64,000 bases of DNA from an uncultured bacterium (GTDB lineage Bacteria > Patescibacteriota > Saccharimonadia > Saccharimonadales > 2-12-FULL-41-12), in the NCBI GenBank assembly GCA_963834265.1, contig CAWIAU010000001.1, positions 391,572 through 455,571 of the forward strand. The letters are read 5' to 3'. Below, piece after piece: positions 1-64,000 of this stretch. Under the pieces are notes generated by a model, which saw only the letters and a program-made list of their open reading frames with translations, had not been told where the DNA came from and did no database searches. How positions within the stretch are numbered: position 1 is the first letter of the stretch; each line of letters begins with the position of its first letter. The translations under genes and the position numbers were made by a program.

Positions 1-1
1 C

Positions 2-541
2 GATGATGTACTTGCGGAGCTGCAGTTGTCCCGTAAGGACCTTGAGGAAATGCGGAGTATCGAAGTGGGGAACATTTTCAGTCTCGCGACAAAATTCTCC
101 AGGCCATTTAATCTCACGGTAAGGGATGAAAACGGAGAAATGAGAACACTGATAATGGGTTGCTACGGAATTGGGGTCAGCCGGCTGATGGGCACAATCG
201 CAGAACTTCTGAGTGATGACAAAGGCCTGGTATGGCCGGAGAATGTTGCTCCGGCACGGATATATCTGGCCAGCGTAGGAGTGGATATCGAAGTAGTCAA
301 AGCCGCTGATGAGCTCTACCAGACTCTTGCTGCAGCAGGCATCAGTACAATCTATGATGATCGTGACGCGCGGCCCGGCGAGAAATTCAGTGACGCTGAC
401 CTGATGGGTATACCCTGGCGTGTGGTTGTGAGCACAAAAACGCTTCAGGCAGATAGTTTCGAGCTCAAAAAACGTACAGAAAATGACACTAAGCTCGTAA
501 ATCGTGACGAACTCATAAAACAACTTGCGGCTCACGAATAA
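2..541 (+). CDS. proS: prolyl-tRNA synthetase, C-terminal part (5' end outside the window)
   Basis: Frame is open from the window edge. Carries class II aaRS motif 3 (GCYGIGVSRLMG) followed by an anticodon-binding-like tail (DDRDARPGEKFSDADLMGIPWRVVVS). TAA stop at 539-541. Confidence 0.85.
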   Translation, partial: DDVLAELQLSRKDLEEMRSIEVGNIFSLATKFSRPFNLTVRDENGEMRTLIMGCYGIGVSRLMGTIAELLSDDKGLVWPENVAPARIYLASVGVDIEVVKAADELYQTLAAAGISTIYDDRDARPGEKFSDADLMGIPWRVVVSTKTLQADSFELKKRTENDTKLVNRDELIKQLAAHE

Positions 542-615
542 AAGCCTATAATCGTATAAGCCAGTTTCCTGTTTTGACCTAAAGAACTGAGAAATTTTTG
601 GAAGGATAAGCAGAT

Positions 616-1081
616 ATGAAAAAACAATACTACATGACAAAAGAAGGAATCGCTGAGCTCAGGAACGAGCTGGATCAGCTGATTTCACGACGCGGCGAAA
701 TAGCCGAGTCGATCAAAATGGCCCGCGAGCAAGGAGATCTGACCGAGAATGCCGAATATCACGCAGCCAAAGATGACCAGGCACGAACTGAGTCGCGGAT
801 CAGCGAGCTCGAGCATATCCTGCAAAATGTTGAAGTTATTAAACAAGCCCAAAGGCGACAGCGGTAAAGTCCAGATCGGCAGCACGGTCACACTCAAACA
901 CGCCGGCGGCAAGCAAAAAATATTCCAGCTGGTTGGTACTGTCGAAGCAGATCCGCTGGAAGGCAAAATCTCTGATGAATCACCAATTGGCCAGGCCCTG
1001 CTGGGCAAAAAAGTGGGAGACGCCGCAGAGATCGTTACTCCGGCCGAGACTATGACATACGAAGTAGCCCAGATCAGCTAA
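616..1081 (+). pseudogene. greA: transcription elongation factor GreA, split over two frames (frameshifted as written)
   Basis: 616-867 encodes the N-terminal coiled coil (TENAEYHAAKDDQARTESRISELEHIL) and stops at TAA 865-867. The C-terminal FKBP-like domain (GDSGKVQIGSTVTL...ISDESPIGQALLGKKVGD) continues in the +1 frame to 1081. The junction lies near 850-856. Confidence 0.8.
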
Positions 1082-1090
1082 GGTCTGGCT

Positions 1091-2618
1091 ATGAAGTGGC
1101 TTAATACGATTGTTGACGAAGCGCTCAGGCAACATCCTGAGGGTGAGATTATCGTGGAGTCCGGTATTTCTCCGTCGGGCAGCTATCATATGGGCTACCT
1201 GCGCGAGATTCTGACCTGTGACGCGGTAGTGATCGAGCTACAGCGGCGGGGACGGAAAGCGCGGCATGTTCACTTTGTGGACGATCAGGACGGCTTTCGC
1301 AAGGTTCCTGCCGGCCTGCCTGACGCATACTCACAATACCTCGGCAAACCACTCTGTGACATGCCGGCACCGGATGATTCCGGTCAGTCCTACGCCGATT
1401 ATTGTTTGCAGCCATTTCTGAACAGCGTTACAGCGTTGAGGCGTGAAAATGGATGTGATCCGAAGTCATGATAAATACCGTGCAGGCTACTTTACCTCTG
1501 CTATTGAGCTGATTTTATCCAACATGGATGCTGTCAAAAAAGTACTGGAAGATATATCAGGCCGTAAACTTGACGGGCAATGGTCTCCGATTCAGGTAAA
1601 CGAGGAGGGCTATCTGAAGAAACGGCCATTTGTCAGCATAGATATGAGTAACAAAACTATTCAATATCTCGACAAAGATGATCAGGAGCAGTCCATTGAT
1701 TATCGGTCCGGACAGGTCAAACTGGACTGGCGTCTGGACTGGCCGGCACGCTGGTGGCTGATGAGCGTGCACGTAGAACCATTCGGACGCGATCATGCTA
1801 CCAAAGGCGGCAGCTACGATACCGGCAATGGTCTGATGGACACAGTCTTCAAAGCCCCGGCTCCAATACCTGTACCTTACAACTTTATTAACAGGGCAGG
1901 CGATACCAAAAAAATGAGTGCCAGCAAAGGCAACGGCATAGATATATCCGAAGTTGTCCGTGTATTACCGCCGGAAGTAGTACGCTATTTTGTATTTCGC
2001 TCGCCAGCGGACAAGCTATTATTTTTTGATCCGGAAAATGTCTCCAGGCTCATAGATGAATTTGCCGAACTCCTGGCTAAACCGAATAAAGATGAATCTG
2101 ACATACAACTTATAGAGCTTTGTACCAATGGCGTCGGGTCGATAGTCAGCAGTGTGCCTTTCTCTCATCTGGTTGCCAGCTATCAGGCCGCACTGTGGGA
2201 TCCCGCCCGAACGCTTGAGATCATTGCCCGCACCGAACACGCCGGCCTCGTGGAACAGCAGCGGGAAATTATTCTGAACGAGCTCAGATTTATTGATAAA
2301 TGGCTGGAAGAGTGGGCACCGGATGAGCTCAAATTTACACTATCGGATAGTCCTGTTGTATCAGAATTTAACCAGACAGAAAAAGATTTTATGTGGGCAC
2401 TGGCTGACAAAATTGCAGCGGCACCGGATAGTGCGGACGGCGAATGGTTTCACAAAGCTATCTATGAATTCAAAGACCAGACAGATTTAAAGCCGAAGCA
2501 ACTATTCCAAATATTATATCGGGCGACCATCGGCAAAGATTCCGGTCCGCGTGCCGGCTGGTTCCTGAGTATGTTGCCGCGGGAATGGCTATTAGAACGC
2601 CTGCGTCTCAAAAATTAG
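1091..2618 (+). pseudogene. lysK: class I lysyl-tRNA synthetase, split over two frames (frameshifted as written)
   Basis: The N-terminal part has a HIGH-like motif (SGISPSGSYHMGYLREI). The downstream +1 frame carries a KMSKS-like motif (KKMSASKGNG). Removing A1439 restores ...NSVTAL-GVKMDVIRSH... in one frame. Confidence 0.8.
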
Positions 2619-2677
2619 AAAATTTTACCGACTATGTAGCATTCTGGCTTTGCGTCACCATAACCGTCTATAAAGAA

Positions 2678-3193
2678 CTAAGGTTGATTAGTGGGAGGAC
2701 CAACCATTGTGGCTACTTTTGCTTCAGGTACTCTCACATCTACCTGTTCGCCAAGCTGCAAAATATTGTCAGCAGGATCTTGTACAGTACCAGCTTCAGA
2801 GTTCTGTCTTGTGTGCATATAAGGAACAAGTTCTTCAGCAGAAACTTTTATTCCGCCATTAGATCCATCGATGATAGTTTGAGCAACCTTCAATTTTCCT
2901 GCAGCATCGTCAGCAGTTACAACATGAGAACCGATTACAACAGTTGTTTCCGACTCATCAGTAACCTGGTTGTATGCAAAAATTCCTGCAGCTGCAACAA
3001 CAACAGAACCTGCGGCAACGAGAAATCTTTTCATGCCTCTGCTTAAGTGTGTATTATGCCTGGCAGTTTGAGTATTACCTCCATACCTCCCCGCAAGGGC
3101 ATTGTCGTATAAAGCTTTTTCATTAGGGATCATGGGAACATAGTCGTCAGTTACGACCTGTAGTCTTCGATTTGATTGATTATGTGATGCCAT
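2678..3193 (-). CDS. hypothetical membrane-anchored protein
   Basis: 171-aa ORF with an internal signal-anchor segment (MKRFLVAAGSVVVAAAGIFAY), so the true start may be that internal Met. No recognisable domain. The overlapping plus-strand ORF 2585-3046 is low-complexity and looks like a shadow. Confidence 0.5.
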   Translation of the reverse strand: MASHNQSNRRLQVVTDDYVPMIPNEKALYDNALAGRYGGNTQTARHNTHLSRGMKRFLVAAGSVVVAAAGIFAYNQVTDESETTVVIGSHVVTADDAAGKLKVAQTIIDGSNGGIKVSAEELVPYMHTRQNSEAGTVQDPADNILQLGEQVDVRVPEAKVATMVGPPTNQP

Positions 3194-3293
3194 GGTGGTG
3201 TTGTTACAGCTATTATAATAGCAAATTAGTTATGTTTTGTCAAGTATGCTTATGCTTTGTGAAGTCCGGTCCAACACTTGTCGGATCATTGTG

Positions 3294-3302
3294 TGGTATA
3301 GT
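3294..3302 (+). promoter_or_regulatory. extended -10 promoter element (TGgTATAGT) upstream of the rhodopsin gene
   Basis: TG at 3294-3295 and TATAGT at 3297-3302. AAGGAG RBS at 3322-3327, ATG at 3338. Confidence 0.4.
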
Positions 3303-3337
3303 AGTTCATAACAGAGAACTAAAGGAGATATTATCAG

Positions 3338-4234
3338 ATGGCTACAACTGCCAAAAAACCTTCTAAGAAACCAGTAAAAAGAGCAGCCAAAAAACCTGCA
3401 GCCAAAAAAACACCAGCACAAAAAGCTACGGTCATTAATAGTGATAAAAAGCCTGTTCTCCGTAAATCGTTTAGTTTTGCGGCTTTATCTAAGCTACATC
3501 TTGTTTCTGCGATTGTCAGTGCCGTTCTGGCGGTAGCAAGTGCATTACTATTAGTGCCCGCTACTGCTCAGTTCATCATGAGCTATATGACAGATAGCGG
3601 AACGGGAGGTGCGGACAAAGTAGTACTGGCACCGGCAACCAGAGTAGTCTGGGAAGTTGAGCTGGGCTATCTGCTGGCGGGTATTTTTGCAATATCAGCT
3701 GTAGCTTCGTTATTGCTCGCAACACTTCTGAAAAAACGCTACGAAACAACTGTTACCAACAAAACTTCAGGTTTCCGATGGTTATTCGTCGGTATTACTT
3801 CAGCACTTTTGGTAGAATACGCCAGCTTAATTGCCGGAATTCAGGATATTGCGACACTCAAGCTTATAGGTGCCCTGGTGCTTGTCACGGCATTGTTCAG
3901 CTGGCTTGCCGAACGTGATAACAAAGGTGTGTCTGGCGCCAAATGGCTGGCATACTCCATTGCTCTTGTTGCAGGTACGATAGCATGGCTTCCGCTTATT
4001 ACGAGTATGGTCGGCACGCCGTTTCACGGCATGGAACGCTTCAGCTGGTATGTATACGCATTTGCCGGAGTAGTTCTGGCAGGAGTAATCTGTTTCGCAT
4101 ACAATCTGTACAGGCAAATTCGTGGCCGGGGCGCAGGTAACTATTTGTTCGCCGAGCGAAATTATGTTTTGATTGACCTTGTTATGAAAGTTGCCGCCGG
4201 CGCAGTCATCATCTACGCACTGTTAGATAAATAG
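3338..4234 (+). CDS. heliorhodopsin-like 7-TM protein with a Lys/Ala/Pro-rich N-terminal extension
   Basis: Resembles heliorhodopsin 48C12 as I recall it: FRW..., GIQDIATL (vs GIADIVAL), FSWLAERD (vs FGWLQEKY), NYLFAERNYVLIDLVMKVAAG (vs NYLRGERAYIVLSLVAKSALA, which holds the retinal Lys). Seven hydrophobic segments. Confidence 0.75.
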   Translation: MATTAKKPSKKPVKRAAKKPAAKKTPAQKATVINSDKKPVLRKSFSFAALSKLHLVSAIVSAVLAVASALLLVPATAQFIMSYMTDSGTGGADKVVLAPATRVVWEVELGYLLAGIFAISAVASLLLATLLKKRYETTVTNKTSGFRWLFVGITSALLVEYASLIAGIQDIATLKLIGALVLVTALFSWLAERDNKGVSGAKWLAYSIALVAGTIAWLPLITSMVGTPFHGMERFSWYVYAFAGVVLAGVICFAYNLYRQIRGRGAGNYLFAERNYVLIDLVMKVAAGAVIIYALLDK

Positions 4235-4966
4235 ACTGATTACCAGAGCCAGCGAAGTGATGGCCATAGCTTTTTTGACGAAATTATTGCCGCGCTTCAG
4301 GCTGATACGAACGCCGAGTCTGGATCCCAGAAAGCTCCCCAGGAACAAAGCAATACCTAATTTGAAGTCAACCTGAGCAGCCACAATAAAAGAGAGGAGT
4401 TGTAGCGGTGTGCCGACTAATCCCACAACACGACGTGTAGCAATTGTTTCGATCGGTGTCATGCCGAGTAATATGATCAGTGCGTAGGTACTGAGCAGAC
4501 CCAATCCGCTTCCAAATCCTGCCAGTAAAATTGTCAGAATAAAATATAACAGGAAGCCCGCGTAGAGGGACAACTTGCTAACTGAGCGATTTTTGCCAAC
4601 TATCCTATAACTGACCAGACTTACTATGGCTGTCAGTGCGATCATAATTGAGCTAACTATTTTGATCGTTTCCGGATCAGTGTTCAGTGTTATTTGCGGT
4701 CCGATTATACTTGCTGCCGCAGCTATTATGATCAACGGCCACAGATACTCTTTGCGCACTATCTTTTTGCCCCGTACTTCTACGGCAGAGCCTACAAGTA
4801 GTCCCAGTGTTCCCATCTTGGCGGTTGCAATTGCCTGTACAGGAGATACATTGAGTGCAAGCAAAAATGGCATTACGATCAGTATGCCGCCTCCTCCGGC
4901 CATACCACTCAAAAAGCTGGCCACAAAGCCTACAAAAAACACCAGAACTTCAATCATGTGCATCAA
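4223..4966 (-). CDS. TSUP/TauE-SafE family (DUF81) anion-exporter-like membrane protein
   Basis: 247 aa, polytopic, with a two-fold repeat and Gly-rich motifs (GMAGGGGILIVMPFLL; GFGSGLGLL) typical of the family. Confidence 0.7.
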   Translation of the reverse strand: MMHMIEVLVFFVGFVASFLSGMAGGGGILIVMPFLLALNVSPVQAIATAKMGTLGLLVGSAVEVRGKKIVRKEYLWPLIIIAAAASIIGPQITLNTDPETIKIVSSIMIALTAIVSLVSYRIVGKNRSVSKLSLYAGFLLYFILTILLAGFGSGLGLLSTYALIILLGMTPIETIATRRVVGLVGTPLQLLSFIVAAQVDFKLGIALFLGSFLGSRLGVRISLKRGNNFVKKAMAITSLALVISLFI

Positions 4967-5162
4967 TCATACTATGCAACTTAGTTTTTCCCGGTGATGG
5001 ATCAGTGAGTCAAAATGGTTATTTCTGAGTAAAGCATAACCGTGTTATGTTGAGAGAAGAAAAGATTATTTTGGCCGCTGTGGCGCAACGGAGAAGTTGA
5101 GTTTCATAGTATGTCTGGTGCCGTAACTATACGGGGGCAGCAGGACTGTTACAATATAGGTA

Positions 5163-5948
5163 ATGGCAAATTATTGGAAAGAGCGGACTGTGCCGTATCA
5201 GCCGGGGCAGGAGAGTGTTTATAAGCTTAGCCGTAGTAAAATCGAGTTATTTACACAGTGCCCGCGTTGCTTCTGGCTTGGTGAACGGCTCAAAATCAAG
5301 CGGCCCGGCGGTCCGCCGTTCCGAATCAATTCTGCGGTGGACGAGTTGCTCAAAAAAGAATTCGATATCTACCGCGCCAAGGCCGAAGCGCATCCGCTGA
5401 TGCTTGATAACCAGATCAAAGCTGTTCCGTATCCGCATAAGGATCTGGATAAATGGCGGCACAATTTTACCGGAGTCACTACCTTGCACGAGCCGACCAA
5501 TCTGCATATTTTTGGCGCAGTAGATGACGTATGGATAAACGATGACGGGCAGATCCATGTAGTGGACTATAAAGCGACGGCCAAGGATGCAGAAGTAACG
5601 ATAGATGCCGATTGGCAGATGAGCTATAAACGCCAGATGGAGGTTTATCAATGGCTTCTGCGAGCCAATGATCTGCCGGTATCTGACATTGCTTACTTCG
5701 TCTACTGCAATGGACGGCTGGACCTGGACGGCTTCAACGACCGTATTGAATTTCGTACCAAAATTATTCCATACACAGGCTCCGACAATTGGATTGAACC
5801 GACAATTATCAAAATGAAAGAATGTCTGGAAGGCGATATGCCTGCAGTCGGCAGTGCCGCCATGGGTGGAGACTGCGACTTCTGCACCTATGCCCGCTCA
5901 CGCACCGAATTAACTCTGAATCACCTGAACTCACGTAAAAAGAAATAA
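5163..5948 (+). CDS. PD-(D/E)XK nuclease, Cas4/AddB-like with a four-Cys cluster
   Basis: FGAVDDVWI...IHVVDYKATAK (D...D-x-K core), plus Cys pairs CPRC near the N-terminus and CDFC near the C-terminus. Confidence 0.65.
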   Translation: MANYWKERTVPYQPGQESVYKLSRSKIELFTQCPRCFWLGERLKIKRPGGPPFRINSAVDELLKKEFDIYRAKAEAHPLMLDNQIKAVPYPHKDLDKWRHNFTGVTTLHEPTNLHIFGAVDDVWINDDGQIHVVDYKATAKDAEVTIDADWQMSYKRQMEVYQWLLRANDLPVSDIAYFVYCNGRLDLDGFNDRIEFRTKIIPYTGSDNWIEPTIIKMKECLEGDMPAVGSAAMGGDCDFCTYARSRTELTLNHLNSRKKK

Positions 5949-5952
5949 CTCT

Positions 5953-6924
5953 ATGAAACTCGACCAGATCAATTACGCACCGCTCCGGGCCATGAAAGGA
6001 GTGCAGGCCAGAGCTATACGGGATACATTCAAGGTTCCGACTACGACTTTTCACATAATTCTGGGGGTCCTGGGACTAATCTCTCTTTTCTTCTTCAGCC
6101 TGATAGGACCACTGCTGGCCTTTGCTATCATAATAGCTATCGTTGGACCAAGAGTGGCCCGTTACAAAAATGAGACCTGGAAAAATTTTGCTGCAGTTAA
6201 CGGCTGGCAAACTCTTCTTCCGACATTAGTTGATCAGCGATTTATTCCGCCAGGCCTGCTGGGCAAAGGCCGGAAGCAACAATTAGGTGATATTGTGCAT
6301 GCTCAGTTCGAGGGACACGAATGCGACTTGTATCTGTATCAATTTACGACCGGCAGCGGCAAATCCAGCGAGACTCACTACTATACGGTAGCTCGTGTTC
6401 TGTTGGGGCGACCATTTCCTCACCTGATATTGGATAGCAAGCTGAGCTATTCGATTCAGGATCATGGTAATGCCAAAGAGCGCGCCCGTCTGGAAGGGAA
6501 CTTCGACAAATATTTCTCGCTCTATTACAACAAAGACGAACATATCGATGCGCTTAGCATCATCACGCCTGATGTCATGCAGACACTGATACACTCAAAT
6601 CAGGCGCAGGATATTGAAATTATCGACAATTATATTTTCTTCATAATTCACACCGATCAGCGAACAATCGAGAAACTGCCCGGCATCCTGAAGTCCGTCG
6701 ATGATCTGTCAGATGAAATTGCCCACAAGGCCAAAACGATTCAGTACACATCACCGGATGGAATTATTCCGAATATTGGTCAACATGCTGCAATTAACGC
6801 TCGATATTTCAAAAACAGTGCCGAAATAGCCAATTCCATAGGATGGGCTCTCTGGCGTTTCTTTGTCCCGTTCTTCTTAGTCCTGTTGTTTGGTTTCGTA
6901 ATATCAATAATCAACGCTAACTAA
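5953..6924 (+). CDS. membrane protein, DUF3137-like
   Basis: N-terminal TM hairpin and a C-terminal TM. Central LEGNFDKYFSLYYNKDEHIDALSIITPDVMQTLI resembles the DUF3137 signature as I recall it. Confidence 0.4.
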   Translation: MKLDQINYAPLRAMKGVQARAIRDTFKVPTTTFHIILGVLGLISLFFFSLIGPLLAFAIIIAIVGPRVARYKNETWKNFAAVNGWQTLLPTLVDQRFIPPGLLGKGRKQQLGDIVHAQFEGHECDLYLYQFTTGSGKSSETHYYTVARVLLGRPFPHLILDSKLSYSIQDHGNAKERARLEGNFDKYFSLYYNKDEHIDALSIITPDVMQTLIHSNQAQDIEIIDNYIFFIIHTDQRTIEKLPGILKSVDDLSDEIAHKAKTIQYTSPDGIIPNIGQHAAINARYFKNSAEIANSIGWALWRFFVPFFLVLLFGFVISIINAN

Positions 6925-7024
6925 AAAAATATGCAAATTATTCAAATTAATTTGTGCAAAATGCTTTTGCTTGTATTATAAGTATAAAGTTAAGTGAGTT
7001 GTAAAGTAATAATGAAAGATAAAA

Positions 7025-8017
7025 ATGAATCCTCAGGATCCCCAAAGTCCAAATATACCACCTCAGCCGAATCCGGCGGGTCCGGTATTTAATCCTGCGC
7101 CTGATCCCCCTCAACCTCCGGTTGCGCCGCAGGGGTATGTTAATCCCGTCCAACCAGCGGCTGCCCCGGCGCCTCAGGTATTCGGTCCCGGACAGCCACA
7201 AATCTCTCCCGCGCAACCGGTTGTACAGCCACCGGCTCCACAATTAGTTGTCCCATCTGCTCCGCAAGGTCTTCAGCCACCGGTTCCGCAACCTGCACAA
7301 GCCCCACAGTCTATTTATCCGACTCCCGTTGCCACATCCGGCCAGGCTGCTCCCGGGATGCCCGGCCAGCCAACCCCGGGACAACCATACAGCACGCCGG
7401 TCCAAACAGGATTTTCCAGCCCTAAGAGCGGTCTCGGAGCTAAGCTTAAGAGTAAGCCCAAATTACTGGCTGGCACAATACTTGGTGTAGCGACTCTGGG
7501 AATCGCAGCGGCAGCTATAGTTTTTGTACTACCAGGTCTCAAGGGTCTTCCTCTCGAAACTTACTCTACGGACAACTACTCTCTACTGGTGCCAAAAGAT
7601 TATGAGCGCAAAGATGAAGTAGCAGGCGGACTGTCATTCGAAGAAAAAGAGGGGACAGAAGATACAAAATCCTCAGTGGTAGTAACAGTAGAAAAATCCC
7701 CGGAAAAAATCACCAAAGATGAGCAGGATCAGGTACTACTTGCATTTGACGAAGGTATTAAGTCATCACTGGAATCTGAAGTTAAAGAAGGTAATACGCT
7801 AGAGGACTATAAGGCAGAGAAGACTACCTATAAGAATAGTCCCGCACGAATTGTAACAGCTAACGTCAAAGACAAAGGCAAACAAGCGGGTAAAATGAAA
7901 GTGCTGGTGGGTGTTTCTGACTCGGCAGTGTTTGTCATAGGTGTACTGGCCCATGACGGCGATAAAGGACTTTCAAAAAATACCGACAAGATCATCAACT
8001 CACTCCAGCTAAAATAG
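7025..8017 (+). CDS. membrane-anchored protein with a Pro/Gln-rich N-terminal region
   Basis: ~150 aa of PQ-rich low complexity, then one TM (LLAGTILGVATLGIAAAAIVFVL), then a ~160-aa globular domain (YSLLVPKDYERK...). Confidence 0.55.
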   Translation: MNPQDPQSPNIPPQPNPAGPVFNPAPDPPQPPVAPQGYVNPVQPAAAPAPQVFGPGQPQISPAQPVVQPPAPQLVVPSAPQGLQPPVPQPAQAPQSIYPTPVATSGQAAPGMPGQPTPGQPYSTPVQTGFSSPKSGLGAKLKSKPKLLAGTILGVATLGIAAAAIVFVLPGLKGLPLETYSTDNYSLLVPKDYERKDEVAGGLSFEEKEGTEDTKSSVVVTVEKSPEKITKDEQDQVLLAFDEGIKSSLESEVKEGNTLEDYKAEKTTYKNSPARIVTANVKDKGKQAGKMKVLVGVSDSAVFVIGVLAHDGDKGLSKNTDKIINSLQLK

Positions 8018-8219
8018 CTCCTGGCTCCCGTTCAACCTTTCGTTATACAATGGTCTGACCTCATTCAGAACTCTTCTTTGAGCTAAAAATGCCCTTTTTG
8101 GTTGGAATCACCTAAAATTTTCTAACCATATCTCTGATATGCTGATAAAATTGTAAGGTGATTCTATCTCAAAAATCATCATTCCCATTATCAAAGCAGA
8201 TTTTTGAAAGAGGTCAGGT

Positions 8220-9515
8220 ATGATAGATATTCAGTTTGTGCGGGACAACCCGGAGTTGGTTCAGGAAAAATCCGGACAAAAAGGCATCACTGTCGACATT
8301 GAGCAATTACTGAAATTAGACGGGGAACGCAAAGATTTGCTGGGTCAGGTAGAGGATTTGAGACGTCGACGCAATGAAATCGCCGAGTCAATGAAAGGTG
8401 GCAAACCGGAGGACTCCCTGATGGAAGAAGGCCGCCAAATCAAGATCGGGCTGAATGAACGCGAAAAATATCTGAAAGAATCAGAAGAGCAATGGAATGC
8501 TCTGCTCAAAAAAGTCCCTAACATGCCCGCTGATGATGTACCTGTCGGTGCTACTGAAGAAGAGAATGTAGTTGTCAAAACATGGGGCGACAAGCCACAG
8601 TTTGATTTTGAGATTAAAAACCACGCAGAAATTGCCGAAGCCAAAGGTTGGATCGATAAAGAACGTGGGGCAAAAATTGCCGGTGCGCGCTTCGTTTACC
8701 TGAAAGGTGATCTGGTGATGCTGGAATTTGCTCTTTGGCAGCTTGGCCTTAATGTCCTGACAAGTCAGGAGACTTTGCAAAAAATAATAGATGACAATAA
8801 CCTGCAGACCAGCGCAAAACCCTTTGTACCGGTATTACCACCGGCTGTGGCGAAGACTGAAGTATACCTGGCAACCGGTCGGCTCAAAAAAGAGGAAGAA
8901 ACCTACAAATTAGAAAATGATGACCTATGGCTCAATGCCAGTGCCGAACATACGCTGGCTCCGATGTATATGGGAGAAGTTCTGGCAGAAAATGACCTGC
9001 CGATTCGCTACGTTGGCTATACGACTGCTTTTCGGCGGGAAGCCGGAACATATGGCAAAGACACCGAGGGCATGTTTCGCCTGCACCAGTTCAACAAGCT
9101 CGAAATGGAAAGCTTTACGACTGCCGAAGATTCCATGCAGGAACACCTGCTGATGGTTGCTATTCAGGAGTACCTTATGCAGCAGCTTAAACTGCCATAT
9201 CAACTGCTTAACAAATGTACAGCCGACATTGGATTTCCGAACGCGCGCGGTATGGATATTGAAGTCTGGCTCCCGGGTCAGGACCGCTACCGTGAGACGC
9301 ATACAGCCGACTACATCACTGATTTTCAGGCACGCGGCACTAATACGCGCGTGAAGCGAAATGACGGTGCGATCCAGTTCGTACATAACAATGATGCCAC
9401 GGCTTTTTCGCAGCGGCCTTTGATCGCGATCATCGAAAATTATCAGCAGGCTGATGGATCAGTTATTGTTCCGGAAGTTCTAAGGCCCTACATGGGCGGA
9501 AGGGAACGCATATAA
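8220..9515 (+). CDS. serS: seryl-tRNA synthetase
   Basis: N-terminal coiled-coil arm and a class II core (TAFRREAGTYGKDTEGMFRLHQFNKLE; ATAFSQRPLIAIIENYQ). Confidence 0.9.
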   Translation: MIDIQFVRDNPELVQEKSGQKGITVDIEQLLKLDGERKDLLGQVEDLRRRRNEIAESMKGGKPEDSLMEEGRQIKIGLNEREKYLKESEEQWNALLKKVPNMPADDVPVGATEEENVVVKTWGDKPQFDFEIKNHAEIAEAKGWIDKERGAKIAGARFVYLKGDLVMLEFALWQLGLNVLTSQETLQKIIDDNNLQTSAKPFVPVLPPAVAKTEVYLATGRLKKEEETYKLENDDLWLNASAEHTLAPMYMGEVLAENDLPIRYVGYTTAFRREAGTYGKDTEGMFRLHQFNKLEMESFTTAEDSMQEHLLMVAIQEYLMQQLKLPYQLLNKCTADIGFPNARGMDIEVWLPGQDRYRETHTADYITDFQARGTNTRVKRNDGAIQFVHNNDATAFSQRPLIAIIENYQQADGSVIVPEVLRPYMGGRERI

Positions 9516-9517
9516 AT

Positions 9518-9877
9518 ATGACGAAAGCTTTGCATATCAGCGGGGTTCATAGCAAATTATCGAGTGAGGTAGCGGCCTACGCCCGCAAAAAACTTGGTCC
9601 TCTGGACAAATACGCGCCGAGAAAAGCTACCAAAAGCATGCACACAGAGGTCAAACTCAAAGAAGATCATGCCAAAAACAAGATGAACTGTACCTGCGAA
9701 GTCATAATGCATTTGCCGCATGCTACCATTACCGTTCATGAAAAGTCGACTACAATGTTTGCAGCCATAGACCAGGCCGAAGATAGGTTAAAAGTCCAGC
9801 TCAAAAAATACAAAGACAAACACGCTGCTTCGCGTATCCATCGCCGGATCCTCGGCCGCCTCCGCCGAAAAGCCTAA
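9518..9877 (+). CDS. hpf: ribosome hibernation promoting factor (short HPF/RaiA family)
   Basis: 119 aa with the typical pattern (LSSEVAAYARKKLGPLDKY...AAIDQAEDRLKVQLKKYKDK). Confidence 0.75.
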   Translation: MTKALHISGVHSKLSSEVAAYARKKLGPLDKYAPRKATKSMHTEVKLKEDHAKNKMNCTCEVIMHLPHATITVHEKSTTMFAAIDQAEDRLKVQLKKYKDKHAASRIHRRILGRLRRKA

Positions 9878-9895
9878 GGTTATTTATAAATTCGA

Positions 9896-10360
9896 ATGAC
9901 AATCACAAATCATATTCTGGCCGGGTCTGTTATCGGGCTGGTAGTCAAAGAGCCTGCTTCAGCGATTGCTTTATCGCTTGCTTCGCACTTTGCTATGGAT
10001 GCCTTGCCTCACTTCGGCTATCCGGGTAACAAAGGATTCTCCGAGGCTCTGAAACACCGATTGAGTTATGTTGTCGGCTATCTGACCTTAATTTTGACAA
10101 TTACGGTAAGCCTGATACTGATAGTAAATAATCAGTGGTTTGCTCTGTTATGCGGTATCATTGCTGCCTCTCCTGATGTTATGGGTTGGTACAACTTCCT
10201 CGCCTATGAAAAGAAAGGCAAATCTGCCAAAGGTATGCTGGAATTGTTCCACATCAAATTCCACCGGCGCATTCAGAAATTTGAACGCCCATGGGGAATC
10301 TACATAGAAATTTTTACTTTTATAACTTTATTAATACTAGCTCTAAAAAATATACCCTGA
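9896..10360 (+). CDS. small integral membrane protein (possibly DUF457/YdjM-like)
   Basis: 154 aa with 3-4 TM segments. The N-terminus MTITNHILAGSVIG...HFAMDALPH faintly resembles the YdjM family. It sits between hpf and secA and is followed by repeat copy 1. Confidence 0.35.
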   Translation: MTITNHILAGSVIGLVVKEPASAIALSLASHFAMDALPHFGYPGNKGFSEALKHRLSYVVGYLTLILTITVSLILIVNNQWFALLCGIIAASPDVMGWYNFLAYEKKGKSAKGMLELFHIKFHRRIQKFERPWGIYIEIFTFITLLILALKNIP

Positions 10361-10385
10361 ATTTTAACGTCTTATTCGTAATATT

Positions 10386-10690
10386 AATCAAAATTATCTC
10401 TAGTAATTTTTCCATGGAATTGCCTCAGGCCCGAAAAGTTTTTGATGAGCGAGTGTCAAAACAACAATTAGTAATCATGGACACAGTCCGGACTTATTCC
10501 TTAAGGATTAACAAAGAAATCCGGGCCGACCAGAGGGAGTCGCCCATATATTGTTGGCTTTGACTTGTGAGATCATAAAGAGCTTTTAGTCGCCTGCGGC
10601 GTTTTTGAATACTTTTGTTGCTGCTGACAAAAGTATTGACTTGGTTCTTCGTCGGAAGAACATATTTTTGATTCTTAGCAAAGAACACTG
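10386..10690 (+). repeat. structured intergenic element, copy 1 (large apical domain as in copy 5; 3' tail as in copies 4 and 5)
   Basis: Head AATCAAAATTATCTCTAGTAATTTTTCCATGGA; hairpin TCAGG/TTTGA; long stem TCAAAACAACAAT/ATTGTTGGCTTTGA; 3' hairpins ATACTTTTGT/ACAAAAGTAT, GTTCTTC/GAAGAAC and TTCTT/AAGAA. Confidence 0.85.
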
Positions 10691-10746
10691 AAAATCACAA
10701 ATTATCTGGCCATATTCTTCTTCTTTGAGGTATACTATATGGAACC

Positions 10747-10910
10747 TTAGGGCTCTTGAAGAAATAATTTTCCATCTGGCTAGCCCTTTGCGTCTAAAAC
10801 TAATCCCGGCTCAGTCCTACGTACCAATGGGTACGCTTCCTTATCCGGAATCAGTTTCAGATCACAAATCATCTACCCAGAGTGATAATTTATTTCTTCA
10901 AGAGCCCTTA
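10747..10910 (+). ncRNA. ~164 nt rod-like imperfect palindrome in the secA 5' region (candidate structured RNA/leader or MITE-like unit)
   Basis: Perfect 18-bp stem GGGCTCTTGAAGAAATAA (10750-10767) / TTATTTCTTCAAGAGCCC (10890-10907). Further interrupted pairing inside (CTGGCTAG/CTACCCAG; TCTAAAACTAATCCCGG/CCGGAATCAGTTTCAGA). Apical hairpin CGTACC-AATG-GGTACG. TATACT box at 10731-10736. Confidence 0.4.
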
Positions 10911-10935
10911 GTGGAGTGAGGAAATTGTTTAATTT

Positions 10936-13545
10936 ATGAAGAAAATCCTGAAGAAAGTTATAGGCGACCCGAACGCGCGCGTAGTAAAGCGTCTGAAGCG
11001 CCGTGTAGGCGCCATAAATGCTCTTGAATCCACATATAAGCCGATGAGTGATGCTCAGCTGACAAAACAGACTGACAAGCTAAAGGAGCGCCTTAAAAAG
11101 GAATCACTGGACAAAATATTGCCGGACGCCTTTGCAGTAGTGCGCGAGGCAGCCAGGCGCAAACTCGGACAACGGCACTTTGACGTACAGCTGATCGGCG
11201 GCATGGCTCTTCACATGGGCAGCGTGGCCGAGATGAAGACAGGGGAGGGTAAAACTCTGACTTCGACCGCGCCGGTGTATTTGAACGCACTTACTGAAAA
11301 AGGTGTCCACGTCGTGACCGTCAATGATTATCTGGCGCAGCGTGATGCCGGCTGGATGGGGCAGATCTTTCATTTTTTGGGACTGCAAACCGGCGTAATT
11401 ATTGCAGATCACTCATTTCTGTATGATCCGAAATTCGATAACAAAGACCACGACGACCCCCGGATAAAACAGCTCAGACCCTGCACCCGTCAGGAAGCTT
11501 ATGCTGCCGACGTGACATACGGAACAAATAATGAGTTCGGTTTTGATTACCTGCGCGACAATATGGTACGTGAGGTTGAGCAGCTGCGACAGCGCGAGCT
11601 CAATTTTGCAATCGTGGACGAAGTCGACTCTATTCTGATCGACGAAGCACGTACGCCGCTGATTATTTCTGCGCCATCTACCGCCAGCGGTAATGCGTAT
11701 CAGCAATTTGCCAAGCTTGTACGAACTATAGAGCGGGACAAGCATTATGAGGTCGATGAAAAGCGCAAGGCCGTAGCCCTGAACGATGACGGTATAGACA
11801 GCATTGAGAAAAGTCTGGGGATAGAAAATTTATATGCTACCGGCAATATTCGCACTATATATCATCTGGAACAGGCCCTCAAAGCTCAGGCATTGTTCAA
11901 ACGGGACAAAGACTATGTGGTCACAACGGACGGGGAAGTTGTTATTGTCGATGAATTTACCGGTCGTTTGCTGAAAGGGCGGCGCTATAATGAAGGATTA
12001 CATCAGGCTATAGAGGCCAAGGAAAACGTAGAGATTCAGGAAGAATCCATGACCCTTGCAACTATCAGTTTCCAGAATTATTTCCGGTTGTATGACAAGT
12101 TATCCGGTATGACCGGTACTGCTACAACAGAGGCAGAAGAATTTCATCAGGTGTACAAACTTGATGTTTATGAGATTCCGCCGAACCGCAAGCTTATCCG
12201 CGATGATAAGCCTGATCGTATCTACAAAACCGAAGTAGCCAAATTCCGTGCTATAGCCCGTGAAGTTAAGGCACTGAGTAAAAAAGGTCAGCCGGTTCTG
12301 CTCGGTACTGTATCGATTGCCCGCAACGAGACTCTGAGTAAACTGCTTAAAAAAGAAGGTGTAGTACATCAGGTCCTCAATGCCAAAAATAACGAAAAAG
12401 AAGCCGCCATTATAGCCAAAGCCGGTACCAAAGGTGCTGTGACTCTGGCTACTAACATTGCCGGTCGTGGTACCGACATCGTGCTGGACAAAGATGCCAA
12501 AAAAGCCGGAGGACTATTCGTGTTAGGCAGTGAACGTCATGAATCACGCCGTATCGACAATCAGCTCCGCGGTCGTTCCGGACGTCAGGGTGATCCGGGC
12601 GAAACGCAATTCTTCGTCAGTTGCGAAGATGATCTGATGCGTATTTTTGGCGGGGAACGTATCATGAAAGTTATGGACCGTCTTAAAGTTGACGAAGATA
12701 CACCGGTTGAGAATCGCATTATCAGCAAGAGTCTGGAGGGAGCGCAGAAAAAAGTGGAAGGCTTCAACTTCGATACGCGCAAAAATGTTGTCCAGTACGA
12801 TGATGTGATGAACCGACATCGTAAGGCAACTTACAGCATGCGTGGCGAAATACTGCGCAATGCCGATATCAGCAGGCGGGTACGCGAATTTATACATTCC
12901 GAAGCTAAAGATCTGGCTGATTCAGAGGTAGCAACCACCGATCATTATGAGGATCATCTGAAAGAAGTATTTCCCCTTGATGACAAAACTCTGGATCGCT
13001 TATTTGACCTGTCACCCGATAAGTTTGCGTCAGAGCTGGAAAAAGCAGTTGATAAACTGTACAAAGAACAGGAAGAACGCTTTGGAGCAGAGATACTTCG
13101 TAAGATCGAGCGCGACATCTATCTGCAAATACTGGATAATTTCTGGATGCAGCATCTGGAGAATATGGATCATCTCCGCGAGGGTATTCACTGGATGGGT
13201 GTTGGCCAGCGTGATCCACTCGTTGAGTATCGTCAGCAATCTCAACGTATTTTTGAGGATATGCAGCGTGCCCTGCGTCATGAAGTTGTGCGGAATCTGT
13301 TTAATGCCCGTCCAATTTCTCAGGCAGATCTCGACAAAGCAGTAGAGACCGATCTTACACGGGCAGCACGATCATCCGTAAGCAATGCCGATAAGATTAT
13401 AGAGGCCGAAGAATTCCAGGAAACAGATTTCAAGAGTGAAGCGACAGAAGAAGCCGAGATCAAAAAAACGAAAAATAAACTCAGGAAGAGTCATAAAGCC
13501 GAACGTCAGCGTAAGGCAAAAGCCCGCAAAAAAGGACGAAAATAA
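10936..13545 (+). CDS. secA: preprotein translocase ATPase SecA
   Basis: 869 aa with MKTGEGKTL (Walker A) and DEVDSILIDEARTPLIIS (DEAD-like), plus a basic C-terminal tail. Confidence 0.95.
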   Translation: MKKILKKVIGDPNARVVKRLKRRVGAINALESTYKPMSDAQLTKQTDKLKERLKKESLDKILPDAFAVVREAARRKLGQRHFDVQLIGGMALHMGSVAEMKTGEGKTLTSTAPVYLNALTEKGVHVVTVNDYLAQRDAGWMGQIFHFLGLQTGVIIADHSFLYDPKFDNKDHDDPRIKQLRPCTRQEAYAADVTYGTNNEFGFDYLRDNMVREVEQLRQRELNFAIVDEVDSILIDEARTPLIISAPSTASGNAYQQFAKLVRTIERDKHYEVDEKRKAVALNDDGIDSIEKSLGIENLYATGNIRTIYHLEQALKAQALFKRDKDYVVTTDGEVVIVDEFTGRLLKGRRYNEGLHQAIEAKENVEIQEESMTLATISFQNYFRLYDKLSGMTGTATTEAEEFHQVYKLDVYEIPPNRKLIRDDKPDRIYKTEVAKFRAIAREVKALSKKGQPVLLGTVSIARNETLSKLLKKEGVVHQVLNAKNNEKEAAIIAKAGTKGAVTLATNIAGRGTDIVLDKDAKKAGGLFVLGSERHESRRIDNQLRGRSGRQGDPGETQFFVSCEDDLMRIFGGERIMKVMDRLKVDEDTPVENRIISKSLEGAQKKVEGFNFDTRKNVVQYDDVMNRHRKATYSMRGEILRNADISRRVREFIHSEAKDLADSEVATTDHYEDHLKEVFPLDDKTLDRLFDLSPDKFASELEKAVDKLYKEQEERFGAEILRKIERDIYLQILDNFWMQHLENMDHLREGIHWMGVGQRDPLVEYRQQSQRIFEDMQRALRHEVVRNLFNARPISQADLDKAVETDLTRAARSSVSNADKIIEAEEFQETDFKSEATEEAEIKKTKNKLRKSHKAERQRKAKARKKGRK

Positions 13546-13673
13546 TTTGCAATGCGTAATTGGCAGTTTGCAATAGTTTATCAATTAACTATGAGCTATT
13601 TACTACCTCAATGCCAATTGCTAATAGCTAATGCATCGTTCATAGCTAATAGTAAATCGGAAATTGTAACCTT

Positions 13674-14957
13674 GTGAGTCATACAGTAACAGAACTTCAG
13701 TTAAAAAATGGTGCCAAAGGTCTGCTGGTGCATATTCCGGAAGCTACTGTGATGACAATCGAGATCAACTTCCGGGCCGGTGAGTATCTGGTTGATACAC
13801 CGAAGTGGGAAACACCTCACATTATGGAGCACCTGCTTCTTGGTGCAAACAAACGTATCCCCAAAGCACGAATCTTTCAGGCCGAATTCGAAAAGAACGG
13901 GGCATACTGTAATGCCAGCACCAGCGCATATGACATCACATATGAAGCAGAATGTGCAGACTTTGAGTGGGAGCGTATTCTGGATCTTATGTTGGTTGCG
14001 ATCACTGATCCGCTATTCCTGGATGAAGAATTTGATGCCGAAGTCGGTAACGTACGTGAAGAGTTGACGGGACGTGCCAACAACCATTTCCGACATCTCA
14101 GTCTTGCCCTACGTGAAGCTTTCGGTCTGTGTGCTCTGACTGACAAAGAACGCCTGGAACTGATGCAGAATGTTACGTTGACAGATGTCAAAAAACACTA
14201 CGAACGCACCCACACTGCCGATAATATGCGGTTCATTCTGGCAGGCAACTTTCCGTCAAAACGCCGTATCCATATCAAGAATGTGTTAGAAGATATCGCG
14301 CTGCCTGTAGGGACGGGTCGTCTTGATCTTCCTCAGGAAATACCGCAGAAGCTTGAAAAGGTACTGTTTATTCCCAACAAAACTGTCGATAATATTCACT
14401 TTTATCTGGATACGTTTCACACAGGTCATATCAGCGATCCGGAATTTGACGCGCTGTTGCTCGTAAACAGCATGTTAACAGAAACCTTATATTCCCGGAT
14501 TCTGGGTACTGCCCGGGAACGCGGTCTGGTATATGGTATGAGCTCCAGCGCACATACCGGCAAATTCAGTACCAACTGGTGGTTCGGCACTCAGGTGAGT
14601 GTAGGCCACGCACCGGCCTTATTCGATATTATCATAAGAGAGATAGAGAAGGTGAGGGCCGGTGACCTGTCGGCCAAAGATATCGATGATGCAAAGCAGT
14701 ACTCGTTGGGCCGGTACCAGCGCAGCGGACAGACCGTAGGCGGTATTGCCGGTATGTATGCCGGCCGGTATTTTTACGAAGACATCATCCATTACTATCA
14801 GGATGTTCCGAAGCACATCAAAGCTATTACTAAGAAACGCATTGTCGATACATCTAAAGTACTATTTGCCGATGATATATGGGGTCTGGGCGTACTCGGT
14901 GGCAACGACCGCATTGTAGCCGACATGCTCCACGCCCAAGCCTCTGTCCTGTGGTGA
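13674..14957 (+). CDS. M16 (insulinase/pitrilysin) family zinc peptidase
   Basis: Inverted zinc motif HxxEH (PHIMEHLLLG). 427 aa with a two-lobe M16 layout. GTG start. Confidence 0.75.
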   Translation: MSHTVTELQLKNGAKGLLVHIPEATVMTIEINFRAGEYLVDTPKWETPHIMEHLLLGANKRIPKARIFQAEFEKNGAYCNASTSAYDITYEAECADFEWERILDLMLVAITDPLFLDEEFDAEVGNVREELTGRANNHFRHLSLALREAFGLCALTDKERLELMQNVTLTDVKKHYERTHTADNMRFILAGNFPSKRRIHIKNVLEDIALPVGTGRLDLPQEIPQKLEKVLFIPNKTVDNIHFYLDTFHTGHISDPEFDALLLVNSMLTETLYSRILGTARERGLVYGMSSSAHTGKFSTNWWFGTQVSVGHAPALFDIIIREIEKVRAGDLSAKDIDDAKQYSLGRYQRSGQTVGGIAGMYAGRYFYEDIIHYYQDVPKHIKAITKKRIVDTSKVLFADDIWGLGVLGGNDRIVADMLHAQASVLW

Positions 14958-14964
14958 GAAAGTA

Positions 14965-16617
14965 TTAATTTGTTGCTTGAATGCGTGGTTTGGCAGGGAA
15001 TTTTCCACTATAAAAACGTCCAAAAATAGTATTTTTACCGTTACCGGATTTAATTTTTTCCTCAAATAACTTGAAGCTATGTCGTAGCCTTTCATGAGAA
15101 TTCCTTGTTTCTACTGTTCCAGTTGCAGGATCTATCGCCCTGGGGTAAGTAAAGCTACCCCTGAGTAATATTGTTTGTTCCAGCGATAAACGCTGAGTGG
15201 CAGATATGAGACTGTTAGAACTTATACCAAGATGGGCGGCAACCTGTAGGATATCAACCGCTTGCTGTCTCTTTTCAAAATCCGGATCACTTGATGCAGC
15301 AGTGAATAAGATTGCTGCCGGTACATCGTGCTTGTCGAATAAGTCTGCGACTAGTCTTTTAGTTACTATTAAACGTCCCGTTGGATCTGCTGAAAGACCT
15401 GCTGAAATGACATTATGCAAGTTTGTAGTTAGCAAAGCGGGTTTCTCATAGGCAATTCGCATCAGTGAATTCAGGATAATCGTCTTACCATCAAAGGCTG
15501 TTGATATCTTCGCGCCGGTTTCAGGGCCATATCGTTCCAACAAAGATGCCGGATTGAGTAGCGCGAATTCTGTTTCGGATAAATCAGCTGGCACAGAGTC
15601 AAATAGCTCCATCCAGGAATCGGTAGCCTTCGATAGCTGATCGCTGCGTATTTGTATTCCCGCCAGCTGATTGTGAACCGCATCGAGTGCCGTAAGCGAG
15701 TTGTCGTGTAGTATTGTCGGCGGTGTTTCCGCAACATGCACATAAGACATTTGTCCAAAGCACACGGTTTCAAAATCAACTAATCGTTGCGGGTTTGTTG
15801 GTATGTCAAGGGCCATGTGTCTGGCATAAGCTTTTAATTTGCTTGTAGGTTTTGGCTTGGTTATCCCATCTCTTACATTAACTTCGACATCTATGCTTTC
15901 AATAAGTTGATCAAAATCACTTGTATCAACCTTTGCAGTGAATGAATCAGTGTAAGCGTATAGACCGCGTTTTTGGTTTGTTCTATCGGCAAGGTACTTT
16001 GCTTTTGCCTCAAGCATTGCCGTCTTTTTTGCTCGCTTCGTTTCGCTTGTAGCAATCTTCTTGGTCTCAACATCTGCTGTTTGCACTATTCTTGGCAGCG
16101 AAACTCGCTCTGTGTTCACGAGTTTGGCTGCTTTTTCGTCTTTTCTCTCTTGAGCTTCTTCGATAATGCGGTTAGCAAAGTCAAAAATAGCACTTCCCTG
16201 AGAACGATCACCGATACGATCTAATAGTATGACAGCGCCTTCCGTAACCATCTTTTTGGTAAGTAAGTCCTGTGGCTTCTGAACTGTTTCGGCGTCTCTC
16301 CTAAAAGCTTCTAGAGCTATGCTTACTGAAAAATCTCTGGTTGCAATTACCGAGATGCCTTTTACATGAAAAAGTGAGTTCTGCTTATTTGGCTTACGAC
16401 TGTCCAGTGCTTCCGGAACAACGGCTATAACTTCTTCCGTTAGTACCTTGTCTGAAAGCGCCCCCCCCTCTAGTGGCAAATTTCTAGCTAGAGCATCTCT
16501 GACAAAAGGAAGCTGAAAATCTTCTGTCTCAGTAACTCTAGTTGCCGATAAATCATACGAAAAAGCACCATTAGAAAGTGGCGTCTCTATAGGACCAAAT
16601 GCTGCCTCATGAGCCAT
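14965..16617 (-). CDS. hypothetical protein (550 aa, no recognisable domain)
   Basis: Long uninterrupted minus-strand ORF, convergent with the M16 gene and divergent from prfB. No TM or signal peptide seen. Confidence 0.55.
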   Translation of the reverse strand: MAHEAAFGPIETPLSNGAFSYDLSATRVTETEDFQLPFVRDALARNLPLEGGALSDKVLTEEVIAVVPEALDSRKPNKQNSLFHVKGISVIATRDFSVSIALEAFRRDAETVQKPQDLLTKKMVTEGAVILLDRIGDRSQGSAIFDFANRIIEEAQERKDEKAAKLVNTERVSLPRIVQTADVETKKIATSETKRAKKTAMLEAKAKYLADRTNQKRGLYAYTDSFTAKVDTSDFDQLIESIDVEVNVRDGITKPKPTSKLKAYARHMALDIPTNPQRLVDFETVCFGQMSYVHVAETPPTILHDNSLTALDAVHNQLAGIQIRSDQLSKATDSWMELFDSVPADLSETEFALLNPASLLERYGPETGAKISTAFDGKTIILNSLMRIAYEKPALLTTNLHNVISAGLSADPTGRLIVTKRLVADLFDKHDVPAAILFTAASSDPDFEKRQQAVDILQVAAHLGISSNSLISATQRLSLEQTILLRGSFTYPRAIDPATGTVETRNSHERLRHSFKLFEEKIKSGNGKNTIFGRFYSGKFPAKPRIQATN

Positions 16618-16699
16618 AATATATCATTAAATCAGATTTTATAGTTTTATACAACCTTAAGCTTTTTGTGTAAAGCTATGCTCTATACTATCTAGAGTT

Positions 16700-17770
16700 A
16701 TGGATTTAAAGACACGAATACAGAATTTGGAACAAGAACTAAGGGATGCTCTAAGACGGATTGGTTTTGACGCACTCAAGACAGAACGAGAGAAGCTATT
16801 TGCTAAGAGCCAAGCGGCGGATTTTTGGCAGGATAATCTGAGTGCTCAGGGCGTTATGCAGCAGTTATCCAAGCTGGAAATACGGATAGAACCATGGCAG
16901 AAGCTCCAAAAAGAGCTGTATGAACTCAAAGAGATGTCAGAACTGGACGATAAAACTCTTCAGGATGATCTGGAAAAACAGCTGAAACAACTCGAAGCAG
17001 AATTAGAAAAACTGCGCACGGAGCTGGCTTACAGCGGACCGCATGATCAGGCAGATGCCCTGTTGAGTATTCATGCCGGTGCCGGAGGTACCGATGCACA
17101 GGATTGGGCACAGATGCTGCTTCGCATGTATATGCGATGGGCCGAACAAAGTAAATATAAAGTAACTACTATTGACGAATCAGCCGGAGACGAAGCGGGC
17201 ATCAAAAGCGTGACGATATCAATTAGCGGTCCACTGGCCTACGGCAAACTTAAGGGGGAGCATGGCGTACATCGCCTGGTCCGGCTCAGCCCGTTCAACG
17301 CCAATAACCTGCGCCAGACCAGCTTTGCCAAAGTAGAAATATTGCCCAGAACAGACCAGCCTGACGTTGTACCTCTCGATGAAAAAGAGCTCAAAATTGA
17401 CGTTTACAGGGCGGGTGGTCACGGTGGTCAGAGCGTTAATACTACTGATTCAGCCGTGCGGATAACACATTTGCCTACAGGGCTCACTGTCAGTATCCAG
17501 AACGAACGCAGCCAACTGCAAAATAAAGAAACAGCCCTGACTATTTTGCGGTCACGACTGGCACATCTGCAGTCAGAACAGCACGCAGAGAAATTATCCG
17601 AACTCAAAGGTCCCAATCAGTCTGCTGAATGGGGCAACCAGATTCGCAGCTATGTTCTTCATCCATACAAACAGGTCAAAGATTTACGCACTAATTACGA
17701 AAGCAAAGACCCGTCAGCTGTCCTTGATGGTGCGCTGGATCCATTTATTGAATCCTATAGCAAATCGTAA
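16700..17770 (+). CDS. prfB: peptide chain release factor 2 (single continuous frame)
   Basis: SPF tripeptide (VRLSPFNA) and GGQ (GGHGGQSVNTTDSAVRITHLPTG). The N-terminal domain is in the same frame. Confidence 0.9.
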   Translation: MDLKTRIQNLEQELRDALRRIGFDALKTEREKLFAKSQAADFWQDNLSAQGVMQQLSKLEIRIEPWQKLQKELYELKEMSELDDKTLQDDLEKQLKQLEAELEKLRTELAYSGPHDQADALLSIHAGAGGTDAQDWAQMLLRMYMRWAEQSKYKVTTIDESAGDEAGIKSVTISISGPLAYGKLKGEHGVHRLVRLSPFNANNLRQTSFAKVEILPRTDQPDVVPLDEKELKIDVYRAGGHGGQSVNTTDSAVRITHLPTGLTVSIQNERSQLQNKETALTILRSRLAHLQSEQHAEKLSELKGPNQSAEWGNQIRSYVLHPYKQVKDLRTNYESKDPSAVLDGALDPFIESYSKS

Positions 17771-17792
17771 AAGTCCTATATAATAACTGGTA

Positions 17793-18476
17793 ATGATTTT
17801 GCTGGACAGGGTAACTAAGACATATGGCAAAGGCAACGGATCGGCGCTGGATCGTATCAATCTGCATGTTGAACCCAAAGAATTTGTAATTGTAGTCGGA
17901 CAAAGCGGAGCGGGCAAATCCACATTACTGAAGTTGCTGACCCGCGAAGAACGGCCCACAAGTGGCAAGATTATTGTGGGTGGTATCGACTACGAACGTC
18001 TCAAAGACCGTAATATTCCAAGGCTGCGCCGTCGTATAGGCGTGGTATTCCAGGATTTCAAGTTATTACCCAATAAGACAGTTTTCGAGAATGTCGCTTT
18101 CGCGCTCGAAATTGTCGGTATGAGCAACCGTGAAATCAAACACACTGTTCCCAAAGTCCTGAATATCGTCGGTTTGAAAGGCAAGGAAAAGAGCTACCCC
18201 CGCGAGCTTTCCGGCGGAGAACGACAGCGTGTAGCAATTGCCCGGGCCGTAGTACGTCAGCCCAAGATACTAATCGCCGACGAACCAACAGGCAACCTTG
18301 ATCCTAAGCATGCATGGGACGTCATCAAAGTACTGGAAAAGATTAACAGATACGGAACCACTGTTCTGCTGACCACCCATAACCAGGATATTGTTAATCG
18401 TCTCAGGCGCCGCGTAGTGACAATTAAAGATGGCAGAGTCGTTAGTGACAAAGCCAATGCTCAGTACGAGCTGTAG
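17793..18476 (+). CDS. ftsE: cell division ATP-binding protein FtsE
   Basis: ABC ATPase motifs GQSGAGKST, LSGGERQRVAIARA and ILIADEPTGNLD. Immediately followed by ftsX. Confidence 0.9.
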   Translation: MILLDRVTKTYGKGNGSALDRINLHVEPKEFVIVVGQSGAGKSTLLKLLTREERPTSGKIIVGGIDYERLKDRNIPRLRRRIGVVFQDFKLLPNKTVFENVAFALEIVGMSNREIKHTVPKVLNIVGLKGKEKSYPRELSGGERQRVAIARAVVRQPKILIADEPTGNLDPKHAWDVIKVLEKINRYGTTVLLTTHNQDIVNRLRRRVVTIKDGRVVSDKANAQYEL

Positions 18477-18494
18477 CGGACCAGGTCATCATAT

Positions 18495-19472
18495 ATGAAA
18501 CATGATTTGATTACACTGGAGCGGATATTCAAAACCGGATTTATCAATTTCATCCGCAATGCCTCTTTATCAATCGCTGCTACAGCAGTAATGGTCGTTA
18601 CGCTCACTATAGTTTTGTTCTCGGTTATTGCCAACGCTACTTTTTCTCACACCGTGTCTGAAATTAATAAAACAATAGATATATCGGTTTATCTCAAAGA
18701 TTCAGTGACAGAAGATCAACGCAACAAGCTTATCAACGAACTGAAGGGTCTGCAGAATGTCCGGGCTGTAGAATATCTCAACAAAGAACAGGCACTCGAG
18801 AGTTACCGTGAGCAAAACAAAGATGACGTAGGCCTGTTACTGGCTATCTCCCAGGCTGATAATCCCTTGCCTGCAACAATTCGAATCAAACCAATAGATC
18901 CGGCCAGGAACGATGATATCAAAGCAGTCCTTGATAAGCCGGAGATAAGCGCTCTCCAGTCGGATGAAACATCCTATGCAGGTGAGCGCAAACAAAACAT
19001 TGATGAAATCACTAAATCCACATCATTTTTTCGCAAAGCGATTTTTGCCTCGGCTCTGGTCTTTGCTTTGATATCCATGATGATCATCTTCAATACAATT
19101 CAAATGGCCATTTTTAACCGCCGGGAAGAACTGACAATCATGAGATTACTCGGCGCGGGTACATGGTACATCCGCGGTCCCTTTATTGTCGAAACTATGC
19201 TCTATGGAGTTATCGCTGCGATCGTATCTATCAGCCTGTGTAATTTTCTGCTTATTGCGCAGGAGAGGGCTTTTGGTACCAGCAGTCTGAGCTTACTTGA
19301 TATCAATTATGCTACTGACTACTTTGCGAAGAATTTCTCAATATTTTTTGTTGCACTGCTGTTTGCCGGAATAATGATCGGCGCGTTATCATCCCTGATT
19401 GCCACCAAGCGCTACCTCAAATTCAACCAGAACTCTACCGTACGCCGCCGCATCCGCCGCAAAAAGAAATAG
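18495..19472 (+). CDS. ftsX: cell division permease-like protein FtsX
   Basis: N-terminal TM, periplasmic/extracellular loop domain, then three C-terminal TMs (FtsX layout). Adjacent to ftsE. Confidence 0.85.
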   Translation: MKHDLITLERIFKTGFINFIRNASLSIAATAVMVVTLTIVLFSVIANATFSHTVSEINKTIDISVYLKDSVTEDQRNKLINELKGLQNVRAVEYLNKEQALESYREQNKDDVGLLLAISQADNPLPATIRIKPIDPARNDDIKAVLDKPEISALQSDETSYAGERKQNIDEITKSTSFFRKAIFASALVFALISMMIIFNTIQMAIFNRREELTIMRLLGAGTWYIRGPFIVETMLYGVIAAIVSISLCNFLLIAQERAFGTSSLSLLDINYATDYFAKNFSIFFVALLFAGIMIGALSSLIATKRYLKFNQNSTVRRRIRRKKK

Positions 19473-19504
19473 CACTCTTTATTTAAAAAGACAAAAATTA
19501 TTAT

Positions 19505-19770
19505 GTAAAAATCAGTTTCAAGCCGGCCTGAAAGGCCGTCCCGACTTCCTTTTTGTGCCAACAAAAACGAAGCGAAAAAATGGCAGGCGATTACAGCTTC
19601 TTTATGATCTCATTGTCAAAAGACACAATGCTCGGCAAACTAGTCGTTTCATTATTAATTTCCATAGAATGAAACGCCGTCAAACACTGCCTCGACTCTA
19701 ATTGTGCTTTTGACACTCGCTCATCAGGAACCAGTAAAGCCTGGTTAAAATCCATGGACTAAAGTATTTA
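19505..19770 (-). repeat. structured intergenic element, copy 2 (minus orientation; unique 3' tail)
   Basis: The reverse complement reads TCCATGGATTTT...CCTGATGAGCGAGTGTCAAAAGCACAATTAGAGTCGAGG...hairpin CGTTTCATT/AATGAAACG...GAGCATTGTGTCTTTTGACAATGAGATCATAAAG, then two hairpins and TTGAAACTG. Confidence 0.8.
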
Positions 19771-19838
19771 TATATCCGACACTGAATACGAGTATAGAAA
19801 CTTTTAAGCAGTTGCTGTTATTTATTAAAGATCAAAAG

Positions 19839-19867
19839 TTGTTATATATGCGAACTTAGTATATTAT
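19839..19867 (+). promoter_or_regulatory. sigma70-like promoter TTGTTA-17-TATTAT for ORF 19894
   Basis: -35 box at 19839-19844, 17-nt spacer, -10 box at 19862-19867, 27 nt upstream of the ATG. Confidence 0.5.
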
Positions 19868-19893
19868 TATAAGTAATTAAGTGCGGGAATTAA

Positions 19894-20505
19894 ATGAGTG
19901 AAACTGATAGAAGTAGAGAATTAGAACCTGCGGCTTCAGATCAGGTTGCCGAGCTATACTGGCTGGTTCATACCGGATTAAGTTTAGTAAATCGTAATGA
20001 TACAGTTGGCGGGGATTTTAGTTATTTTACTGCTTCCAGAACCTATGCCGATGATACTTATGATGGATATATTCAAGGTGATCTCGTCAATCCTTTAGCA
20101 GAGTTCAATACAACTGGCTGCATTGCAATTATTGGAACCGGAGAGCTCGCTGAAAAAACAAGTATAACAACATTGGAGCAAACACGAGAATTACCGCATT
20201 TTATAACAGGATTTTATCTTTTCCATCAAGACACACGATTAGAAATTCGTAAGCATACTACTCTAGGGAAGCCAATTGATATAGATGTCAGAAAAGAAGC
20301 AGAGAAATTTGAGGACGGGAGCCTGGAAAATGATTTTGACTTAGGCACGGTAAGCCGACGAGAGATATCAGAGCTTATCAAGCAGGTAAAGCAAGCACTG
20401 GGTTTAGAAAAGACCGCAGAGCTTACGTTTAAAACTTTTGTTAAACAGCATGTTCTAGGATGGCTGGGAAAAGCTGGTATAGGTCATTTTAAGCGAGATA
20501 GGTAA
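19894..20505 (+). CDS. hypothetical protein (203 aa orphan) bracketed by inverted element copies 2 and 3
   Basis: ORF with its own promoter. No domain recognised. By eye more AT-rich than its neighbours (not computed). Confidence 0.55.
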   Translation: MSETDRSRELEPAASDQVAELYWLVHTGLSLVNRNDTVGGDFSYFTASRTYADDTYDGYIQGDLVNPLAEFNTTGCIAIIGTGELAEKTSITTLEQTRELPHFITGFYLFHQDTRLEIRKHTTLGKPIDIDVRKEAEKFEDGSLENDFDLGTVSRREISELIKQVKQALGLEKTAELTFKTFVKQHVLGWLGKAGIGHFKRDR

Positions 20506-20523
20506 AAGTTCTCAATTCCTGAT

Positions 20524-20757
20524 TCCGTTCAGGCCCGAAAAGCTCCTGATGAGCGAGTGTCAAAAGCACAATTAGAGCCGAGGGGTTGTTTGAGACCTGT
20601 CTATCTTAAGTAATAAAGACAGGTTGAGTTACCCGAGCATTGTGCTCTTTGACAATGAGATCCTCAAGAGCTTTTAGAGCCTGTTGCTTCTTTGCCTACT
20701 TTCTGGTCAACACAAGAAAGTAGGTTGAGGTGACGCAAAGCGTCAACTTGAAATGAA
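20524..20757 (+). repeat. structured intergenic element, copy 3 (head missing or divergent; 3' tail as in copy 6)
   Basis: TCAGG(20529-33)/CCTGA(20545-49); long stem 20560-20572 / 20639-20652; apical hairpin ACCTGTCT(20595-602)/AGACAGGT(20617-24); CCTACTTTCT(20695-704)/AGAAAGTAGG(20715-24); GACGC/GCGTC; TTGAAATG. Confidence 0.85.
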
Positions 20758-21007
20758 TTTCTTCAAATCTAACTTTTTTCTTCTCATAAGGGAATGAGCC
20801 TCAAGGCTCGTGTTATACTTTATATACAGATACATTCCAGCTGTAACAGTAGTATCTGCTTATTCGCAAAAAATAGAAGTATATGCAGGGCCAAAATAAT
20901 TAGAAATTAAATCTGTTGGAGTCAACAGATAAATTCTCCGTTTTCAGCGGGGAGAGGGGTTGATTATTTTGCTTATGCATGCTAGTATAGAAGCGTTACA
21001 TAAAAAA

Positions 21008-22144
21008 ATGAAAAACATCAAAAATAAAATGCTTTCAACACCTCTTCTGCGCGGCGCGGCAACACTGGGTATTACGGCGATATTTGGAGTCAGTGTTTTG
21101 GTGCACACCTTTGTTCAGGCTGACCAGTTTCAGGCACAGATTGATGCGATTAATCACGATAGCAGTCTCAAAAAAGACGCTCAGGGCCAGTTAGGTGCTC
21201 AGGCTGCAGGTTTATCAGACACAATTGCCAAGCTGCAGGGAGAAATTCAGGCGTTAGAGCGTCAGATTGTTGCGAACCAGCAAAAAGCTGATGATTTACG
21301 TGCTCAGATAGTGGCCGCGGAGGCCGAGCTGGCCAGGCAGAAGGCTATGCTGGGTGACATGATCAAAGCTATGTATCTGGAAGGCGATATTACTACTGTA
21401 GAAATGCTGGCTTCCAGCAAGGATCTTAGTGATTATTTTGACAAACAACAATATCAGGAAACTGTACGTAATAAAATCAAAGCTACTGTCGATAAAGTCA
21501 CACAGCTTAAACTCGACCTCAATACCCAGAAAGAAACACTGGAAAAGCTGATAGCTGATCAACAGCTTATAAGAGAACAGGTTAATGCCCAGCGCGCCGA
21601 ACAGGACCGTCTGCTTGCCCTAAATCAGAGCGAGCAAAGTGCTCTGGATCAGCAGATAAGAGCTAATAGCGGTAAGGTTGCCGAGCTGCGAGCCGCACAG
21701 GCTGCAGAGAACGCCAAGCGTTTCCGTGGTAGCGGTGTAAAGGTTGTGGCCGGCTCAAACGGCAACGATACGTATCCTGCAATATGGCGAAATTCACCTC
21801 AGGATAGCCTTGTAGACAGCTGGGGTATGTACAACCGCGAATGTGTTAGCTGGACTGCATGGAAAGTGCATTATAGTGGCCGGCACATGCCTTATTGGGG
21901 TGGAATCGGCAACGCCAACCAGTGGGATGATAATGCTCGTCGGGCTGGAATACCGGTAGATGGCAACCCGAGGGCTGGCGACATAGCTGTTGCGCACTGG
22001 GGCTACTACGGACATGTGATGTATGTCGAGTCAGTAAATCCCAACGGTACCATCAATATCAGTCAGTACAATTATGACTTCAACGGGACGTACTCTGAAG
22101 CTTATAACTTCCCGACAGCTGGTCTTGTATTCATCCACTTCTAA
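21008..22144 (+). CDS. coiled-coil + CHAP-domain peptidoglycan hydrolase (PcsB-like)
   Basis: Signal/anchor segment, then ~230 aa of heptad-like Q/A/L-rich sequence, then a C-terminal CHAP domain (NRECVSWTAW...GHVMYVESV). The ORF track starts at TTG 20960; ATG 21008 is preferred. Confidence 0.75.
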   Translation: MKNIKNKMLSTPLLRGAATLGITAIFGVSVLVHTFVQADQFQAQIDAINHDSSLKKDAQGQLGAQAAGLSDTIAKLQGEIQALERQIVANQQKADDLRAQIVAAEAELARQKAMLGDMIKAMYLEGDITTVEMLASSKDLSDYFDKQQYQETVRNKIKATVDKVTQLKLDLNTQKETLEKLIADQQLIREQVNAQRAEQDRLLALNQSEQSALDQQIRANSGKVAELRAAQAAENAKRFRGSGVKVVAGSNGNDTYPAIWRNSPQDSLVDSWGMYNRECVSWTAWKVHYSGRHMPYWGGIGNANQWDDNARRAGIPVDGNPRAGDIAVAHWGYYGHVMYVESVNPNGTINISQYNYDFNGTYSEAYNFPTAGLVFIHF

Positions 22145-22273
22145 CAAATAACCTTTGTCAGGTGATCGCACAAATCAAAGAAGTTTAAAATATTGCTTTT
22201 GGTTAGCGTTTATAACTGTTTTTACGGTAGAATATAGAATATATAGAAAATTAACAGAGAGGGGTGGCAACAC

Positions 22274-23512
22274 TTGAATTACATGGCAAATTATCCGGCT
22301 CCCACGGAGCCGGCACCGAAGCGGGGTATCCCGGGGGCTTTAAAGTTAGCAGCAGTCGGGGCAGTATCAATAGTTATGTTCGGCATAGGCGTTCTGACAG
22401 GGCAGGGCAGGATCAGCTTTAGCTCTGACAAACCCGCTAACCAATCAGTACAGAAACAACCGGCCGGCAAATTTGATTACTCGTCTATTGAGGGATTATC
22501 AGCTCAGCTACGCCAGAATTTTGACGGCGAACTGGATAATGCCAAACTGGAAGAGGGACTAAAAGAGGGACTGGTCAAAGCCGCCGGTGACCCATACACC
22601 GAGTACTTCAATGCCGAGGGGAGTAAAGAGCTTCAGGAGCAGTTAAGCGGCTCGTTCGAAGGGATAGGCGCTGAACTTGGTAAACAGGAAGATGCAATTG
22701 TGATCATTTCGCCGATTGCAGGCTTCCCCGCAGAGAAAGCCGGGATGAAACCGCGTGATATTATCTACGAAATAAACGGCAAGACAGCGGCTGACATATC
22801 AATCAGTGAGGCGGTCAAACAGATCCGCGGGCCCAAAGGCACCAAAGTTAAACTGACAGTTATACGTGATGGTCAGAAGCTGGACTTCGAAATCACCCGT
22901 GAACAGATCAGCATCCCGAGTGTTACTAGTGAGATTGTAACCGGGAACATCGGTATTATCAAAATCTCACGTTTCGGTGAAGATACGGTGGACTTAGCCT
23001 CCAAAGCCGCTACTGATTTCAAAGCAAAAGGTGTAACCGGCGTCATATTGGATCTTCGCGGGAACCCCGGTGGTTATCTGGAAGGATCGGTCAAAATCAG
23101 CAGCCTGTGGCTGGACAAAGGCAAACTGGTCGTTGAAGAAAAACGTGGCGACAAGGTAATAAAAGACCACAAAGCTACCGGTAATTCGATATTATTCGGT
23201 ATACCGACAGTAGTGTTAATCGACGAGGGTAGCGCCAGTGCCAGCGAAATCGTAGCCGGTGCACTCAAGGATCACAAAGCCGCGACAATCATGGGAACCA
23301 AAAGTTATGGCAAGGGCAGTGTTCAGCAGGTCCTGCCGCTGAATGACGGAGGTACGCTTAAGGTCACAGTAGCCCGCTGGTTCACGCCGGCCGGCCGTAA
23401 CATCGATAAAGAGGGTATAGAACCTGATCAGAAAACTGATCGGAGTACAGAAGACATCAAGGCCAACAAAGATCCACAGAAAGATGCGGCACTTTCCAAG
23501 CTCAAGAAGTAA
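22274..23512 (+). CDS. S41 carboxyl-terminal processing protease with PDZ domain
   Basis: GIGAELG...PIAGFPAEKAGMKPRDIIYEINGK (PDZ); DLRGNPGGYL and GSASASEIVAGALKD (S41 Ser/Lys region). Confidence 0.85.
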   Translation: MNYMANYPAPTEPAPKRGIPGALKLAAVGAVSIVMFGIGVLTGQGRISFSSDKPANQSVQKQPAGKFDYSSIEGLSAQLRQNFDGELDNAKLEEGLKEGLVKAAGDPYTEYFNAEGSKELQEQLSGSFEGIGAELGKQEDAIVIISPIAGFPAEKAGMKPRDIIYEINGKTAADISISEAVKQIRGPKGTKVKLTVIRDGQKLDFEITREQISIPSVTSEIVTGNIGIIKISRFGEDTVDLASKAATDFKAKGVTGVILDLRGNPGGYLEGSVKISSLWLDKGKLVVEEKRGDKVIKDHKATGNSILFGIPTVVLIDEGSASASEIVAGALKDHKAATIMGTKSYGKGSVQQVLPLNDGGTLKVTVARWFTPAGRNIDKEGIEPDQKTDRSTEDIKANKDPQKDAALSKLKK

Positions 23513-23591
23513 AACTCTCAAACCGGATAAAATTCATGGACTGACGCATATAGTGGAAGAGAAACCGTATCAGATGAACCGGGAGGTGTGC

Positions 23592-23620
23592 TTGACAAAA
23601 GTGAGGAAGTAGTGTAGTAT
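23592..23620 (+). promoter_or_regulatory. consensus promoter TTGACA-17-TAGTAT for ORF 23660
   Basis: -35 box at 23592-23597, 17-nt spacer, -10 box at 23615-23620. Confidence 0.55.
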
Positions 23621-23659
23621 GTAAGTATCGTTTTCAAAAACAAAAAACAAGGAAAAATT

Positions 23660-23899
23660 ATGAATGCCCCAAACGAAATAACAACTCAAACCTCAGCTGT
23701 AGCCACTCACGATTTAGGTAATACCGCTTTAACCGGTTCCACACCAATACCCAGAGGAGGTTGGCAGGATCCGATAGACGCAAATCCTGAAGCAGAACAT
23801 CAGGCACAACTGGCATCACCAGTTGCGCAAAATCCGGCCAGAGCAAATGAGCAAATGGCACAGGCAGCCCCGCCCGAAATTCCCGGCTGGCACGAATAG
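23660..23899 (+). CDS. small hypothetical protein (79 aa, Pro/Ala/Gln-rich)
   Basis: Follows a consensus promoter and an AAGGA RBS. Repeat copy 4 starts 2 nt after its TAG stop. Confidence 0.4.
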   Translation: MNAPNEITTQTSAVATHDLGNTALTGSTPIPRGGWQDPIDANPEAEHQAQLASPVAQNPARANEQMAQAAPPEIPGWHE

Positions 23900-23900
23900 A

Positions 23901-24190
23901 AATCAAAATTATCGAAGTAATTTTTCCATGGATTTTCTCAGGCCTGAAAAGCTCCTTGACGTGGCGAGTGTTAAAAGTACAATTAGAGCCAAGGCAGTGT
24001 TTGAAGATATTTCATTCTAAAAATCAATAAAAGAAATATCAAGTTTGCCGGGCATTGTTCTCTTTGACAGTGAGATCATAAAAAAGATTTTCGTGTCCTG
24101 CGGCGTTTTTGGATACTTTTGTTGCTGCAGGCAAAAGTATCGACTTGGTTCTTCGTCGGAAGAACATTGCTTTGGTTCTTTTAAGAACAC
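23901..24190 (+). repeat. structured intergenic element, copy 4 (chimeric: apical domain as in copies 2/3/6, 3' tail as in copies 1/5)
   Basis: AATCAAAATTATCGAAGTAATTTTTCCATGGATTTTCTCAGGCCTGAAAAG...; long stem TTAAAAGTACAAT/ATTGTTCTCTTTGA; apical hairpin GATATTTC/GAAATATC; 3' hairpins ATACTTTTGT/GCAAAAGTAT and GTTCTTC/GAAGAAC. Confidence 0.85.
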
Positions 24191-24238
24191 TCCCATTGTG
24201 TGAGATAATAAGAGGCAAGTTATAGCCATATATTATTA

Positions 24239-25393
24239 ATGAGTAAATTCAAGTCCAAAAAGAAAGTTCAGCCGGCGCGTTTCGATATGCATCGTACAAT
24301 TGCATATCCGGCCCGTGAGTATTCAAAGCAACCTGTCGAGCAGATTGAAGAACCGGCAAAAAAGCGGTTTTTTACCTGGAAAAAGGGAATATTACTTTTA
24401 ATTCTGTTTATACTAACGCCTTTGCTGATAATTGGTATCTGGAATGCCCGTAATTTTTCGCAGGCCAGCAAAAAGCTTTTTGGCAGCGGCAATATTCTGC
24501 AGCTTTTGAACTCCACTCCGCTCAAAAGCACCGAACAGGGGCGGGTAAATATGCTGCTAATCGGCTATTCTGCCGATGATCCCGGCCACGCCGGAGGCAC
24601 GCTGACAGACTCAATCATGGTTCTGAGTCTCGATAAAAACACGAATACCGGCTATATGCTCAGTATTCCGCGTGATTTATATGTTGATATCCCTGGCTAT
24701 GGTTACGCTAAAATCAATGAAGCCTTTCAGAATGGCAAAATGGATGACTTCAGTGAAGCCGGCTATTCCTCCGGCGGCAGCGGTTTACTGGAAAAAATTA
24801 TAGATGAAAACTTCGGTATAAAAGTCCATTATTATACTATTATCAACTATGGTGCCGTGAAGGATATGGTCAGTGCGCTGAATGGTATTACTATTGATAT
24901 AAAGAGCGATGATGTGCGAGGGTTATATGATCCCAACTTTCTGCCCCGCGAAGGCGGACCGCTCAAGCTGTCGAACGGACCGCAGCAAATTGATTCGGAG
25001 ACTGCTCTCAAACTGACACGTGCCCGTGGGGCGGCAGGCAATTCCTACGGCTTTGCGCGCTCTGACTACAACCGTGCCCAGCATCAGCGTCAGGTACTTG
25101 CGGCCATCAAAGACAAAATCAGCTGGGAGCTCATTCTGGATCCCCGCCGGAATGATAAATTATTTGACGCCGCGGCCAATAATATCAAAACTAATTTACA
25201 GGCCGGTGAAGCTTTGCCATTCTACAGACTATTTAATGGTGTTCCGGCTGCCGGTCTGGAGCCGATTGGCCTCAACGACATAGGCGGAACAGACCTGCTA
25301 CGCAGCTATCAGACACCGAATGGCCAGTCAGCTCTGATCCCTGCTGCCGGAATCGATAACTACCTTCAGATTCGTAAGGCCTTAAACAGGTAA
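24239..25393 (+). CDS. LytR-CpsA-Psr (LCP) family cell-wall polymer ligase
   Basis: N-terminal TM followed by the LCP core (VNMLLIGYSADD...TDSIMVLSLD...SIPRDLYVDIPGYGYAKINEAF). Confidence 0.85.
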   Translation: MSKFKSKKKVQPARFDMHRTIAYPAREYSKQPVEQIEEPAKKRFFTWKKGILLLILFILTPLLIIGIWNARNFSQASKKLFGSGNILQLLNSTPLKSTEQGRVNMLLIGYSADDPGHAGGTLTDSIMVLSLDKNTNTGYMLSIPRDLYVDIPGYGYAKINEAFQNGKMDDFSEAGYSSGGSGLLEKIIDENFGIKVHYYTIINYGAVKDMVSALNGITIDIKSDDVRGLYDPNFLPREGGPLKLSNGPQQIDSETALKLTRARGAAGNSYGFARSDYNRAQHQRQVLAAIKDKISWELILDPRRNDKLFDAAANNIKTNLQAGEALPFYRLFNGVPAAGLEPIGLNDIGGTDLLRSYQTPNGQSALIPAAGIDNYLQIRKALNR

Positions 25394-25488
25394 TTCAGAA
25401 ATATTACATAGTGTTAATTTTCTAACTGTGAAATAATTCCCTAAGCTATATTATTATACTGTTAACAATTAATTAAGGAGTAACAATC

Positions 25489-25611
25489 ATGGCAGACAAG
25501 AAACCAAGTATCACCGATCAGGCCAGTGAAGCAGGCGAAAAGGCGCGTAAAGCCTGGGAAGAGAATAAGAAAGAAACCCGAAAAAAACAGCTGCTTAATG
25601 GCGGCTTGTAG
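25489..25611 (+). CDS. small hypothetical protein (40 aa)
   Basis: AAGGAG RBS at 25475-25480, 8 nt upstream of the ATG. Ends at a TAG that is in frame with the next small ORF. Confidence 0.3.
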   Translation: MADKKPSITDQASEAGEKARKAWEENKKETRKKQLLNGGL

Positions 25612-25623
25612 AATAGCGATAGT

Positions 25624-25797
25624 ATGAATAAATACGGGCCGAAGGCAGGTGCAGAGGTTGAGAAAGCGGTGCACGATTATAAGGCCGGGAAACTAAAGTC
25701 CGGTCAAAGTGAGCAGAAAGTAACCAGTCGCAAACAGGCGGTAGCTATAGGCTTATCCATAGCCCGCAAAAAAGGTGCCAAAGCTCCCAGACGGTGA
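25624..25797 (+). CDS. small basic protein, DUF6496-like
   Basis: 57 aa: HDYKAGKLKSGQSEQKVTSRKQAVAIGLSIARKKGAKAP, which resembles that family as I recall it. Its stop overlaps the GTG start of the next gene (GTGA). Confidence 0.4.
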   Translation: MNKYGPKAGAEVEKAVHDYKAGKLKSGQSEQKVTSRKQAVAIGLSIARKKGAKAPRR

Positions 25798-26189
25798 ATA
25801 ATTCGTTCACGATTAGCACGAAACTGAACAAGCAGGTGGTAGATATTACCGATATTGTACAGGGTTACATTGGTAATGAGTCCATTTGTTGTTCAGTTTT
25901 TGTTGCCCATACAACCTGTGCTGTTACGACAGCAGATCTTGATCCCGGGACCGACCTTGATTTGCTTGATGCGGTCTGGGAAATGATACCAAAATTAAAA
26001 TACCGCCATCCTCATGATCCCTCACATGTCCCGGCTCATCTGGCTAGTTCAGTAATCGGTCCCGGCGTTATGATACCTGCGAAGGACGGGAAGCTGATCC
26101 TTGGTACATGGCAGCGCATTATTCTGGTAGAGCTGGATGGCCCGAAACAACGCACAATTATTACGACAAATATATCCGGGTATCAGTAA
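25794..26189 (+). CDS. YjbQ/UPF0047 family protein (secondary thiamine-phosphate synthase-like)
   Basis: 131 aa with VFVAHTTCAVTTADLDPGTDLD...HPHDPSHVPAHLASSVIGP...LGTWQRIILVELDGP, typical of the family. Confidence 0.75.
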   Translation: MNNSFTISTKLNKQVVDITDIVQGYIGNESICCSVFVAHTTCAVTTADLDPGTDLDLLDAVWEMIPKLKYRHPHDPSHVPAHLASSVIGPGVMIPAKDGKLILGTWQRIILVELDGPKQRTIITTNISGYQ

Positions 26190-27001
26190 ATATACTGGAA
26201 TGATCCCGCCGACGCATTACGGCTGCTAACAACCCCTAATCCTGCATAGTTCATCTCGCTGACGCGTATAGTACCATCACCATTTACAGCTTCAACATAT
26301 ACGACATGCATACCTTGCTGTCCGATAGCTCCGACGCGCGGTACGGAACCGGTAGCTATACCTTGCGCTGCAGCCCTGGCAACCCAGGTATTGGCATTAC
26401 CGAGGTTATTTGGCAGGTCTCCCCGACGTTGTTTGGCATAGAAGGTACAATAACCCGCTGCATAGGTGTTACCACCGGCCGGGGCTCTTGTGCTTACTTT
26501 TCGTGGCGAGGCAGGAGTTGCCTTGGTCTTAGCTTTTGTCGAAGGTTTAACCGAAGAATTATATACTGTCGCCTGTTCGGTTGTAGCAGGGCTGGCGGGA
26601 GGCGGGACAGGGGCTACCGGCAAAGCTCTTTCCGGTAATACTTCCTCCGTTAACGGTATAATAATTTTACTATCAGCATTTATAACATCCGGGTTACTGA
26701 TCTGTAAGTTTTTAGAATAGAGTCTCTGCCACGAACTGCCATGAGTTGCGGCTATTTTTGATAAAGTTTCTCCGGTTACTACTGTATGTTCGACAGGCTT
26801 AGGAGGCTCCGGCGTTTTTACCTCAGGCTTGCTAATCGCAAGTGTCTGATTGACAGGCTTCTGCAGCTCAATACCCGACCCACTAAGCACATTTTTTACT
26901 ATATTTGTATTGGATGCCTCTTTGGCCTGAATCGGCGAACTATTCGTTACGAAAAATATTGTAAACAAAAATAATCCCGCCGCGATAGCGGATAACCTCA
27001 T
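26183..27001 (-). CDS. secreted LysM + CHAP domain peptidoglycan hydrolase
   Basis: Signal peptide; LysM (HTVVTGETLSKIAATHGSSWQRLYSKN...IIIP); Pro-rich linker; CHAP (GYCTFYAK...GMHVVYVEAV). Confidence 0.8.
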   Translation of the reverse strand: MRLSAIAAGLFLFTIFFVTNSSPIQAKEASNTNIVKNVLSGSGIELQKPVNQTLAISKPEVKTPEPPKPVEHTVVTGETLSKIAATHGSSWQRLYSKNLQISNPDVINADSKIIIPLTEEVLPERALPVAPVPPPASPATTEQATVYNSSVKPSTKAKTKATPASPRKVSTRAPAGGNTYAAGYCTFYAKQRRGDLPNNLGNANTWVARAAAQGIATGSVPRVGAIGQQGMHVVYVEAVNGDGTIRVSEMNYAGLGVVSSRNASAGSFQYIY

Positions 27002-27122
27002 GATACAAAAACCCTCCTCAAAAAACCTGTTTAATTTCTTATTTAAGTCACATCAGGTATAACCCTGATCTGAGTTGTGCGCTTTTACCTCCCAAAAGGC
27101 CAAAAAGTGAGCACGAAGTCTA

Positions 27123-27150
27123 ATCTTACAGGCTCAAAAATATATGTCAA
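27123..27150 (-). promoter_or_regulatory. promoter TTGACA-16-TAAGAT for the LysM-CHAP gene
   Basis: On the minus strand: TTGACA at 27150-27145 and TAAGAT at 27128-27123, leaving a ~115-nt leader with a GAGGAGGG RBS. Confidence 0.5.
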
Positions 27151-27270
27151 CTTTTGCGATTAATGCGCCCACTAGTGCCTAAAGGGTTATTATTTTTGAC
27201 AACAAATCCGGCTATCAGATTATGCTTATGTTTTACAGATATAGTTAATACCTTAGCTTGTAGAGGAGAT

Positions 27271-28068
27271 TTATAATTTGATTGATTTTATGATCTCAAG
27301 TGCCTGACTGTAAGCTTTGCTGGCTTGTAAATAGTCCACAGGCACGGGATTAGTTGCCAGATCATCTGTTAAACCAGAGTCCGAGTAGCCACCGGCGACG
27401 ATAATCGTGTCAGGTTCGCGGCCATAGTTCGGGCCGAGAGTATCATTTTTGTCCAGCTGGAAGTTTCCGGCGATCAAAAAGAAAGCGAAGTTATCTGTAT
27501 TATCGATTCCGAACGAAGATAATAATGTATCGGTGCGCTGGCCAGGGCCCGGATTCGAGTAAGTCAGCTTTTCGGATGGTTTGACGGCTATGCCGCGGCC
27601 GATGTATTTGCCATCGATTTCGCGGGCGCCTTTGCGTATATATATCCGGAAATTTCCGGTTTTTTCGCCGCTGCCAACTGTTACATAACTAAAGTCAGGA
27701 GAGGTGATACGGATTCCATTTTCAGCTTCGCTGACTTTCCACTCTTTCGGATATCTGAACTCAAGTCTCAGGTTGTCACTTCTGAATGTTTCACTATTCT
27801 TTGCATCCGGAATATCTGATGTTACAGCAGGTGTTTGGGGTAGAGCGGGCTGATTCTGCTGTGAGGCTTGCGGGGAATCTTTTTTGTCGGGAATAAGTTT
27901 CCATACGCCGTACCCGATACCTGTGAGTGCGAGCAATGTCATCAGTATCAAAAAAGGCTTCTTAGCTGTTTCCAGAAATGGTCGCTTAGGCTTAAATTTA
28001 GGTGATTTGTGTCTTGTTTTGGCTCCGGGCAACTCCACAGGATCACTATAATTAGGATCATTGTCCAT
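27271..28068 (-). CDS. hypothetical membrane-anchored protein
   Basis: N-terminal TM (FLILMTLLALTGIGYGVW) and an extracytoplasmic domain (LEFRYPKEWKVSEAENGIRITS...). Architecture resembles ORFs 7025 and 45323. Confidence 0.55.
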   Translation of the reverse strand: MDNDPNYSDPVELPGAKTRHKSPKFKPKRPFLETAKKPFLILMTLLALTGIGYGVWKLIPDKKDSPQASQQNQPALPQTPAVTSDIPDAKNSETFRSDNLRLEFRYPKEWKVSEAENGIRITSPDFSYVTVGSGEKTGNFRIYIRKGAREIDGKYIGRGIAVKPSEKLTYSNPGPGQRTDTLLSSFGIDNTDNFAFFLIAGNFQLDKNDTLGPNYGREPDTIIVAGGYSDSGLTDDLATNPVPVDYLQASKAYSQALEIIKSIKL

Positions 28069-28341
28069 CAGAGCTCACCCTTATATAAAATTTCCGGGCC
28101 CGAAAATGCCCTTTTTGCCCAAAATAAATCAAACTCTTTCGCAACATAGCTATGGTTATGCTTTGTCAGAGTTTGTCCATTGCGATCAAAAATTATCATC
28201 TTTTGGCCTCGAAAATTATATAGGACCAGGCTCTGGTATTATGCACTTTCCACGGAGTTCATACAAGCTCCGGATTTGCCTTAATTAACCGTTTTGAGCT
28301 ACTATAATATAAGCTAAACGGAGAGGGCAGGTGTTTTAGTA

Positions 28342-29943
28342 GTGGCTAAGAAGCAGACGAAGTATATATTTGTTACAGGAGGTGTCTTGTCAGGACTCGG
28401 CAAGGGTATCACCGCCGCCTCCATCGGCAATCTGCTCAAGGCCCGAGGTCTCAAAGTAAATCTCCAGAAATGTGATCCGTATCTTAATGTTGATGCCGGT
28501 ACATTAAATCCCCGTGAACATGGCGAATGTTTTGTCACAAAGGACGGCGCTGAGGCCGATCTGGACCTGGGTCATTACGAGCGCTTTCTGGACGAAGAAA
28601 TGACGGGTATGAGCAGTCTGATGAGCGGTCGGGTGCTGCTTAAAATTATTCAGGACGAAAGAGCAGGCAAATACGCCGGCGAAGATGTGCAGATTATTCC
28701 GCACCTTACCGCACTGATACAGGACTATATCCAGCAAGCAGGCGAAGGTTTCGACGTACACATAGTAGAAATTGGAGGCACCGTAGGAGACTACGAGAGC
28801 CTGAGCTTTGTAGAAGCGATCCGTGAATTTGCAATACGCGCCGGCCGGGAAAATTGTCTGTATGTACATGTTGTCTATATGCCATATCTGGGTGCAAGTC
28901 AGGAATTCAAGACCAAACCTGCTCAGAATTCGGTACGGGACCTGCGAGGCGCAGGTATAGCGCCGGATGTGCTGGTAGCGCGCAGCGAGAAGCCCGCCCC
29001 GGAATCAGTCAAAAAGAAACTAAGTCTGTTCTCCGGTGTTGATGCACAGGCGATTGCTCTGTTGCCGAACGCACCGAGTATTTACGGCGTCCCGCTGGAG
29101 CTGGAAGATACCGGAATCGCCGATGTTATAGCCGAGCGTCTCAAGCTAAAAGTATCCAAGCCCGCACTCAAAGAATGGCGTGACGTCGTCAAGCGTAGTA
29201 CGACAGATTTCCCGCGTAAGCTCACCGTCGGCGTTGTAGCAAAATATCTGGACAATCAGGATACTTATATGAGTGTATTTGAAGCACTAAGGGCAGCAGC
29301 CTGTCAGCGTGACGCAAATATTGACATACGCTGGATAGATAGTGAGAATCTGGGCAAATCCGGCACTGATGTAGCGAAAGCTCTGGTGGGTTGTGATGGG
29401 ATCGTTGTTCCGGGCGGTTTCGGCACCCGGGGGCTGGAGGGCAAAATACGGGCGGCTGGTTACGCCCTCGAGCACAAGTTACCATATCTGGGATTGTGCC
29501 TGGGACTTCAGATGGCAGTCATAGCCGCTGCACGGGGAGCAGGACTAGCTGACGCTACATCTGCTGAGCTCGATGCAACCGGGGTTAATCAGGTAATACA
29601 TACAATGAGTGATCAGAAAGGTAAAGAAAATACAGGCGGTACCATGCGTCTTGGCAATTACCCGTGTGTTGTGACCAAACCCAGCAAAGTTTATGACTGT
29701 TATGGCTCTAAAGAGGTTGTAGAGCGTCACCGACATCGATACGAGTGCAACAACGCTTATCGTGACCAATATGAAGCGTGGGGCATAAAGGCTGTCGGGT
29801 TAAGTCCCGACGGCCAGCTGGTTGAGATTATCGAGGCCATTGACCATCCTTTTTTTGTTGCCAGTCAGTTCCATCCTGAATTCAAATCGCGGCCCAACCG
29901 CCCACATCCTTTATTCAGAGGTTTCGTTAACAGCCTTGCGTAG
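28342..29943 (+). CDS. pyrG: CTP synthase
   Basis: KYIFVTGGVLSGLGKGITAASIG and a C-terminal glutamine amidotransferase domain (YLGLCLGLQ...SQFHPEF). GTG start. Confidence 0.95.
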   Translation: MAKKQTKYIFVTGGVLSGLGKGITAASIGNLLKARGLKVNLQKCDPYLNVDAGTLNPREHGECFVTKDGAEADLDLGHYERFLDEEMTGMSSLMSGRVLLKIIQDERAGKYAGEDVQIIPHLTALIQDYIQQAGEGFDVHIVEIGGTVGDYESLSFVEAIREFAIRAGRENCLYVHVVYMPYLGASQEFKTKPAQNSVRDLRGAGIAPDVLVARSEKPAPESVKKKLSLFSGVDAQAIALLPNAPSIYGVPLELEDTGIADVIAERLKLKVSKPALKEWRDVVKRSTTDFPRKLTVGVVAKYLDNQDTYMSVFEALRAAACQRDANIDIRWIDSENLGKSGTDVAKALVGCDGIVVPGGFGTRGLEGKIRAAGYALEHKLPYLGLCLGLQMAVIAAARGAGLADATSAELDATGVNQVIHTMSDQKGKENTGGTMRLGNYPCVVTKPSKVYDCYGSKEVVERHRHRYECNNAYRDQYEAWGIKAVGLSPDGQLVEIIEAIDHPFFVASQFHPEFKSRPNRPHPLFRGFVNSLA

Positions 29944-29989
29944 ATTCGTTCTATTGCAAATTGTATTGAAGTAGTTTAGCATTAGCCCC

Positions 29990-30370
29990 ATGGAAGAAAT
30001 ACACAGAACAATATTACTGGTAGAAGATGATGACAACCTGGCTGACGTATATCAGATGCGCCTGGAGGCCGAGGGCTTCACGGTCAAACGCGTGGCTAAC
30101 GGCGAGGACGCGCTGGCTGTGGCTTTGCAGGTGAAGCCTGATCTGATCCTGCTTGATGTCATGATGCCCAAGGTCAGCGGCTTTGATATTCTCGATATCC
30201 TGCGTAACACACCCGAAACAGCAGATATGCGTATTATCATGCTGACCGCTCTCAGTCAGGACAGTGACCGTGATCGTGCCAAAGCGCTCGGTGTAGATGA
30301 TTATCTCGTCAAATCACAAGTCGTCATAGCCGATGTTGTAGAACGCATCAAACAACACCTTCAGGTCTGA
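29990..30370 (+). CDS. stand-alone response regulator receiver domain (CheY-like)
   Basis: LLVEDDD...DLILLDVMMPKVSGFD...IIMLTAL...DYLVKS (canonical DD, D, T and K positions). Confidence 0.8.
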   Translation: MEEIHRTILLVEDDDNLADVYQMRLEAEGFTVKRVANGEDALAVALQVKPDLILLDVMMPKVSGFDILDILRNTPETADMRIIMLTALSQDSDRDRAKALGVDDYLVKSQVVIADVVERIKQHLQV

Positions 30371-30392
30371 TAGTTTATTTTTAGCTACAATC

Positions 30393-30421
30393 TTGACATA
30401 GCATAAAACTTATGCTAATAT
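30393..30421 (+). promoter_or_regulatory. consensus promoter TTGACA-17-TAATAT for ORF 30448
   Basis: -35 box at 30393-30398, 17-nt spacer, -10 box at 30416-30421. Confidence 0.55.
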
Positions 30422-30447
30422 GTTTATTGTTAATTTAAAACATAAAC

Positions 30448-32184
30448 ATGACATCTCCCGAACAACCAATGTTAACTAATGATCAGCTGGGCAATCTGGC
30501 AATCCGAACGGTTCATGATGCCGAATTAATCCAGGGAGGTGCTGCATATCAGCATCATGGCACTCCGCTACCAGAGAACTTAACAGGGGATGTGATAATT
30601 CGGCCAGTAGGCTTAGATGTGCCTGAGTCGCAACAAGACGCGCTTTACGAAAAGAATGTCATAGAGCCTCAGGTAAAAGCATTTCTCGAAGAAACTCCTG
30701 AAGGTCAGGAAATTACCAGTCATAAAGAAACACTTTTGAGTATAAAAAATATTGTTGGCGGGAGAATCGGCGATGTTATACACTATGATACTAAAAGTAG
30801 GAAAGAAGCACAGAACCTCCCGGGTTTCGAATCCTTTCTACATACAAACGGTATAGATATCGATTTCGACAGGCTAAGTCGCCGATCCGAATCATCAGAG
30901 TATGGAAGTGACATTTCAAAGATGTTAAGCAGCTTTCAAGGCAATTTAGATACTCTGGCCCGTACCCTGGCATTGAGTCCTGATCTTCGTCTTAATAAAA
31001 AAGTAAATATCCGTCGCCCTGAAGATGGATCATCCTTGGAAGAGCCGGAATGGGTTATCGAGGGCTTCACCGCAAAAGGTCGTGTAAGAGTTGGGCAGGA
31101 TGGTTCTGACTCCTATAGTATGCGTGAAGTATCAGCAGATGCTTTAAGCCCGGCAGTAAGCAGTGAACAGACTGAAGTTATTTCTGCACATGACGACCAG
31201 TATCTAATAGCGTCAAGAGAAGCCGGTGGGATTGTAATAAAACTAGCCGGTGAAAAGGCTGTGAACACACCGCCAGACGAAATCGCTGCAGATAGCAAAG
31301 CTCCGGTAAATGAATTCAAAAGACCTGAACTTAATAGTGTTTTCAGTGATGGACGTAGTCTCGAACGAACATTAAGAGATCCGGACGTTGATCCGGATAT
31401 CAAAAGCCAGCTTCGTGCAGTAACCGGTGCGTGGCAGGAAGTACAAACAGCTCTTGTTGTCGATAAAGCCTGGAATGAAGTTATCTCTCCTGCACTTAGC
31501 CGGCTGGATGAAGCTTTACCGAACCTCAAAGGCATGGTTGATAACCTGAATCAGGTAACAGAACAAATGTCCGGCGGCCTCAGAATACTGGCTGAGGCAA
31601 TTGAGAGCAGAGATATAATGGCTATTGAAGATGGGGCACGGCGTGTAGGATTAGAATCGCTGATTGATCAGTTTGGCCAGAATTCGCAGAGACTTGTAAA
31701 TAATAACGGATTAGCTCAGGCCGCGTATCAATTAGGTGGTGATAACGAAGAAAGTGCTGATCTGGTCAGACGCAGTTTGATTCGCGAATTTGATAATGAG
31801 ATGGACGAAGCCTCATACGATAAACTAGCCGGACAGGTCGGTCCGTTGATAGATCAAGGCCTGGATCTGCCACAGGTAATTGCCAGAATCAGGCAGGATG
31901 TGCCGGAAGAGACTACCGCTAGTTGGCTACGACATCAAGAAGATATCGCCACAGTAGTAACCTTCGCCCGATTGGCAGGTTCAAATGAAGAGCTGGGCAC
32001 ACCTTTTACACAACTGAATAATGAGCTTGGTGCTTTTAGGGAAGCAATGATTAGAGGAAGCTATGATGCTGCCCAGGCTATGTATATAAGAAATAGTTTA
32101 CTAGCTGGTATTCAAAGGAAGCTCGAAGATCTTACAATGATGACCCGATTGATTGATTCGTACCGCAGAGACAGCCAAAAATAA
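30448..32184 (+). CDS. hypothetical protein (578 aa orphan, soluble, helical C-terminal half)
   Basis: Long ORF behind a consensus promoter. No TM, signal peptide or catalytic motif recognised. Confidence 0.55.
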   Translation: MTSPEQPMLTNDQLGNLAIRTVHDAELIQGGAAYQHHGTPLPENLTGDVIIRPVGLDVPESQQDALYEKNVIEPQVKAFLEETPEGQEITSHKETLLSIKNIVGGRIGDVIHYDTKSRKEAQNLPGFESFLHTNGIDIDFDRLSRRSESSEYGSDISKMLSSFQGNLDTLARTLALSPDLRLNKKVNIRRPEDGSSLEEPEWVIEGFTAKGRVRVGQDGSDSYSMREVSADALSPAVSSEQTEVISAHDDQYLIASREAGGIVIKLAGEKAVNTPPDEIAADSKAPVNEFKRPELNSVFSDGRSLERTLRDPDVDPDIKSQLRAVTGAWQEVQTALVVDKAWNEVISPALSRLDEALPNLKGMVDNLNQVTEQMSGGLRILAEAIESRDIMAIEDGARRVGLESLIDQFGQNSQRLVNNNGLAQAAYQLGGDNEESADLVRRSLIREFDNEMDEASYDKLAGQVGPLIDQGLDLPQVIARIRQDVPEETTASWLRHQEDIATVVTFARLAGSNEELGTPFTQLNNELGAFREAMIRGSYDAAQAMYIRNSLLAGIQRKLEDLTMMTRLIDSYRRDSQK

Positions 32185-32236
32185 TAAATATATCAGGAAA
32201 GAGCATCAGAAGACTGAATCGAATAGTGCCAGTAAC

Positions 32237-32265
32237 TTGACAGATTAAGTAATATTTGCTATCAT
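32237..32265 (+). promoter_or_regulatory. consensus promoter TTGACA-17-TATCAT for ORF 32308
   Basis: -35 box at 32237-32242, 17-nt spacer, -10 box at 32260-32265. Confidence 0.55.
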
Positions 32266-32307
32266 ATATACCAGTATAACTAAAATAAACAAAGTAAAAA
32301 CAAAAAT

Positions 32308-33441
32308 ATGAACTTTAACGAACAACCAACTGCAGCATTGTCACAGCCAATTGAAACAGGAGATCCATCCGGATTACGAGCCAATCAAGGCACAGCTGTG
32401 GTAGCTGCTGTACTGGCGCTGGGAGGAGCGGTCAATCAGGCAGGCAATTTCGATACTTCACACCCGGTTACTCAGGGTAGTAATCCTTCCAATATTCAGG
32501 TAGTGCCTATGGATGCACAGGCGGGCACAGTGGGAACGAAGCAGGCAGCCGAATCAATGATAGCAAAAATGCGTGGTCTATCAGCGATGACAGGAGAGTT
32601 ACCTGCAGAAAAAAAGGCTTTGAACACTCAGGATGAATTAAAAGCAAATGGTGGCTCAGGCTCGGCCTATATAGAAAGCAGTAATAACTCCGTAACAGAT
32701 GATATTGGTTGCGAGCCCGAACCAACAGATACAACTGATTATGACAATACTGACGATCAGTACCAGTCTCTTAATGACAGTACTGATTCCGGTCTGGATT
32801 CAACCGGCGCAGATACTGATTCCGGCCTCACAGTTACAGCAGACACGGCTGCCATTCAATCCGGTAGCAGTACTATAGAGACTCCAGCCGTCAGATCACA
32901 GATAATTGATGCAGGCGGAGAAGAACCGGAAGCTACCCCGACAACAGACGGCAACGAGGATGAGAATACTGGCGACACAGACACAGACACAGACACAGAC
33001 GGCGAAAATAACGCTGGCAATTCGGATAATAATAATTTGGACGCAGACACTGGCAACTGGGGTGAAGGTGATTCTGCTGGAAACGATAATTACACAGATA
33101 GTGGCAACGTAAGTGATTATGGTGCTGATACGGCAACAGACGATACGGGGAGTGCTAATGCCCCTGATATAGACGATAGTTCTTCAGATGGTAACGGCTA
33201 TCCGGGCCAGGGGATCGATAACGGAGAAGAATCACCAGAATCTGCAGAAAACTGCGACAACCCTATATCCGATGATGAAAGCGGGGGAGACGATGATTCC
33301 GTTACTCAATCAGATGATGATATGGCAGACGACCCAACCACCACCGGACCTGTGTCCGAAGCAGCGGAGGGCGAAGGAGAAGATCCTTATGGTCTCCTGG
33401 ATGATCCAAACACACAGAACACCGGTGAATCAACACCATAA
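32308..33441 (+). CDS. hypothetical, extremely acidic D/T/N/G/S-rich protein with one hydrophobic segment
   Basis: 377 aa. Hydrophobic segment AVVAAVLALGGAV, followed by ~250 aa of low-complexity acidic sequence that includes a DTDTDTDTD run. Confidence 0.5.
   Translation: MNFNEQPTAALSQPIETGDPSGLRANQGTAVVAAVLALGGAVNQAGNFDTSHPVTQGSNPSNIQVVPMDAQAGTVGTKQAAESMIAKMRGLSAMTGELPAEKKALNTQDELKANGGSGSAYIESSNNSVTDDIGCEPEPTDTTDYDNTDDQYQSLNDSTDSGLDSTGADTDSGLTVTADTAAIQSGSSTIETPAVRSQIIDAGGEEPEATPTTDGNEDENTGDTDTDTDTDGENNAGNSDNNNLDADTGNWGEGDSAGNDNYTDSGNVSDYGADTATDDTGSANAPDIDDSSSDGNGYPGQGIDNGEESPESAENCDNPISDDESGGDDDSVTQSDDDMADDPTTTGPVSEAAEGEGEDPYGLLDDPNTQNTGESTP
32974..33000 (+). repeat. hexanucleotide microsatellite (GACACA) x4.5 inside ORF 32308
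   Basis: GACACAGACACAGACACAGACACAGAC, in frame, encoding DTDTDTDTD. Confidence 0.9.
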
Positions 33442-33449
33442 CATTTTTT

Positions 33450-33614
33450 TAGAACTCATTTCAAAACTTCTCTGTTCTGCAAACAGAATTGACGGCAAGC
33501 TCACCATTTTTTGTGTCGCAGGATAGCTACGGCTATCTTTTGTTAAAAGAAAATGACAATTTTTCTCGCCAATTGCTATTTTCGAATTTCAGGGAGGTTT
33601 TGAAATGAGTTCTA
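33450..33614 (+). repeat. ~165 nt unit bounded by an 18-bp perfect inverted repeat (25 bp with G.U pairs), filling the convergent gap before rpmA
   Basis: TAGAACTCATTTCAAAAC (33450-33467) / GTTTTGAAATGAGTTCTA (33597-33614). The stem extends with TTCTCTG/CAGGGAG. Internal hairpins TTCTG-CAAA-CAGAA and GATAGC-TACG-GCTATC followed by TTTTGTT. Confidence 0.6.
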
Positions 33615-33884
33615 GACCACGGAGACTTCGGTGCGGCGGACGGTGCGTCCGGTAAAAGTGCGAACCTGACGGGTTTTGAAAGCCACTATGCCGTCCCGGT
33701 GGGCATGAATAGTGAAATTACGGCTCATTTTGGTACCCGGCCCAGGACGCTTGGTCATACCAATCTGACGTACGATTACCATACCAACTCTGGCTTGTTC
33801 GCCCCCAAATAGCTTGACCCCGAGCCTTTGTCCGGGACTATCATGATTATTTTTACTGCTACCACCAGCTTTTACTTTAGACAT
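33612..33884 (-). CDS. rpmA: 50S ribosomal protein L27
   Basis: KAGGSSKNNHDSPGQRLGVKLFGGEQARVGMVIVRQIG matches the L27 signature. Confidence 0.9.
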   Translation of the reverse strand: MSKVKAGGSSKNNHDSPGQRLGVKLFGGEQARVGMVIVRQIGMTKRPGPGTKMSRNFTIHAHRDGIVAFKTRQVRTFTGRTVRRTEVSVV

Positions 33885-33887
33885 ACA

Positions 33888-35072
33888 TTACTTTCTTTCT
33901 AATACTACGAGTTCACGGGCGACGATCTGGCCTTCTCTGTGATAGATCAGGTCCTGATTAGTGGCGTGAACGAACTTAATACGATTATAGCCTAAACTCT
34001 CTGGTGAATCAAGCATACGCAGGTGTTTGAAGCCCTTATTTGTTCGCCAGGCGGGTATGGCGATGCATATCCGGAAGCCTGCCTGTGTCTGGCGGGCAAC
34101 ATTTTGCAGAAATTTTTTATGGATTGTATCGCAATCGTTCATGATCTTTTGCAATGATTCGCGCTCAGGCAGCGAACTCAGAGCTCTGCCCAGATAGGTC
34201 TCTGTGGCGATCACATCGTATTCGTGAGGCCATTGAACGGAGGTGGCGTCGGCAACTTCAAATCGGGAATCAGAACCATCATATCTGGTATTTATGGCAA
34301 GCCACTGCAGATTTTTACGGCTGTAATCTGCCATTCGCGTGTCTATGTCGGTTCCGTATATACCGTAACCCATCAGGCCGGCTTCCTGCAGAATAACACC
34401 TGTGCCACAGAAAGGATCCATAACTTTCAGCTTGTCCCCCCGGGACTGAACAGTACCCACGGCCAGATTGATAATGATTTGTGCAAGTTTGGGAGGCAAC
34501 ATGCCAACACGAGCATCGCGGTAGGGGCGTTCCTGATCGCGCTTCCTATAGGCATCAATATCCTGTACAGCAATGGATTGAGCAACAATAGTCTGACTGC
34601 CATGTTTTACAAATAGCAACTCCCAGCCCAGTTTCTGTGTGAGTTTATTGTGCAGGACCTGTGCGGCATTGAGTGCGGTGTCAACATTGGGTACATAGCG
34701 TACACTACGTCCTGCAAATCGTATAACTTTTTTGAGTGATAAACCGGTAGCCTGCAAACGCTGCGGCGATACGTCAAAATCATAAACACTGAGACCTAAC
34801 CGCAGCTTACCTTCGGGCAGGTTAGCGGCATGTCCTGCTGCAACGCTTTCCAGAAAATTCTGAATATCATCCCAGTTTGTAGTATCCAGTGCAGTCAGTA
34901 CTTTGGCGAACTTTACCATGCCTCCGAGGCGTGCAAAATTGATCTGCTGTGGATCCAGATCAATAGCTACAGCTTGGTTGCCAATAAGCTGTAACTTGTC
35001 GGCACCGTACAAACTTTCCAGCTCAGCCAATCCCAAAGCCGGCTGTCGTCCCAAAATAATTAACGATTGCAT
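33888..35072 (-). CDS. class I SAM-dependent RNA/DNA methyltransferase (Trm11/RlmL-like N-methylase)
   Basis: SAM motif I VMDPFCGTGVILQEAG, then DVIATETYLG at the position of the (D/N)PPY motif IV. N-terminal ~180-aa substrate-binding-like domain. Confidence 0.6.
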   Translation of the reverse strand: MQSLIILGRQPALGLAELESLYGADKLQLIGNQAVAIDLDPQQINFARLGGMVKFAKVLTALDTTNWDDIQNFLESVAAGHAANLPEGKLRLGLSVYDFDVSPQRLQATGLSLKKVIRFAGRSVRYVPNVDTALNAAQVLHNKLTQKLGWELLFVKHGSQTIVAQSIAVQDIDAYRKRDQERPYRDARVGMLPPKLAQIIINLAVGTVQSRGDKLKVMDPFCGTGVILQEAGLMGYGIYGTDIDTRMADYSRKNLQWLAINTRYDGSDSRFEVADATSVQWPHEYDVIATETYLGRALSSLPERESLQKIMNDCDTIHKKFLQNVARQTQAGFRICIAIPAWRTNKGFKHLRMLDSPESLGYNRIKFVHATNQDLIYHREGQIVARELVVLERK

Positions 35073-35114
35073 ACCCTTAAGTATAACTTATTAATAGGAT
35101 ACACAATTTACTTA

Positions 35115-35143
35115 TTGACAATAAAAGTATAAAATAGTATTAT
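35115..35143 (+). promoter_or_regulatory. consensus promoter TTGACA-17-TATTAT for ORF 35192
   Basis: -35 box at 35115-35120, 17-nt spacer, -10 box at 35138-35143. Confidence 0.55.
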
Positions 35144-35191
35144 TAAATCCTAAATCTGTTCGCGGAGTTTTTTATTAAAGGAGTATTAAGC

Positions 35192-37405
35192 ATGGCAGGC
35201 ACACCAGAAATAACAGAACCTGTTAGGGTTGATCAGGAAAGCCTGACTCATAATGTCTATCCCGGACCAAGTGGTGCCGCAGACAATGACTCTCAAAAGG
35301 AATTTTCACAATATGTTGTTGACAGAATGTATGGCGCAGATGATAAGGTTGCGCAAGATTATCGACCAGGCGCTGAAGTGCCAGGTCAAACCCACTGGAG
35401 GCGCGAAGGATGGGTACTGGGTGTGACCCCGGGAAAAGCTCTTATAGCAACTGCGGTCGGACTGGTCGTACTAAATGTTGCGGTGAACGCTGGTAGTATG
35501 GCCGGAAAAATAAAGGAAATGTTTGGTGATCTTAAGCATCAGATAAGTCCTGAGAAGCGAACAGTATTAGGGGAAATGACTGTAACCCAGTCGCGCACCC
35601 ATACGTTGCGCTATCCACTTGATTTGACAGGTAGGGAACATCGCAGCGGAACGGCACAAGAGGATAGATTATCTGCAAGAAAATTAGTCCTGTCACTGAA
35701 AGCTCTCAAATCAGGAAGCAAGGTTGAAGAAATAACAATCGTAGGTAACACTTCTGATGAATGGGCAGCAAATGGTCCTAAATCTGTCGGTAGAAATGAT
35801 ACCGAAAATAACACCTTGGGACTAAGAAGAGCTGTTATATTCGGCAAAAGCGTAGATAGAGAATCACAAAAGCTAAAAGTCAGTTTACCTGATGCAAGAA
35901 CCAGTTCTGAGGAGCATATTCTGGACAATTCAGAGCTTTCCGAGGTGCTTTTATCAGTGCAGAAAAGTAAGTACGGAAGCGTACTGGAAGCTATATCTGC
36001 CTACAATGCCGGGGATAAAAGTATGTCACCGACACTAGCAACTATTATTAAAGAAACTATTGCTCAGAATCGGGTCAGTACGGCAATTGTTAAAGTGCGC
36101 GAGAACTCTATAGTTCCTGCAAAAGTTATCGTTGAGTCTCCGCATGAGGAATCTGTTGATCGTCCTGATGATAAACATCCCATCAAGAAGATACCATTTC
36201 TCATTCCTTTCTTCCCTAGGATGCGACGCGAACATAAGGATCCGTTCCGCAAACCGCCAATAATTCGCGATGAACCAATCGATAAAGTCTGGGTTGAGCT
36301 GTACGAAGAGGCGCTCAAGACGGGCGGTAAGCTTGTAGATGATGCGTGGTCGCTAAGTAGAAAGTATCAATATTTATACCGCGAAAACCGAATTACTCAG
36401 GTACTCCAATTCGATTATGTTGACGACAGCGGCAAAAAACAGAAAACGAATGTTCTTTTTACTGACCGGGATGAACTGGGAGAAGATGTGATTGATGCGA
36501 TTTCCGGACTGTTGCTCGACATAAGCATGATGCAAAATGGAAAGGTTGCAGAAAAACTCGATACCATCGTGGTTGTGCCGACCGAACAGACAGGGCCGCA
36601 GCGGCCGGATAAAATTGGCTTGGGTATCGACGATCAGATGCATCAAAACGTCTTGGGAGTTGCAATACCTGTCTTGGGATTGGTAGAGCTCCATATGCCA
36701 GATACGCCAACTAAAGGTGATATAGAACGATTTAACGGAACGCGCTGGGTTATTGCACATGAAGTTGGGGGGCACTTTACTGACGTAAATAAGCAGAGTC
36801 GGATCATCGATAAAACAAAAAGCAACCGTCCCGGACGCATCTTCACGGCTCGCAATCCATGGGTTAATGTCGGTGCGGACAGCTATAACTCAACTTCAAG
36901 GCGGGGAGTTGTTAAGATTCAACAATTTACTATTCCGAACCCTGATGGTTCGACAACTGAATTTATTGTGAATGCTGGCGACCAGGAGTTGGTTGATGCA
37001 CCAAAAGCCCGGTTGCGCGGTGAAGCACCAACAAATTATGGTGACACCTCAGCGGCAGAGATTCATGCGGAAACGGCAGCTGGTGTAATTACCGGTATAC
37101 CAATCCCTGCTTCAGAATCCGGAAATGTTCCTGAGATACTGGGCGATAAAGCCGGCTATAAGGTTGATGCTGGTTTGCAGCATCGTTTTATAAGCCGGAT
37201 CGGTGCATTAAGAGGTAAAGAAGACCTTGAATGGGATCCAAATCGTTTTGAAAAGAGACAAAAAACTGTAAAAGTTTCCGTTCTGCGCGGAGCAGTTGAA
37301 TTAAACGACGATAAGGATCAGAATAGAATTAGCGAAAATGCGAAGAATAGTCCCTATCAAGATGATGAAAAACGTCTCAAAATTCTAGCCCGGGTTCGAA
37401 GATAA
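35192..37405 (+). CDS. membrane-anchored protein with an OmpA-C-like segment and a HExxH metalloprotease-like motif
   Basis: TM ALIATAVGLVVLNVAVNAG; ITIVGNTSDEW...NNTLGLRRAVIFG resembles the OmpA/MotB peptidoglycan-binding pattern; WVIAHEVGGHFTD is a HExxH motif. Confidence 0.5.
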   Translation: MAGTPEITEPVRVDQESLTHNVYPGPSGAADNDSQKEFSQYVVDRMYGADDKVAQDYRPGAEVPGQTHWRREGWVLGVTPGKALIATAVGLVVLNVAVNAGSMAGKIKEMFGDLKHQISPEKRTVLGEMTVTQSRTHTLRYPLDLTGREHRSGTAQEDRLSARKLVLSLKALKSGSKVEEITIVGNTSDEWAANGPKSVGRNDTENNTLGLRRAVIFGKSVDRESQKLKVSLPDARTSSEEHILDNSELSEVLLSVQKSKYGSVLEAISAYNAGDKSMSPTLATIIKETIAQNRVSTAIVKVRENSIVPAKVIVESPHEESVDRPDDKHPIKKIPFLIPFFPRMRREHKDPFRKPPIIRDEPIDKVWVELYEEALKTGGKLVDDAWSLSRKYQYLYRENRITQVLQFDYVDDSGKKQKTNVLFTDRDELGEDVIDAISGLLLDISMMQNGKVAEKLDTIVVVPTEQTGPQRPDKIGLGIDDQMHQNVLGVAIPVLGLVELHMPDTPTKGDIERFNGTRWVIAHEVGGHFTDVNKQSRIIDKTKSNRPGRIFTARNPWVNVGADSYNSTSRRGVVKIQQFTIPNPDGSTTEFIVNAGDQELVDAPKARLRGEAPTNYGDTSAAEIHAETAAGVITGIPIPASESGNVPEILGDKAGYKVDAGLQHRFISRIGALRGKEDLEWDPNRFEKRQKTVKVSVLRGAVELNDDKDQNRISENAKNSPYQDDEKRLKILARVRR

Positions 37406-37419
37406 AATTTCATCAATAA

Positions 37420-37716
37420 ACCAAAATTATCTTTAGTAATTTTTCCATAGAGTTTATCAGGCCTGAAAAGTTCCTGATGGGTGAGTGTCAAAACGACAAT
37501 TAATGATCGTGGACTTAGTCCGGACTTTAATCCTTCAAGATTAATGAAAAGTTCGGGCCGACTGAAAGGAGTCGTCCATGATATTGTTATTTTGACGATG
37601 AGACCATAAAGAGCTTTTAAAGCCTGCGGCTTTTTTGGATACTTTTGTTGCTGCTGACAAAAGTAGCGATTTGCTTCTTTATCAAAAGAAGACATATTTG
37701 GATCTTTCTAAAGAAC
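37420..37716 (+). repeat. structured intergenic element, copy 5 (closest to copy 1)
   Basis: ACCAAAATTATCTTTAGTAATTTTTCCATAGA; TCAGG/CCTGA; long stem TCAAAACGACAAT/ATTGTTATTTTGA; inner stem ATCGTGGAC/GTCCATGAT (one G.U pair); 3' hairpins ATACTTTTGT/ACAAAAGTA, CTTCTTT/AAAGAAG and TCTTT/AAAGA. Confidence 0.85.
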
Positions 37717-37735
37717 AGATATACTAAATAGTCTT

Positions 37736-38773
37736 ATGGCTGACAAACTGGGAGGTAAGTGGAAGCGGATAATTACCGGAATTACTCTGTTGGCTTTGGC
37801 TGCGTTAATTTATTTTTCCAGAGATTCTATTGCGGAAACCGTAGCTAATCTGGGCAGGGTGCACGCCAGTTTCCTGTTACTGATAATTGTCTGGAAGGTC
37901 GTGGCATTTCATGGCTATACCGCGATGTATCAGGATCTGTTCCGGATACTGAACAAAAAATTACCTTATTGGCCGATGTTTCGTGTATCACTGGAGCTGA
38001 ACTTTGTAAATAATGTATTTCCCAGCGGTGGTCTTAGCGGATTCTCGTACTTTAGCCTGCGTATGCAGAAGTTCAGCGTCAGTGCCGGTAAGTCGACTCT
38101 GGTACAGATGATGCGGTTTGTCACTACTTTTGTTTCGTTCCAGATACTGATATTTTTCGGGCTGATGGCTCTGGCAATCTTTGATAGCGTATCCAACCTG
38201 ATGATTCTGGCGGCCAGCTTTTTGGGCACTATGCTGCTTGTGGGTACTTTGTTGCTGGTTTATATAATCGGCAGTCGCAGGCGGATTGACAGCTTCTTTA
38301 CATTTATTACGAAAATTCTGAACCGGATTATCCAGCTGGTGCGGCCTGGCCATCCCGAGACTATAAATATAGCCAGTGCACGCAGCATGTTCTTCGAACT
38401 TCATCAGAATTATCTGACGCTCAAAAAGGAGTACAAGCGCCTCAAACGACCCATGCTCTGGGCTACAATAGCAAATTTCGGCGAAGTAGCTGCTCTGTAC
38501 AGTGTGTTTCTGGCATTCGATCAGCCGGTGAATCCCGGAGCAATTATAATTGCTTATGCAGTGGCTAATTTTGCTGGTCTTATATCGGTGCTGCCGGGTG
38601 GAATCGGTATATATGAGGGTCTGATGATCGGCGTACTGGTTGCGGCTGGTGTTTCTCCGGCTATCAGTATTCCGGCAATCATTATGTACAGGATGCTAAC
38701 TATGTTGCTACAACTCCCGGTCGGTTATTACTTCTATCACAAAGCAATCTATAGCATCAAAAAGGTAGAATAG
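37736..38773 (+). CDS. polytopic membrane protein, UPF0104 / lysylphosphatidylglycerol-synthase-TM (flippase-like) family
   Basis: 345 aa with ~8 TM segments. Size and topology fit the family; assignment is from general pattern only. Confidence 0.45.
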   Translation: MADKLGGKWKRIITGITLLALAALIYFSRDSIAETVANLGRVHASFLLLIIVWKVVAFHGYTAMYQDLFRILNKKLPYWPMFRVSLELNFVNNVFPSGGLSGFSYFSLRMQKFSVSAGKSTLVQMMRFVTTFVSFQILIFFGLMALAIFDSVSNLMILAASFLGTMLLVGTLLLVYIIGSRRRIDSFFTFITKILNRIIQLVRPGHPETINIASARSMFFELHQNYLTLKKEYKRLKRPMLWATIANFGEVAALYSVFLAFDQPVNPGAIIIAYAVANFAGLISVLPGGIGIYEGLMIGVLVAAGVSPAISIPAIIMYRMLTMLLQLPVGYYFYHKAIYSIKKVE

Positions 38774-38779
38774 ACTCAT

Positions 38780-39901
38780 ATGAGTGCTGTTATTGGCTCT
38801 GATCCGTCATTTACTCCTGCTGAATTCGTAGCAGTGTTCAACCAGTCACTGGAGATGATGTATGGAATGGTAGTAATCGTCGGCGAACTCGGAAACTACC
38901 GGGTAAGCAGGGGTATGTGGGTATATTTTGATTTAAAAGATGAAGTAGCTAACATCAGGTTTTTTGGTACGACGCGCCAGCTTCCCGGGCCACTGGAAGA
39001 TGGTATGCAGCTGGAGGTAACGGGGCGGCCATATTTGCATCCGAAGTTCGGGTTTTCTATACAGGTCATGAGTATACGACCGGTAGGCGAGGGAACCATC
39101 AGAAAAGCACAGGACCTGCTGACGACCAAACTACAGACCGAGGGACTTTTCGACGAGGCACGCAAACGGACGTTACCATATCCGCCGGAACGGATTGCCC
39201 TGGTTACATCCCGGGAAGCCGCGGCGTACAGCGATTTTATCAAAGTCATCGGCAAGCGCTGGCCACGTCTCATTGTTGAGCTATTCGATGTGCAGGTCCA
39301 GGGACGTGATGCTCCGCAAAGCCTTACGAAAGCTATAGAAGAGGCAAATCAGTCCTCAGAACTATATGATGCGCTTGTTATGATTCGCGGGGGCGGTAGT
39401 ACAGATGACCTGGCGGCTTTTAGTACTGAGCAGGTGGTGCGGGCGGTAGCTGCCAGTCGTATCCCGACAGTTGTTGCGATTGGTCATGAGCGTGATATTA
39501 GCCTGGCCGAACTTGCAGCCGATATGCGAGCCAGTACTCCCGGTAATGCTGCTGAATTATTAGTACCGGAACAGACAGCCGAAAAGCACAGGCTGAAAAT
39601 TATTGAAAAGCAGATCACTCAAATTATTTTGAGCAAGTATAAAGATTTGAAAAATGAAATATCTGAATATGAGGTTACTCTGACGAATGCTATCAGCATG
39701 CGTATTAATGAAGAGGTTAAATTAGTTGTGGCAAAATCTGATATACTCCGCCTGCTGAATCCTGAAATGCCGCTCAGGCGTGGCTTCGCGCTGGTACGAA
39801 CACCGCAGGGGCAACTTATTCGCTCGGTCAGACAAGTGGCACCAAAGGTAAGGTTAGAACTTCAGGTTTCTGACGGCAAAATCATAACCAGGGTAGAATA
39901 A
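38780..39901 (+). CDS. xseA: exodeoxyribonuclease VII large subunit
   Basis: N-terminal OB fold (VVIVGELGNYRVSRGMWVYFDLKDE) and a catalytic core (IALVTSREAAAYSDF...VMIRGGGSTDDLAAF...VAIGHERD). Followed by xseB. Confidence 0.85.
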   Translation: MSAVIGSDPSFTPAEFVAVFNQSLEMMYGMVVIVGELGNYRVSRGMWVYFDLKDEVANIRFFGTTRQLPGPLEDGMQLEVTGRPYLHPKFGFSIQVMSIRPVGEGTIRKAQDLLTTKLQTEGLFDEARKRTLPYPPERIALVTSREAAAYSDFIKVIGKRWPRLIVELFDVQVQGRDAPQSLTKAIEEANQSSELYDALVMIRGGGSTDDLAAFSTEQVVRAVAASRIPTVVAIGHERDISLAELAADMRASTPGNAAELLVPEQTAEKHRLKIIEKQITQIILSKYKDLKNEISEYEVTLTNAISMRINEEVKLVVAKSDILRLLNPEMPLRRGFALVRTPQGQLIRSVRQVAPKVRLELQVSDGKIITRVE

Positions 39902-39909
39902 TAAGAACC

Positions 39910-40092
39910 ATGCCGGATAAAAAATCTTATCGACAATTACGGGAAAAGCTCGATACAATTCTGCAGCAGCTGGAGAGCGACAATACTGAAATAGATAAAG
40001 CACTGATTCTGCATAAAAAAGGTGAGGAAATACTGAAGCAGATGGAAGAATACCTGCAAGAGGTGAACCAAAAAATAAAATCTAAAAAATGA
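39910..40092 (+). CDS. xseB: exodeoxyribonuclease VII small subunit
   Basis: 60-aa helical protein (YRQLREKLDTILQQLESDNTEIDKALILHKKGEEILKQ) directly after xseA. Confidence 0.75.
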   Translation: MPDKKSYRQLREKLDTILQQLESDNTEIDKALILHKKGEEILKQMEEYLQEVNQKIKSKK

Positions 40093-40571
40093 TATTTATC
40101 ATAATTTGTACAGTAGTTGCCTTGTTTGGCTTCGTATTATTATTTGGTGCTCCGTATTTGCCAACCCAAAAACGGGAGGTGCAAACCGCTCTCGATATGC
40201 TTGATTTGAAGCCGGGAGAAACATTGTTGGAGCCGGGTTCCGGTGACGGAAGGGTTATGCGTGAAGCTGCCAGACGTGGCATAAAAGTTGTCGGGTATGA
40301 ATTAAATCCATTGCTGGTTATCGTATCTGTGATTGTTACATGGCGTTACCGCCACAATGTCACTGTAATATGGGGAAATTACTGGCTAAAAAACTGGCCT
40401 CCAACCGACGGTATATTTGTATTTTTACTTGATAAATATATGTCCAAGCTTGATGAAAAGATTGTTAGATCAGAGCATAAGCCTATAAAACTTGTCAGCT
40501 ACGCATTCAGAATTCCCGGCAAAAAACCCCTCAGGAGCAAACGCGGCCTGTTTCTTTACCATTATAAATAG
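40089..40571 (+). CDS. small class I SAM-dependent methyltransferase with an N-terminal TM
   Basis: LLEPGSGDGRVMREAARRGIKVVGYELNP (motif I and the post-I acidic residue). ATGA overlap with xseB. Confidence 0.6.
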   Translation: MIFIIICTVVALFGFVLLFGAPYLPTQKREVQTALDMLDLKPGETLLEPGSGDGRVMREAARRGIKVVGYELNPLLVIVSVIVTWRYRHNVTVIWGNYWLKNWPPTDGIFVFLLDKYMSKLDEKIVRSEHKPIKLVSYAFRIPGKKPLRSKRGLFLYHYK

Positions 40572-40619
40572 ATTGCTCATGCTTGCGGTTATTGTATATC
40601 ACGCTATAATATTATTGAT

Positions 40620-42716
40620 ATGGCAAATGGCGAAGTTATCGGGGATATTAATCCCAGGGAAGTAATACAGGAAGACCCCAGGGCATGCTTAAGTGCTTGT
40701 CTGCTTTCACAGGTTGATTCAGCTGTTGGTCTCTCCGAAGGAGAAGTGAGCCAGATACTTATCGCTGACGGTTTGTATGAACCAGGAGTCGGCACCAGGC
40801 TTTATCCTGCCTGTGAACTTGACGCTACTTTGTTTAAACTTGGACTGCATGCCAGTCCGGTCTATGATGCCCGCGGGCTGAGTGAGGATGAAGAGCCAAA
40901 AGTACTTGAACGCCTGGACAAAGTTGACAGGACGCTGCGTCAAGGTAAAAGCGTGCTTTTGGCCTTTCCAAAAAGACGCGAAAACCAAACACCATTCCTG
41001 CACTACGCGGTCGTGAGTGGTTTTATTGACGATAAAGATGGTAATGGGGTGGTGGTTATGGATCCAAGCGGGATAGACGGCGGAGTCAAACATCCCACGT
41101 GGCAGGAACTTATGGAATACGCTACTCCTAGCGAAGGGGTACCGGTCATGGCATGGGGAATCAACAATGCCCGGGAAAAACAGTTTGAGTTCGATAGGCA
41201 GGAAACAGATCCCCCCATTCTGTCAGGCTGGAACCTGCTTACCAATCCACTACATGATGAAAAAGATACCGGCAAACCCATTCCGTCCGGAAGACACTCT
41301 ACCTCGGTAGTCATACCGACTACCAATATAACCAGACAGTTCGCGGCTTATGGCGATATCGTACTATCGCGCGATGGGAATTATCCGGCCGGCTATCCGC
41401 GGTTCGTCGTTCCGCCTGCCGTCACAAAACTATCCCTTCAGGTACGTGGCCGGCCGGATAGTCTGCCATTTCCATCTCAGAAAGCTGCCTATGCGGCCGG
41501 TCGTATGGAAAGAACCTATGGAGAGCATGCGGTAATTAGCGAGGAAAACGGATTATTCTGGCTTTCGGGAACAAACTTTAACGTCAAAGCCTGGCAGCAT
41601 ACGGGACTTGGCATATCCTCTCGTCAGGCGCAGGCTACACTCGAGGGACGGCCTGCAAACGATGAGCTACGCAGAGAAGTAGCCGAGGCAAGGATAAAAA
41701 AAGTGATTGAAGCTCACACGAGGACTCATCCTGAAGATATATATCTGTTTCCTACCGGCATGGCGGCTATACACTGCATAAACCAGGCACTGATTAGAAT
41801 GTCAGGCGGCGAAAGCGGGGTGCAGTTTGGTTTTCCATACACCGATAGCTATGATCAGCGCTATTTGGGGCCCAAAAGAGATGTTCGTACTAATATATTA
41901 GATTTCAGAGACGGAGATTATCAGCGCTTGCGTCGCCATATTAACAGCGGACAACCTATACGAGGCCTGATGAGTGAGTATCCTTCAAATCCTTTGCTCC
42001 GGACAACTGATTTTGAGCAACTGGACGATATTATGGGACACGCCGGACCGATAATTATAGATGATACGGTAGGCACTATGTACAATCTGGATGACACCAA
42101 ACTGCCCGATAGTGTAGTGGCGCGGGTTACAAGTCTGACTAAGTATTTCTCGAGTGTTGGTGATGTCATGGGCGGTTCTATCGTCTTACGCCCAAAAAGC
42201 CCGTATTATGAACATCTCAAAAAAACTCTCACTGAACTGTATGAGGATACGCTATGGTATGAAGATGCCGAAAAACTAGCTGATAACAGCAGTTTATTTT
42301 CAGCAATAATGCGAGTAATTAACCTAAACTCAGAGCAGTTGGCAGTAAATCTACACGAAGAATTTACAGGTCCGGATAAGCCGTTGCGCGCTGTGTATCA
42401 CCCAAGTCTGAGTGGCAAATCTACTTATGACAAAGTAAAAAAAGACTACGGGGGATACGGCGGACTTATGAGTCTGCGGTTCAATAAGCCGGAGCGGGCA
42501 TATCCGTTCTTTGATGCTTTGAAAGTTACTAAAGGTCCGAGTTTTGGCACTTTCTATATGTTGGGATGCCTGTATACACGGCTGGCACACAAACCGGTTG
42601 ATTCGGTACGGCAGTTCGGTGTAGTGCCTGATCTGGTCAGATTATCTGTTGGAATTGAAGATGGAGAAGATCTGCGGGGTAGGATAGAAGAAGCTATGAT
42701 TGCAAGCGCACGGTAG
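40620..42716 (+). CDS. fusion protein: N-terminal papain-like (C39/BtrH-like) domain + Cys/Met-metabolism PLP enzyme (cystathionine gamma-synthase-like)
   Basis: C-terminal ~380 aa: YLFPTGMAAIHCINQAL, IIDDTVGT, and SLTKYFSSVGDVMGGSIV (PLP-binding Lys). N-terminal ~190 aa: candidate Cys (DPRACLSACL), His (FLHYAVVSGF) and Asp (VVVMDPSG). Confidence 0.65.
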   Translation: MANGEVIGDINPREVIQEDPRACLSACLLSQVDSAVGLSEGEVSQILIADGLYEPGVGTRLYPACELDATLFKLGLHASPVYDARGLSEDEEPKVLERLDKVDRTLRQGKSVLLAFPKRRENQTPFLHYAVVSGFIDDKDGNGVVVMDPSGIDGGVKHPTWQELMEYATPSEGVPVMAWGINNAREKQFEFDRQETDPPILSGWNLLTNPLHDEKDTGKPIPSGRHSTSVVIPTTNITRQFAAYGDIVLSRDGNYPAGYPRFVVPPAVTKLSLQVRGRPDSLPFPSQKAAYAAGRMERTYGEHAVISEENGLFWLSGTNFNVKAWQHTGLGISSRQAQATLEGRPANDELRREVAEARIKKVIEAHTRTHPEDIYLFPTGMAAIHCINQALIRMSGGESGVQFGFPYTDSYDQRYLGPKRDVRTNILDFRDGDYQRLRRHINSGQPIRGLMSEYPSNPLLRTTDFEQLDDIMGHAGPIIIDDTVGTMYNLDDTKLPDSVVARVTSLTKYFSSVGDVMGGSIVLRPKSPYYEHLKKTLTELYEDTLWYEDAEKLADNSSLFSAIMRVINLNSEQLAVNLHEEFTGPDKPLRAVYHPSLSGKSTYDKVKKDYGGYGGLMSLRFNKPERAYPFFDALKVTKGPSFGTFYMLGCLYTRLAHKPVDSVRQFGVVPDLVRLSVGIEDGEDLRGRIEEAMIASAR

Positions 42717-43700
42717 TCAGGCTGCCCCGGATGAATATCCGCGATAAACTATTCCTATCCAGTTGGCATGGATTACAGAATTATCAGAAGCCCATGTGAG
42801 TCGGGCATTAGCCTCATCCGCTACATCGTCTTTATAGTAGCCTACAGGTAATGGCATCTCTAATTCTGCGCTTTCGGGGCGATCGTATTCGCGGTGGAGA
42901 GCTCGCCTGCCGTACTCGGGATGTCCTTGTGTCAGAACATCGCTACCGCCACTATTATTGGGAGCCTCAGCGTACAACCAGCCAATTTTTTCATTGGCTG
43001 ATACCAGACGGAGTGCTGTTACTCCAACTACTTTTTCTGTTGGGATATTTCCCCAGCGTGAGTGTGGCGCACGAATCCGGTCATTCACGCCGCGCACAAG
43101 CGGATTATCGGGATCAAGGACGTCGTGGTCGTACACGCCAAAGATTTTTTTCATTCCAACTTCTCTCTGAAGCCCATAGCGATGGTGTAGCAAAAGCTGG
43201 CCGGCCAGACAGGAATACCAGCTGGAATGTACTTCGTCATCTGCCCAGTCCATGACTTCTTGCAGCTGTTTGTAATATCTGATTTCGTCGGGTGGTAATA
43301 CCTCAAAATCCCGGTCAGTATAACTGGAAAAACCGGTATGTCTGCGAATCTCCAGATTATCGCCGGTAACTATAAGTCCGTCCAGACCTGCCGGAGCAAT
43401 CTCAGAAAAAGGTTTGTAACGTTTGAGTATCTCGGCTCTGCCGGAACCCGGATCTTCGCGCCGGTCATCGTCAAACTTTATGAGTACAGGATCTATTTGT
43501 AAGAGTGCCTGGTTGCCGATACAGCGTAGCCACTGGATTTCGGTACGCTCCATTGCTTCGGCGGGCATCAAATTCAGCAGGCCAATTCGGGCAGGTCGGA
43601 TTTCCTGAGCAGCGGCGGTCGCTTCGTCCATAACGTCAATGCCGGCAGATTCCAGTCTCGCGCGCAGGCAGGGATCATGTTCGGGGGCAACAATAGGCAT
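42717..43700 (-). CDS. metA: homoserine O-acyltransferase, MetA family
   Basis: QEIRPARIGLLNLMPAEAMERTEIQW...IVTGDNLE...SCLAGQ... is collinear with MetA (QEIRPLKVLILNLMP in E. coli). Confidence 0.8.
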   Translation of the reverse strand: MPIVAPEHDPCLRARLESAGIDVMDEATAAAQEIRPARIGLLNLMPAEAMERTEIQWLRCIGNQALLQIDPVLIKFDDDRREDPGSGRAEILKRYKPFSEIAPAGLDGLIVTGDNLEIRRHTGFSSYTDRDFEVLPPDEIRYYKQLQEVMDWADDEVHSSWYSCLAGQLLLHHRYGLQREVGMKKIFGVYDHDVLDPDNPLVRGVNDRIRAPHSRWGNIPTEKVVGVTALRLVSANEKIGWLYAEAPNNSGGSDVLTQGHPEYGRRALHREYDRPESAELEMPLPVGYYKDDVADEANARLTWASDNSVIHANWIGIVYRGYSSGAA

Positions 43701-43762
43701 AGAATAACGATTATAACATAAAGTTTGCTATTTATTACAATAAGTGCTAACATTTGCTAATT

Positions 43763-45223
43763 ATGTCCGAGTTAGTAAGTACAAGGGATCTTTTGGCACA
43801 AAGACACTCTTATAGTGACGGCCTGATGCAGGGTTTAGCCGGTGATGGCGGGTTATTTATGGTGCCGGACGGGATGTATCCGCAGCCTGGTCTTAATAAG
43901 CTTTCTTATTACGACTACCCGGAGCTGGCAGCAGAAATCGTTGGGTGTTATGCCAGGAATTCTATCCCGGACGCAACCCTCCGGGGATTCAGCGCTGCAG
44001 CATACGCAGAAAATAATTTCCAATCAGATATGGGGGAACTGCCGCCAGTAATCGAAATTCTGCCTGATATATATATTGCAGATCTTTCTACAGGACCGAC
44101 CGAAGCCTTTAAGGACTATCCATTGCAACTCGTAGGACGCCAGATGGACTATATTCTGAGCCTGGAGGGCGGGGCAGACTTTTTAATGGCAATTGGCGCA
44201 ACAACGGGAGATACTGGTCCTTCCGCCGAAGCTGCGCTTTCTGGCCTCTCGCGGTTAGGCTTGGTTATGCTCAGTCCGGATGAAGGGATGGCACCTTATC
44301 AAAAAGGCCAGATGGGGATGCTGTCAGAAACGGATGAAAACAGAAACAACATTACCAATGTCACCGTGCGAGGCAGCTTTGACGACTGTCAAAAATTAGT
44401 CAAGCAAATAATGGGCGAAGAAGAATTCGAAGATTTAGGCGCGGTGAATTCTATTAATTGGGGCCGTATTGTAGCTCAGGTTCCTTATTACTTCTCTGCA
44501 TATTTTCAAGCGGTAGGCGAAAATATTGGCGAACCGGTAGATTTTGTCGTTCCGTCGGGCAATTTCGGCAACATGATGGCTGGACATATCGCCCGCAAGA
44601 TGGGCCTGCCTATCCGTAATTTAGTCGCTGCCACTAATGAAAATGATACTTTGGATAATTTCATCCAAAGGGGCGAGTATTTTTATAGAGACAGGCAGAT
44701 TACTTCCAGTCCGTCTATGGATATAACAGCACCTTCTAATATAGAAAGGCTGGTATATGAGCTGCTAGGCTGCGATCCAGCAAAAACAACAGTGTATGCC
44801 AAAAGATTTAAGGATGGCCACGTAGACCTGAAGGCGTTTGGTTTATCCCGTCAGATTTTCCGGCGTGCTGGTATAGACAGCGGCGTATCAACGAATAAAG
44901 ATCGCATCCACACGATACAGGATGTTTATGTGGCTTCAGGCATTATTATCGATCCTCACACTGCCGATGCCGTAACTGTAGCCCGAAGGAAAAATGACCC
45001 ACGCGAGAACATAAAGACAATCTGCCTGGCCACTGCGTCACCGGTTAAATTTGAAGATACCATTCGAAAAGCCCTGGGTTCGTGCCATTTGCCGGAGAGG
45101 AAGTCAGGGCGAGAAAATATTGAAGAATACGCTGATACCGGGTTTACTGCCATAGAGCCTGACATTGCGGCTTTGCGCGGGATTGTAAGGTATGCAAGAA
45201 GTCGGCTGATCGCCCGCCTATAA
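43763..45223 (+). CDS. thrC: threonine synthase (long form)
   Basis: STGPTEAFKDYPLQLVG (PLP Lys in FKD), ATTGDTG and VPSGNFGNMMAG. ATG 43763 is preferred over the TTG 43754 used in the track. Confidence 0.8.
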   Translation: MSELVSTRDLLAQRHSYSDGLMQGLAGDGGLFMVPDGMYPQPGLNKLSYYDYPELAAEIVGCYARNSIPDATLRGFSAAAYAENNFQSDMGELPPVIEILPDIYIADLSTGPTEAFKDYPLQLVGRQMDYILSLEGGADFLMAIGATTGDTGPSAEAALSGLSRLGLVMLSPDEGMAPYQKGQMGMLSETDENRNNITNVTVRGSFDDCQKLVKQIMGEEEFEDLGAVNSINWGRIVAQVPYYFSAYFQAVGENIGEPVDFVVPSGNFGNMMAGHIARKMGLPIRNLVAATNENDTLDNFIQRGEYFYRDRQITSSPSMDITAPSNIERLVYELLGCDPAKTTVYAKRFKDGHVDLKAFGLSRQIFRRAGIDSGVSTNKDRIHTIQDVYVASGIIIDPHTADAVTVARRKNDPRENIKTICLATASPVKFEDTIRKALGSCHLPERKSGRENIEEYADTGFTAIEPDIAALRGIVRYARSRLIARL

Positions 45224-45322
45224 CGGAAACAGGCTTTTACAGCTTATTTTAGTTTACATGTGTGGCTTTTTATATCAGAAGAAAGACTTCATTCTTGCGG
45301 ATACATACTGGTGTGAGTTACC

Positions 45323-46015
45323 ATGAGCAGTATGAAAACGCGTGCAGACCTCTTGCTAAACGGGTCATTTGCTCAAAATGAGCGTGGGGCGATTAATCCA
45401 TTGCTCATACCACTGACTTTTGCGAGTATATTCTTTGCGGCGGCGCTGGGCTTCGGTGTCTGGGCTTATTCTGAACGCCAGAATTACAAAAATAATAGTG
45501 ATCAGCTCAGCGAAAAGGCTGTAACAATAGCGGTAGAGCGGGCCAATACGGCAAAAGATAACGATTTTCTGGAGAAAGAGAAACAGCCGTTCAGAACATA
45601 TCAGGGTAATGATTCTTTGGGCAGTTTTAGTGTCCAGTATCCGAAAACCTGGAGTGTATATAGCAACGATACGATAGGACAGGCCAGCGTGATCTTCCAT
45701 CCGCATTTCGTGCCGGCTAATAATAAAATAGCCTATGCCCTGAGGGTAGAAGTGATAGTCCGGCCTTATGATCAGGTGGCAACCAGCTTCGCAAATGATG
45801 TAAAATCCAGCAAGCTCAAAGCTGTTCCATATGCTTTGCCTAAGGTACCCACTGCCATCGGACTGCGTCTTGACGGTGAGCTAAAGGATAAAAAGCGGGG
45901 CACTATAGTAATCCTTCCGCTGCGTGATAAAACAATCCAGATTACCAGTGAATCAGAAAGTTTTGCCGGGGATCTGAACAATACAATTCTGCCCAATCTG
46001 ACCTTCATTCCATAA
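45323..46015 (+). CDS. hypothetical membrane-anchored protein
   Basis: TM LLIPLTFASIFFAAALGFGVWAY and an extracytoplasmic domain (FSVQYPKTWSVYSNDT...). Confidence 0.55.
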   Translation: MSSMKTRADLLLNGSFAQNERGAINPLLIPLTFASIFFAAALGFGVWAYSERQNYKNNSDQLSEKAVTIAVERANTAKDNDFLEKEKQPFRTYQGNDSLGSFSVQYPKTWSVYSNDTIGQASVIFHPHFVPANNKIAYALRVEVIVRPYDQVATSFANDVKSSKLKAVPYALPKVPTAIGLRLDGELKDKKRGTIVILPLRDKTIQITSESESFAGDLNNTILPNLTFIP

Positions 46016-46075
46016 AATAATTTACTCAAACTGGTGTATACTTTTCTGTAGGTATAGAGAGGGATCTCAGTCAAC

Positions 46076-46798
46076 ATGTCACATGACCAGAACAATGGCA
46101 ACGGAGTATTGGTTACGCCGGGACAGATGCTTAGCAGCCTGGCCCGTGAGCTCAAACATCCTCTGACATACATTTCCCGTCGTGCAGAATTATCCGTTGA
46201 TTCGGGTGACGATGCCGCACTGTCTGCCATTATGCAATCCGCCGCTAATGCATTGGCACTGATTGACAGCTATTTACTCAGCGCCCGCAGCGAATATGGT
46301 CAGCAACAGCTGCCACTCGAGCCGATAGGTATTGGCTCAGTACTTTTTGATGTCGCTCAGATACTGAATCAGTCCGCTCGAAGCCGTAACTGCACGTTAG
46401 AAGTAATAACCGGGCATGCCGGACCCGTCATGGCGCATGCAGAGGGGTTGCGGTCGGCTCTGACCTGTCTGACTTCACAATTGCTACTTTGTGACAGTGA
46501 TGAGTCCAAACCCCGTATAATTCGTCTTAACGCATACAAACAGAATTCTAATAGTCCTGTTGCCGCCGTGCTCGATCCTTATATAAAACTGAGTCAGAAG
46601 AATCTGTCTGTTGCCAGGCGTATGCAGGGCAGGTCGCATATGGCCCTCAGCTCACGCAGTATGGGATCTGGTGTTCATCTGGCAATAGCCGAAAGTCTGG
46701 CTCAATCTATCGGGGCGCGGCTTGATGTAGTACACCGACAAGGCATGTCCGGGTTTGGTTTACGTCTGATCAGAAGCGAACAGCTACAACTGGTATGA
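46076..46798 (+). CDS. cytoplasmic histidine-kinase-like protein with a degenerate ATP-binding domain
   Basis: H-box LARELKHPLTYISRRAEL and a G2-like GSGVHLAIAESLAQSIGARL. Clear N and G1 boxes were not found. No TM or sensor domain. Confidence 0.55.
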   Translation: MSHDQNNGNGVLVTPGQMLSSLARELKHPLTYISRRAELSVDSGDDAALSAIMQSAANALALIDSYLLSARSEYGQQQLPLEPIGIGSVLFDVAQILNQSARSRNCTLEVITGHAGPVMAHAEGLRSALTCLTSQLLLCDSDESKPRIIRLNAYKQNSNSPVAAVLDPYIKLSQKNLSVARRMQGRSHMALSSRSMGSGVHLAIAESLAQSIGARLDVVHRQGMSGFGLRLIRSEQLQLV

Positions 46799-47181
46799 GA
46801 ATTTTGCTGGTTGAACCAGCCGACGATCTGGGCAAAGTAGTGGCTCGTTCACTGGAACGGATTGATATGATCTGTGATCACGCTACAAACGCGCAAAGTG
46901 CGATCATTCTGGCTGATAACCACAAGCCGGACGCAGTTGTATTGGAGCTGGCAATGCCCGCACATAACGGCGCCGAATTTTTGTATGAATTCCGGTCGTA
47001 CACTGATTGGAATAATATACCGGTTATTTTTTATAGTCAGGTCTCAGCAGAGGAGTGCGGGCTTAATAATGAACAGCTTCAGCAACTTGGTGTGGTGGGA
47101 CATCTGTACAAACCCGTTACCTCACTGAAAACACTGCAAAACACACTCCTTGATGTCTTACACAAACTTCCAATGCGATGA
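46795..47181 (+). CDS. receiver-domain protein with Glu at the phospho-acceptor position
   Basis: MRILLVEPADD...PDAVVLELAMP...VIFYSQ...HLYKP. The expected D of the LD(L/V)MMP motif reads E. ATGA overlap with the kinase-like gene. Confidence 0.6.
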   Translation: MRILLVEPADDLGKVVARSLERIDMICDHATNAQSAIILADNHKPDAVVLELAMPAHNGAEFLYEFRSYTDWNNIPVIFYSQVSAEECGLNNEQLQQLGVVGHLYKPVTSLKTLQNTLLDVLHKLPMR

Positions 47182-47834
47182 ATCCATATCAGGATGCAGC
47201 CATCGTATTATCCCGCGTGAACTACGGTGAACGTGATCGCATACTGACTCTTCTGACACGGGAGCATGGCAAAATAGCAGTTATTGCTAAAGGGGTGCGT
47301 GCGTCTAAGAGCAAGCTGGCCGGCGGCATAGAACTGTTCAGCGAAACTGAAATCGGGGTTGTGAACGGTCGTGGGTCCATGGGAACATTGGTTTCAAGCA
47401 GGTTGCTGCGTCACCATAGTGGAATCGTTAAAGATCTGGATAGTACTAATCTGGCTTATTTCTTCCTGCAGACGCTTTACAAGATGCTTGAGGATGAAAC
47501 AGGACAGGAATACTACGATGTTCTGGCAGTTGGATTGGCTTCACTTGGAGATCCGGACTATGATGATATTATTGTTTCAGTCTGGTTTACGCTTCATGTA
47601 TTACGGCTTTCGGGTCGTTTGCCAAACCTCAGAACTGCGGGCGGGGAATCATTTGACTACGACTACGACAAACAACAATTTCAGGCTGTGGAGGACGGCA
47701 ATTTTAATCAGAATGATCTCAAAGCTCTCCGGCTGTGTGCTATTGCGTCCAAACCTCCGAAATTGCAAAATAAGCTGGACAGCGCCGATAAGCTCAATCG
47801 CCTGACTATTGCTTTACTGCAGGAAAGTGCGTAA
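47178..47834 (+). CDS. recO: DNA repair protein RecO
   Basis: DAAIVLSRVNYGERDRILTLLTREHGKIAVIAKGVRASKSKLAGGIELFSE is the typical RecO OB-fold N-terminus. Confidence 0.8.
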   Translation: MNPYQDAAIVLSRVNYGERDRILTLLTREHGKIAVIAKGVRASKSKLAGGIELFSETEIGVVNGRGSMGTLVSSRLLRHHSGIVKDLDSTNLAYFFLQTLYKMLEDETGQEYYDVLAVGLASLGDPDYDDIIVSVWFTLHVLRLSGRLPNLRTAGGESFDYDYDKQQFQAVEDGNFNQNDLKALRLCAIASKPPKLQNKLDSADKLNRLTIALLQESA

Positions 47835-47886
47835 AGGGCAATCATTCATTGCGTTTGAATAAATTTATGATACAGTAGGTATAATT

Positions 47887-48309
47887 ATGAGCGTAAGATC
47901 AAATATTGCCGTAGGACTTGCATGTCTTGGAGCCGGATTAGCTGGTGGTAAAGCATTTGCGGAGCTATCAACAATGCATGTAGGGGAACATAACGATCAG
48001 GCAGCTCTGTGTGCGGAAAACTGGCCTGATGTAGTAAAAACTGGTGGTAATATTGCTGTTGCAAGCTGCCAGCCGCTTGCGGATCGCTATGGTGAACTGG
48101 ATAAACAGGCGACTAAGGAAAAGTTTGTGGATGCACACAATAAAACATCGACTGAAGTTGCCAGAGAAGAAACTGTAGCCATAGGATTGGGTGGTGCGCT
48201 GGGTCTCGGTAGTGCCTTAACGATTATGTGGGCCTTAGGTCCTACGAGTGATCGCAGAAAAAATCTGGCAATTGAGAAGCGGAAGGCACTTTACTATGAG
48301 CTGGGATAA
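47887..48309 (+). CDS. small hypothetical membrane protein (TM at both ends)
   Basis: 140-aa ORF with N- and C-terminal hydrophobic segments. Confidence 0.45.
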   Translation: MSVRSNIAVGLACLGAGLAGGKAFAELSTMHVGEHNDQAALCAENWPDVVKTGGNIAVASCQPLADRYGELDKQATKEKFVDAHNKTSTEVAREETVAIGLGGALGLGSALTIMWALGPTSDRRKNLAIEKRKALYYELG

Positions 48310-48311
48310 TC

Positions 48312-48710
48312 ATGCGGGCTAGGGGTGCTATAGTCGCAGGTCTAGCTGCAAGCGCTTTTGCCTGGCTGGGCGAAGAGATGGTCATGCCCAACCCCGAATC
48401 TAATATTGGCGGAAAGGTAGCTGCGATAGAACGTACTCCGGATGTTGCTGTTTATGACGCTCGTATGATGCATATTGTTACTTATGCGGGTAGTCCGGCC
48501 GAAGAAATACAAGCAGATGCTACCAAAGATCTGCCATTGGCATATGAAGTGCCTCGCATTGCCGAACAAGCGGTTGCAAATCAGAATCAACTAATTCATA
48601 GTGCCGTTGTTGGCGGGGGAGTATTACTGATATGTCTTGCCGGCATAAATCAGGGATCTGGTCGGAGACCGGATGAAATGGATACACTTCGCAATGGAGC
48701 AATCGGCTAG
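48312..48710 (+). CDS. small hypothetical membrane protein (TM at both ends)
   Basis: 132-aa ORF with the same topology as the preceding gene, starting 3 nt after it. Confidence 0.45.
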   Translation: MRARGAIVAGLAASAFAWLGEEMVMPNPESNIGGKVAAIERTPDVAVYDARMMHIVTYAGSPAEEIQADATKDLPLAYEVPRIAEQAVANQNQLIHSAVVGGGVLLICLAGINQGSGRRPDEMDTLRNGAIG

Positions 48711-48747
48711 TACTCAGTACTGATTAGCGCTATAATCTGTTATCAAG

Positions 48748-50097
48748 ATGGCAGCGAGTTTAGAAGATATAGTTAGTTTGTGTAAACGCCGGGGATTTAT
48801 ATACCAGGGTTCTGAGATTTATGGCGGATTATCCGGTACCTATGACTACGGCCCGCTAGGGGTAGTGCTGAAGCGCAATATGGAAAATTTATGGTGGAAG
48901 ATGTATGTCGATGACCGCGAGGATATGTACGGTCTGGATTCAGCAATCCTGATGAACCAAAAAGTCTGGCAGGCCAGCGGCCACACAGAGACTTTCGCTG
49001 ATCCTTTAGTCGAGTGCAGTAACTGTAAAGCCCGTTTTCGTGAAGATCATTTGCATGAAGAACAAAAAGCCAAGAGCGGGATAGATATGTCGATGACCAT
49101 TATGTCTTGCCCCGCATGTGGCAAGGCTGGAACATTTGGCGAGGCAAAACAGTTCAATATGATGTTCAAGACAAGTGTTGGCCCTGTTGAAGACGAAACA
49201 TCTACTAGCTATCTTCGTCCGGAACTTGCTCAGGGTATGTTTGTGAATTACAAAAATGTTCTCGATACATTTTACCCTGACCTCCCATTTGGCCTGGCTC
49301 AGATCGGACGGACTTTTCGTAATGAAATTTCTCCACGCGAATTCATCTTTCGCGTACGTGAATTCAATCTGATGGAGTTGGAATATTTTGTCACCGCAGA
49401 CAAGTGGGAGAAATACTTCGATCACTGGCATCAGCAGTTCTATGCCTGGACAGATGCAATTGGTTTGGACAGGGGCAAAATCAAAGAACTAGACGTGCCG
49501 GAAGCGGACAGGGCACATTACAGCACCAAGACGATTGATTTTGAATACAAATTTTCATTTGGCACCAAAGAAATTGGTGCCGTTGCTTATCGCACTGATT
49601 TTGATTTGTCTAATCATATGAAGCACTCAGGGGTAAATATGGAGTACAACATCAAAGGTACGAACGAAAAACTGATTCCACACGTCATTGAGCCTACGTT
49701 CGGTCTGGACCGCAACCTGCTGGCAGTCATCAGTGAAGCTTATACCGAAGACGAGGTGAATGGCGAGCAGCGGATATATCTCAAGCTGCCGCACCATCTG
49801 GCGCCTGTCAAAGTCGCCGTATCGCCTCTGCTAAAAAATAAGCCGGAACTTGTGAACAAGGCGAGGGAAGTTTACGCCATGCTGAAAAAAGAATTCGGCA
49901 ATGTAATGTGGGACGACAACGGCAATATAGGTAAACGCTACCGTCGCCAGGACGAAATCGGTACCCCATACTGCGTTGTCATTGATTTTGAAACTCTGGA
50001 AGGCGAAACCAAAGACACCGTAACTATCCGGAACCGCGACACCACTAAACAGGAACGAATAAAGATAGCCGTACTTTCTGAATTTATCAAAGCCTGA
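48748..50097 (+). CDS. glyQS: glycyl-tRNA synthetase (dimeric GlyQS type)
   Basis: KRRGFIYQGSEIYGGLSGTYDYGPLG, FRNEISPREFIFRVREFNLMELEYF, and a C-terminal anticodon-binding domain. Confidence 0.9.
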   Translation: MAASLEDIVSLCKRRGFIYQGSEIYGGLSGTYDYGPLGVVLKRNMENLWWKMYVDDREDMYGLDSAILMNQKVWQASGHTETFADPLVECSNCKARFREDHLHEEQKAKSGIDMSMTIMSCPACGKAGTFGEAKQFNMMFKTSVGPVEDETSTSYLRPELAQGMFVNYKNVLDTFYPDLPFGLAQIGRTFRNEISPREFIFRVREFNLMELEYFVTADKWEKYFDHWHQQFYAWTDAIGLDRGKIKELDVPEADRAHYSTKTIDFEYKFSFGTKEIGAVAYRTDFDLSNHMKHSGVNMEYNIKGTNEKLIPHVIEPTFGLDRNLLAVISEAYTEDEVNGEQRIYLKLPHHLAPVKVAVSPLLKNKPELVNKAREVYAMLKKEFGNVMWDDNGNIGKRYRRQDEIGTPYCVVIDFETLEGETKDTVTIRNRDTTKQERIKIAVLSEFIKA

Positions 50098-50186
50098 TAG
50101 GTGAATAATAAATGGTTGCAATCAGCAGACTTTTTTGGATATAATTTATGTTAATATCATGTCAGAAGAACTATCAGAAAATAAAA

Positions 50187-50215
50187 TTGACATAAATTAT
50201 CGTGTGTATTATTAT
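50187..50215 (+). promoter_or_regulatory. consensus promoter TTGACA-17-TATTAT for ORF 50264
   Basis: -35 box at 50187-50192, 17-nt spacer, -10 box at 50210-50215. Confidence 0.5.
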
Positions 50216-50263
50216 ATGTTTAATTAATTTAAGATAATCGAAAGATTTGAGAAAGGTTTAATT

Positions 50264-50875
50264 GTGAGTACAGGATTTTCAGAAATTGGATACAGTCAAC
50301 AGGTTGACGGAGGGTTAACATGGTCAGGAAAAGGGACGCAGGACGCGTCAGGTGACGCAAATGTACACTTTGAGCAAGGGGTGGATAATGATGTAGCTGC
50401 TGCAAAAAAAGCTGCCACTGCCCGAAGACGCGAAGCATCTCTTGGCCGGGCAGCTTCCGCAAGACATGATCGCCAAAGGCTTGGAACTCATTTAATTGCT
50501 ACTGCAAGATTTACTTCAATGATTGGCCGACGCAGTCATGAACGGTCAGATGACCATGCGTGGGAGAGACTGAAAGGAACTATATTATCCCTGACTACAC
50601 CGGGAAGCGGGATGCCTACTCAGGAGATAAGTAGCGGTGTACCTGCAGTAGATGATCTGGCAGTTGATGGCCGGCCGGGTGCAAAAACATATGTGCCCGG
50701 GTTTAGAGCCCTTCATGCTCGTGATATGAACGGAGGAGACATGATTGATGTAACAGCAGTTGATCCTGCTAGTACCGCACTCGGAATGGTCCATGAAGTT
50801 GACGGTAACCCCGTGGTCCCATCTGCAGAGGCTGTCTTTTTGGCTGTGGAGCAGCGTAACCAAAGCCTGCTTTAA
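50264..50875 (+). CDS. hypothetical protein (203 aa orphan)
   Basis: GTG-initiated ORF behind a consensus promoter. No domain recognised. Confidence 0.45.
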   Translation: MSTGFSEIGYSQQVDGGLTWSGKGTQDASGDANVHFEQGVDNDVAAAKKAATARRREASLGRAASARHDRQRLGTHLIATARFTSMIGRRSHERSDDHAWERLKGTILSLTTPGSGMPTQEISSGVPAVDDLAVDGRPGAKTYVPGFRALHARDMNGGDMIDVTAVDPASTALGMVHEVDGNPVVPSAEAVFLAVEQRNQSLL

Positions 50876-50965
50876 TTTTCAGAATGAAATAGTTTACGGG
50901 AGACAGAGCCATTTTTTGATCCTGTCCGGGCAAACAGAGCGGAGTAATGGCATGACCGGACCAGT

Positions 50966-51840
50966 ATGAATCCGATTCTTATCGCTACGATTGCCGGAAT
51001 AATAACAGCACTCTGCTGGGGTACGGGTGACTGGCTGACGGGCAAAAGCAGCAAACGCATCGATAAATATATGATTAACTTTGCAGTGCAGTTTCCGGCG
51101 CCATAGATAATGCTGGCAGTAGTGCTGTTTTCGGAAATTAATGCTCCAACCCCGGAGCAGATACTTACGCTTTTTGTAGCGTCGATTCTTATCACTCTGG
51201 CTTACCTGGTTTTTATAAAAGCATTAGCCAAAGGGGCTGTGGGCATAATAGTGCCTCTTGCTAACATCTATCCGTTACTGACACTGTTATTGTCTGTAAT
51301 ATTCATGGGAAGCATCTTTTCGGGTAATCAAATGCTCGCCATGGTCACGATTGTAGCAGGTGCCGTAGTTCTGGCGTATGAAAAAAATCATAAAAAAATA
51401 CCCGCTAGAGCATTGTACAGAGAGTCTGTCCTGGCACTTTTGCCGCTGCTTTGTGGGGTATAGCATTCTTCCTGGTAGACACCATCGTGGATGAGGTGGC
51501 CTGGCAGGTAATGACAGGCCTTGTAGCTGTCTTTATGGCAGTTGAGGCCGGGATACTACTGGCATTAAGCAGTAAAAAAAATATTTTGACAGCAATGAAA
51601 ATATCGCTTAGTAATAGGGTCCCTGTTTTAGCCGGATTAGTATTTATTGCCGGATCTATAGCATTCTATTTTGGCTCTGACCGCGCAGGCAGTGTAATCA
51701 TCCCGGCTGTTATAGCATCAAGCGGACCACTCGTCGCTTCTATACTAGGTGCTGTCGTTGATAAGGAGAGAATCGGGGCATTAAAGAGAATGGGGGCGAT
51801 CATAATTGTCGCTGGTATTATCGCTCTGAATACACTTTAG
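50966..51840 (+). pseudogene. EamA/DMT-family transporter gene disrupted by an in-frame TAG and a -1 frameshift
   Basis: MNPILIATIAGIITALCWGTGDW... runs into TAG at 51104-51106 and resumes in the same frame (51110-51463). It then continues in the -1 frame (AAALWGIAFFLVD...) after the T-run at 51438-51441. Confidence 0.7.
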
Positions 51841-52106
51841 AACAAAGCAAAGTGGAGTAGTAATACCAGCTGGAACCGTTATACCCGAGCGGTAAACACA
51901 CAAAATATACTATCGTTTTTTGTCACGGCGCGATTTAAAAAACTGATAATTCTTACGACCTAATCGGGCAATCCGCCACCCAGCAAAATCTTTGGGATCC
52001 GGTAATACAACTAAATATGTTTCAAAGTAAGATATACGCTCTTATCTAATTGTAATAAAAGCAGGTATTTACAAATGCATCAAAAAAAGTATAAAGTAGT
52101 TAGATT

Positions 52107-53375
52107 ATGAGTGAACTGCGGAATGACGTCCCGGCCGGTAGTGATGCCATTAATTATGGAGCACCAGAACCAAAAATAATGCCTGTAACAGCTGGCGATC
52201 GTTCTATATCTGCGGGTTGTGAATCGACAGAGCGTGATCGGGCGGAGGAACTCATATCCAGACTAGACGGCAGGGAACAAGATATTTTAGGTCTCATGAC
52301 TCTCGGAATGAATAATAGTGAGATTGCTGACGAAGTACACTACTCTGAGTTCACTCTAAAGCAGCATTTCGTGCCTGCAATTTTTGCAAAATTAGAAATT
52401 TCTGAACCTGCCGGAGCACGCAAAAGAGCTGTCGCAATGCAAGTGGCGTGGTCGGGAGGGCTTCTGACGAGTGCTCAAGAAGCCGAAGCTGCCGGCGATG
52501 ACAAATTAGTTGCGACCCGGAAAGCAATTGCAGCAAACCGTATAAAAGATGACGACGTTATGCTAATGGAACGCTATCGTTTGACCATAGATCATATCCG
52601 CCTGGCAAAATTAATCGCACAGGGATTAGGCTACCCGCAAATTGCCGAAAGATGGTCTTTATCAAGAAGGACTATAAACGAGCGCGCAAAACAGGTAGAG
52701 ATACAATCCGGTTCCAGTGATGATATGTCGGATTTGGTTGCTATTCTTGCTAAACGCAAAACTCTGGCCGAAGTTAAGAATAAAAAAGATACTTTCGAAG
52801 TGGTATCACCCATTGATATAGAATCGAAAAAGACACTGGATAAGCTAACTGCAAAACAGAAAGACATGCTAGGTTTAACGACGCTCGGCGTAAATTTCAC
52901 TAGTATAAGCAGGAAATTTAAGCTGTCTCATCCAACTATACCTGCTTATATGACGAGCATTTATACGGCTCTGGGTATAGGCAAGCCGGAAATCGGCTCC
53001 ACTCGCCAAGAGGTTGCCCGCCAAATAGTCTGGTCGGCAGGACTGCTGATAGATGCTTTAACTTCAGATGATCCGGAGATGCTGCCGCACACACGCCAGG
53101 AATTAACCGATAACGGTTATGATAGGTATGCTGCAGAAATAATGAGTGTCCACGGGCTGACTATGGCACAACTTAAATTACTGAGTTACAAAGCCGAGCG
53201 TTTGAGTTTAGTTCAAATTTGCCAGCGTGCAGGAGTAACAGAATCAGGTTTGTCTAAGCGCTTTCGCCAAATAAATAAAAAACTGGGCTCGCAGGAAGCC
53301 ATGCACAGACTTGTAAAAGTGATCGCTGGCCGCGCAGGCAACACAGCATTAAGCACAGAGGCCATTCGTGAGTGA
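52107..53375 (+). CDS. protein with four LuxR/GerE-type HTH modules arranged as an internal duplication (A-B-A-B)
   Basis: REQDILGLMTLGMNNSEIADEVHYSEFTLKQHF; IRLAKLIAQGLGYPQIAERWSLSRRTINERAK; KQKDMLGLTTLGVNFTSISRKFKLSHPTIPAYM; LKLLSYKAERLSLVQICQRAGVTESGLSKRFRQ. Confidence 0.6.
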   Translation: MSELRNDVPAGSDAINYGAPEPKIMPVTAGDRSISAGCESTERDRAEELISRLDGREQDILGLMTLGMNNSEIADEVHYSEFTLKQHFVPAIFAKLEISEPAGARKRAVAMQVAWSGGLLTSAQEAEAAGDDKLVATRKAIAANRIKDDDVMLMERYRLTIDHIRLAKLIAQGLGYPQIAERWSLSRRTINERAKQVEIQSGSSDDMSDLVAILAKRKTLAEVKNKKDTFEVVSPIDIESKKTLDKLTAKQKDMLGLTTLGVNFTSISRKFKLSHPTIPAYMTSIYTALGIGKPEIGSTRQEVARQIVWSAGLLIDALTSDDPEMLPHTRQELTDNGYDRYAAEIMSVHGLTMAQLKLLSYKAERLSLVQICQRAGVTESGLSKRFRQINKKLGSQEAMHRLVKVIAGRAGNTALSTEAIRE

Positions 53376-53444
53376 GAACATATCGTTATCCTGATATTGC
53401 ATCGGATATATAGTATATATCAATCAATTTGTTAAGATACATAC

Positions 53445-53648
53445 ATGGCGAAGAAATTATATCGTTCAACAGATGATAAGATGATTGCCGGTGTATGCGG
53501 TGGTTTGGGCAGGTATTTTGATATTGATCCGGTGATTTTCCGGATTATTTTTATAATATTGCTGCTGCCGGGAGGACTGCCCGGTATCGTGCCATATATC
53601 ATCCTTTGGATTATTGTCCCCCAGGAACCGCACACCATAAAGAAATAG
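53445..53648 (+). CDS. PspC-domain membrane protein
   Basis: KKLYRSTDDKMIAGVCGGLGRYFDIDPVIFRIIFIIL is the PspC signature. Confidence 0.8.
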   Translation: MAKKLYRSTDDKMIAGVCGGLGRYFDIDPVIFRIIFIILLLPGGLPGIVPYIILWIIVPQEPHTIKK

Positions 53649-53654
53649 TGCAGC

Positions 53655-54224
53655 ATGAAAGAAATTCTCGGAGCTACTGCAACGGTCATAGCTTTTTGTA
53701 GCTACATACCTTATTTCAGAAATATTTTCAGAGGATTAACCAAACCACATGCTTTTAGCTGGCTGATCTGGTCCATTCTAACGGGGATAGGTTTTGCGGC
53801 TCAAGTCTATGATGATGGTGGTCCCGGGGCCTGGGCTACGGGTTTCACTGCTGGTATGTGCTTCGTCGTATTTCTCGTGGCTCTGAAAAGTGGCGAAAAA
53901 GATATTACAAATAGTGATTGGCTATGTCTGTCCGGTGCATTTATCGCAATTGGTTTGTGGGCTGTTACCAGCAACCCGTTAACATCAGTAATACTCATTA
54001 CACTGATTGATGCGCTGGGTTTCATCCCTACTTTTCGCAAGTCATTCCATAAGCCGCATCAGGAAACAGCTCTGACGTATGGATTGTCAGCACTGAAGTT
54101 CATGTTTGCTATACCGGCCCTGAGTAATATTACACTTGTAACCACTCTGTATCCTGCATCTCTGATAGTAATGAATGGTTTGTTTGTCATGATGTTATTA
54201 ATTCGCAGAAAGCAGATAGTATAA
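53655..54224 (+). CDS. hypothetical polytopic membrane protein
   Basis: 189 aa with ~6 TM segments. No family assigned. Confidence 0.5.
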   Translation: MKEILGATATVIAFCSYIPYFRNIFRGLTKPHAFSWLIWSILTGIGFAAQVYDDGGPGAWATGFTAGMCFVVFLVALKSGEKDITNSDWLCLSGAFIAIGLWAVTSNPLTSVILITLIDALGFIPTFRKSFHKPHQETALTYGLSALKFMFAIPALSNITLVTTLYPASLIVMNGLFVMMLLIRRKQIV

Positions 54225-54463
54225 TGAGCAAAGAAAAAATGTCGCATAAGGGTGAAAAAGTCAGTACTTCGGAAAAAGCTGCTAAATTTTACAGGAATTT
54301 GAATATTATAGGAGCAATTGCACTCGGTGGAGCGGCAGTCATCGCACCACCGGCTATTGCCGCACCCGCAGCAGTTCTGGCCGGAATAAATGTACTGGAA
54401 GCCGGAGGCGGTGAAGCCCTGCGTCGTCACCGCAAACGCAAACGTCTGAAAAAGTCCGGCTAA
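54224..54463 (+). CDS. small hypothetical membrane protein with a basic tail
   Basis: 79 aa with a hydrophobic core (IIGAIALGGAAVIAPPAIAAPAAVLAG) and an RRHRKRKRLKK tail. Its start overlaps the previous stop. Confidence 0.4.
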   Translation: MSKEKMSHKGEKVSTSEKAAKFYRNLNIIGAIALGGAAVIAPPAIAAPAAVLAGINVLEAGGGEALRRHRKRKRLKKSG

Positions 54464-54479
54464 TATAAAGAACCCGGCT

Positions 54480-55181
54480 CTAAGACTGGCCGAATATACT
54501 GACTGAGCGGGCAATCAGGAGTGCTAAGGTGAAGATTGAGACGAGAGACTGGCCGGCCATCAGTAGTTTTGCCTGATGGGTCAGGGGATTTGCGCTGATA
54601 GTCGCGCCATTGAACGCATTAATTACCGATATGAACAGATAATCAACAAATTCAGGTTTCCATTCAGGAAATTCGCCTTTCATATCCTGCTGGATGAACT
54701 GAAAGTCCTTGTCATTCTTTGACCAACGCGTACGAGTAAGACCCGGACTATCAATTTCCCAATACCAAAGTGCAAAAACAATAATATTAGTTAAAAATAT
54801 AGCAATAGCCGAACTAAGCAACTCAATGCCACTGATCAGATCATGACCGAATATCAAAGAATTAACTGTATATATAAGCGAGGCTATATTGGCGGCAGAC
54901 ATCAAAGCAATTAGTGCAATTGCTCCTGTGTGATGCAAAGAACGTATGCGGGCCTTATGAATGTTGGCTGTAAAACCGATCAATAATGCTATTGCAACTT
55001 CAAACACGATAATCCATGTCAATATAAAGGCCAGCTGGTGGTTCATTTTCCAGACCATCAGCTGTAGACCAATAGCAAATAGTATTGCAATCTGGGCATG
55101 AACCAACTCCTTTTTGGGGATGGTACGTAACATGAGGCTTATTATATAGGACTTTCGCACTTTCCGGCACTCCCATTGCAC
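54480..55181 (-). CDS. DUF1345-like membrane protein
   Basis: WYWEIDSPGL...FVDYLFISVINAFNGATISANPLTHQAKLLMAGQSLVSIF resembles DUF1345. The true start may be ATG 55133 (MLRTIPKK), because 55143-55181 belongs to an inverted-repeat unit. Confidence 0.5.
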   Translation of the reverse strand: MQWECRKVRKSYIISLMLRTIPKKELVHAQIAILFAIGLQLMVWKMNHQLAFILTWIIVFEVAIALLIGFTANIHKARIRSLHHTGAIALIALMSAANIASLIYTVNSLIFGHDLISGIELLSSAIAIFLTNIIVFALWYWEIDSPGLTRTRWSKNDKDFQFIQQDMKGEFPEWKPEFVDYLFISVINAFNGATISANPLTHQAKLLMAGQSLVSIFTLALLIARSVSIFGQS

Positions 55182-55309
55182 ACCAGGCTGGGTGCAAACC
55201 CTCAGTCCACTCTCTGTGTAGCTATGGCTACCTATTATTTGGTCTGAAAGTTTTCACTCAGTCCGGAGCACTTTGGAATTTACCGCAAAGTGCGAAAGTC
55301 CTGTATATA
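55143..55309. repeat. ~167 nt unit bounded by 25/27-nt near-perfect inverted repeats in a divergent intergenic region
   Basis: TATATAGGACTTTCGCACTTTCCGG (55143-55167) versus the reverse complement of CCGCAAAGTGCGAAAGTCCTGTATATA (55283-55309). Internal hairpins TTGCAC/GTGCAA and GTAGC-TATG-GCTAC. CTCAGTCC occurs twice. Confidence 0.6.
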
Positions 55310-55359
55310 GTAATTTTCGTAAATACTACGGGAAAGAAGATGATAATATTAAGATACAA

Positions 55360-55980
55360 ATGAAAATCACCAAATACTATCAGAGTTGTTTAATGATTGA
55401 GGAGGGGAATGCGAGGATTATGATTGATCCCAGCGGACATGAATCGCAACGCATCAGTGAATTTGGTGCTCTGGATGCAGTGTTTTATACGCATGAGCAT
55501 GCAGATCACTTCGATGCAGCTCTGGCTGCACAGTTTCAGGAGCATGGGGTTATGATTTATGCCAATGAAAGTGTGGCCCGACAAATGGATATACCTCCGA
55601 TAATTGCCCGGGACGGGCAGGAACTTACTGTCAGGGATATCCATGTCAAAGTCCATGAATTACCGCATTGTCTGATGCCTGATGGCAATGAAGGGCCTCA
55701 AAATACCGGTTATCTGATCAATCAAAGGCTATTCCACCCTGGTGATGGCAAAGAGCAGGACGGGCTTGAAGCAGATATTCTGGCGCTACCAATTGCCGGG
55801 CCTGACATTTCGATGAAAGACGCTTACGCTTTTGCACGGCAGGTTGGTGCCAAAACCGCCATTGCTATCCACTGGCATACTTTCGGGGCAAATGTGGAGC
55901 TTTACAACAATTTTACGCGAGTATTCAACCAGCCATTTGAACTTAAAATACTGGATATCGGCGGAAGCATGGAGCTCTAA
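55360..55980 (+). CDS. MBL-fold metallo-hydrolase
   Basis: YTHEHADHFD (HxHxDH). ATG 55360 (MKITKYYQSCLMIEEG) is preferred over the TTG 55273 in the track. Confidence 0.75.
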   Translation: MKITKYYQSCLMIEEGNARIMIDPSGHESQRISEFGALDAVFYTHEHADHFDAALAAQFQEHGVMIYANESVARQMDIPPIIARDGQELTVRDIHVKVHELPHCLMPDGNEGPQNTGYLINQRLFHPGDGKEQDGLEADILALPIAGPDISMKDAYAFARQVGAKTAIAIHWHTFGANVELYNNFTRVFNQPFELKILDIGGSMEL

Positions 55981-56051
55981 AAAATCAACTGGACAATTTA
56001 CGAAGGCCGGAGCATACTAATTGTTATAAAGGTAATCTGGGAGGATTTCTG

Positions 56052-56471
56052 ATGGAAGTGCAAGTCAATCTGCTGGCAGTATTGCTGGCTATGGTTTCTA
56101 GTATGGTGGTTGGCATGATTTGGTATGCCAAGGGGGTTTTAGGTACGCAGTGGATGAAGATGGTTGGAATGACGGACAAAAAAGCTGAACAGGGATCCAC
56201 AAAAGCGATAGGTATTACGATTATAGTATCGCTTATCACTGCCTATGTTCTGGCGCATGTAACGTTCCTCGCGAATAGTTTTTTCAGAAATGACTTTCTA
56301 CAGGATGCATTGACTACAGCATTCTGGTTATGGCTGGGTTTCACGGCGGCAAGAATCATTACGCATGATGCTTTTGAACAGCGCCCGACCAAGCTGACTA
56401 TCATGACAGTTAGTCACGAATTCGTAACGATTATGGTAATGGGACTGGTCATTGGCCTCTTCGGTGTCTAA
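56052..56471 (+). CDS. DUF1761 family membrane protein
   Basis: VNLLAVLLAMVSSMVVGMIWYAKGVLGTQWMKMVG is typical of DUF1761. Four TM segments. Confidence 0.6.
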   Translation: MEVQVNLLAVLLAMVSSMVVGMIWYAKGVLGTQWMKMVGMTDKKAEQGSTKAIGITIIVSLITAYVLAHVTFLANSFFRNDFLQDALTTAFWLWLGFTAARIITHDAFEQRPTKLTIMTVSHEFVTIMVMGLVIGLFGV

Positions 56472-56573
56472 GGAGAGAACATACCCTGAACACTCCTCTA
56501 CGGTTCTCGCTTTTCATACCAAACTGCGCTATTCAGCGCAAGTTCTCTAACTTAATGATGATATGATATACCC

Positions 56574-56996
56574 ATGAAAAAGGCATTGGCGTATATCAAA
56601 AAGTACCCGTCCATTCTAATGGTGCTTGCTGTAGTAATCGGTACTACAGTGGGAGGCACGTTACTTAATAATACTATACGCTCCAAAGAAGTCGGAGTAT
56701 TGGGCGAATGTGGCCGGACATCTCAGGCTAATTCTCCCGAACTGCAGGATTGCGTGGCCAAAAAAACCGTCAGAGGCTTTCCGGTTAAAACCACAGTGAA
56801 TTACAAAATTACTCACAAACCAACCGATCAACCCGCTGTTAACGACACATTGAGAGTACGCTATTCTGAGACAAAGAACCCCTTATATGATGCCGCTAAC
56901 TATCTGATAGGCGGCTTAGTTACAATAGTAGCGGGCGCCATAGCACTGCAAGCATACGAAATAATAAAAAAACGTCGAACACAAAAAAACATTTAG
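56574..56996 (+). CDS. hypothetical membrane protein (N- and C-terminal TM)
   Basis: 140-aa ORF with two hydrophobic segments. Confidence 0.45.
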   Translation: MKKALAYIKKYPSILMVLAVVIGTTVGGTLLNNTIRSKEVGVLGECGRTSQANSPELQDCVAKKTVRGFPVKTTVNYKITHKPTDQPAVNDTLRVRYSETKNPLYDAANYLIGGLVTIVAGAIALQAYEIIKKRRTQKNI

Positions 56997-57012
56997 GAAT
57001 TATAAAAATAAA

Positions 57013-58542
57013 ATGGATCAGGCTTTAGCTTTGGAAATACTATTGAGCGGCGAGAATGTGCTGCTGACAGGTCCGGCCGGCTCTGGCAAAACTTATGTCC
57101 TGCGTGACTTTATTACGCAAGCAAAAAGAAACGGTAAGCACGTGGCTGTAACTGCCACAACCGGACTGGCAGCCACTCATCTGAACGGCTCGACCATACA
57201 TTCCTGGAGTGGCATCGGCATCCATGATCAATTATCGCCTGATTTTCATGAGAACCTGCATAAAGGCCGGCGGGACACCATTATCAAAGCTGATGTGCTG
57301 ATTATCGACGAAATATCAATGCTACATCATTACCGGCTGGATATGGTAGATCAGATTACCCGCAAGGTCAGGGGAAGTGATAAGCCTTTCGGTGGCCTGC
57401 AGGTTGTTCTGTGTGGTGACTTTTTCCAGTTGCCACCGGTTACACGTGGTGATCAGGAAAATGGGAAATTTGTAGTCAGTTCTGCCGTATGGGAAGAGTT
57501 TGATCCGGTAATTTGTTATCTGAACGAACAGCACCGTCAAAACGATGATATATTTCTGGAAATACTGAGTGCCCTGAGGGCTGATGACGTACGCCGGCAT
57601 CATGCAGAAGCCTTGCTGTCTCGCCAGGACAAGGAGGTAGGGGAAGCTACGGAACTGCACACAACCAATATAGATGTTGATACGATCAACGCCGCCAGGC
57701 TGGCCCTGTTGGACAGCGAAGAGCATACATATAGCATGACCACCACCGGCAAAGAGAGCTATGTAGAAGGCTTAATCCGTTCTTGTCTGGCAGTCCCGGA
57801 GCTGACACTGAAAAAAGGCGCACTGGTAATGTGCATCAAAAACAATCCGGAAAAAAAATATGTCAACGGGTCACTTGGAATTGTGACCGGCTTTGAAGAA
57901 GCAACAAATTATCCTAAAGTAGAGCTAAGAAGTGGCCGGAAGCTTGTTATAACTCCTGAGTCATGGGAACTTCGGGATGGTGATAAAAAGCGGGCATCAC
58001 TAAGTCAAATCCCACTCAGGCTGGCGTGGGCAATTACTGTGCACAAGAGTCAGGGAATGACTCTTGACGCCGCAACGGTTGATCTGCGAAGGGCATTTGT
58101 TGAGGGAATGGGCTATGTGGCACTCAGCCGTGTTCGAAGCCTCGACACACTGAGACTGAATGGTATCAATCAGATGGCTCTGCGGGTTAGTCCGCAGGCG
58201 CTGGAAATAGATCAGCAATTACTTAAGAAATCGATACTTGATAGCAAAAAATTCGAACATTTGCGCAAAAAAGCCAAAAAACGAGCCAAAGAAAAGATAG
58301 ATGAGAGACCAGCTACAGGCTGGAATGACAAAGTAGCCAAAATGCGCGAAACCTATCCCAATGCTTACCGGCCATGGAGTGAAACAGACGACTCAGTTCT
58401 TGTAAAGCTTTTTTCCGATGGAAAGTCGGTAACCATCAGGGAAATGACCGTAAAGTTCGGCCGTCACCCCGGGTCAATTCGTGCCCGCCTTAAAAAGCAC
58501 TTCGGAGAAGATGCAGTCTCCGACCTGACAAACCATAAATAA
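57013..58542 (+). CDS. PIF1/RecD-like superfamily 1 DNA helicase with a C-terminal HTH-like extension
   Basis: LLTGPAGSGKTYVL (Walker A), LIIDEISML, EQHRQ, and AITVHKSQGMTLD. ~110-aa basic C-terminal tail. Confidence 0.8.
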   Translation: MDQALALEILLSGENVLLTGPAGSGKTYVLRDFITQAKRNGKHVAVTATTGLAATHLNGSTIHSWSGIGIHDQLSPDFHENLHKGRRDTIIKADVLIIDEISMLHHYRLDMVDQITRKVRGSDKPFGGLQVVLCGDFFQLPPVTRGDQENGKFVVSSAVWEEFDPVICYLNEQHRQNDDIFLEILSALRADDVRRHHAEALLSRQDKEVGEATELHTTNIDVDTINAARLALLDSEEHTYSMTTTGKESYVEGLIRSCLAVPELTLKKGALVMCIKNNPEKKYVNGSLGIVTGFEEATNYPKVELRSGRKLVITPESWELRDGDKKRASLSQIPLRLAWAITVHKSQGMTLDAATVDLRRAFVEGMGYVALSRVRSLDTLRLNGINQMALRVSPQALEIDQQLLKKSILDSKKFEHLRKKAKKRAKEKIDERPATGWNDKVAKMRETYPNAYRPWSETDDSVLVKLFSDGKSVTIREMTVKFGRHPGSIRARLKKHFGEDAVSDLTNHK

Positions 58543-58611
58543 TACTTCATCAGAATGAGTAAAACAGAGAGATTTGTAATTTTATTAATTTTGTGATACA
58601 ATTTAATTATT

Positions 58612-59085
58612 ATGACTAGAGCAGAACGCACCTCCATTGTCGAAGATTCTCCAGATCTATCACGTATTGCCGTATTACCCGTTACTCCACTGACGGGGGC
58701 AAACTTGGAGCTAACTCAAGCTTTTTTTAAAGCAGCGATAGGAGCAGGTGCGAAAGCTATATTATTGATAGGCTATGCTACCGGCACTACTCCCGGTGCA
58801 ATTAACCCATTAGTAAAAGATACCGTAGAATCGGGCATACCAATATTTGTACTGTCGAACAATAAGGGAGATGATAAAGGCCCTCAAAGAATAACGTATG
58901 GTTCTCAGCAAGATGCAGTCGATGCCGGAATAACGCCGCTTAGAGATGTAAATATAAACCATATCGAAGAAGTTATGGCCACTATAGATGGAATGATTGC
59001 CGACGATGTAGCCGGAGCAGAATTAGCTCAGGCAGTAGTCGATGTATACGGAACTTCGGGACGGGACCTACCCTCACCTTCATAG
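58612..59085 (+). CDS. stand-alone asparaginase/glutaminase C-terminal-domain-like protein
   Basis: GAGAKAILLIGYATGTTPGAINPLVKDTVESGIPIFVLSNN...ITYGSQQDAVDAGITPLRD follows the asparaginase C-domain pattern. The catalytic N-domain is absent. Confidence 0.4.
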   Translation: MTRAERTSIVEDSPDLSRIAVLPVTPLTGANLELTQAFFKAAIGAGAKAILLIGYATGTTPGAINPLVKDTVESGIPIFVLSNNKGDDKGPQRITYGSQQDAVDAGITPLRDVNINHIEEVMATIDGMIADDVAGAELAQAVVDVYGTSGRDLPSPS

Positions 59086-59102
59086 AGATCTGTTTCTAAA
59101 AA

Positions 59103-59370
59103 ATTCAAAATTATCGAAGTAATTTCTCCATGGATTTTTTCTGGCCTTAAAAGTTCCTGATGAGCGAATGGCAAAAGTACAATTAAAGTCGAGGTATGTT
59201 TGAGACTTATTTTCATCTAAAATAATTAAGATAAGTTGAGTTACCCGAGCATTGTGCTCTTTGACAATGAGATTATAAAGAACTTTTAGAGCCTGTTGCT
59301 TCTTTGTCTGCTTTCTGGTCAACACAAGAAAGTAGGTTGAGGTGACTCGAAGAGTCAGCTTGAAATGGAT
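59103..59370 (+). repeat. structured intergenic element, copy 6 (closest to copy 3)
   Basis: ATTCAAAATTATCGAAGTAATTTCTCCATGGATTTT; TCTGG/CCTGA; long stem GCAAAAGTACAAT/ATTGTGCTCTTTGA; apical hairpin ACTTAT/ATAAGT; CTGCTTTCT/AGAAAGTAGG; GACTC/GAGTC; TTGAAATG. Confidence 0.85.
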
Positions 59371-59409
59371 TAATATCGAGTGTTTTTGGAAGAATGTTAT
59401 GATTAAGCT

Positions 59410-60033
59410 ATGAAGCAGGCTAAAAGGCCAACAGACCTCAATAAACCCGTAGTTTATGCCTTTATCGACAGTCAGAACCTTAATGTAGGAGTACAAAAAT
59501 TTGGCTGGAAGATGAACTGGGTCAAACTCCGTCAACTTTTGGCCGACAAATACGGAGTGAGCAAAGCTTATATGTTCATTGGGTACGTACCGGAATTCGA
59601 AAAAATGTACGAGCAAATGCACGAGGCTGGTTACGCGGTAGTGCTTAAACCTACGTACGATATGAGCAAGCCGCTGCCAGAAGCCCAGCCGGAGCCCAAA
59701 GAAGGGGGGAAAGCAACTGAACCAGAAGAAAAAAAACCAGTTAAAGGTAATATAGATGCCGAATTAGTGTTGTGGGCTATGAAAGAATTGCCAAATTACG
59801 ACAAAGCTATTATCGTATCCGGTGATGGCGACTTCCTGTGTTTGATCGAATATCTGGATGAACAGGGAAAATTGCTCAAGCTACTCGCTCCAAACCAACA
59901 ATATTCCCGACTCTATAACAGCTATGAGCAATATGTCGAGCGAATCGACAAATACCGGAGCGAACTGGCTTATCGCCACGGCAAAAAACTTGCAAAACCG
60001 TCCAAAAACAGCCAGGGACAACAAAAAACGTGA
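59410..60033 (+). CDS. NYN-domain (LabA-like) putative ribonuclease
   Basis: YAFIDSQNLNVGVQKFGWKMNW...AIIVSGDGDFLCLIEYL gives the NYN acidic residues. Lys/Glu-rich insert. Confidence 0.7.
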   Translation: MKQAKRPTDLNKPVVYAFIDSQNLNVGVQKFGWKMNWVKLRQLLADKYGVSKAYMFIGYVPEFEKMYEQMHEAGYAVVLKPTYDMSKPLPEAQPEPKEGGKATEPEEKKPVKGNIDAELVLWAMKELPNYDKAIIVSGDGDFLCLIEYLDEQGKLLKLLAPNQQYSRLYNSYEQYVERIDKYRSELAYRHGKKLAKPSKNSQGQQKT

Positions 60034-61298
60034 AAGAAGAGAAAAATACTGATATTTTCCCAAAACATTTTTTCTGGGGAGCTTCTACCTCTGCGCATCA
60101 GGTAGAAGGAGGCAATGATAACCAGTGGACAGTCTGGGAACTGGAGCATGCCAAGGAACTGGCTCAAACAGCTCATATACGACTCAACTGGCTGCCTCAT
60201 TGGGAATCGATCAAGGAACAAGCCGAAGAACCCGATAATTATGTATCGGGAAGGGGAGTAGACCACTATAACCGCTACATGGAAGATTTTGACTTCCTCG
60301 ATGAACTGGGAATGAACTCCTTTCGATTCGGGATAGAGTGGTCACGAATAGAGCCGGAGGAAGGGCAGTGGAACGAGGAAGCGATTGCTCACTATCGCCA
60401 ATATATTGTAGAGCTGCGAAAGCGTAAAATTGAGCCCTTTTTGACACTCTGGCACTGGACCATGCCGAATTGGTTTGTGGCCAAAGGCGCCTTTGAGAAG
60501 CATGCGAATCTGGTTTACTTTGACCGTTTTATTCAAAAAGTCTCAGAAGAATTCGTGGATGAAGTTGAGTATGTCCTGACACTGAACGAGCCGAACGTCT
60601 ATGCCAGCTTCGGCTATGTTCTGGCCGAGCATCCGCCCGCAGTTAAAAAACCTTTGCTAGGACTGAAAGTTTACTGGAACCTCACTCGGGCGCACCGCAG
60701 AGCATACCGGATCCTCAAGGCCAAAAAGCCGAGTTTACAGATAGGGATTGCCAACCAGCTAGCTAATATTCAACCTAAGCGGGCGCACAATCTGATCGAT
60801 ATCGCAACGACTGAGCTGATGCGGTACTTTTGGAACTGGTGGTTTATGTACCGGATTCGGAATTATCAGGACTTTGTTGGAATAAATTATTATTTTGCTG
60901 ATTATTACAAAGGGTTTGGACACAAACAGAACCCGACAGTACCCCTGAGCGATTTGGGATGGTACATGGAGCCCGAAGGAGTATATCCGTTAATTCTCAG
61001 GGCGTGGTCACATTTTAAAAAACCGATTTTTATAACCGAGGGGGGGCTTGCGGACGCCAAAGACGAACATCGTAGATGGTGGATAGAAGAGACTACAGTA
61101 GCTATGGAGCGGGCGCTCAGTGAGGGCGTCGATCTGCGTGGCTACTTCCAGTGGAGTCTGCTGGATAACTTCGAGTGGTCATTCGGCTGGTGGCCGAAAT
61201 TTGGCCTCGTAAACGTAGACCGCAAACACGGCATGAAACGCACTATCCGTCCGAGTGCGCGATGGTTCGCCAAATGGCTGGAAAACGCCCGAAAATAA
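60030..61298 (+). CDS. glycoside hydrolase family 1 (beta-glucosidase-like)
   Basis: FFWGASTSAHQVEGG, TLNEPN (acid/base Glu), ITEGG (nucleophile Glu) and WSLLDNFEW. GTG start overlapping the NYN stop. Confidence 0.85.
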   Translation: MKEEKNTDIFPKHFFWGASTSAHQVEGGNDNQWTVWELEHAKELAQTAHIRLNWLPHWESIKEQAEEPDNYVSGRGVDHYNRYMEDFDFLDELGMNSFRFGIEWSRIEPEEGQWNEEAIAHYRQYIVELRKRKIEPFLTLWHWTMPNWFVAKGAFEKHANLVYFDRFIQKVSEEFVDEVEYVLTLNEPNVYASFGYVLAEHPPAVKKPLLGLKVYWNLTRAHRRAYRILKAKKPSLQIGIANQLANIQPKRAHNLIDIATTELMRYFWNWWFMYRIRNYQDFVGINYYFADYYKGFGHKQNPTVPLSDLGWYMEPEGVYPLILRAWSHFKKPIFITEGGLADAKDEHRRWWIEETTVAMERALSEGVDLRGYFQWSLLDNFEWSFGWWPKFGLVNVDRKHGMKRTIRPSARWFAKWLENARK

Positions 61299-61305
61299 AA
61301 GTTAT

Positions 61306-62136
61306 TCAGGCAACTTTCAGAGAGTTAGTATGTAGTTCGTCCCCATGTCGGGCTCGGAATAATTGAGCCGCAATCGCACAACTTCGGGCCAATGCTTCAG
61401 GTGTAACCCCTCTGGATAGATCGTGCATATCCTTTTTTATACCATCCAGCATGGGTCCAATTGCAACATATCCTGCCAGCTGTTCCATTAATTTGTAAGC
61501 AATATTTCCGCTTTGACCATCGGGGAATATAAATACATTCGGCATTTTACCGTCAATCAACTCAACGGTTCCTTTTGCTTTCTTCTCAAATATTCTTGGA
61601 TTAAGTGCGGCATCGACCTGAATCTCACCGTAAGCAATGATATCCGGATTTTTTGCTTTGAATTTTTCGACAGCCTGCTGAACTTCCTGTACGCCGCCCA
61701 GGTGCTCGGCACTCCCAAAAGAAGAAAGAGACAAGAAAGCTACCACCGGTTCATAGCCAAGGTGTTTTACGTTCTCGCAGGTTTGTTCAGCAATTTTTAC
61801 AAGCTCATTTGGTTTAGGCTTATCATGTACTGCGCAATCAGCAAAAAATAATGGTTCTTCACCGTCTTTTTCCATAACGAAGAATGAAGATATAAACTTA
61901 TCGGGTGCTCCGACATGATGTATTGCGGTCCTTAACATAGTTGGCGTATCGTGTGCTGCGCCTGCGATAATAATATCAACCTCACCACTATTCAAAAGTG
62001 CCGCTGCCTGCTCGAGTTCCATTTGCTCAAATCTGAGAGTTGCCCCTAAGTCATGCTGGCTGCTAACTGACTCAAAAGCTGCTACAGATGGATCCTGAGG
62101 TTCAGGTAATAGTATTGTAGGACGATATTCCGACAT
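61306..62136 (-). CDS. pta: phosphate acetyl/butyryl-transferase (PTA_PTB family)
   Basis: IIAGAAHDTPTMLRTAI, FFADCAVHDKP, VAFLSLSSFGS, GEIQVDAAL, FIFPDGQSGNIAYKLMEQLAG, IGPMLDG...DLSRG. Confidence 0.75.
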   Translation of the reverse strand: MSEYRPTILLPEPQDPSVAAFESVSSQHDLGATLRFEQMELEQAAALLNSGEVDIIIAGAAHDTPTMLRTAIHHVGAPDKFISSFFVMEKDGEEPLFFADCAVHDKPKPNELVKIAEQTCENVKHLGYEPVVAFLSLSSFGSAEHLGGVQEVQQAVEKFKAKNPDIIAYGEIQVDAALNPRIFEKKAKGTVELIDGKMPNVFIFPDGQSGNIAYKLMEQLAGYVAIGPMLDGIKKDMHDLSRGVTPEALARSCAIAAQLFRARHGDELHTNSLKVA

Positions 62137-62235
62137 GAGATTAAGAGTTATTGTACCATTTATAAATCCGGACGACTATTCAGATAAATTAATGAAAGTA
62201 GGAGGCTGTATTTAGTTGCTATATAATAAGCAGTT

Positions 62236-63435
62236 ATGCAAACTGTACAAGCGTTAACATTTGATTTACAGGAAGACGGGTGGGATACATCTACTGGTTT
62301 TGTGAAGCGCGATGTTTCTATGCCCATATTAGATGAAGAAAAAAATTCTGAAGATGCAATTTCTGTAATCGTGAAGGTGCTTTACGCGGGCGTGTGCGGA
62401 TCTGACCGTGGGCTGTGGTATCGATCGGCATTTAAAGATATGGTGCATAGCTCACTCGAAAAAGAGGGCAAAAGCATGCGTATCAACGGCCATGAATTTA
62501 TGGGTGAGATTGTGGAAGCCGGTTCAGCCGTAAAAGCACTCTATTATGACGAGGATCCTAGCAATCCGGCTAAAATCGAAACGGGTAGTCTGGTGTCTGG
62601 TGATTCGCATGTGACGTGCGGAAAATGTTACCAATGCCGGATAGGGGAATCGCATGTATGTTTAAACGAATCCATCCTGGGTATTTCAATCGATGGTATC
62701 TTCGCTCAATATGTCAAACTACCGGCTAAAAACCTCTGGGCGATCGGCCCAGATCGCATTCGTCCTGAGATTGCGGCTATTCTGGACCCGTTTGGCAACG
62801 CAGTGCATACGGCTACGAGAGTTGATATGCGCGGCCAGCGTGTAGCAATATTCGGCTGCGGTCCCATCGGGCTATTTTCTGTTTTGCTGGCTAAACATTT
62901 CGGAGCAGCCAAAGTCATAGCTGTTGACATTAGTGCTGATAATCTGGCTATGGCCAAAGAGCTGGGTGCCCACGAGACAATACAGATTGACCAAAAAGAA
63001 AGTACCAATGACTACGAAACTGACCCGGAGGTAGTATCACGCATTATGGAGCTGACATATGGCAAGGGGGTAGACATTTCGATGGAAATGGCCGGGCCAT
63101 TTTCGTCGGTCAATAACTCCATTGACAGCACACGCCGCGGCGGCCATGTCATGCTATTCGGGATCAAAGACGGCGACCTGACTATTCCGGGCTTTTCACG
63201 ATGCGTCGTCAAAGGACTGACCCTGCATGGCATCATTGGTCGGCGTATATTTGAAACGTGGCAGATCTCCCAGCGGGTCCTGTTCGATCGCAGCAATGGC
63301 GTCCAGGACAAAATATGGGACATAATCCTAAAAAAAGGCGAGGGAACTATCATGCCATTCAGTCAGTTCGACCCAGCCGTATTTGAGCAAGCCATGAAGG
63401 ACCATCCCAAAATCATCTTTAGCGTCCAGGAATAA
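62236..63435 (+). CDS. tdh: L-threonine 3-dehydrogenase-like zinc alcohol dehydrogenase
   Basis: GVCGSDRGLW, GHEFMGEIVEAG, structural-zinc Cys cluster CGKCYQCRIGESHVC, and Rossmann motif FGCGPIG. Directly upstream of kbl. Confidence 0.75.
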   Translation: MQTVQALTFDLQEDGWDTSTGFVKRDVSMPILDEEKNSEDAISVIVKVLYAGVCGSDRGLWYRSAFKDMVHSSLEKEGKSMRINGHEFMGEIVEAGSAVKALYYDEDPSNPAKIETGSLVSGDSHVTCGKCYQCRIGESHVCLNESILGISIDGIFAQYVKLPAKNLWAIGPDRIRPEIAAILDPFGNAVHTATRVDMRGQRVAIFGCGPIGLFSVLLAKHFGAAKVIAVDISADNLAMAKELGAHETIQIDQKESTNDYETDPEVVSRIMELTYGKGVDISMEMAGPFSSVNNSIDSTRRGGHVMLFGIKDGDLTIPGFSRCVVKGLTLHGIIGRRIFETWQISQRVLFDRSNGVQDKIWDIILKKGEGTIMPFSQFDPAVFEQAMKDHPKIIFSVQE

Positions 63436-63448
63436 TAAAGGAGATTAT

Positions 63449-64000
63449 ATGTACGACGAGCTGAAAGCACTTATCAACGAAGACATTGCAGCTATGAAAG
63501 AGGGCGGGAGCTTCAAGGAAGAGCGGATCCTCAGCTCTAAACAGGGTCGGGAGATCACTGTTGGCGACAAGAAATTATTGAACTTTTGCGCGAACAATTA
63601 TCTCGGTCTGTCCGGAACTGGAACACTGGAAAAAGCATCAGATGAGGCGCTGCGGCGGTGGGGGTATGGCCTGGCTTCGGTACGATTTATCTGCGGTACG
63701 CAGGAAGTGCATAAGGAGCTGGAAGCCAAAGTTGCAGAGTTTATCGGGACTGAGGATGCGGTGTTGTATTCTTCGTGCTTTATGGCTAATGTCGGGCTGT
63801 TCCAGACGTTTTTTACCGATCAGGACGCCATAATCTCAGATGCGCTCAATCATGCGTCACTCATAGATGCCATACGACTGACCAAGTCGGAGCGGCACAT
63901 TTATCAGCATCTGGATATGGCTGATCTGGAAGAGAAGTTGAAAGCTACTGCCGACAAACGGTTCCGGGTAATTGCTACAGACGGCGTTTTCTCTATGGAT
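63449..64000 (+). CDS. kbl: 2-amino-3-ketobutyrate CoA ligase (glycine C-acetyltransferase), N-terminal part; runs off the window
   Basis: AAGGAG RBS at 63438-63443. MYDELKALINEDIAAMKEGGSFKEERILSSKQGREITV...LLNFCANNYLGLS...FICGTQEVHKELE...SDALNHASLIDAIRL. No stop before the window end. Confidence 0.8.
   Translation, partial: MYDELKALINEDIAAMKEGGSFKEERILSSKQGREITVGDKKLLNFCANNYLGLSGTGTLEKASDEALRRWGYGLASVRFICGTQEVHKELEAKVAEFIGTEDAVLYSSCFMANVGLFQTFFTDQDAIISDALNHASLIDAIRLTKSERHIYQHLDMADLEEKLKATADKRFRVIATDGVFSMD

Follow-up and report, generated by a model that had tools for sequence, protein, structure and literature searches.

A six-copy intergenic repeat

What kind of element fills the intergenic segment shown above, and is it selected as DNA or as RNA? 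The first-pass annotation had placed it in a family of six structured copies within the window (the whole stretch of DNA analysed, 64 kb). A profile of these copies yielded exactly six full nhmmer matches in the window, at the same six loci and none besides (E 4e-72 to 4e-65), and a 20-nt degenerate core pattern matched six times there versus zero expected. In an initial degenerate-pattern scan of a genome collection, five of 119 loci were genuine (~140 chance matches expected). We gathered 34 additional copies from Saccharimonadales genomes and metagenomes (n = 40 with the window copies); loci L123-L146 stem from polar soil, mat, and lake samples. The element is roughly 270 nt long (~250-300 nt) and consists, from 5' to 3', of a variable hairpin, the motif CCATGG, a ~160-nt rod, an H-type pseudoknot, and one to three 3' hairpins. 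Of the features described beforehand, the long stem with its apical hairpin, the purine-rich and return strands, and the hairpins at the 3' end were all seen in the copies, as were the G.T positions and the mixing of modules. A 'head' was likewise present; it is not the plain sequence that had been proposed but a variable hairpin followed by a conserved (T)CCATGG. The copies and their parts are as follows, with copy 3 being the flagged one.

10386-10690, + strand: copy 1 (nhmmer match 10386-10669)
10390-10418, + strand: copy 1, head hairpin AAAATTATC...GTAATTTT plus CCATGG
10426-10596, + strand: copy 1, rod, with a family-2-type apex CGACCAGAGGGAGT at 10527-10540
10597-10636, + strand: copy 1, pseudoknot/P7
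10644-10661, + strand: copy 1, hairpin 3, then ATATTTTTG; terminator-like
19495-19784, - strand: copy 2 (nhmmer match 19514-19780), the sole minus-strand copy of the six
19584-19743, - strand: copy 2, rod
19545-19583, - strand: copy 2, pseudoknot/P7
20491-20770, + strand: copy 3 (nhmmer match 20491-20754, E 4.9e-72)
23900-24195, + strand: copy 4 (nhmmer match 23900-24173)
23940-24100, + strand: copy 4, rod
24101-24140, + strand: copy 4, pseudoknot/P7
24148-24165, + strand: copy 4, hairpin 3
37419-37720, + strand: copy 5 (nhmmer match 37419-37699)
37458-37626, + strand: copy 5, rod, with a family-2-type apex CGACTGAAAGGAGT at 37559-37572
37627-37666, + strand: copy 5, pseudoknot/P7
59102-59385, + strand: copy 6 (nhmmer match 59102-59367)
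59141-59295, + strand: copy 6, rod
59296-59335, + strand: copy 6, pseudoknot/P7

No intergenic gap of the window is larger than the six that hold the copies (324-575 nt; median 60 nt). Together the copies make up 1757 of ~6692 intergenic bases, about a quarter, in a window that is ~89% coding and belongs to a genome of ~0.72 Mb. Identity between copies within the genome is 64-71%, as of old, divergent copies. Copy 3 is 5'-truncated and has neither head hairpin nor CCATGG; the ORFan upstream of it ends at 20505. Copy 4 joins a type-A apex to a type-1 tail, and the tail of copy 6 is of type 2, like that of copy 3. Such repeats break metagenomic assemblies, and they yield spurious ORF calls (e.g. 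10291-10563, 19399-19701, 37357-37695, and 59080-59622).

Conserved fold of the rod

The rod is closed by helix P1; its internal loops are invariant, G.A pairs stand in tandem, and the apex is exchangeable. Among its motifs are the invariant GAR/AUGA loop, a UUA bulge, and GCGA/GAGC. Its parts in copy 3 are given below.

20530-20683, + strand: rod, P1 to P1' (from dissection, pair counts, and a single-sequence fold with z = -4.6)
20530-34/20679-83, + strand: P1
20538-45/20668-75, + strand: P2
20547-54/20659-66, + strand: P3
20555-57/20655-58, + strand: invariant loop, GAG and ATGA
20558-64/20648-54, + strand: P4a, TGTCAAA and TTTGACA
20567-72/20639-44, + strand: P4b
20573-77, + strand: bulge
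20578-85/20631-38, + strand: G.A tandem and P5
20587-93/20625-30, + strand: conserved loop, TGTTTGA and TGAGTT
20594-20624, + strand: P6 hairpin

The claim that the stems are kept by compensatory changes was borne out across the 40 copies. Paired cells amount to 87.0%, compared with 75.0 +/- 0.5 after shuffling and 35-45% with slid partners, the shuffles, here and in all tests below, ignoring relatedness. Compensatory double changes occur in 32 of 50 pairs, and the covariation score is 0.351 versus 0.152 in shuffles that likewise disregard relatedness, none of which (0/500) reach it. This covariation is on a par in strength with that of established RNA families. Helix P6, represented by 33 distinct stems, forms 6.0 bp with its own partners versus 2.7 +/- 0.2 with swapped ones. 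One previously proposed stem did not hold: the local hairpin TCAGG/CCTGA has no compensatory change and does no better than shuffles, and CAGGC is instead paired long-range with GCCTG, a helix with double changes in four of its five pairs and the alternative states CAGGC/GCCTG, TGGGC/GCCCA, and GGCCC/GGGCC. The TCAGG/CCTGA hairpin is sterically possible in 87% of cells, via G.U wobble, and might be a folding intermediate. The segment CUGAUGA was also considered as a hammerhead or box C/D motif and rejected, as it is part of a covarying Watson-Crick helix (UGAUGA/UCAUAA alternating with UGAUUG/CAGUCA) and Rfam is negative.

A 3' pseudoknot with a possible triple helix

Directly after the rod, 4-5 nt pair with the loop of the first 3' hairpin and form a pseudoknot that was absent from the first-pass annotation. 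Its order is S1, U-rich loop 1, S2 pyrimidine strand, S1', and S2 purine strand, i.e. an H-type topology with covariation support. In copy 3 the 3' end of the element is laid out as follows.

20682-20724, + strand: 3' domain, H-type pseudoknot (from partner-swap, covariation, and parallel-register tests)
20682-86 with 20709-13, + strand: pseudoknot stem S1, TGTTG with CAACA
20687-94, + strand: U/C-rich linker CTTCTTTG
20695-20704 with 20715-20724, + strand: P7
20725-20765, + strand: tail, with hairpin 3 GACGC-AAA-GCGTC at 20732-20744, then conserved CTTGAAATGAATTTCTTCA

Pseudoknot partners within a copy score 4.82, compared with 4.00 +/- 0.14 after swapping between copies (0/2000; relatedness ignored). 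In Infernal alignment A6, whose model does not include the pseudoknot, all five of its pairs have double changes, and the covariation score is 0.534 versus 0.195. The linker is composed of 166 T, 31 G, 18 C, and 3 A, and the 3' strand of P7 is 73% purine. Set against each other in parallel register, the two score 4.42 within copies versus 3.75 +/- 0.13 when swapped (0/2000, again ignoring relatedness), a signal that derives from about two independent sequence states. A triplex is suggested by this parallel match of the U-rich linker with the purine strand of the helix: loop 1 probably lies in the major groove of the A-U-rich helix and would form U.A-U and C+.G-C triples, a prediction from base patterns in which G faces G in some variants, a combination outside the canonical pyrimidine-motif triples. 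The C+.G-C triple would belong to the UUCUUU/AAGAAAG variants. An antiparallel pairing of the linker with the same strand, as an alternative hairpin or switch, was discarded because it is not partner-specific (5.39 versus 5.33; 678/2000). At one related locus (L125) the 3' modules occur in tandem.

Strand asymmetry, coding potential, and transcription signals

Several observations concern the strand. In the listed orientation, G.U pairs outnumber A.C pairs 72:24 (binomial p about 1e-6, uncorrected for relatedness), and folding is more stable for the listed strand in 28 of 40 cores and 30 of 40 tails. The excess of G.U and the better fold of the listed strand imply selection on one strand, in agreement with the strand-specific selection at the RNA or single-stranded DNA level that had been postulated. 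Taken alone, the opposite strand of copy 3 also folds well (z = -5.95). Single-stranded DNA, too, can form pseudoknots and G.T wobble pairs.

That the ATG within CCATGG starts a small protein-coding gene has a negligible probability. Some copies do have an ORF from this ATG (about 56 codons in copy 2; continuing to 10563 in copy 1), but no frame is open across the 40 copies (median open stretch <=32 codons, minima 0-19), many copies have an in-frame TGA inside the most conserved block (GATGAGTGAATG), indel lengths are not multiples of three, and substitutions track helices and not codons. For want of a conserved open frame in the 40 copies, we regard a coding function as refuted.

The type-1 tails are terminator-like, and hairpin 3 of copies 1 and 4 has the make-up of an intrinsic terminator, a G+C-rich hairpin with a U tract immediately behind it. 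A T-rich tract follows hairpin 3 in only nine of 45 modules, which argues against hairpin 3 as a general intrinsic terminator, and for the same reason a general bidirectional terminator was rejected; the conserved U tract lies on the 5' side of P7. Upstream of the copies no promoter motif is conserved, and a promoter within the element was dismissed, as TTGACA in P4a and CACAAT in P4b are wrongly spaced.

Genomic setting

All 40 copies are intergenic and adjoin gene ends. Most begin 2-56 nt downstream of the stop codon of a co-oriented gene, and for many the distance from their end to the following start codon is 18-55 nt; both orientations relative to the neighbouring genes occur. Copy 5 is an example: a 737-aa gene stops 14 nt before its nhmmer match begins (37419), or 40 nt before the trimmed start, and the next gene follows after ~16-26 nt, depending on the choice of tail end. 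In head-to-head pairs (L046a/b, L124b/c, and copies 2 and 3), one partner has no co-oriented gene upstream. The tail of copy 2 adjoins the ftsX stop codon (19472), and its head faces the ORFan at 19894-20505 that lies between copies 2 and 3.

The two sides of the element differ in their neighbours. Eleven of 14 co-oriented head-side ORFs have no Pfam domain, while 10 of 11 convergent tail-side ORFs are conserved genes (Fisher p about 0.001). ORFs whose stop precedes copies are diverse, often orphan or toxin-antitoxin-like, and mutually unrelated. Homologs of the 737-aa ORF upstream of copy 5 (57-35% identity) are present in four other genomes, where they are followed by gaps of 15-156 nt that hold no element; ORF and element therefore do not form a travelling cassette, and a cassette is unsupported for copy 5.

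Distribution and exchange of modules

Copies occur in Saccharimonadales genomes and metagenomes; some related genomes have none. The recombination of modules noted earlier was confirmed and extended by a second core family that has the base, the apex motif, and the pseudoknot-bearing 3' domain in common with the first. Internally deleted 'mini' versions and module swaps between copies were found, and the rod interior is exchangeable and deletable. Elements are kept at orthologous sites at which the neighbouring genes are just 61-66% identical. One orthologous copy (L125/L142) is more conserved than the coding DNA around it, with 269 of 270 positions identical compared with 96.0% identity over 3.2 kb of flank (p about 2e-4).

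At the locus of copies 2 and 3, the element is present in the window and in L147, in which an unrelated ORF takes the place of the one between the inverted copies. In L148 and L149, ftsX is followed by a CHAP gene after only 74-76 nt, at the place where the window has a minus-strand copy, an ORF, and a plus-strand copy. Copies have probably spread and been homogenised by recombination between them, not by classical cut-and-paste transposition.

Searches for known families and mobile elements

The earlier statement that the family cannot be named withstood searches of Rfam 15 at gathering and permissive thresholds. The whole window had no match at gathering thresholds, although hammerhead, twister, pistol, hatchet, HEARO, 6S, OLE, GOLLD, ROOL, raiA, and group I/II introns are among the families covered. 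At E<=10, positions 19400-24300 gave only three chance-level matches (17-22 bits versus thresholds of 40-50), and six related loci contained tRNAs only. Phage, plasmid, and viral-contig collections had no sequence similarity to the element; three matches to viral contigs were attributed to chance.

The best direct repeats between a copy's own flanks score 6.97, compared with 6.69 +/- 1.04 for flanks of different copies, which speaks against target-site duplication, and direct repeats around the rod are not in excess either (3.94 versus 3.83 +/- 0.12). A 9-nt repeat at copy 1 and a 12-nt repeat at L143 were considered as target-site duplications and rejected as not general, as was the idea that the rod had inserted into the 3' module, for which flanking direct repeats exist at L046a only. 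The element has no terminal inverted repeats: the 5' hairpin plus CCATGG is not complementary to the 3' hairpin(s) plus TTGGTTCTT or GAAAYTGG, and its inverted repeat, formed by the rod arms, lies in the interior. No transposase, reverse transcriptase, or TnpB was found among the 30 window ORFs scanned (64 of ~720 kb), no related transposase or autonomous element among 20 ORFs beside copies elsewhere, and no match to Y1_Tnp in either set. The 64-kb window encodes no integrase, and neither in the window nor beside the copies examined was a TnpB, IscB, IS110, or Nop-domain gene found.

Putative function

We favour, with slightly less than even confidence, the interpretation that the element is a new, modular, dispersed cis-acting RNA element, from a superfamily specific to Saccharimonadales, that is selected as a folded strand and acts at transcript ends. 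The folded single strand is most probably RNA. Because most copies lie so close behind a co-oriented stop codon and many so close before the next start, the element would be co-transcribed with its neighbours in cis, forming part of a 3'-UTR or lying between cistrons, and its action would be on transcript ends. The compact triplex pseudoknot with its flanking hairpins could be a stable 3' structure that blocks exoribonucleases, or alternatively could help to terminate or insulate transcription, while the conserved loops of the rod may be a recognition platform for a protein or RNase. A more far-reaching proposal, possible but doubtful, is that the element represents a class of large modular structured RNA that has not been described before and is confined to Saccharimonadales (CPR/Patescibacteria). 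In this class the closing helix and the triple-helix pseudoknot would be an autonomous functional module (e.g. an exoribonuclease-resistant 3' cap or a protein-binding platform), multiplied under host-level selection to tens of copies in a streamlined ~0.7-Mb genome, with rod interiors swapped by recombination in a naturally competent lineage.

Rather unlikely is the alternative of a recombination site or non-autonomous mobile DNA element that would work as folded single-stranded DNA (cf. attC, REP/RAYT, and IS200/IS605 ends) and be moved or recombined by an enzyme encoded elsewhere, perhaps acting on single strands that enter during natural transformation, with the RNA structure being incidental. 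Such an element would be in keeping with the dispersed, multicopy occurrence, the presence in the window and L147 and absence from the related L148 and L149, the swapped ORF between inverted copies, the domain-poor head-side ORFs next to conserved tail-side genes, and the 'mini' versions and module swaps, and the strand asymmetry would fit single-stranded DNA as well. Against it stand the missing target-site duplication and rod-flanking repeat, ends that are not mutual inverted repeats, the lack of an encoded transposase or integrase in the 64 kb, and the element-free homologs of the 737-aa ORF, hence no cassette. The copies within the genome are moreover old and divergent, one orthologous copy is under more constraint than its coding flanks, and a ~270-nt unit with pseudoknot, conserved loops, and tandem G.A pairs far exceeds known single-stranded DNA sites in size and complexity. 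The setting at gene ends could also be that of elaborate terminators or insulators, clusters of hairpins without any other RNA function, as type-1 hairpin 3 plus ATATTTTTG scores terminator-like, and in those copies bidirectional termination would be compatible with an A-rich P7 strand before and a U-rich tract behind hairpin 3. We consider this improbable, given the few T-tailed hairpin-3 units and a U tract that precedes P7; it leaves the 160-nt rod, the invariant loops, and the covarying pseudoknot unexplained, and several copies lie 18-55 nt upstream of a co-oriented gene whose expression would be lost.

Independent transcription as a multicopy, trans-acting sRNA of ~250-300 nt (e.g. protein-sequestering or a scaffold), with its own promoter at the head and terminator at the tail, appears quite unlikely. 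The discrete conserved architecture, with invariant loops suited to protein binding, would accord with it, as would an orientation independent of the neighbours, head-to-head pairs that could have a common divergent promoter region, and some terminator-like tails. No conserved promoter motif precedes the copies, however, and a start 2-56 nt after a stop codon leaves many of them no room for a promoter outside coding sequence. Six copies per 64 kb, extrapolated over 720 kb, give tens of copies, unprecedented for a trans-acting RNA; the rod interior can be exchanged or deleted, and most hairpin-3 units have no T tract. Very improbable is an orphan scaffold or guide RNA of an RNA-guided system (TnpB/IscB omega-RNA, IS110 bridge RNA, or TIGR array unit): size range and pseudoknot resemble those of omega-RNAs, but genes for TnpB, IscB, IS110, or Nop-domain proteins were found neither in the window nor beside the copies, the variable parts are paired stems and not unpaired guide-like segments, and HEARO and other Rfam models are unmatched. 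TIGR-Tas systems do occur in CPR bacteria (PMC12045711). TIGR arrays were rejected, as their units form 36-nt tandem arrays (PMC12045711), unlike the dispersed ~270-nt copies.

The genomes of Saccharibacteria and other CPR bacteria are ultrasmall and gene-dense, and validated small RNAs are lacking from these bacteria (bioRxiv 10.1101/2022.03.25.485537). If it is an RNA, the element would give this phylum its first described class of abundant structured non-coding RNA, and among dispersed bacterial repeats it would be unusually complex; its compact pseudoknot module is directly testable for RNA stabilisation. If it were a single-stranded DNA recombination site, it would bear on gene gain and gene swapping in naturally competent epibionts.

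Comparison with known systems

IS200/IS605 ends, PATEs, and omega-RNAs have neither target-site duplications nor terminal inverted repeats, carry hairpins at both ends, fold strand-specifically, and include structured RNA of 150-300 nt with a pseudoknot. The element resembles IS200/IS605, PATEs, and TnpB/IscB omega-RNAs in lacking target-site duplications and terminal inverted repeats; it differs in that no TnpA, TnpB, or IscB was found, its 5' and 3' hairpins are unrelated and sequence-variable, and it has no unpaired guide-like segment. Integron attC sites are simple hairpins of 57-141 nt with R''/L''-L'/R' boxes in co-oriented arrays next to intI. Fold conservation above that of sequence, strand-specific selection, and the position of many copies just after ORF stops are attC-like. 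The element nevertheless departs from attC in size, architecture, and setting, being ~270 nt long with a pseudoknot, solitary, located between housekeeping genes in both orientations, and without an integrase in 64 kb.

In topology and in the parallel match of loop 1 (U with A, C with G), the 3' domain is like the pseudoknots and triple helices of telomerase RNA, the SAM-II, SAM-V, and preQ1-II riboswitches, ENE, and MALAT1. It is not related to these in sequence or family (Rfam negative), is multicopy, sometimes tandem, and attached to a rod, and its triplex is predicted from sequence patterns alone.

Multicopy intergenic repeats at gene ends, in either orientation, include BOX and RUP of Streptococcus pneumoniae, ERIC/IRU of enterobacteria, Correia/NEMIS of Neisseria, and REP/BIME. 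Long imperfect hairpins are typical of these families, which are presumed to influence the stability, processing, or termination of the co-transcribed mRNA. BOX is built of A, B, and C modules, with B units variable in number. In contrast to MITEs (Correia, RUP, and Nezha), the element lacks both target-site duplication and terminal inverted repeats, and it is a multidomain unit of ~270 nt, unlike REP/BIME, which are defined by clustered imperfect palindromes of 20-40 nt with a conserved 5' tetranucleotide and by a RAYT (Y1 transposase) gene. It is much larger and more elaborate than BOX, RUP, ERIC, Correia, and REP, with a ~160-nt rod whose internal loops are invariant and whose G.A pairs are tandem, and with a covarying pseudoknot; its copies, set against interspersed repeats, are old (64-71% identity), with one orthologous copy more constrained than neighbouring genes. 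Like BOX-like repeats it is intergenic and modular, here as a core that is joined to one to three pseudoknot/hairpin units.

Copies in the window and in other genomes

A profile built from the six copies of the ~270-nt element (c1, 10386-10690(+); c2, 19495-19784(-); c3, 20491-20770(+); c4, 23900-24195(+); c5, 37419-37720(+); c6, 59102-59385(+)) matched the window at full length in exactly six places (E 4e-72 to 4e-65), bearing out the sites named in the first-pass annotation, and detected no seventh copy. A 20-nt degenerate core pattern occurred six times in the window versus 0 expected, and column-wise identity among the window copies is 64–71%. The six gaps that hold a copy rank as the largest between genes in the window (324–575 nt; median gap 60 nt), and the element accounts for ~26% of the intergenic bases of this ~89% coding stretch. 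Genes flanking the window copies include secA, ftsE/X, a CHAP-domain gene, an S41 peptidase, LytR, aminoacyl-tRNA synthetases, and CTP synthase. The nearest homologs carry Saccharimonadales/Patescibacteria annotation, and the host is therefore a small-genome member of the Saccharibacteria. A genome-collection scan with a very degenerate pattern recovered genuine copies from three MAGs, two of Saccharibacteria/Saccharimonadales and one labelled Parcubacteria 0813_bin17, and true copies were present on all 24 metagenome contigs returned by a tighter two-block pattern. Pattern matches in viral contigs were due to chance only, annotated phages gave no match to the element, and plasmids gave a single, chance-level match of 41 nt (E 6e-3). 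Structure tests were based on a working set of 40 copies (alignment A4). Mechanical ORFs overlapping copies at window positions 10291-10563, 19399-19701, 37357-37695, and 59080-59622 are probably spurious, and at locus L147 gene calling likewise yielded a 126-aa 'gene' across an element (3236-3616). An 82-aa mechanical ORF just upstream of c4 (23658-23906(-)) may or may not be real.

Architecture, covariation, and strand specificity of the element

Dissection of the alignment resolved the parts listed below.

Parts of the element, 5' to 3'
5' hairpin: variable in sequence; AAAATTAtc...gTAATTTT in window copies, GAGAAAAAC/GTTTTTCTC, ATACGTAC/GTACGTAT, and others outside the window
Linker 3' of the 5' hairpin: (T)CCATGG, conserved
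Rod: ~160 nt, closed by P1 (CAGGC/GCCTG)
P2: GGA/GGA internal loop in most metagenome copies; fully paired in window copies
P3: UGAUGA-gc/gr-UCAUAA
Internal loop after P3: 5'-GAR / 5'-AUGA, invariant
P4a: UGUCAAA/UUUGACA, invariant
P4b: CACAAU/AUUGUG, separated from P4a by a small variable loop
Bulge after P4b: 5 nt (UUAnn), enlarged to a 14-nt hairpin in two copies
GC/GC and tandem G.A/A.G, then P5: P5 of 4 bp, highly variable in sequence
Loop after P5: UGUYUGA / UGAGUU, conserved
P6: variable apical hairpin with an A-rich loop
Segment 3' of the rod: 4-5 nt, pairs with the loop of the P7 hairpin; followed by a U-rich linker
P7: 5' strand pyrimidine-rich, 3' strand 73% purine; followed by one to three more hairpins

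The proposal that the stems are kept by compensatory changes held up, as pair counting on A4 found 32 of 50 pairs changed on both sides. Paired cells amounted to 87.0%, versus 75.0 ± 0.5% after column shuffling and 35–45% with partners slid by 1–3 columns; double-changed cells numbered 261 versus 87 ± 10 in shuffles, and the covariation score was 0.351 versus 0.152 shuffled (0/500 shuffles) and 0.06–0.10 slid. P6 was tested by partner swapping because MAFFT was unable to align it, and its own stems averaged 6.0 bp versus 2.7 ± 0.2 when swapped, with 33 distinct stem sequences. The local hairpin TCAGG/CCTGA proposed earlier fits 87% of cells, yet it shows no double change and does no better than its shuffles; the supported pairing is the long-range P1. 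G.U wobble keeps a local CAGG/CCUG alternative (A4 columns 48-51/65-68; 20530-33/20545-48 in c3) possible, also in copies whose P1 has covaried (UG:8, GU:15), and this alternative might represent a co-transcriptional folding intermediate or switch, statistical support being absent.

Strand-specific selection at the RNA or single-stranded DNA level, also suggested by the first-pass annotation, agrees with a G.U to A.C ratio of 72:24 among mismatched cells in the listed orientation (p ~1e-6, a value that ignores kinship). When both strands were folded independently, the listed strand was more stable in 28/40 cores (p 0.001) and 30/40 3' domains (p 0.0002), and no open reading frame is maintained across the element among the 40 copies. 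It is therefore the folded listed strand on which selection acts.

Pseudoknot in the 3' domain

Covariation links the stretch that follows P1' to the P7 loop in at least 10 distinct combinations, among them CGGC/GCUG, UCGG/CCGA, UCAC/GUGA, UCAG/CUGA, GCCA/UGGC, GUCA/UGAC, GUUG/CAAC, UCUG/CAGA, CAGG/CCUG, and the 8-bp CUGCGGUG/CACUGCAG in a tandem unit of locus L125. Partner swapping gave 4.82 bp for own pairs versus 4.00 ± 0.14 swapped (0/2000). For the 3' domain, a covariance model was built with P7 only, and since the pseudoknot is absent from this model the resulting alignment is not biased towards it. This model picked up 54 sense-strand modules in loci that carry the element, while five element-free Saccharibacteria loci gave none. 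On its alignment, all five pseudoknot pairs have double changes (e.g. CG:19/UA:19; CG:17/GU:16/UA:6/AU:3), with a covariation score of 0.534 versus 0.195 shuffled (0/500) and at most 0.13 slid. The linker between pseudoknot strand S1 and P7 is nearly pure U (166 T, 31 G, 18 C, 3 A) and matches the P7 purine strand in parallel register (UUUUUU/AAAA(G), UUCUUU/AAGAAA, UUUGG/AAAGG). These parallel U:A/C:G runs are partner-specific (4.42 versus 3.75 ± 0.13 swapped, 0/2000); antiparallel linker/P7 complementarity is not (5.39 versus 5.33 ± 0.11, 678/2000). The linker pattern, which comprises few independent changes, would place loop 1 within the major groove of stem 2 of an H-type pseudoknot, as in a possible triplex.

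A second core family and modularity

3'-domain modules without the core of the window copies (family 1) revealed a second core type (family 2), not found in the window. Its cores lie ~220 nt upstream of the following 3' modules.

3' modules of family 2
L005 4090-4135(+) and 6702-6747(-), two modules
L035 3159-3204(+), one module
L145 1549-1597(+), one module
L128 1458-1503(+), one module
L147 3397-3443(-) and 4322-4367(+), two modules
L126 351-396(-), one module
L125 7366-7412(-), one module

Family 2 shares with family 1 the 5' hairpin, the closing helix (long, CAGCnnUGAUAAAAC/GUUUUAUCAnnGCUG, in family 2), the 3' pseudoknot, and an apex motif, GGACCGACCnGAGGGAGUC (GGACCGACCnGAGGGAGTC), which is the 'type-B apex' of c1 and c5; its arms differ. 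In 'mini' versions everything but the 5' hairpin, the closing-helix base, and the pseudoknot is gone. L125 8038-7600(-) carries a single core followed by three tandem pseudoknot and hairpin units, the second with an 8-bp pseudoknot (CTGCGGTG/CACTGCAG). The base and the 3' module are thus constant and the rod interior is exchangeable.

Genomic context and comparison between genomes

Each of the 40 copies lies between genes, and both orientations relative to the neighbours occur. Typically, a co-oriented ORF has its stop codon 2–56 nt upstream of the head. The tail either adjoins a convergent gene at its stop (-33 to +16 nt) or ends 18–55 nt ahead of a co-oriented start codon. Head-side ORFs lack a Pfam domain in 11/14 cases and are mutually unrelated, whereas 10/11 tail-side convergent ORFs are ordinary conserved genes (Fisher p ~0.001). 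Conserved tail-side ORFs include FtsX, RNase III, DprA, HPF, KhpA, and LPG synthase (twice); some head-side co-oriented ORFs resemble toxin-antitoxin proteins. The ORF between c2 and c3 (19894-20505(+), 203 aa) is a strict ORFan, the sole match among 5.8 billion proteins. For c5, at least, the head/tail asymmetry does not reflect an ORF plus element cassette, as homologs of the upstream 737-aa ORF occur without the element in four other genomes. This protein (35192-37405(+)) has no Pfam domain, and its homologs form only ~nine clusters (57–30% identity), all on apparently Saccharibacteria-type contigs. The window also encodes a heliorhodopsin (3338-4234(+), PF18761, E 3.5e-31), in a small Saccharibacteria genome, and a Pif1/RecD-like helicase (57013-58542(+)) two genes upstream of c6. 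A heptamer microsatellite, (TCTTCTG)n, directly precedes elements at L125 (~3420-3480, copy L125a) and L142 (~13690-13734).

An inverted element pair surrounds an ORF at the ftsX site in both the window and L147 (FtsX 78% identical), with unrelated enclosed ORFs (120 aa in L147) and different arms in the L147 elements. In L148 and L149 (FtsX 71–72% identical), the CHAP gene follows ftsX after 74–76 nt and no element is present in 12–13 kb; DDE_Tnp_1 transposase and YafQ-type toxin genes lie near the prfA-ftsEX cluster of these loci (L149 2851-3672; L148 338-610; L149 4799-5071). Orthologous element sites beside rnc (L049/L141) and the LPG-synthase gene (L123/L144), with genes only 61–66% identical, have whole modules replaced by those of another subfamily. 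Between the close strains L125 and L142 the element is identical at 269/270 positions versus 96.0% across 3.2 kb of flank (p ~2e-4), and L127 and L140 share a 97/97 identical 3' domain next to a core with ~20 changes.

Interpretation and comparison with known elements

Our best reading, held at a little under an even chance, is that the element is new, modular, and dispersed, is selected as a folded RNA co-transcribed with its neighbours, and may act on transcript 3' ends. The effect there could be protection, termination or insulation, or processing; the rod would serve as a recognition platform, and recombination would spread and homogenise the copies. We keep this reading tentative because orientation is non-uniform, no conserved promoter was found, and only 9/45 hairpin-3 units resemble terminators. 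That last count also speaks against plain terminators, which we regard as improbable.

The strand bias is open to a single-stranded DNA mobile or recombination site as well, an unlikely explanation in our judgement; given the element's size, tandem G.A pairs, invariant loops, and pseudoknot, RNA is the likelier folded molecule. No transposase, integrase, reverse transcriptase, or RNA-guided nuclease gene was found among the 30 window ORFs scanned or the 20 ORFs beside copies elsewhere, and no target-site duplications were found. A stand-alone sRNA family appears slightly less probable still. We give very little credence to an orphan guide or scaffold RNA, and next to none to a small gene, as no reading frame stays open in the 40 copies.

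The first-pass annotation could name no family, and a search of Rfam 15 likewise gave no match. In the literature searched, no such element is described for Saccharibacteria or CPR bacteria, and a TM7x transcriptome paper states that small RNAs have yet to be validated there (bioRxiv 10.1101/2022.03.25.485537). TIGR arrays, which CPR bacteria carry, bear no relation to the element (PMC12045711). We think it less likely than not that the element forms a truly new class of functional structured RNA. Closest in kind are structured interspersed repeats known from other bacteria (BOX, ERIC, Correia, and REP), from which the element is set apart by its size, its covarying pseudoknot, and the lack of terminal inverted repeats and target duplications.

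Follow-up and report, generated by a model that had tools for sequence, protein, structure and literature searches.

A single gene joins a papain-like domain to a PLP enzyme

In the window, the whole 64-kb stretch of DNA that was analysed, one gene joins an N-terminal papain-like cysteine hydrolase domain, through a short linker, to an extended PLP-dependent module of the Cys/Met-metabolism family. A metA-type homoserine O-acyltransferase gene faces it, and a threonine synthase gene lies beyond. The positions of these genes, of the domains and of the predicted catalytic codons are collected in Table 1.

Table 1. Genes, domains and predicted catalytic codons at the fusion locus (positions are those of the window)
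Feature	Position	Strand	Basis or remark
Whole fusion gene, 698 aa and stop	40620..42716	+	ORF list, identical public protein, homologues
N-terminal papain-like cysteine hydrolase domain, residues 1–185	40620..41174	+	AF2, Foldseek, weak Pfam match
Gln17 codon, predicted oxyanion-hole residue (Q-x5-C)	40668..40670	+	Invariant, 33/33
Cys23 codon (DPRACLSAC), predicted nucleophile	40686..40688	+	Invariant, 33/33; N-terminus of helix 23–29
His128 codon (LHYAVVSG), predicted general base	41001..41003	+	Invariant, 33/33; strand 126–137
Asp148 codon (VVMDPSG), predicted third triad member	41061..41063	+	Invariant, 32/33; end of strand 144–148
Disordered interdomain linker, residues 186–198	41175..41213	+	pLDDT <50 in the full-length model
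Extended Cys/Met-metabolism PLP module, residues 199–698, BesB/CndF/fungal-CGS type	41214..42713	+	PF01053, BesB model, PDB, Foldseek
Lys508 codon (SLTKY), Schiff-base Lys	42141–42143	+	Invariant in 24 fusions
metA-type homoserine O-acyltransferase	42717..43700	-	Convergent with the fusion gene, zero gap; Pfam HTS, 223.5 bits
Threonine synthase, long form (thrC)	43754..45223	+	TIGR00260, 213.9 bits versus a cut-off of 167

The fusion gene is a single open reading frame, with an ATG start and no internal stop, and its two halves are alike in GC and GC3. A protein identical to its product (P0001) is present in public assemblies, and a 6.8-kb Logan contig, assembled independently, carries the identical gene with the same neighbours. 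Searches of NCBI, JGI, ENA and Logan data returned 26 near-full-length homologues (43–100% identity, 98–100% coverage), and remoter fusions were also found (P0121, P0122, P0126 and P0132). At least 28 distinct full-length fusions, of about 30–63% identity, come from independent assemblies. Where a taxon label is given, nearly all belong to Saccharimonadales/Saccharibacteria. The preliminary description, according to which one gene joins a papain-like domain to a PLP enzyme, is borne out by the uninterrupted frame and by these examples from other genomes. The fusion is genuine, and conserved within a small group of Saccharibacteria.

That the fusion is an artefact, produced by an assembly join or by an overlooked stop or frameshift that separates two genes, has a probability close to nil. 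In its favour, one homologue (L089) has a lone in-frame TAA between the two halves. Since a single codon breaks L089, which is otherwise collinear with the fusion, this looks like a nonsense change or a contig error, and not like an ancestral two-gene state. On the other side, at least 28 distinct fusions obtained by independent projects and assemblers are uninterrupted, and a second, independent assembly holds the identical gene, so that the assembly join is refuted.

Neither the PDB nor the literature searched contained a characterised protein that combines a papain-like domain with a gamma-synthase-type PLP enzyme, in agreement with the preliminary description, and the literature search found nothing relevant on the fusion or on the methionine genes of Saccharibacteria. 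In the model of the full-length protein (pTM 0.89) disorder is limited to the linker, the sole segment with a pLDDT below 50, and an alignment of 24 fusions shows that the linker varies in length and sequence between homologues. The pTM value hints that the two domains may be held in a defined mutual arrangement.

The N-terminal domain is a diverged member of the papain clan

The AlphaFold2 model of the N-terminal domain has a pLDDT of 91.7 and is papain-like. When it was compared with the PDB by Foldseek, the best 50 matches were almost all clan-CA-type cysteine peptidases, among them Alr0975, staphopains, cathepsins and Josephin, and the best, which include glutathione acyl-enzyme structures of Alr0975 and a staphopain, had a probability of 1.0. 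For Alr0975, E values ranged from 7e-5 to 3e-4 and TM-scores from 0.5 to 0.6, at 11–13% identity. Secondary structure assignment (DSSP) places the cysteine on an N-terminal helix and His128 and Asp148 on consecutive beta-strands of the model, which is the clan CA arrangement. The papain-type fold and size that had been proposed from the sequence are upheld by the length of about 185 residues, the pLDDT and these structural neighbours.

Peptidase_C39_2 (PF13529) was the only Pfam family matched repeatedly, with a match to the half of the domain that bears the His and Asp. The window protein scored 18.5 bits (E 0.0031), below the gathering score of 24; weak sub-threshold matches were obtained for 14 of 24 members (best E 8e-4), and a precomputed PF13529 match exists for P0024. 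The Phytochelatin family (PF05023) was hit by two of the 24, with a best E of 0.021 that falls short of a family match, and none of the eight Pfam families that the 24 N-terminal domains matched at E≤1 was BtrH_N. Used as a profile query against PDB sequences, this domain gave noise only (calmodulin, a carboxypeptidase; E>0.2). Of the earlier label "C39/BtrH-like", the first half keeps some ground in the sub-threshold matches and the second has none; as to the C39 likeness itself, the nearest solved folds are phytochelatin-synthase-like enzymes and staphopain, not the C39 domain of ABC transporters, structures of which are absent from the best 50 fold matches. In a further difference from the bacteriocin-processing C39 peptidases, the fusion has neither an ABC transporter nor a leader-peptide context.

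Nostoc Alr0975 (NsPCS), a phytochelatin-synthase-like glutathione hydrolase, is the best structural match. It has the papain-type Cys-His-Asp triad that is predicted in the N-terminal domain, and its substrate is a small Cys-containing peptide, but no PLP enzyme is attached to it. The likeness to phytochelatin synthase is modest, hardly above that to staphopain. With 19 matches among 1.84 billion cluster representatives, the N-terminal domain belongs to a branch of the papain clan that is very small and has diverged strongly. Standalone proteins of this family exist (P0127 and P0130, with no PLP neighbour), which suggests that the domain can act alone.

Conservation in the domain was judged in three alignments, of 24, 18 and 33 homologues. 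Gln17, Cys23, His128 and Asp148 are its columns that are invariant in all three, the one sequence of 33 that lacks Asp148 being truncated, and in the diverse set of 18 there is no other invariant column. The remainder of the domain has drifted to 25–56% identity. The Gln-Cys-His-Asp order required of clan CA is found throughout, and the standalone homologues retain the whole tetrad. Gln17 precedes Cys23 by six residues, as the corresponding glutamine does in papain; NsPCS also bears a glutamine six residues ahead of its cysteine. All three motifs named in the preliminary description, with Cys, His and Asp in that order, are present, and their catalytic columns do not vary across homologues. 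Judged from these alignments, the catalytic residues appear to be under clear purifying selection, and the domain, divergent yet by prediction catalytically intact, is apparently active.

The PLP module belongs to an extended branch of the Cys/Met-metabolism family

The C-terminal part had been described as some 380 residues with the hallmarks of Cys/Met-metabolism PLP enzymes. The hallmarks are confirmed: Cys_Met_Meta_PP (PF01053) matches residues 372–693 with 81.4 bits, above its cut-off of 27, and the lysine of SLTKY does not vary. The length has to be corrected, as the module spans about 480–500 residues (from residue ~199 or ~217 to 698) when its N-terminal extension is included. Lys508, Asp481, Arg674 and a Gly380-Met381 motif are invariant among the 24 fusions; family alignment assigns to the first three the roles of Schiff-base lysine, PLP-N1 aspartate and alpha-carboxylate arginine. 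The module looks catalytically competent on this prediction.

Among more specific models the best was NCBIfam BesB (NF042918), positions 2–488 of which align to residues 220–693, end to end, although the score of 118.2 bits is below the cut-off of 800. The equivalogs for cystathionine gamma-synthase (CGS) and sulfhydrylases (TIGR02080, TIGR01325 and PRK models) did not reach their cut-offs either, the best CGS-type scores being 58–70 bits versus 477–690. Sequence searches of the PDB matched the module to CndF (E 2e-39) and also to BesB, and Foldseek aligned it to BesB with a target-normalised TM of 0.83.

BesB of Streptomyces (PDB 9aua), CndF (PDB 8zif) and fungal-type CGS (Str2/MetG-like) have the same extended PLP fold as the module, and all have in common an extra N-terminal segment of about 150 residues. 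Target-normalised Foldseek TM-scores for this group are 0.78–0.83, with the Lys, Asp and Arg kept. Identity to the three kinds of enzyme is about 25%, and none of them has a papain-like domain. BesB and CndF act in secondary metabolism and use no thiol nucleophile; fungal-type CGS, of which P0113 is an example, matches 54–57% of the query. Standalone PLP homologues of about 490–500 residues occur in Planctomycetota, Verrucomicrobiota, Lentisphaeria and Kiritimatiellia. They are 32–39% identical to the fusion over residues ~205–698, begin where its linker ends and are without the N-terminal domain.

The fusion is linked to metA and thrC

The metA gene adjoins the fusion in the window and in three related loci (L004, L008 and L012), and is one gene off in L005. 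The placement of thrC is alike in the window and the same three loci, and both genes adjoin the fusion in four lineages. At three other fusion loci (L006, L009 and L011) metA was absent from the DNA available. For the acyl group used by MetA, the acetyl and succinyl models scored 207 and 197 bits respectively and fell far short of their cut-offs, which decides for neither. No MetA homologue was found within 8 kb of the standalone PLP homologues at any of about 76 loci, and the gene contexts of two of these homologues (P0043 and P0046) were uninformative.

Rfam models detected no riboswitch, T-box or other RNA family in the window, where promoter and terminator scans also stayed at background level. 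Two neighbours at other loci were considered and discarded: the aminotransferase that adjoins the fusion in L009 is AspC/TyrB-like and was rejected as a MalY/PatB-type beta-lyase, and the Fe-S protein in L005 is QueG, which is unrelated. The window and the checks of neighbouring genes revealed no NRPS, ACP, halogenase or other tailoring genes near the fusion.

A proposed bifunctional enzyme of homoserine and sulfur amino-acid metabolism

The fusion, the two folds, the conserved catalytic positions and the linkage to metA and thrC are direct findings, and the gene probably encodes a real enzyme with two active sites that works in homoserine or sulfur amino-acid metabolism. The best explanation as a whole, which we put forward tentatively, would be a bifunctional enzyme of a Saccharimonadales (Saccharibacteria, CPR) clade, in which a gamma-synthase is combined with a cysteine hydrolase. 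Within the Cys/Met-metabolism family, the PLP module would be a gamma-synthase from the BesB/CndF/fungal-Str2 branch, supplied with O-acyl-L-homoserine by the adjacent MetA. A PLP-bound vinylglycine intermediate would form, and a sulfur nucleophile would then be added at C-gamma, the product being cystathionine, homocysteine or a related thioether. The N-terminal domain, a putative papain-like cysteine hydrolase or transferase tethered by a flexible linker of about 13 residues, would take a scavenged peptide that contains cysteine (glutathione, gamma-Glu-Cys or Cys-X) and make or unmask from it the thiol co-substrate. Another possibility is that it trims the peptide portion of a product of the S-(3-amino-3-carboxypropyl)-Cys-peptide type, a trimming that phytochelatin-synthase-like enzymes carry out on glutathione S-conjugates. 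That the domain processes a thiol peptide is the more doubtful part of the proposal; this role, like the substrates, the reaction direction and any coupling of the two active sites, which the preliminary description had already suggested, is one that we infer. The modest likeness to phytochelatin synthase, the CGS, sulfhydrylase and BesB scores far under their cut-offs, the thiol-free chemistry of BesB and CndF, and the three fusion loci that lack metA in the DNA available count against the proposal.

The arrangement recalls the HcyD/HcyS/MetY and Mec+/CysO/CysM systems, in which a peptidase is tied to a cysteine or homocysteine sulfhydrylase. HcyD and Mec+ are JAMM metalloproteases on separate polypeptides, whereas the fusion has a cysteine-type domain on the same polypeptide. 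The N-terminal domain might then be a cysteine-protease analogue of these enzymes, specific for the Gly-Gly of a ubiquitin-like sulfur carrier, and might either expose the C-terminal GG of the carrier or free homocysteine from a carrier-homocysteine adduct made by the PLP module. The top Pfam signal, C39-like in 14 of 24 members, is consistent with this, as C39 peptidases cleave after Gly-Gly, and so is the presence of a deubiquitinase, Josephin-2, at Foldseek rank 15. Homocysteine synthesis that depends on a protein thiocarboxylate and has its own protease is, moreover, known in Wolinella succinogenes and in the CysO system of mycobacteria. We nevertheless consider both forms of this scheme improbable. 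GG-ending ORFs of 50–130 residues were missing from the 64-kb window and from six of seven related fusion loci, the lone one, in L012, looks spurious, and the roughly 67 ORFs scanned in the window gave no ThiF/MoeB-like or ThiS/MoaD Pfam match; the absence of ABC-transporter C39 domains from the best fold matches also counts against it. With no convincing small GG-terminated ORF and no E1-like gene, the sulfur-carrier idea was set aside.

A role outside methionine synthesis is unlikely, but it accounts for the fact that BesB and CndF are the closest characterised relatives in both sequence and fold, and that every CGS or sulfhydrylase equivalog scored far below its cut-off. The enzyme would be BesB/CndF/LolC-like and make a non-proteinogenic amino acid from O-acylhomoserine by C-N or C-C bond formation; the papain-like domain, given that papain-fold acyltransferases exist, would be an acyl- or aminoacyl-transferase or an amidase (BtrH-, NAT- or transglutaminase-like), which we regard as unlikely too. 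The housekeeping surroundings, with metA and thrC and devoid of tailoring genes, argue against such a role, as do the lack of BtrH_N matches and the membership of fungal-type CGS in the same extended branch. The N-terminal domain could also be non-catalytic, serving as a scaffold, as an oligomerisation or regulatory module, or, through Cys23, as a redox or thiol sensor for the PLP domain. Plant CGS bears N-terminal regulatory extensions, and the pTM of the full-length model suggests that the domain packs on the PLP module. A scaffold, however, has no need of Gln, His and Asp, and the invariance of the four papain-type positions in a domain that has otherwise diverged, together with their retention in standalone copies, gives this possibility little probability. 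Least probable among the functional alternatives is a protective hydrolase of a reactive by-product such as homocysteine thiolactone, which is hydrolysed by bleomycin hydrolase, a papain-fold enzyme; the fold, and the attachment to an enzyme that should produce homocysteine or cystathionine, would fit. Among the best 50 fold matches there was no specific likeness to C1B bleomycin hydrolase, and the gene context lends no support, so that this seems very improbable.

CPR bacteria, Saccharibacteria among them, are believed to obtain most of their amino acids from their hosts. The conserved set of metA, gamma-synthase and thrC would therefore be one of the few amino-acid pathways that a subset of them keeps, and the presence of an extra cysteine-hydrolase domain points to a sulfur donor, or a product, other than that of the textbook scheme. 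Knowledge of the substrate of the N-terminal domain would tell what a new peptidase family does, and might reveal how episymbionts are supplied with sulfur amino acids. As a bifunctional enzyme, the fusion would be the first in the BesB/CndF/Str2 branch to have a second active site tethered to it. It is a rather unlikely extension that these bacteria have a new sulfur route of their own to homocysteine or methionine, in which sulfur from host thiol peptides would be channelled onto O-acylhomoserine, so that an episymbiont of minimal biosynthetic capacity could do without free cysteine or sulfide. Such a route would combine, within a single polypeptide, a gamma-synthase with a phytochelatin-synthase-like cysteine hydrolase, with glutathione, gamma-Glu-Cys or Cys-X as donors.

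The fusion gene is intact and recurs in independent assemblies

The N-terminal part of the fusion gene and the rest are alike in G+C and third-position G+C content (0.50 and 0.45 versus 0.48 and 0.44), and the surrounding DNA is unremarkable housekeeping sequence of 43–50% G+C, along which the cumulative GC skew climbs steadily. The preliminary description had considered that two genes might have been joined during assembly. A full-protein search of NCBI, JGI, ENA and Logan assemblies recovered the identical protein (P0001; NCBI, ENA and Logan, on a 720-kb contig) together with 25 more proteins of 694–725 aa, at 98–100% query coverage and 43–63% identity. Four more distant fusions (P0121, P0122, P0126 and P0132) came from a HMMER scan of cluster representatives. 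The alignment of homologues is continuous across the junction, running through a variable linker into a conserved start of the PLP module, and both the gene and its neighbours recur in the independent Logan assembly of run ERR12037361. The many fusions in four databases, the alignment through the junction and this independent copy refute an assembly artefact: the fusion is real.

Coordinates of the features discussed (window positions unless residues are indicated)
Feature	Position	Strand	Remarks
Fusion gene	40620..42716	+	single ORF, ATG start, 698 codons, no internal stop
Interdomain linker	residues 186-198		disordered, variable; sole segment with pLDDT <50
metA-type homoserine O-acyltransferase	42717..43700		tail to tail with fusion gene, no gap; Pfam HTS, 223.5 bits
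Threonine synthase	43754..45223	+	after metA; TIGR00260, 213.9 bits (cut-off 167)
Class-I lysyl-tRNA synthetase	1091..2618	+	two overlapping ORFs in different frames
Lysyl-tRNA synthetase, ORF 1	1091..1471	+	Pfam tRNA-synt_1f positions 2-123
Lysyl-tRNA synthetase, ORF 2	1443..2618	+	tRNA-synt_1f positions 125-340, anticodon-binding domain
Heliorhodopsin	3338..4234	+	PF18761, E 3.5e-31
TauE/SafE-type sulfite exporter family membrane protein	4223..4966	-	
Large ORF	35192..37405		737 aa
Large ORF	30448..32184		578 aa
Large ORF	14965..16617	-	550 aa
Large ORF	32308..33441		377 aa

One homologous fusion gene (locus L089, 311..2476), otherwise collinear, carries a single in-frame TAA between its halves. 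This stop sits precisely where the PLP module begins, between NSTIG and TGLPIPP, so that the gene caller yields products of 236 and 482 aa. A nonsense mutation or a sequencing error may explain it; a truly split form of the gene is another possibility. The full-length AlphaFold2 model of the window protein had a pLDDT of 91.4 and a pTM of 0.89, the latter a high value for two domains joined by a floppy linker, which hints at a defined packing of the domains.

The N-terminal domain has a papain-like fold and an invariant tetrad

Residues 1–185, modelled from a 24-sequence alignment, gave a mean pLDDT of 91.7 and a pTM of 0.87. Nearly all of the top 50 Foldseek matches of this model in the PDB were papain-type cysteine peptidases. 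The list was led by the Nostoc phytochelatin-synthase-like glutathione hydrolase Alr0975, whose structures (2bu3, 6th5 and 6tho; E 7e-5 to 1e-3, TM 0.5–0.6) include the glutathione acyl-enzyme, followed by staphopains A and C, then cathepsins, interpain, Josephin-2 and others. The papain fold proposed from the sequence is thus borne out by the model. So is the order Cys, His, Asp: Cys23 (in DPRACLSAC) starts helix 23–29, His128 (in LHYAVVSG) lies within strand 126–137, and Asp148 (in VVMDPSG) ends the following strand, which in the model is the canonical papain arrangement. Gln17 precedes Cys23 by six residues, as does the oxyanion-hole Gln of papain.

These four residues do not vary among the 24 closer fusions, and they are the sole invariant columns in a diverse set of 18 sequences (mean column identity 34%). 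When standalone proteins were included (33 sequences), Gln17, Cys23 and His128 remained invariant and Asp148 was present in 32, the exception being a truncated sequence. Such conservation is the sequence signature of a maintained active site, and by modelled fold and catalytic residues alike the domain qualifies as clan-CA papain-like.

Its family assignment is less direct. None of the 24 domains scanned reached the threshold of a Pfam family. Peptidase_C39_2 gave weak matches in 14 of the 24 (best E 8e-4; 18.5 bits versus 24 for the window protein), Phytochelatin and Peptidase_C39 in two members each, and BtrH_N was absent among the families matched. Of the label "C39/BtrH-like" given in the preliminary description, the first half therefore retains a sub-threshold signal, while BtrH is not matched and the nearest fold is that of Alr0975. 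A profile search of PDB sequences returned noise only. Since the domain falls short of the profile thresholds for C39_2, C39, Phytochelatin and BtrH_N, it is most aptly regarded as a small new family of clan CA; only 19 proteins turned up at E <= 1e-3 when 1.84 billion cluster representatives were scanned exhaustively with HMMER. A word-index protein search with the domain missed even its parent P0001, so its blank result is no sign of absence.

The PLP module belongs to the BesB/CndF branch

The C-terminal part is a member of Cys_Met_Meta_PP (PF01053; residues 372–693, 81.4 bits versus a cut-off of 27), with Lys508 in the SLTKY motif, as had been recognised from the sequence. The top NCBIfam model was BesB, which aligned residues 220–693 with positions 2–488 of its 491 at 118 bits, far short of the equivalog cut-off of 800. 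Cystathionine gamma-synthase (CGS), gamma-lyase and sulfhydrylase models all scored under BesB and well short of their cut-offs, and the module should therefore carry none of these names, BesB included. The nearest solved structures by sequence were CndF (8zif, E 2e-39) and BesB (9aua, residues 217–690), and the full-length model superposed on them with target-normalised TM scores of 0.83 for BesB and 0.75–0.78 for CndF. From the span of the BesB model and these matches, the module, a member of the extended BesB/CndF/fungal-CGS branch, comprises about 480–500 residues, not the 380 or so first estimated. It looks catalytically competent, because Lys508, Asp481, Arg674 and Gly380-Met381 are invariant in the alignment of 24 fusion proteins.

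The fusion gene is linked to metA and thrC

The trio of fusion, metA and threonine synthase genes recurs in locus L004 (protein P0012), in L008 (P0007) and in L010/L012, and in L005 (P0025) metA is one gene off from the fusion. No metA was found near the fusion in the DNA available for L006, L009 and L011. In some of the loci, neighbouring genes were identified from precomputed annotations alone. Around standalone homologues of the PLP module, a MetA homologue within 8 kb was found in none of about 76 loci. As to acetyl or succinyl, the MetA acyl models scored 207 versus 197 bits, both under cut-off. An Rfam search over window positions 1..64000 detected no family at gathering score, and no SAM riboswitch or T-box before the met/thr genes.

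The threonine synthases of the cluster (in the window, in L004 at 11360..12700 and in L012 at 2245..3225) share 28–40% identity with each other. They are far more divergent than the adjoining fusion proteins (about 55–57%) or MetA (46–57%), and all those examined exceed the thrC equivalog cut-off.

Distribution and standalone relatives

A pattern-based scan of one genome per species covered 185,579 GTDB species; among the best 80 loci, the fusion was present in only four species. Three of these bear a Saccharimonadales or Saccharibacteria label (L008, L009, and L010 with L012). The fourth (L011, CAZGZD010000007.1) is a MAG labelled "uncultured Gammaproteobacteria" and holds the most divergent fusion (39% identity). 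Its neighbours look CPR-like, comprising comEA and comEC, a Mur ligase gene, a nusG extended at its N terminus and numerous ORFs that lack a Pfam match, so the contig is probably misbinned. The next-best relatives were standalone proteins of about 490–500 aa, 32–39% identical, from Planctomycetota, Verrucomicrobiota, Lentisphaeria, Kiritimatiellia and others, which start where the fusion linker ends (query residues ~205–698).

The N-terminal domain also occurs alone. P0127 (197 aa) is encoded in locus L001, syntenic with window 13.7–23.5 kb, where it has a release-factor gene on one side and ftsE/ftsX/CHAP on the other, and P0130 (189 aa) is the downstream neighbour of a class-I aminoacyl-tRNA synthetase gene. 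Both keep the tetrad and neither has a PLP neighbour; the domain is therefore predicted to carry an activity of its own, which the fusion recruited. The order M16 peptidase, release factor, ftsE, ftsX, CHAP, S41 peptidase is common to window 13674..23512 and L001 2249..10505, with P0127 inserted where the window has just 22 bp between release factor and ftsE.

Proposed function of the fusion enzyme

Two folds share one polypeptide, both sets of active-site residues are conserved, and the gene is linked to metA and thrC. We consider it quite probable that the protein is an enzyme with two true active sites that serves homoserine and sulfur amino-acid metabolism. MetA would provide O-succinyl- or O-acetylhomoserine, from which the PLP module would expel the acyl group, forming a vinylglycine ketimine, and then add a nucleophile at C-gamma. 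CGS, CndF, Fub7, the O-acylhomoserine sulfhydrylases and their relatives all share this chemistry. With metA and thrC alongside in a reduced genome, it would be most parsimonious to assume that the nucleophile is a sulfur species and the product of cystathionine or homocysteine type. The papain-like domain is expected to hydrolyse or transfer an amide or ester by way of a thioester acyl-enzyme at Cys23. It might act on a scavenged peptide that contains Cys, freeing or unmasking a thiol donor, or, if such a peptide were used directly, trim the resulting thioether. We favour these roles because a gamma-synthase needs a thiol and because the nearest structural relative, Alr0975, splits the Cys-Gly bond of glutathione and its S-conjugates; the specific assignment is tentative.

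Other readings seem less probable still. The affinity to BesB and CndF would suit a secondary-metabolite-type gamma-substitution enzyme coupled to a papain-fold acyltransferase, an unlikely function amid housekeeping genes, metA and thrC. Further down in probability stands a protease with Gly-Gly specificity that would serve a sulfur-carrier protein, as HcyD/Mec+ do. The weak C39 signal agrees with it, but neither a ThiS/MoaD-like ORF ending in GG nor an E1-like gene was present in the window, and none credible was found in the related loci. Equally improbable is a non-catalytic scaffold or sensor, which the invariant tetrad and the standalone homologues oppose. A detoxifying hydrolase of homocysteine-thiolactone type appears the most doubtful of these. 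Nothing yet shows chemistry beyond known gamma-replacement and cysteine-hydrolase reactions.

That no characterised enzyme is known to combine these domains, as initially stated, agrees with our PDB sequence and fold searches and our literature searches, which found neither a solved structure nor a paper describing this architecture. The one named database copy, HEX5456174.1, is annotated merely "PLP-dependent transferase", and JGI labels fusion copies "cystathionine gamma-synthase". For the enzymology of CPR metabolism, the fusion enzyme offers a lead that is both solid and testable.

Other genes of the window

Elsewhere the window carries housekeeping genes, among them xseAB, recO, secA and those for CTP synthase, a class-II tRNA synthetase, a small methyltransferase and an LPG-synthase-like membrane protein. 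The lysyl-tRNA synthetase gene is an essential one, and its split may reflect a frameshift, a misassembly or a pseudogene. Pfam searches with four large ORFs returned nothing at E <= 0.01 (or at 0.001, in the case of the 550-aa ORF), and the heliorhodopsin gene adjoins that of the sulfite exporter family protein.
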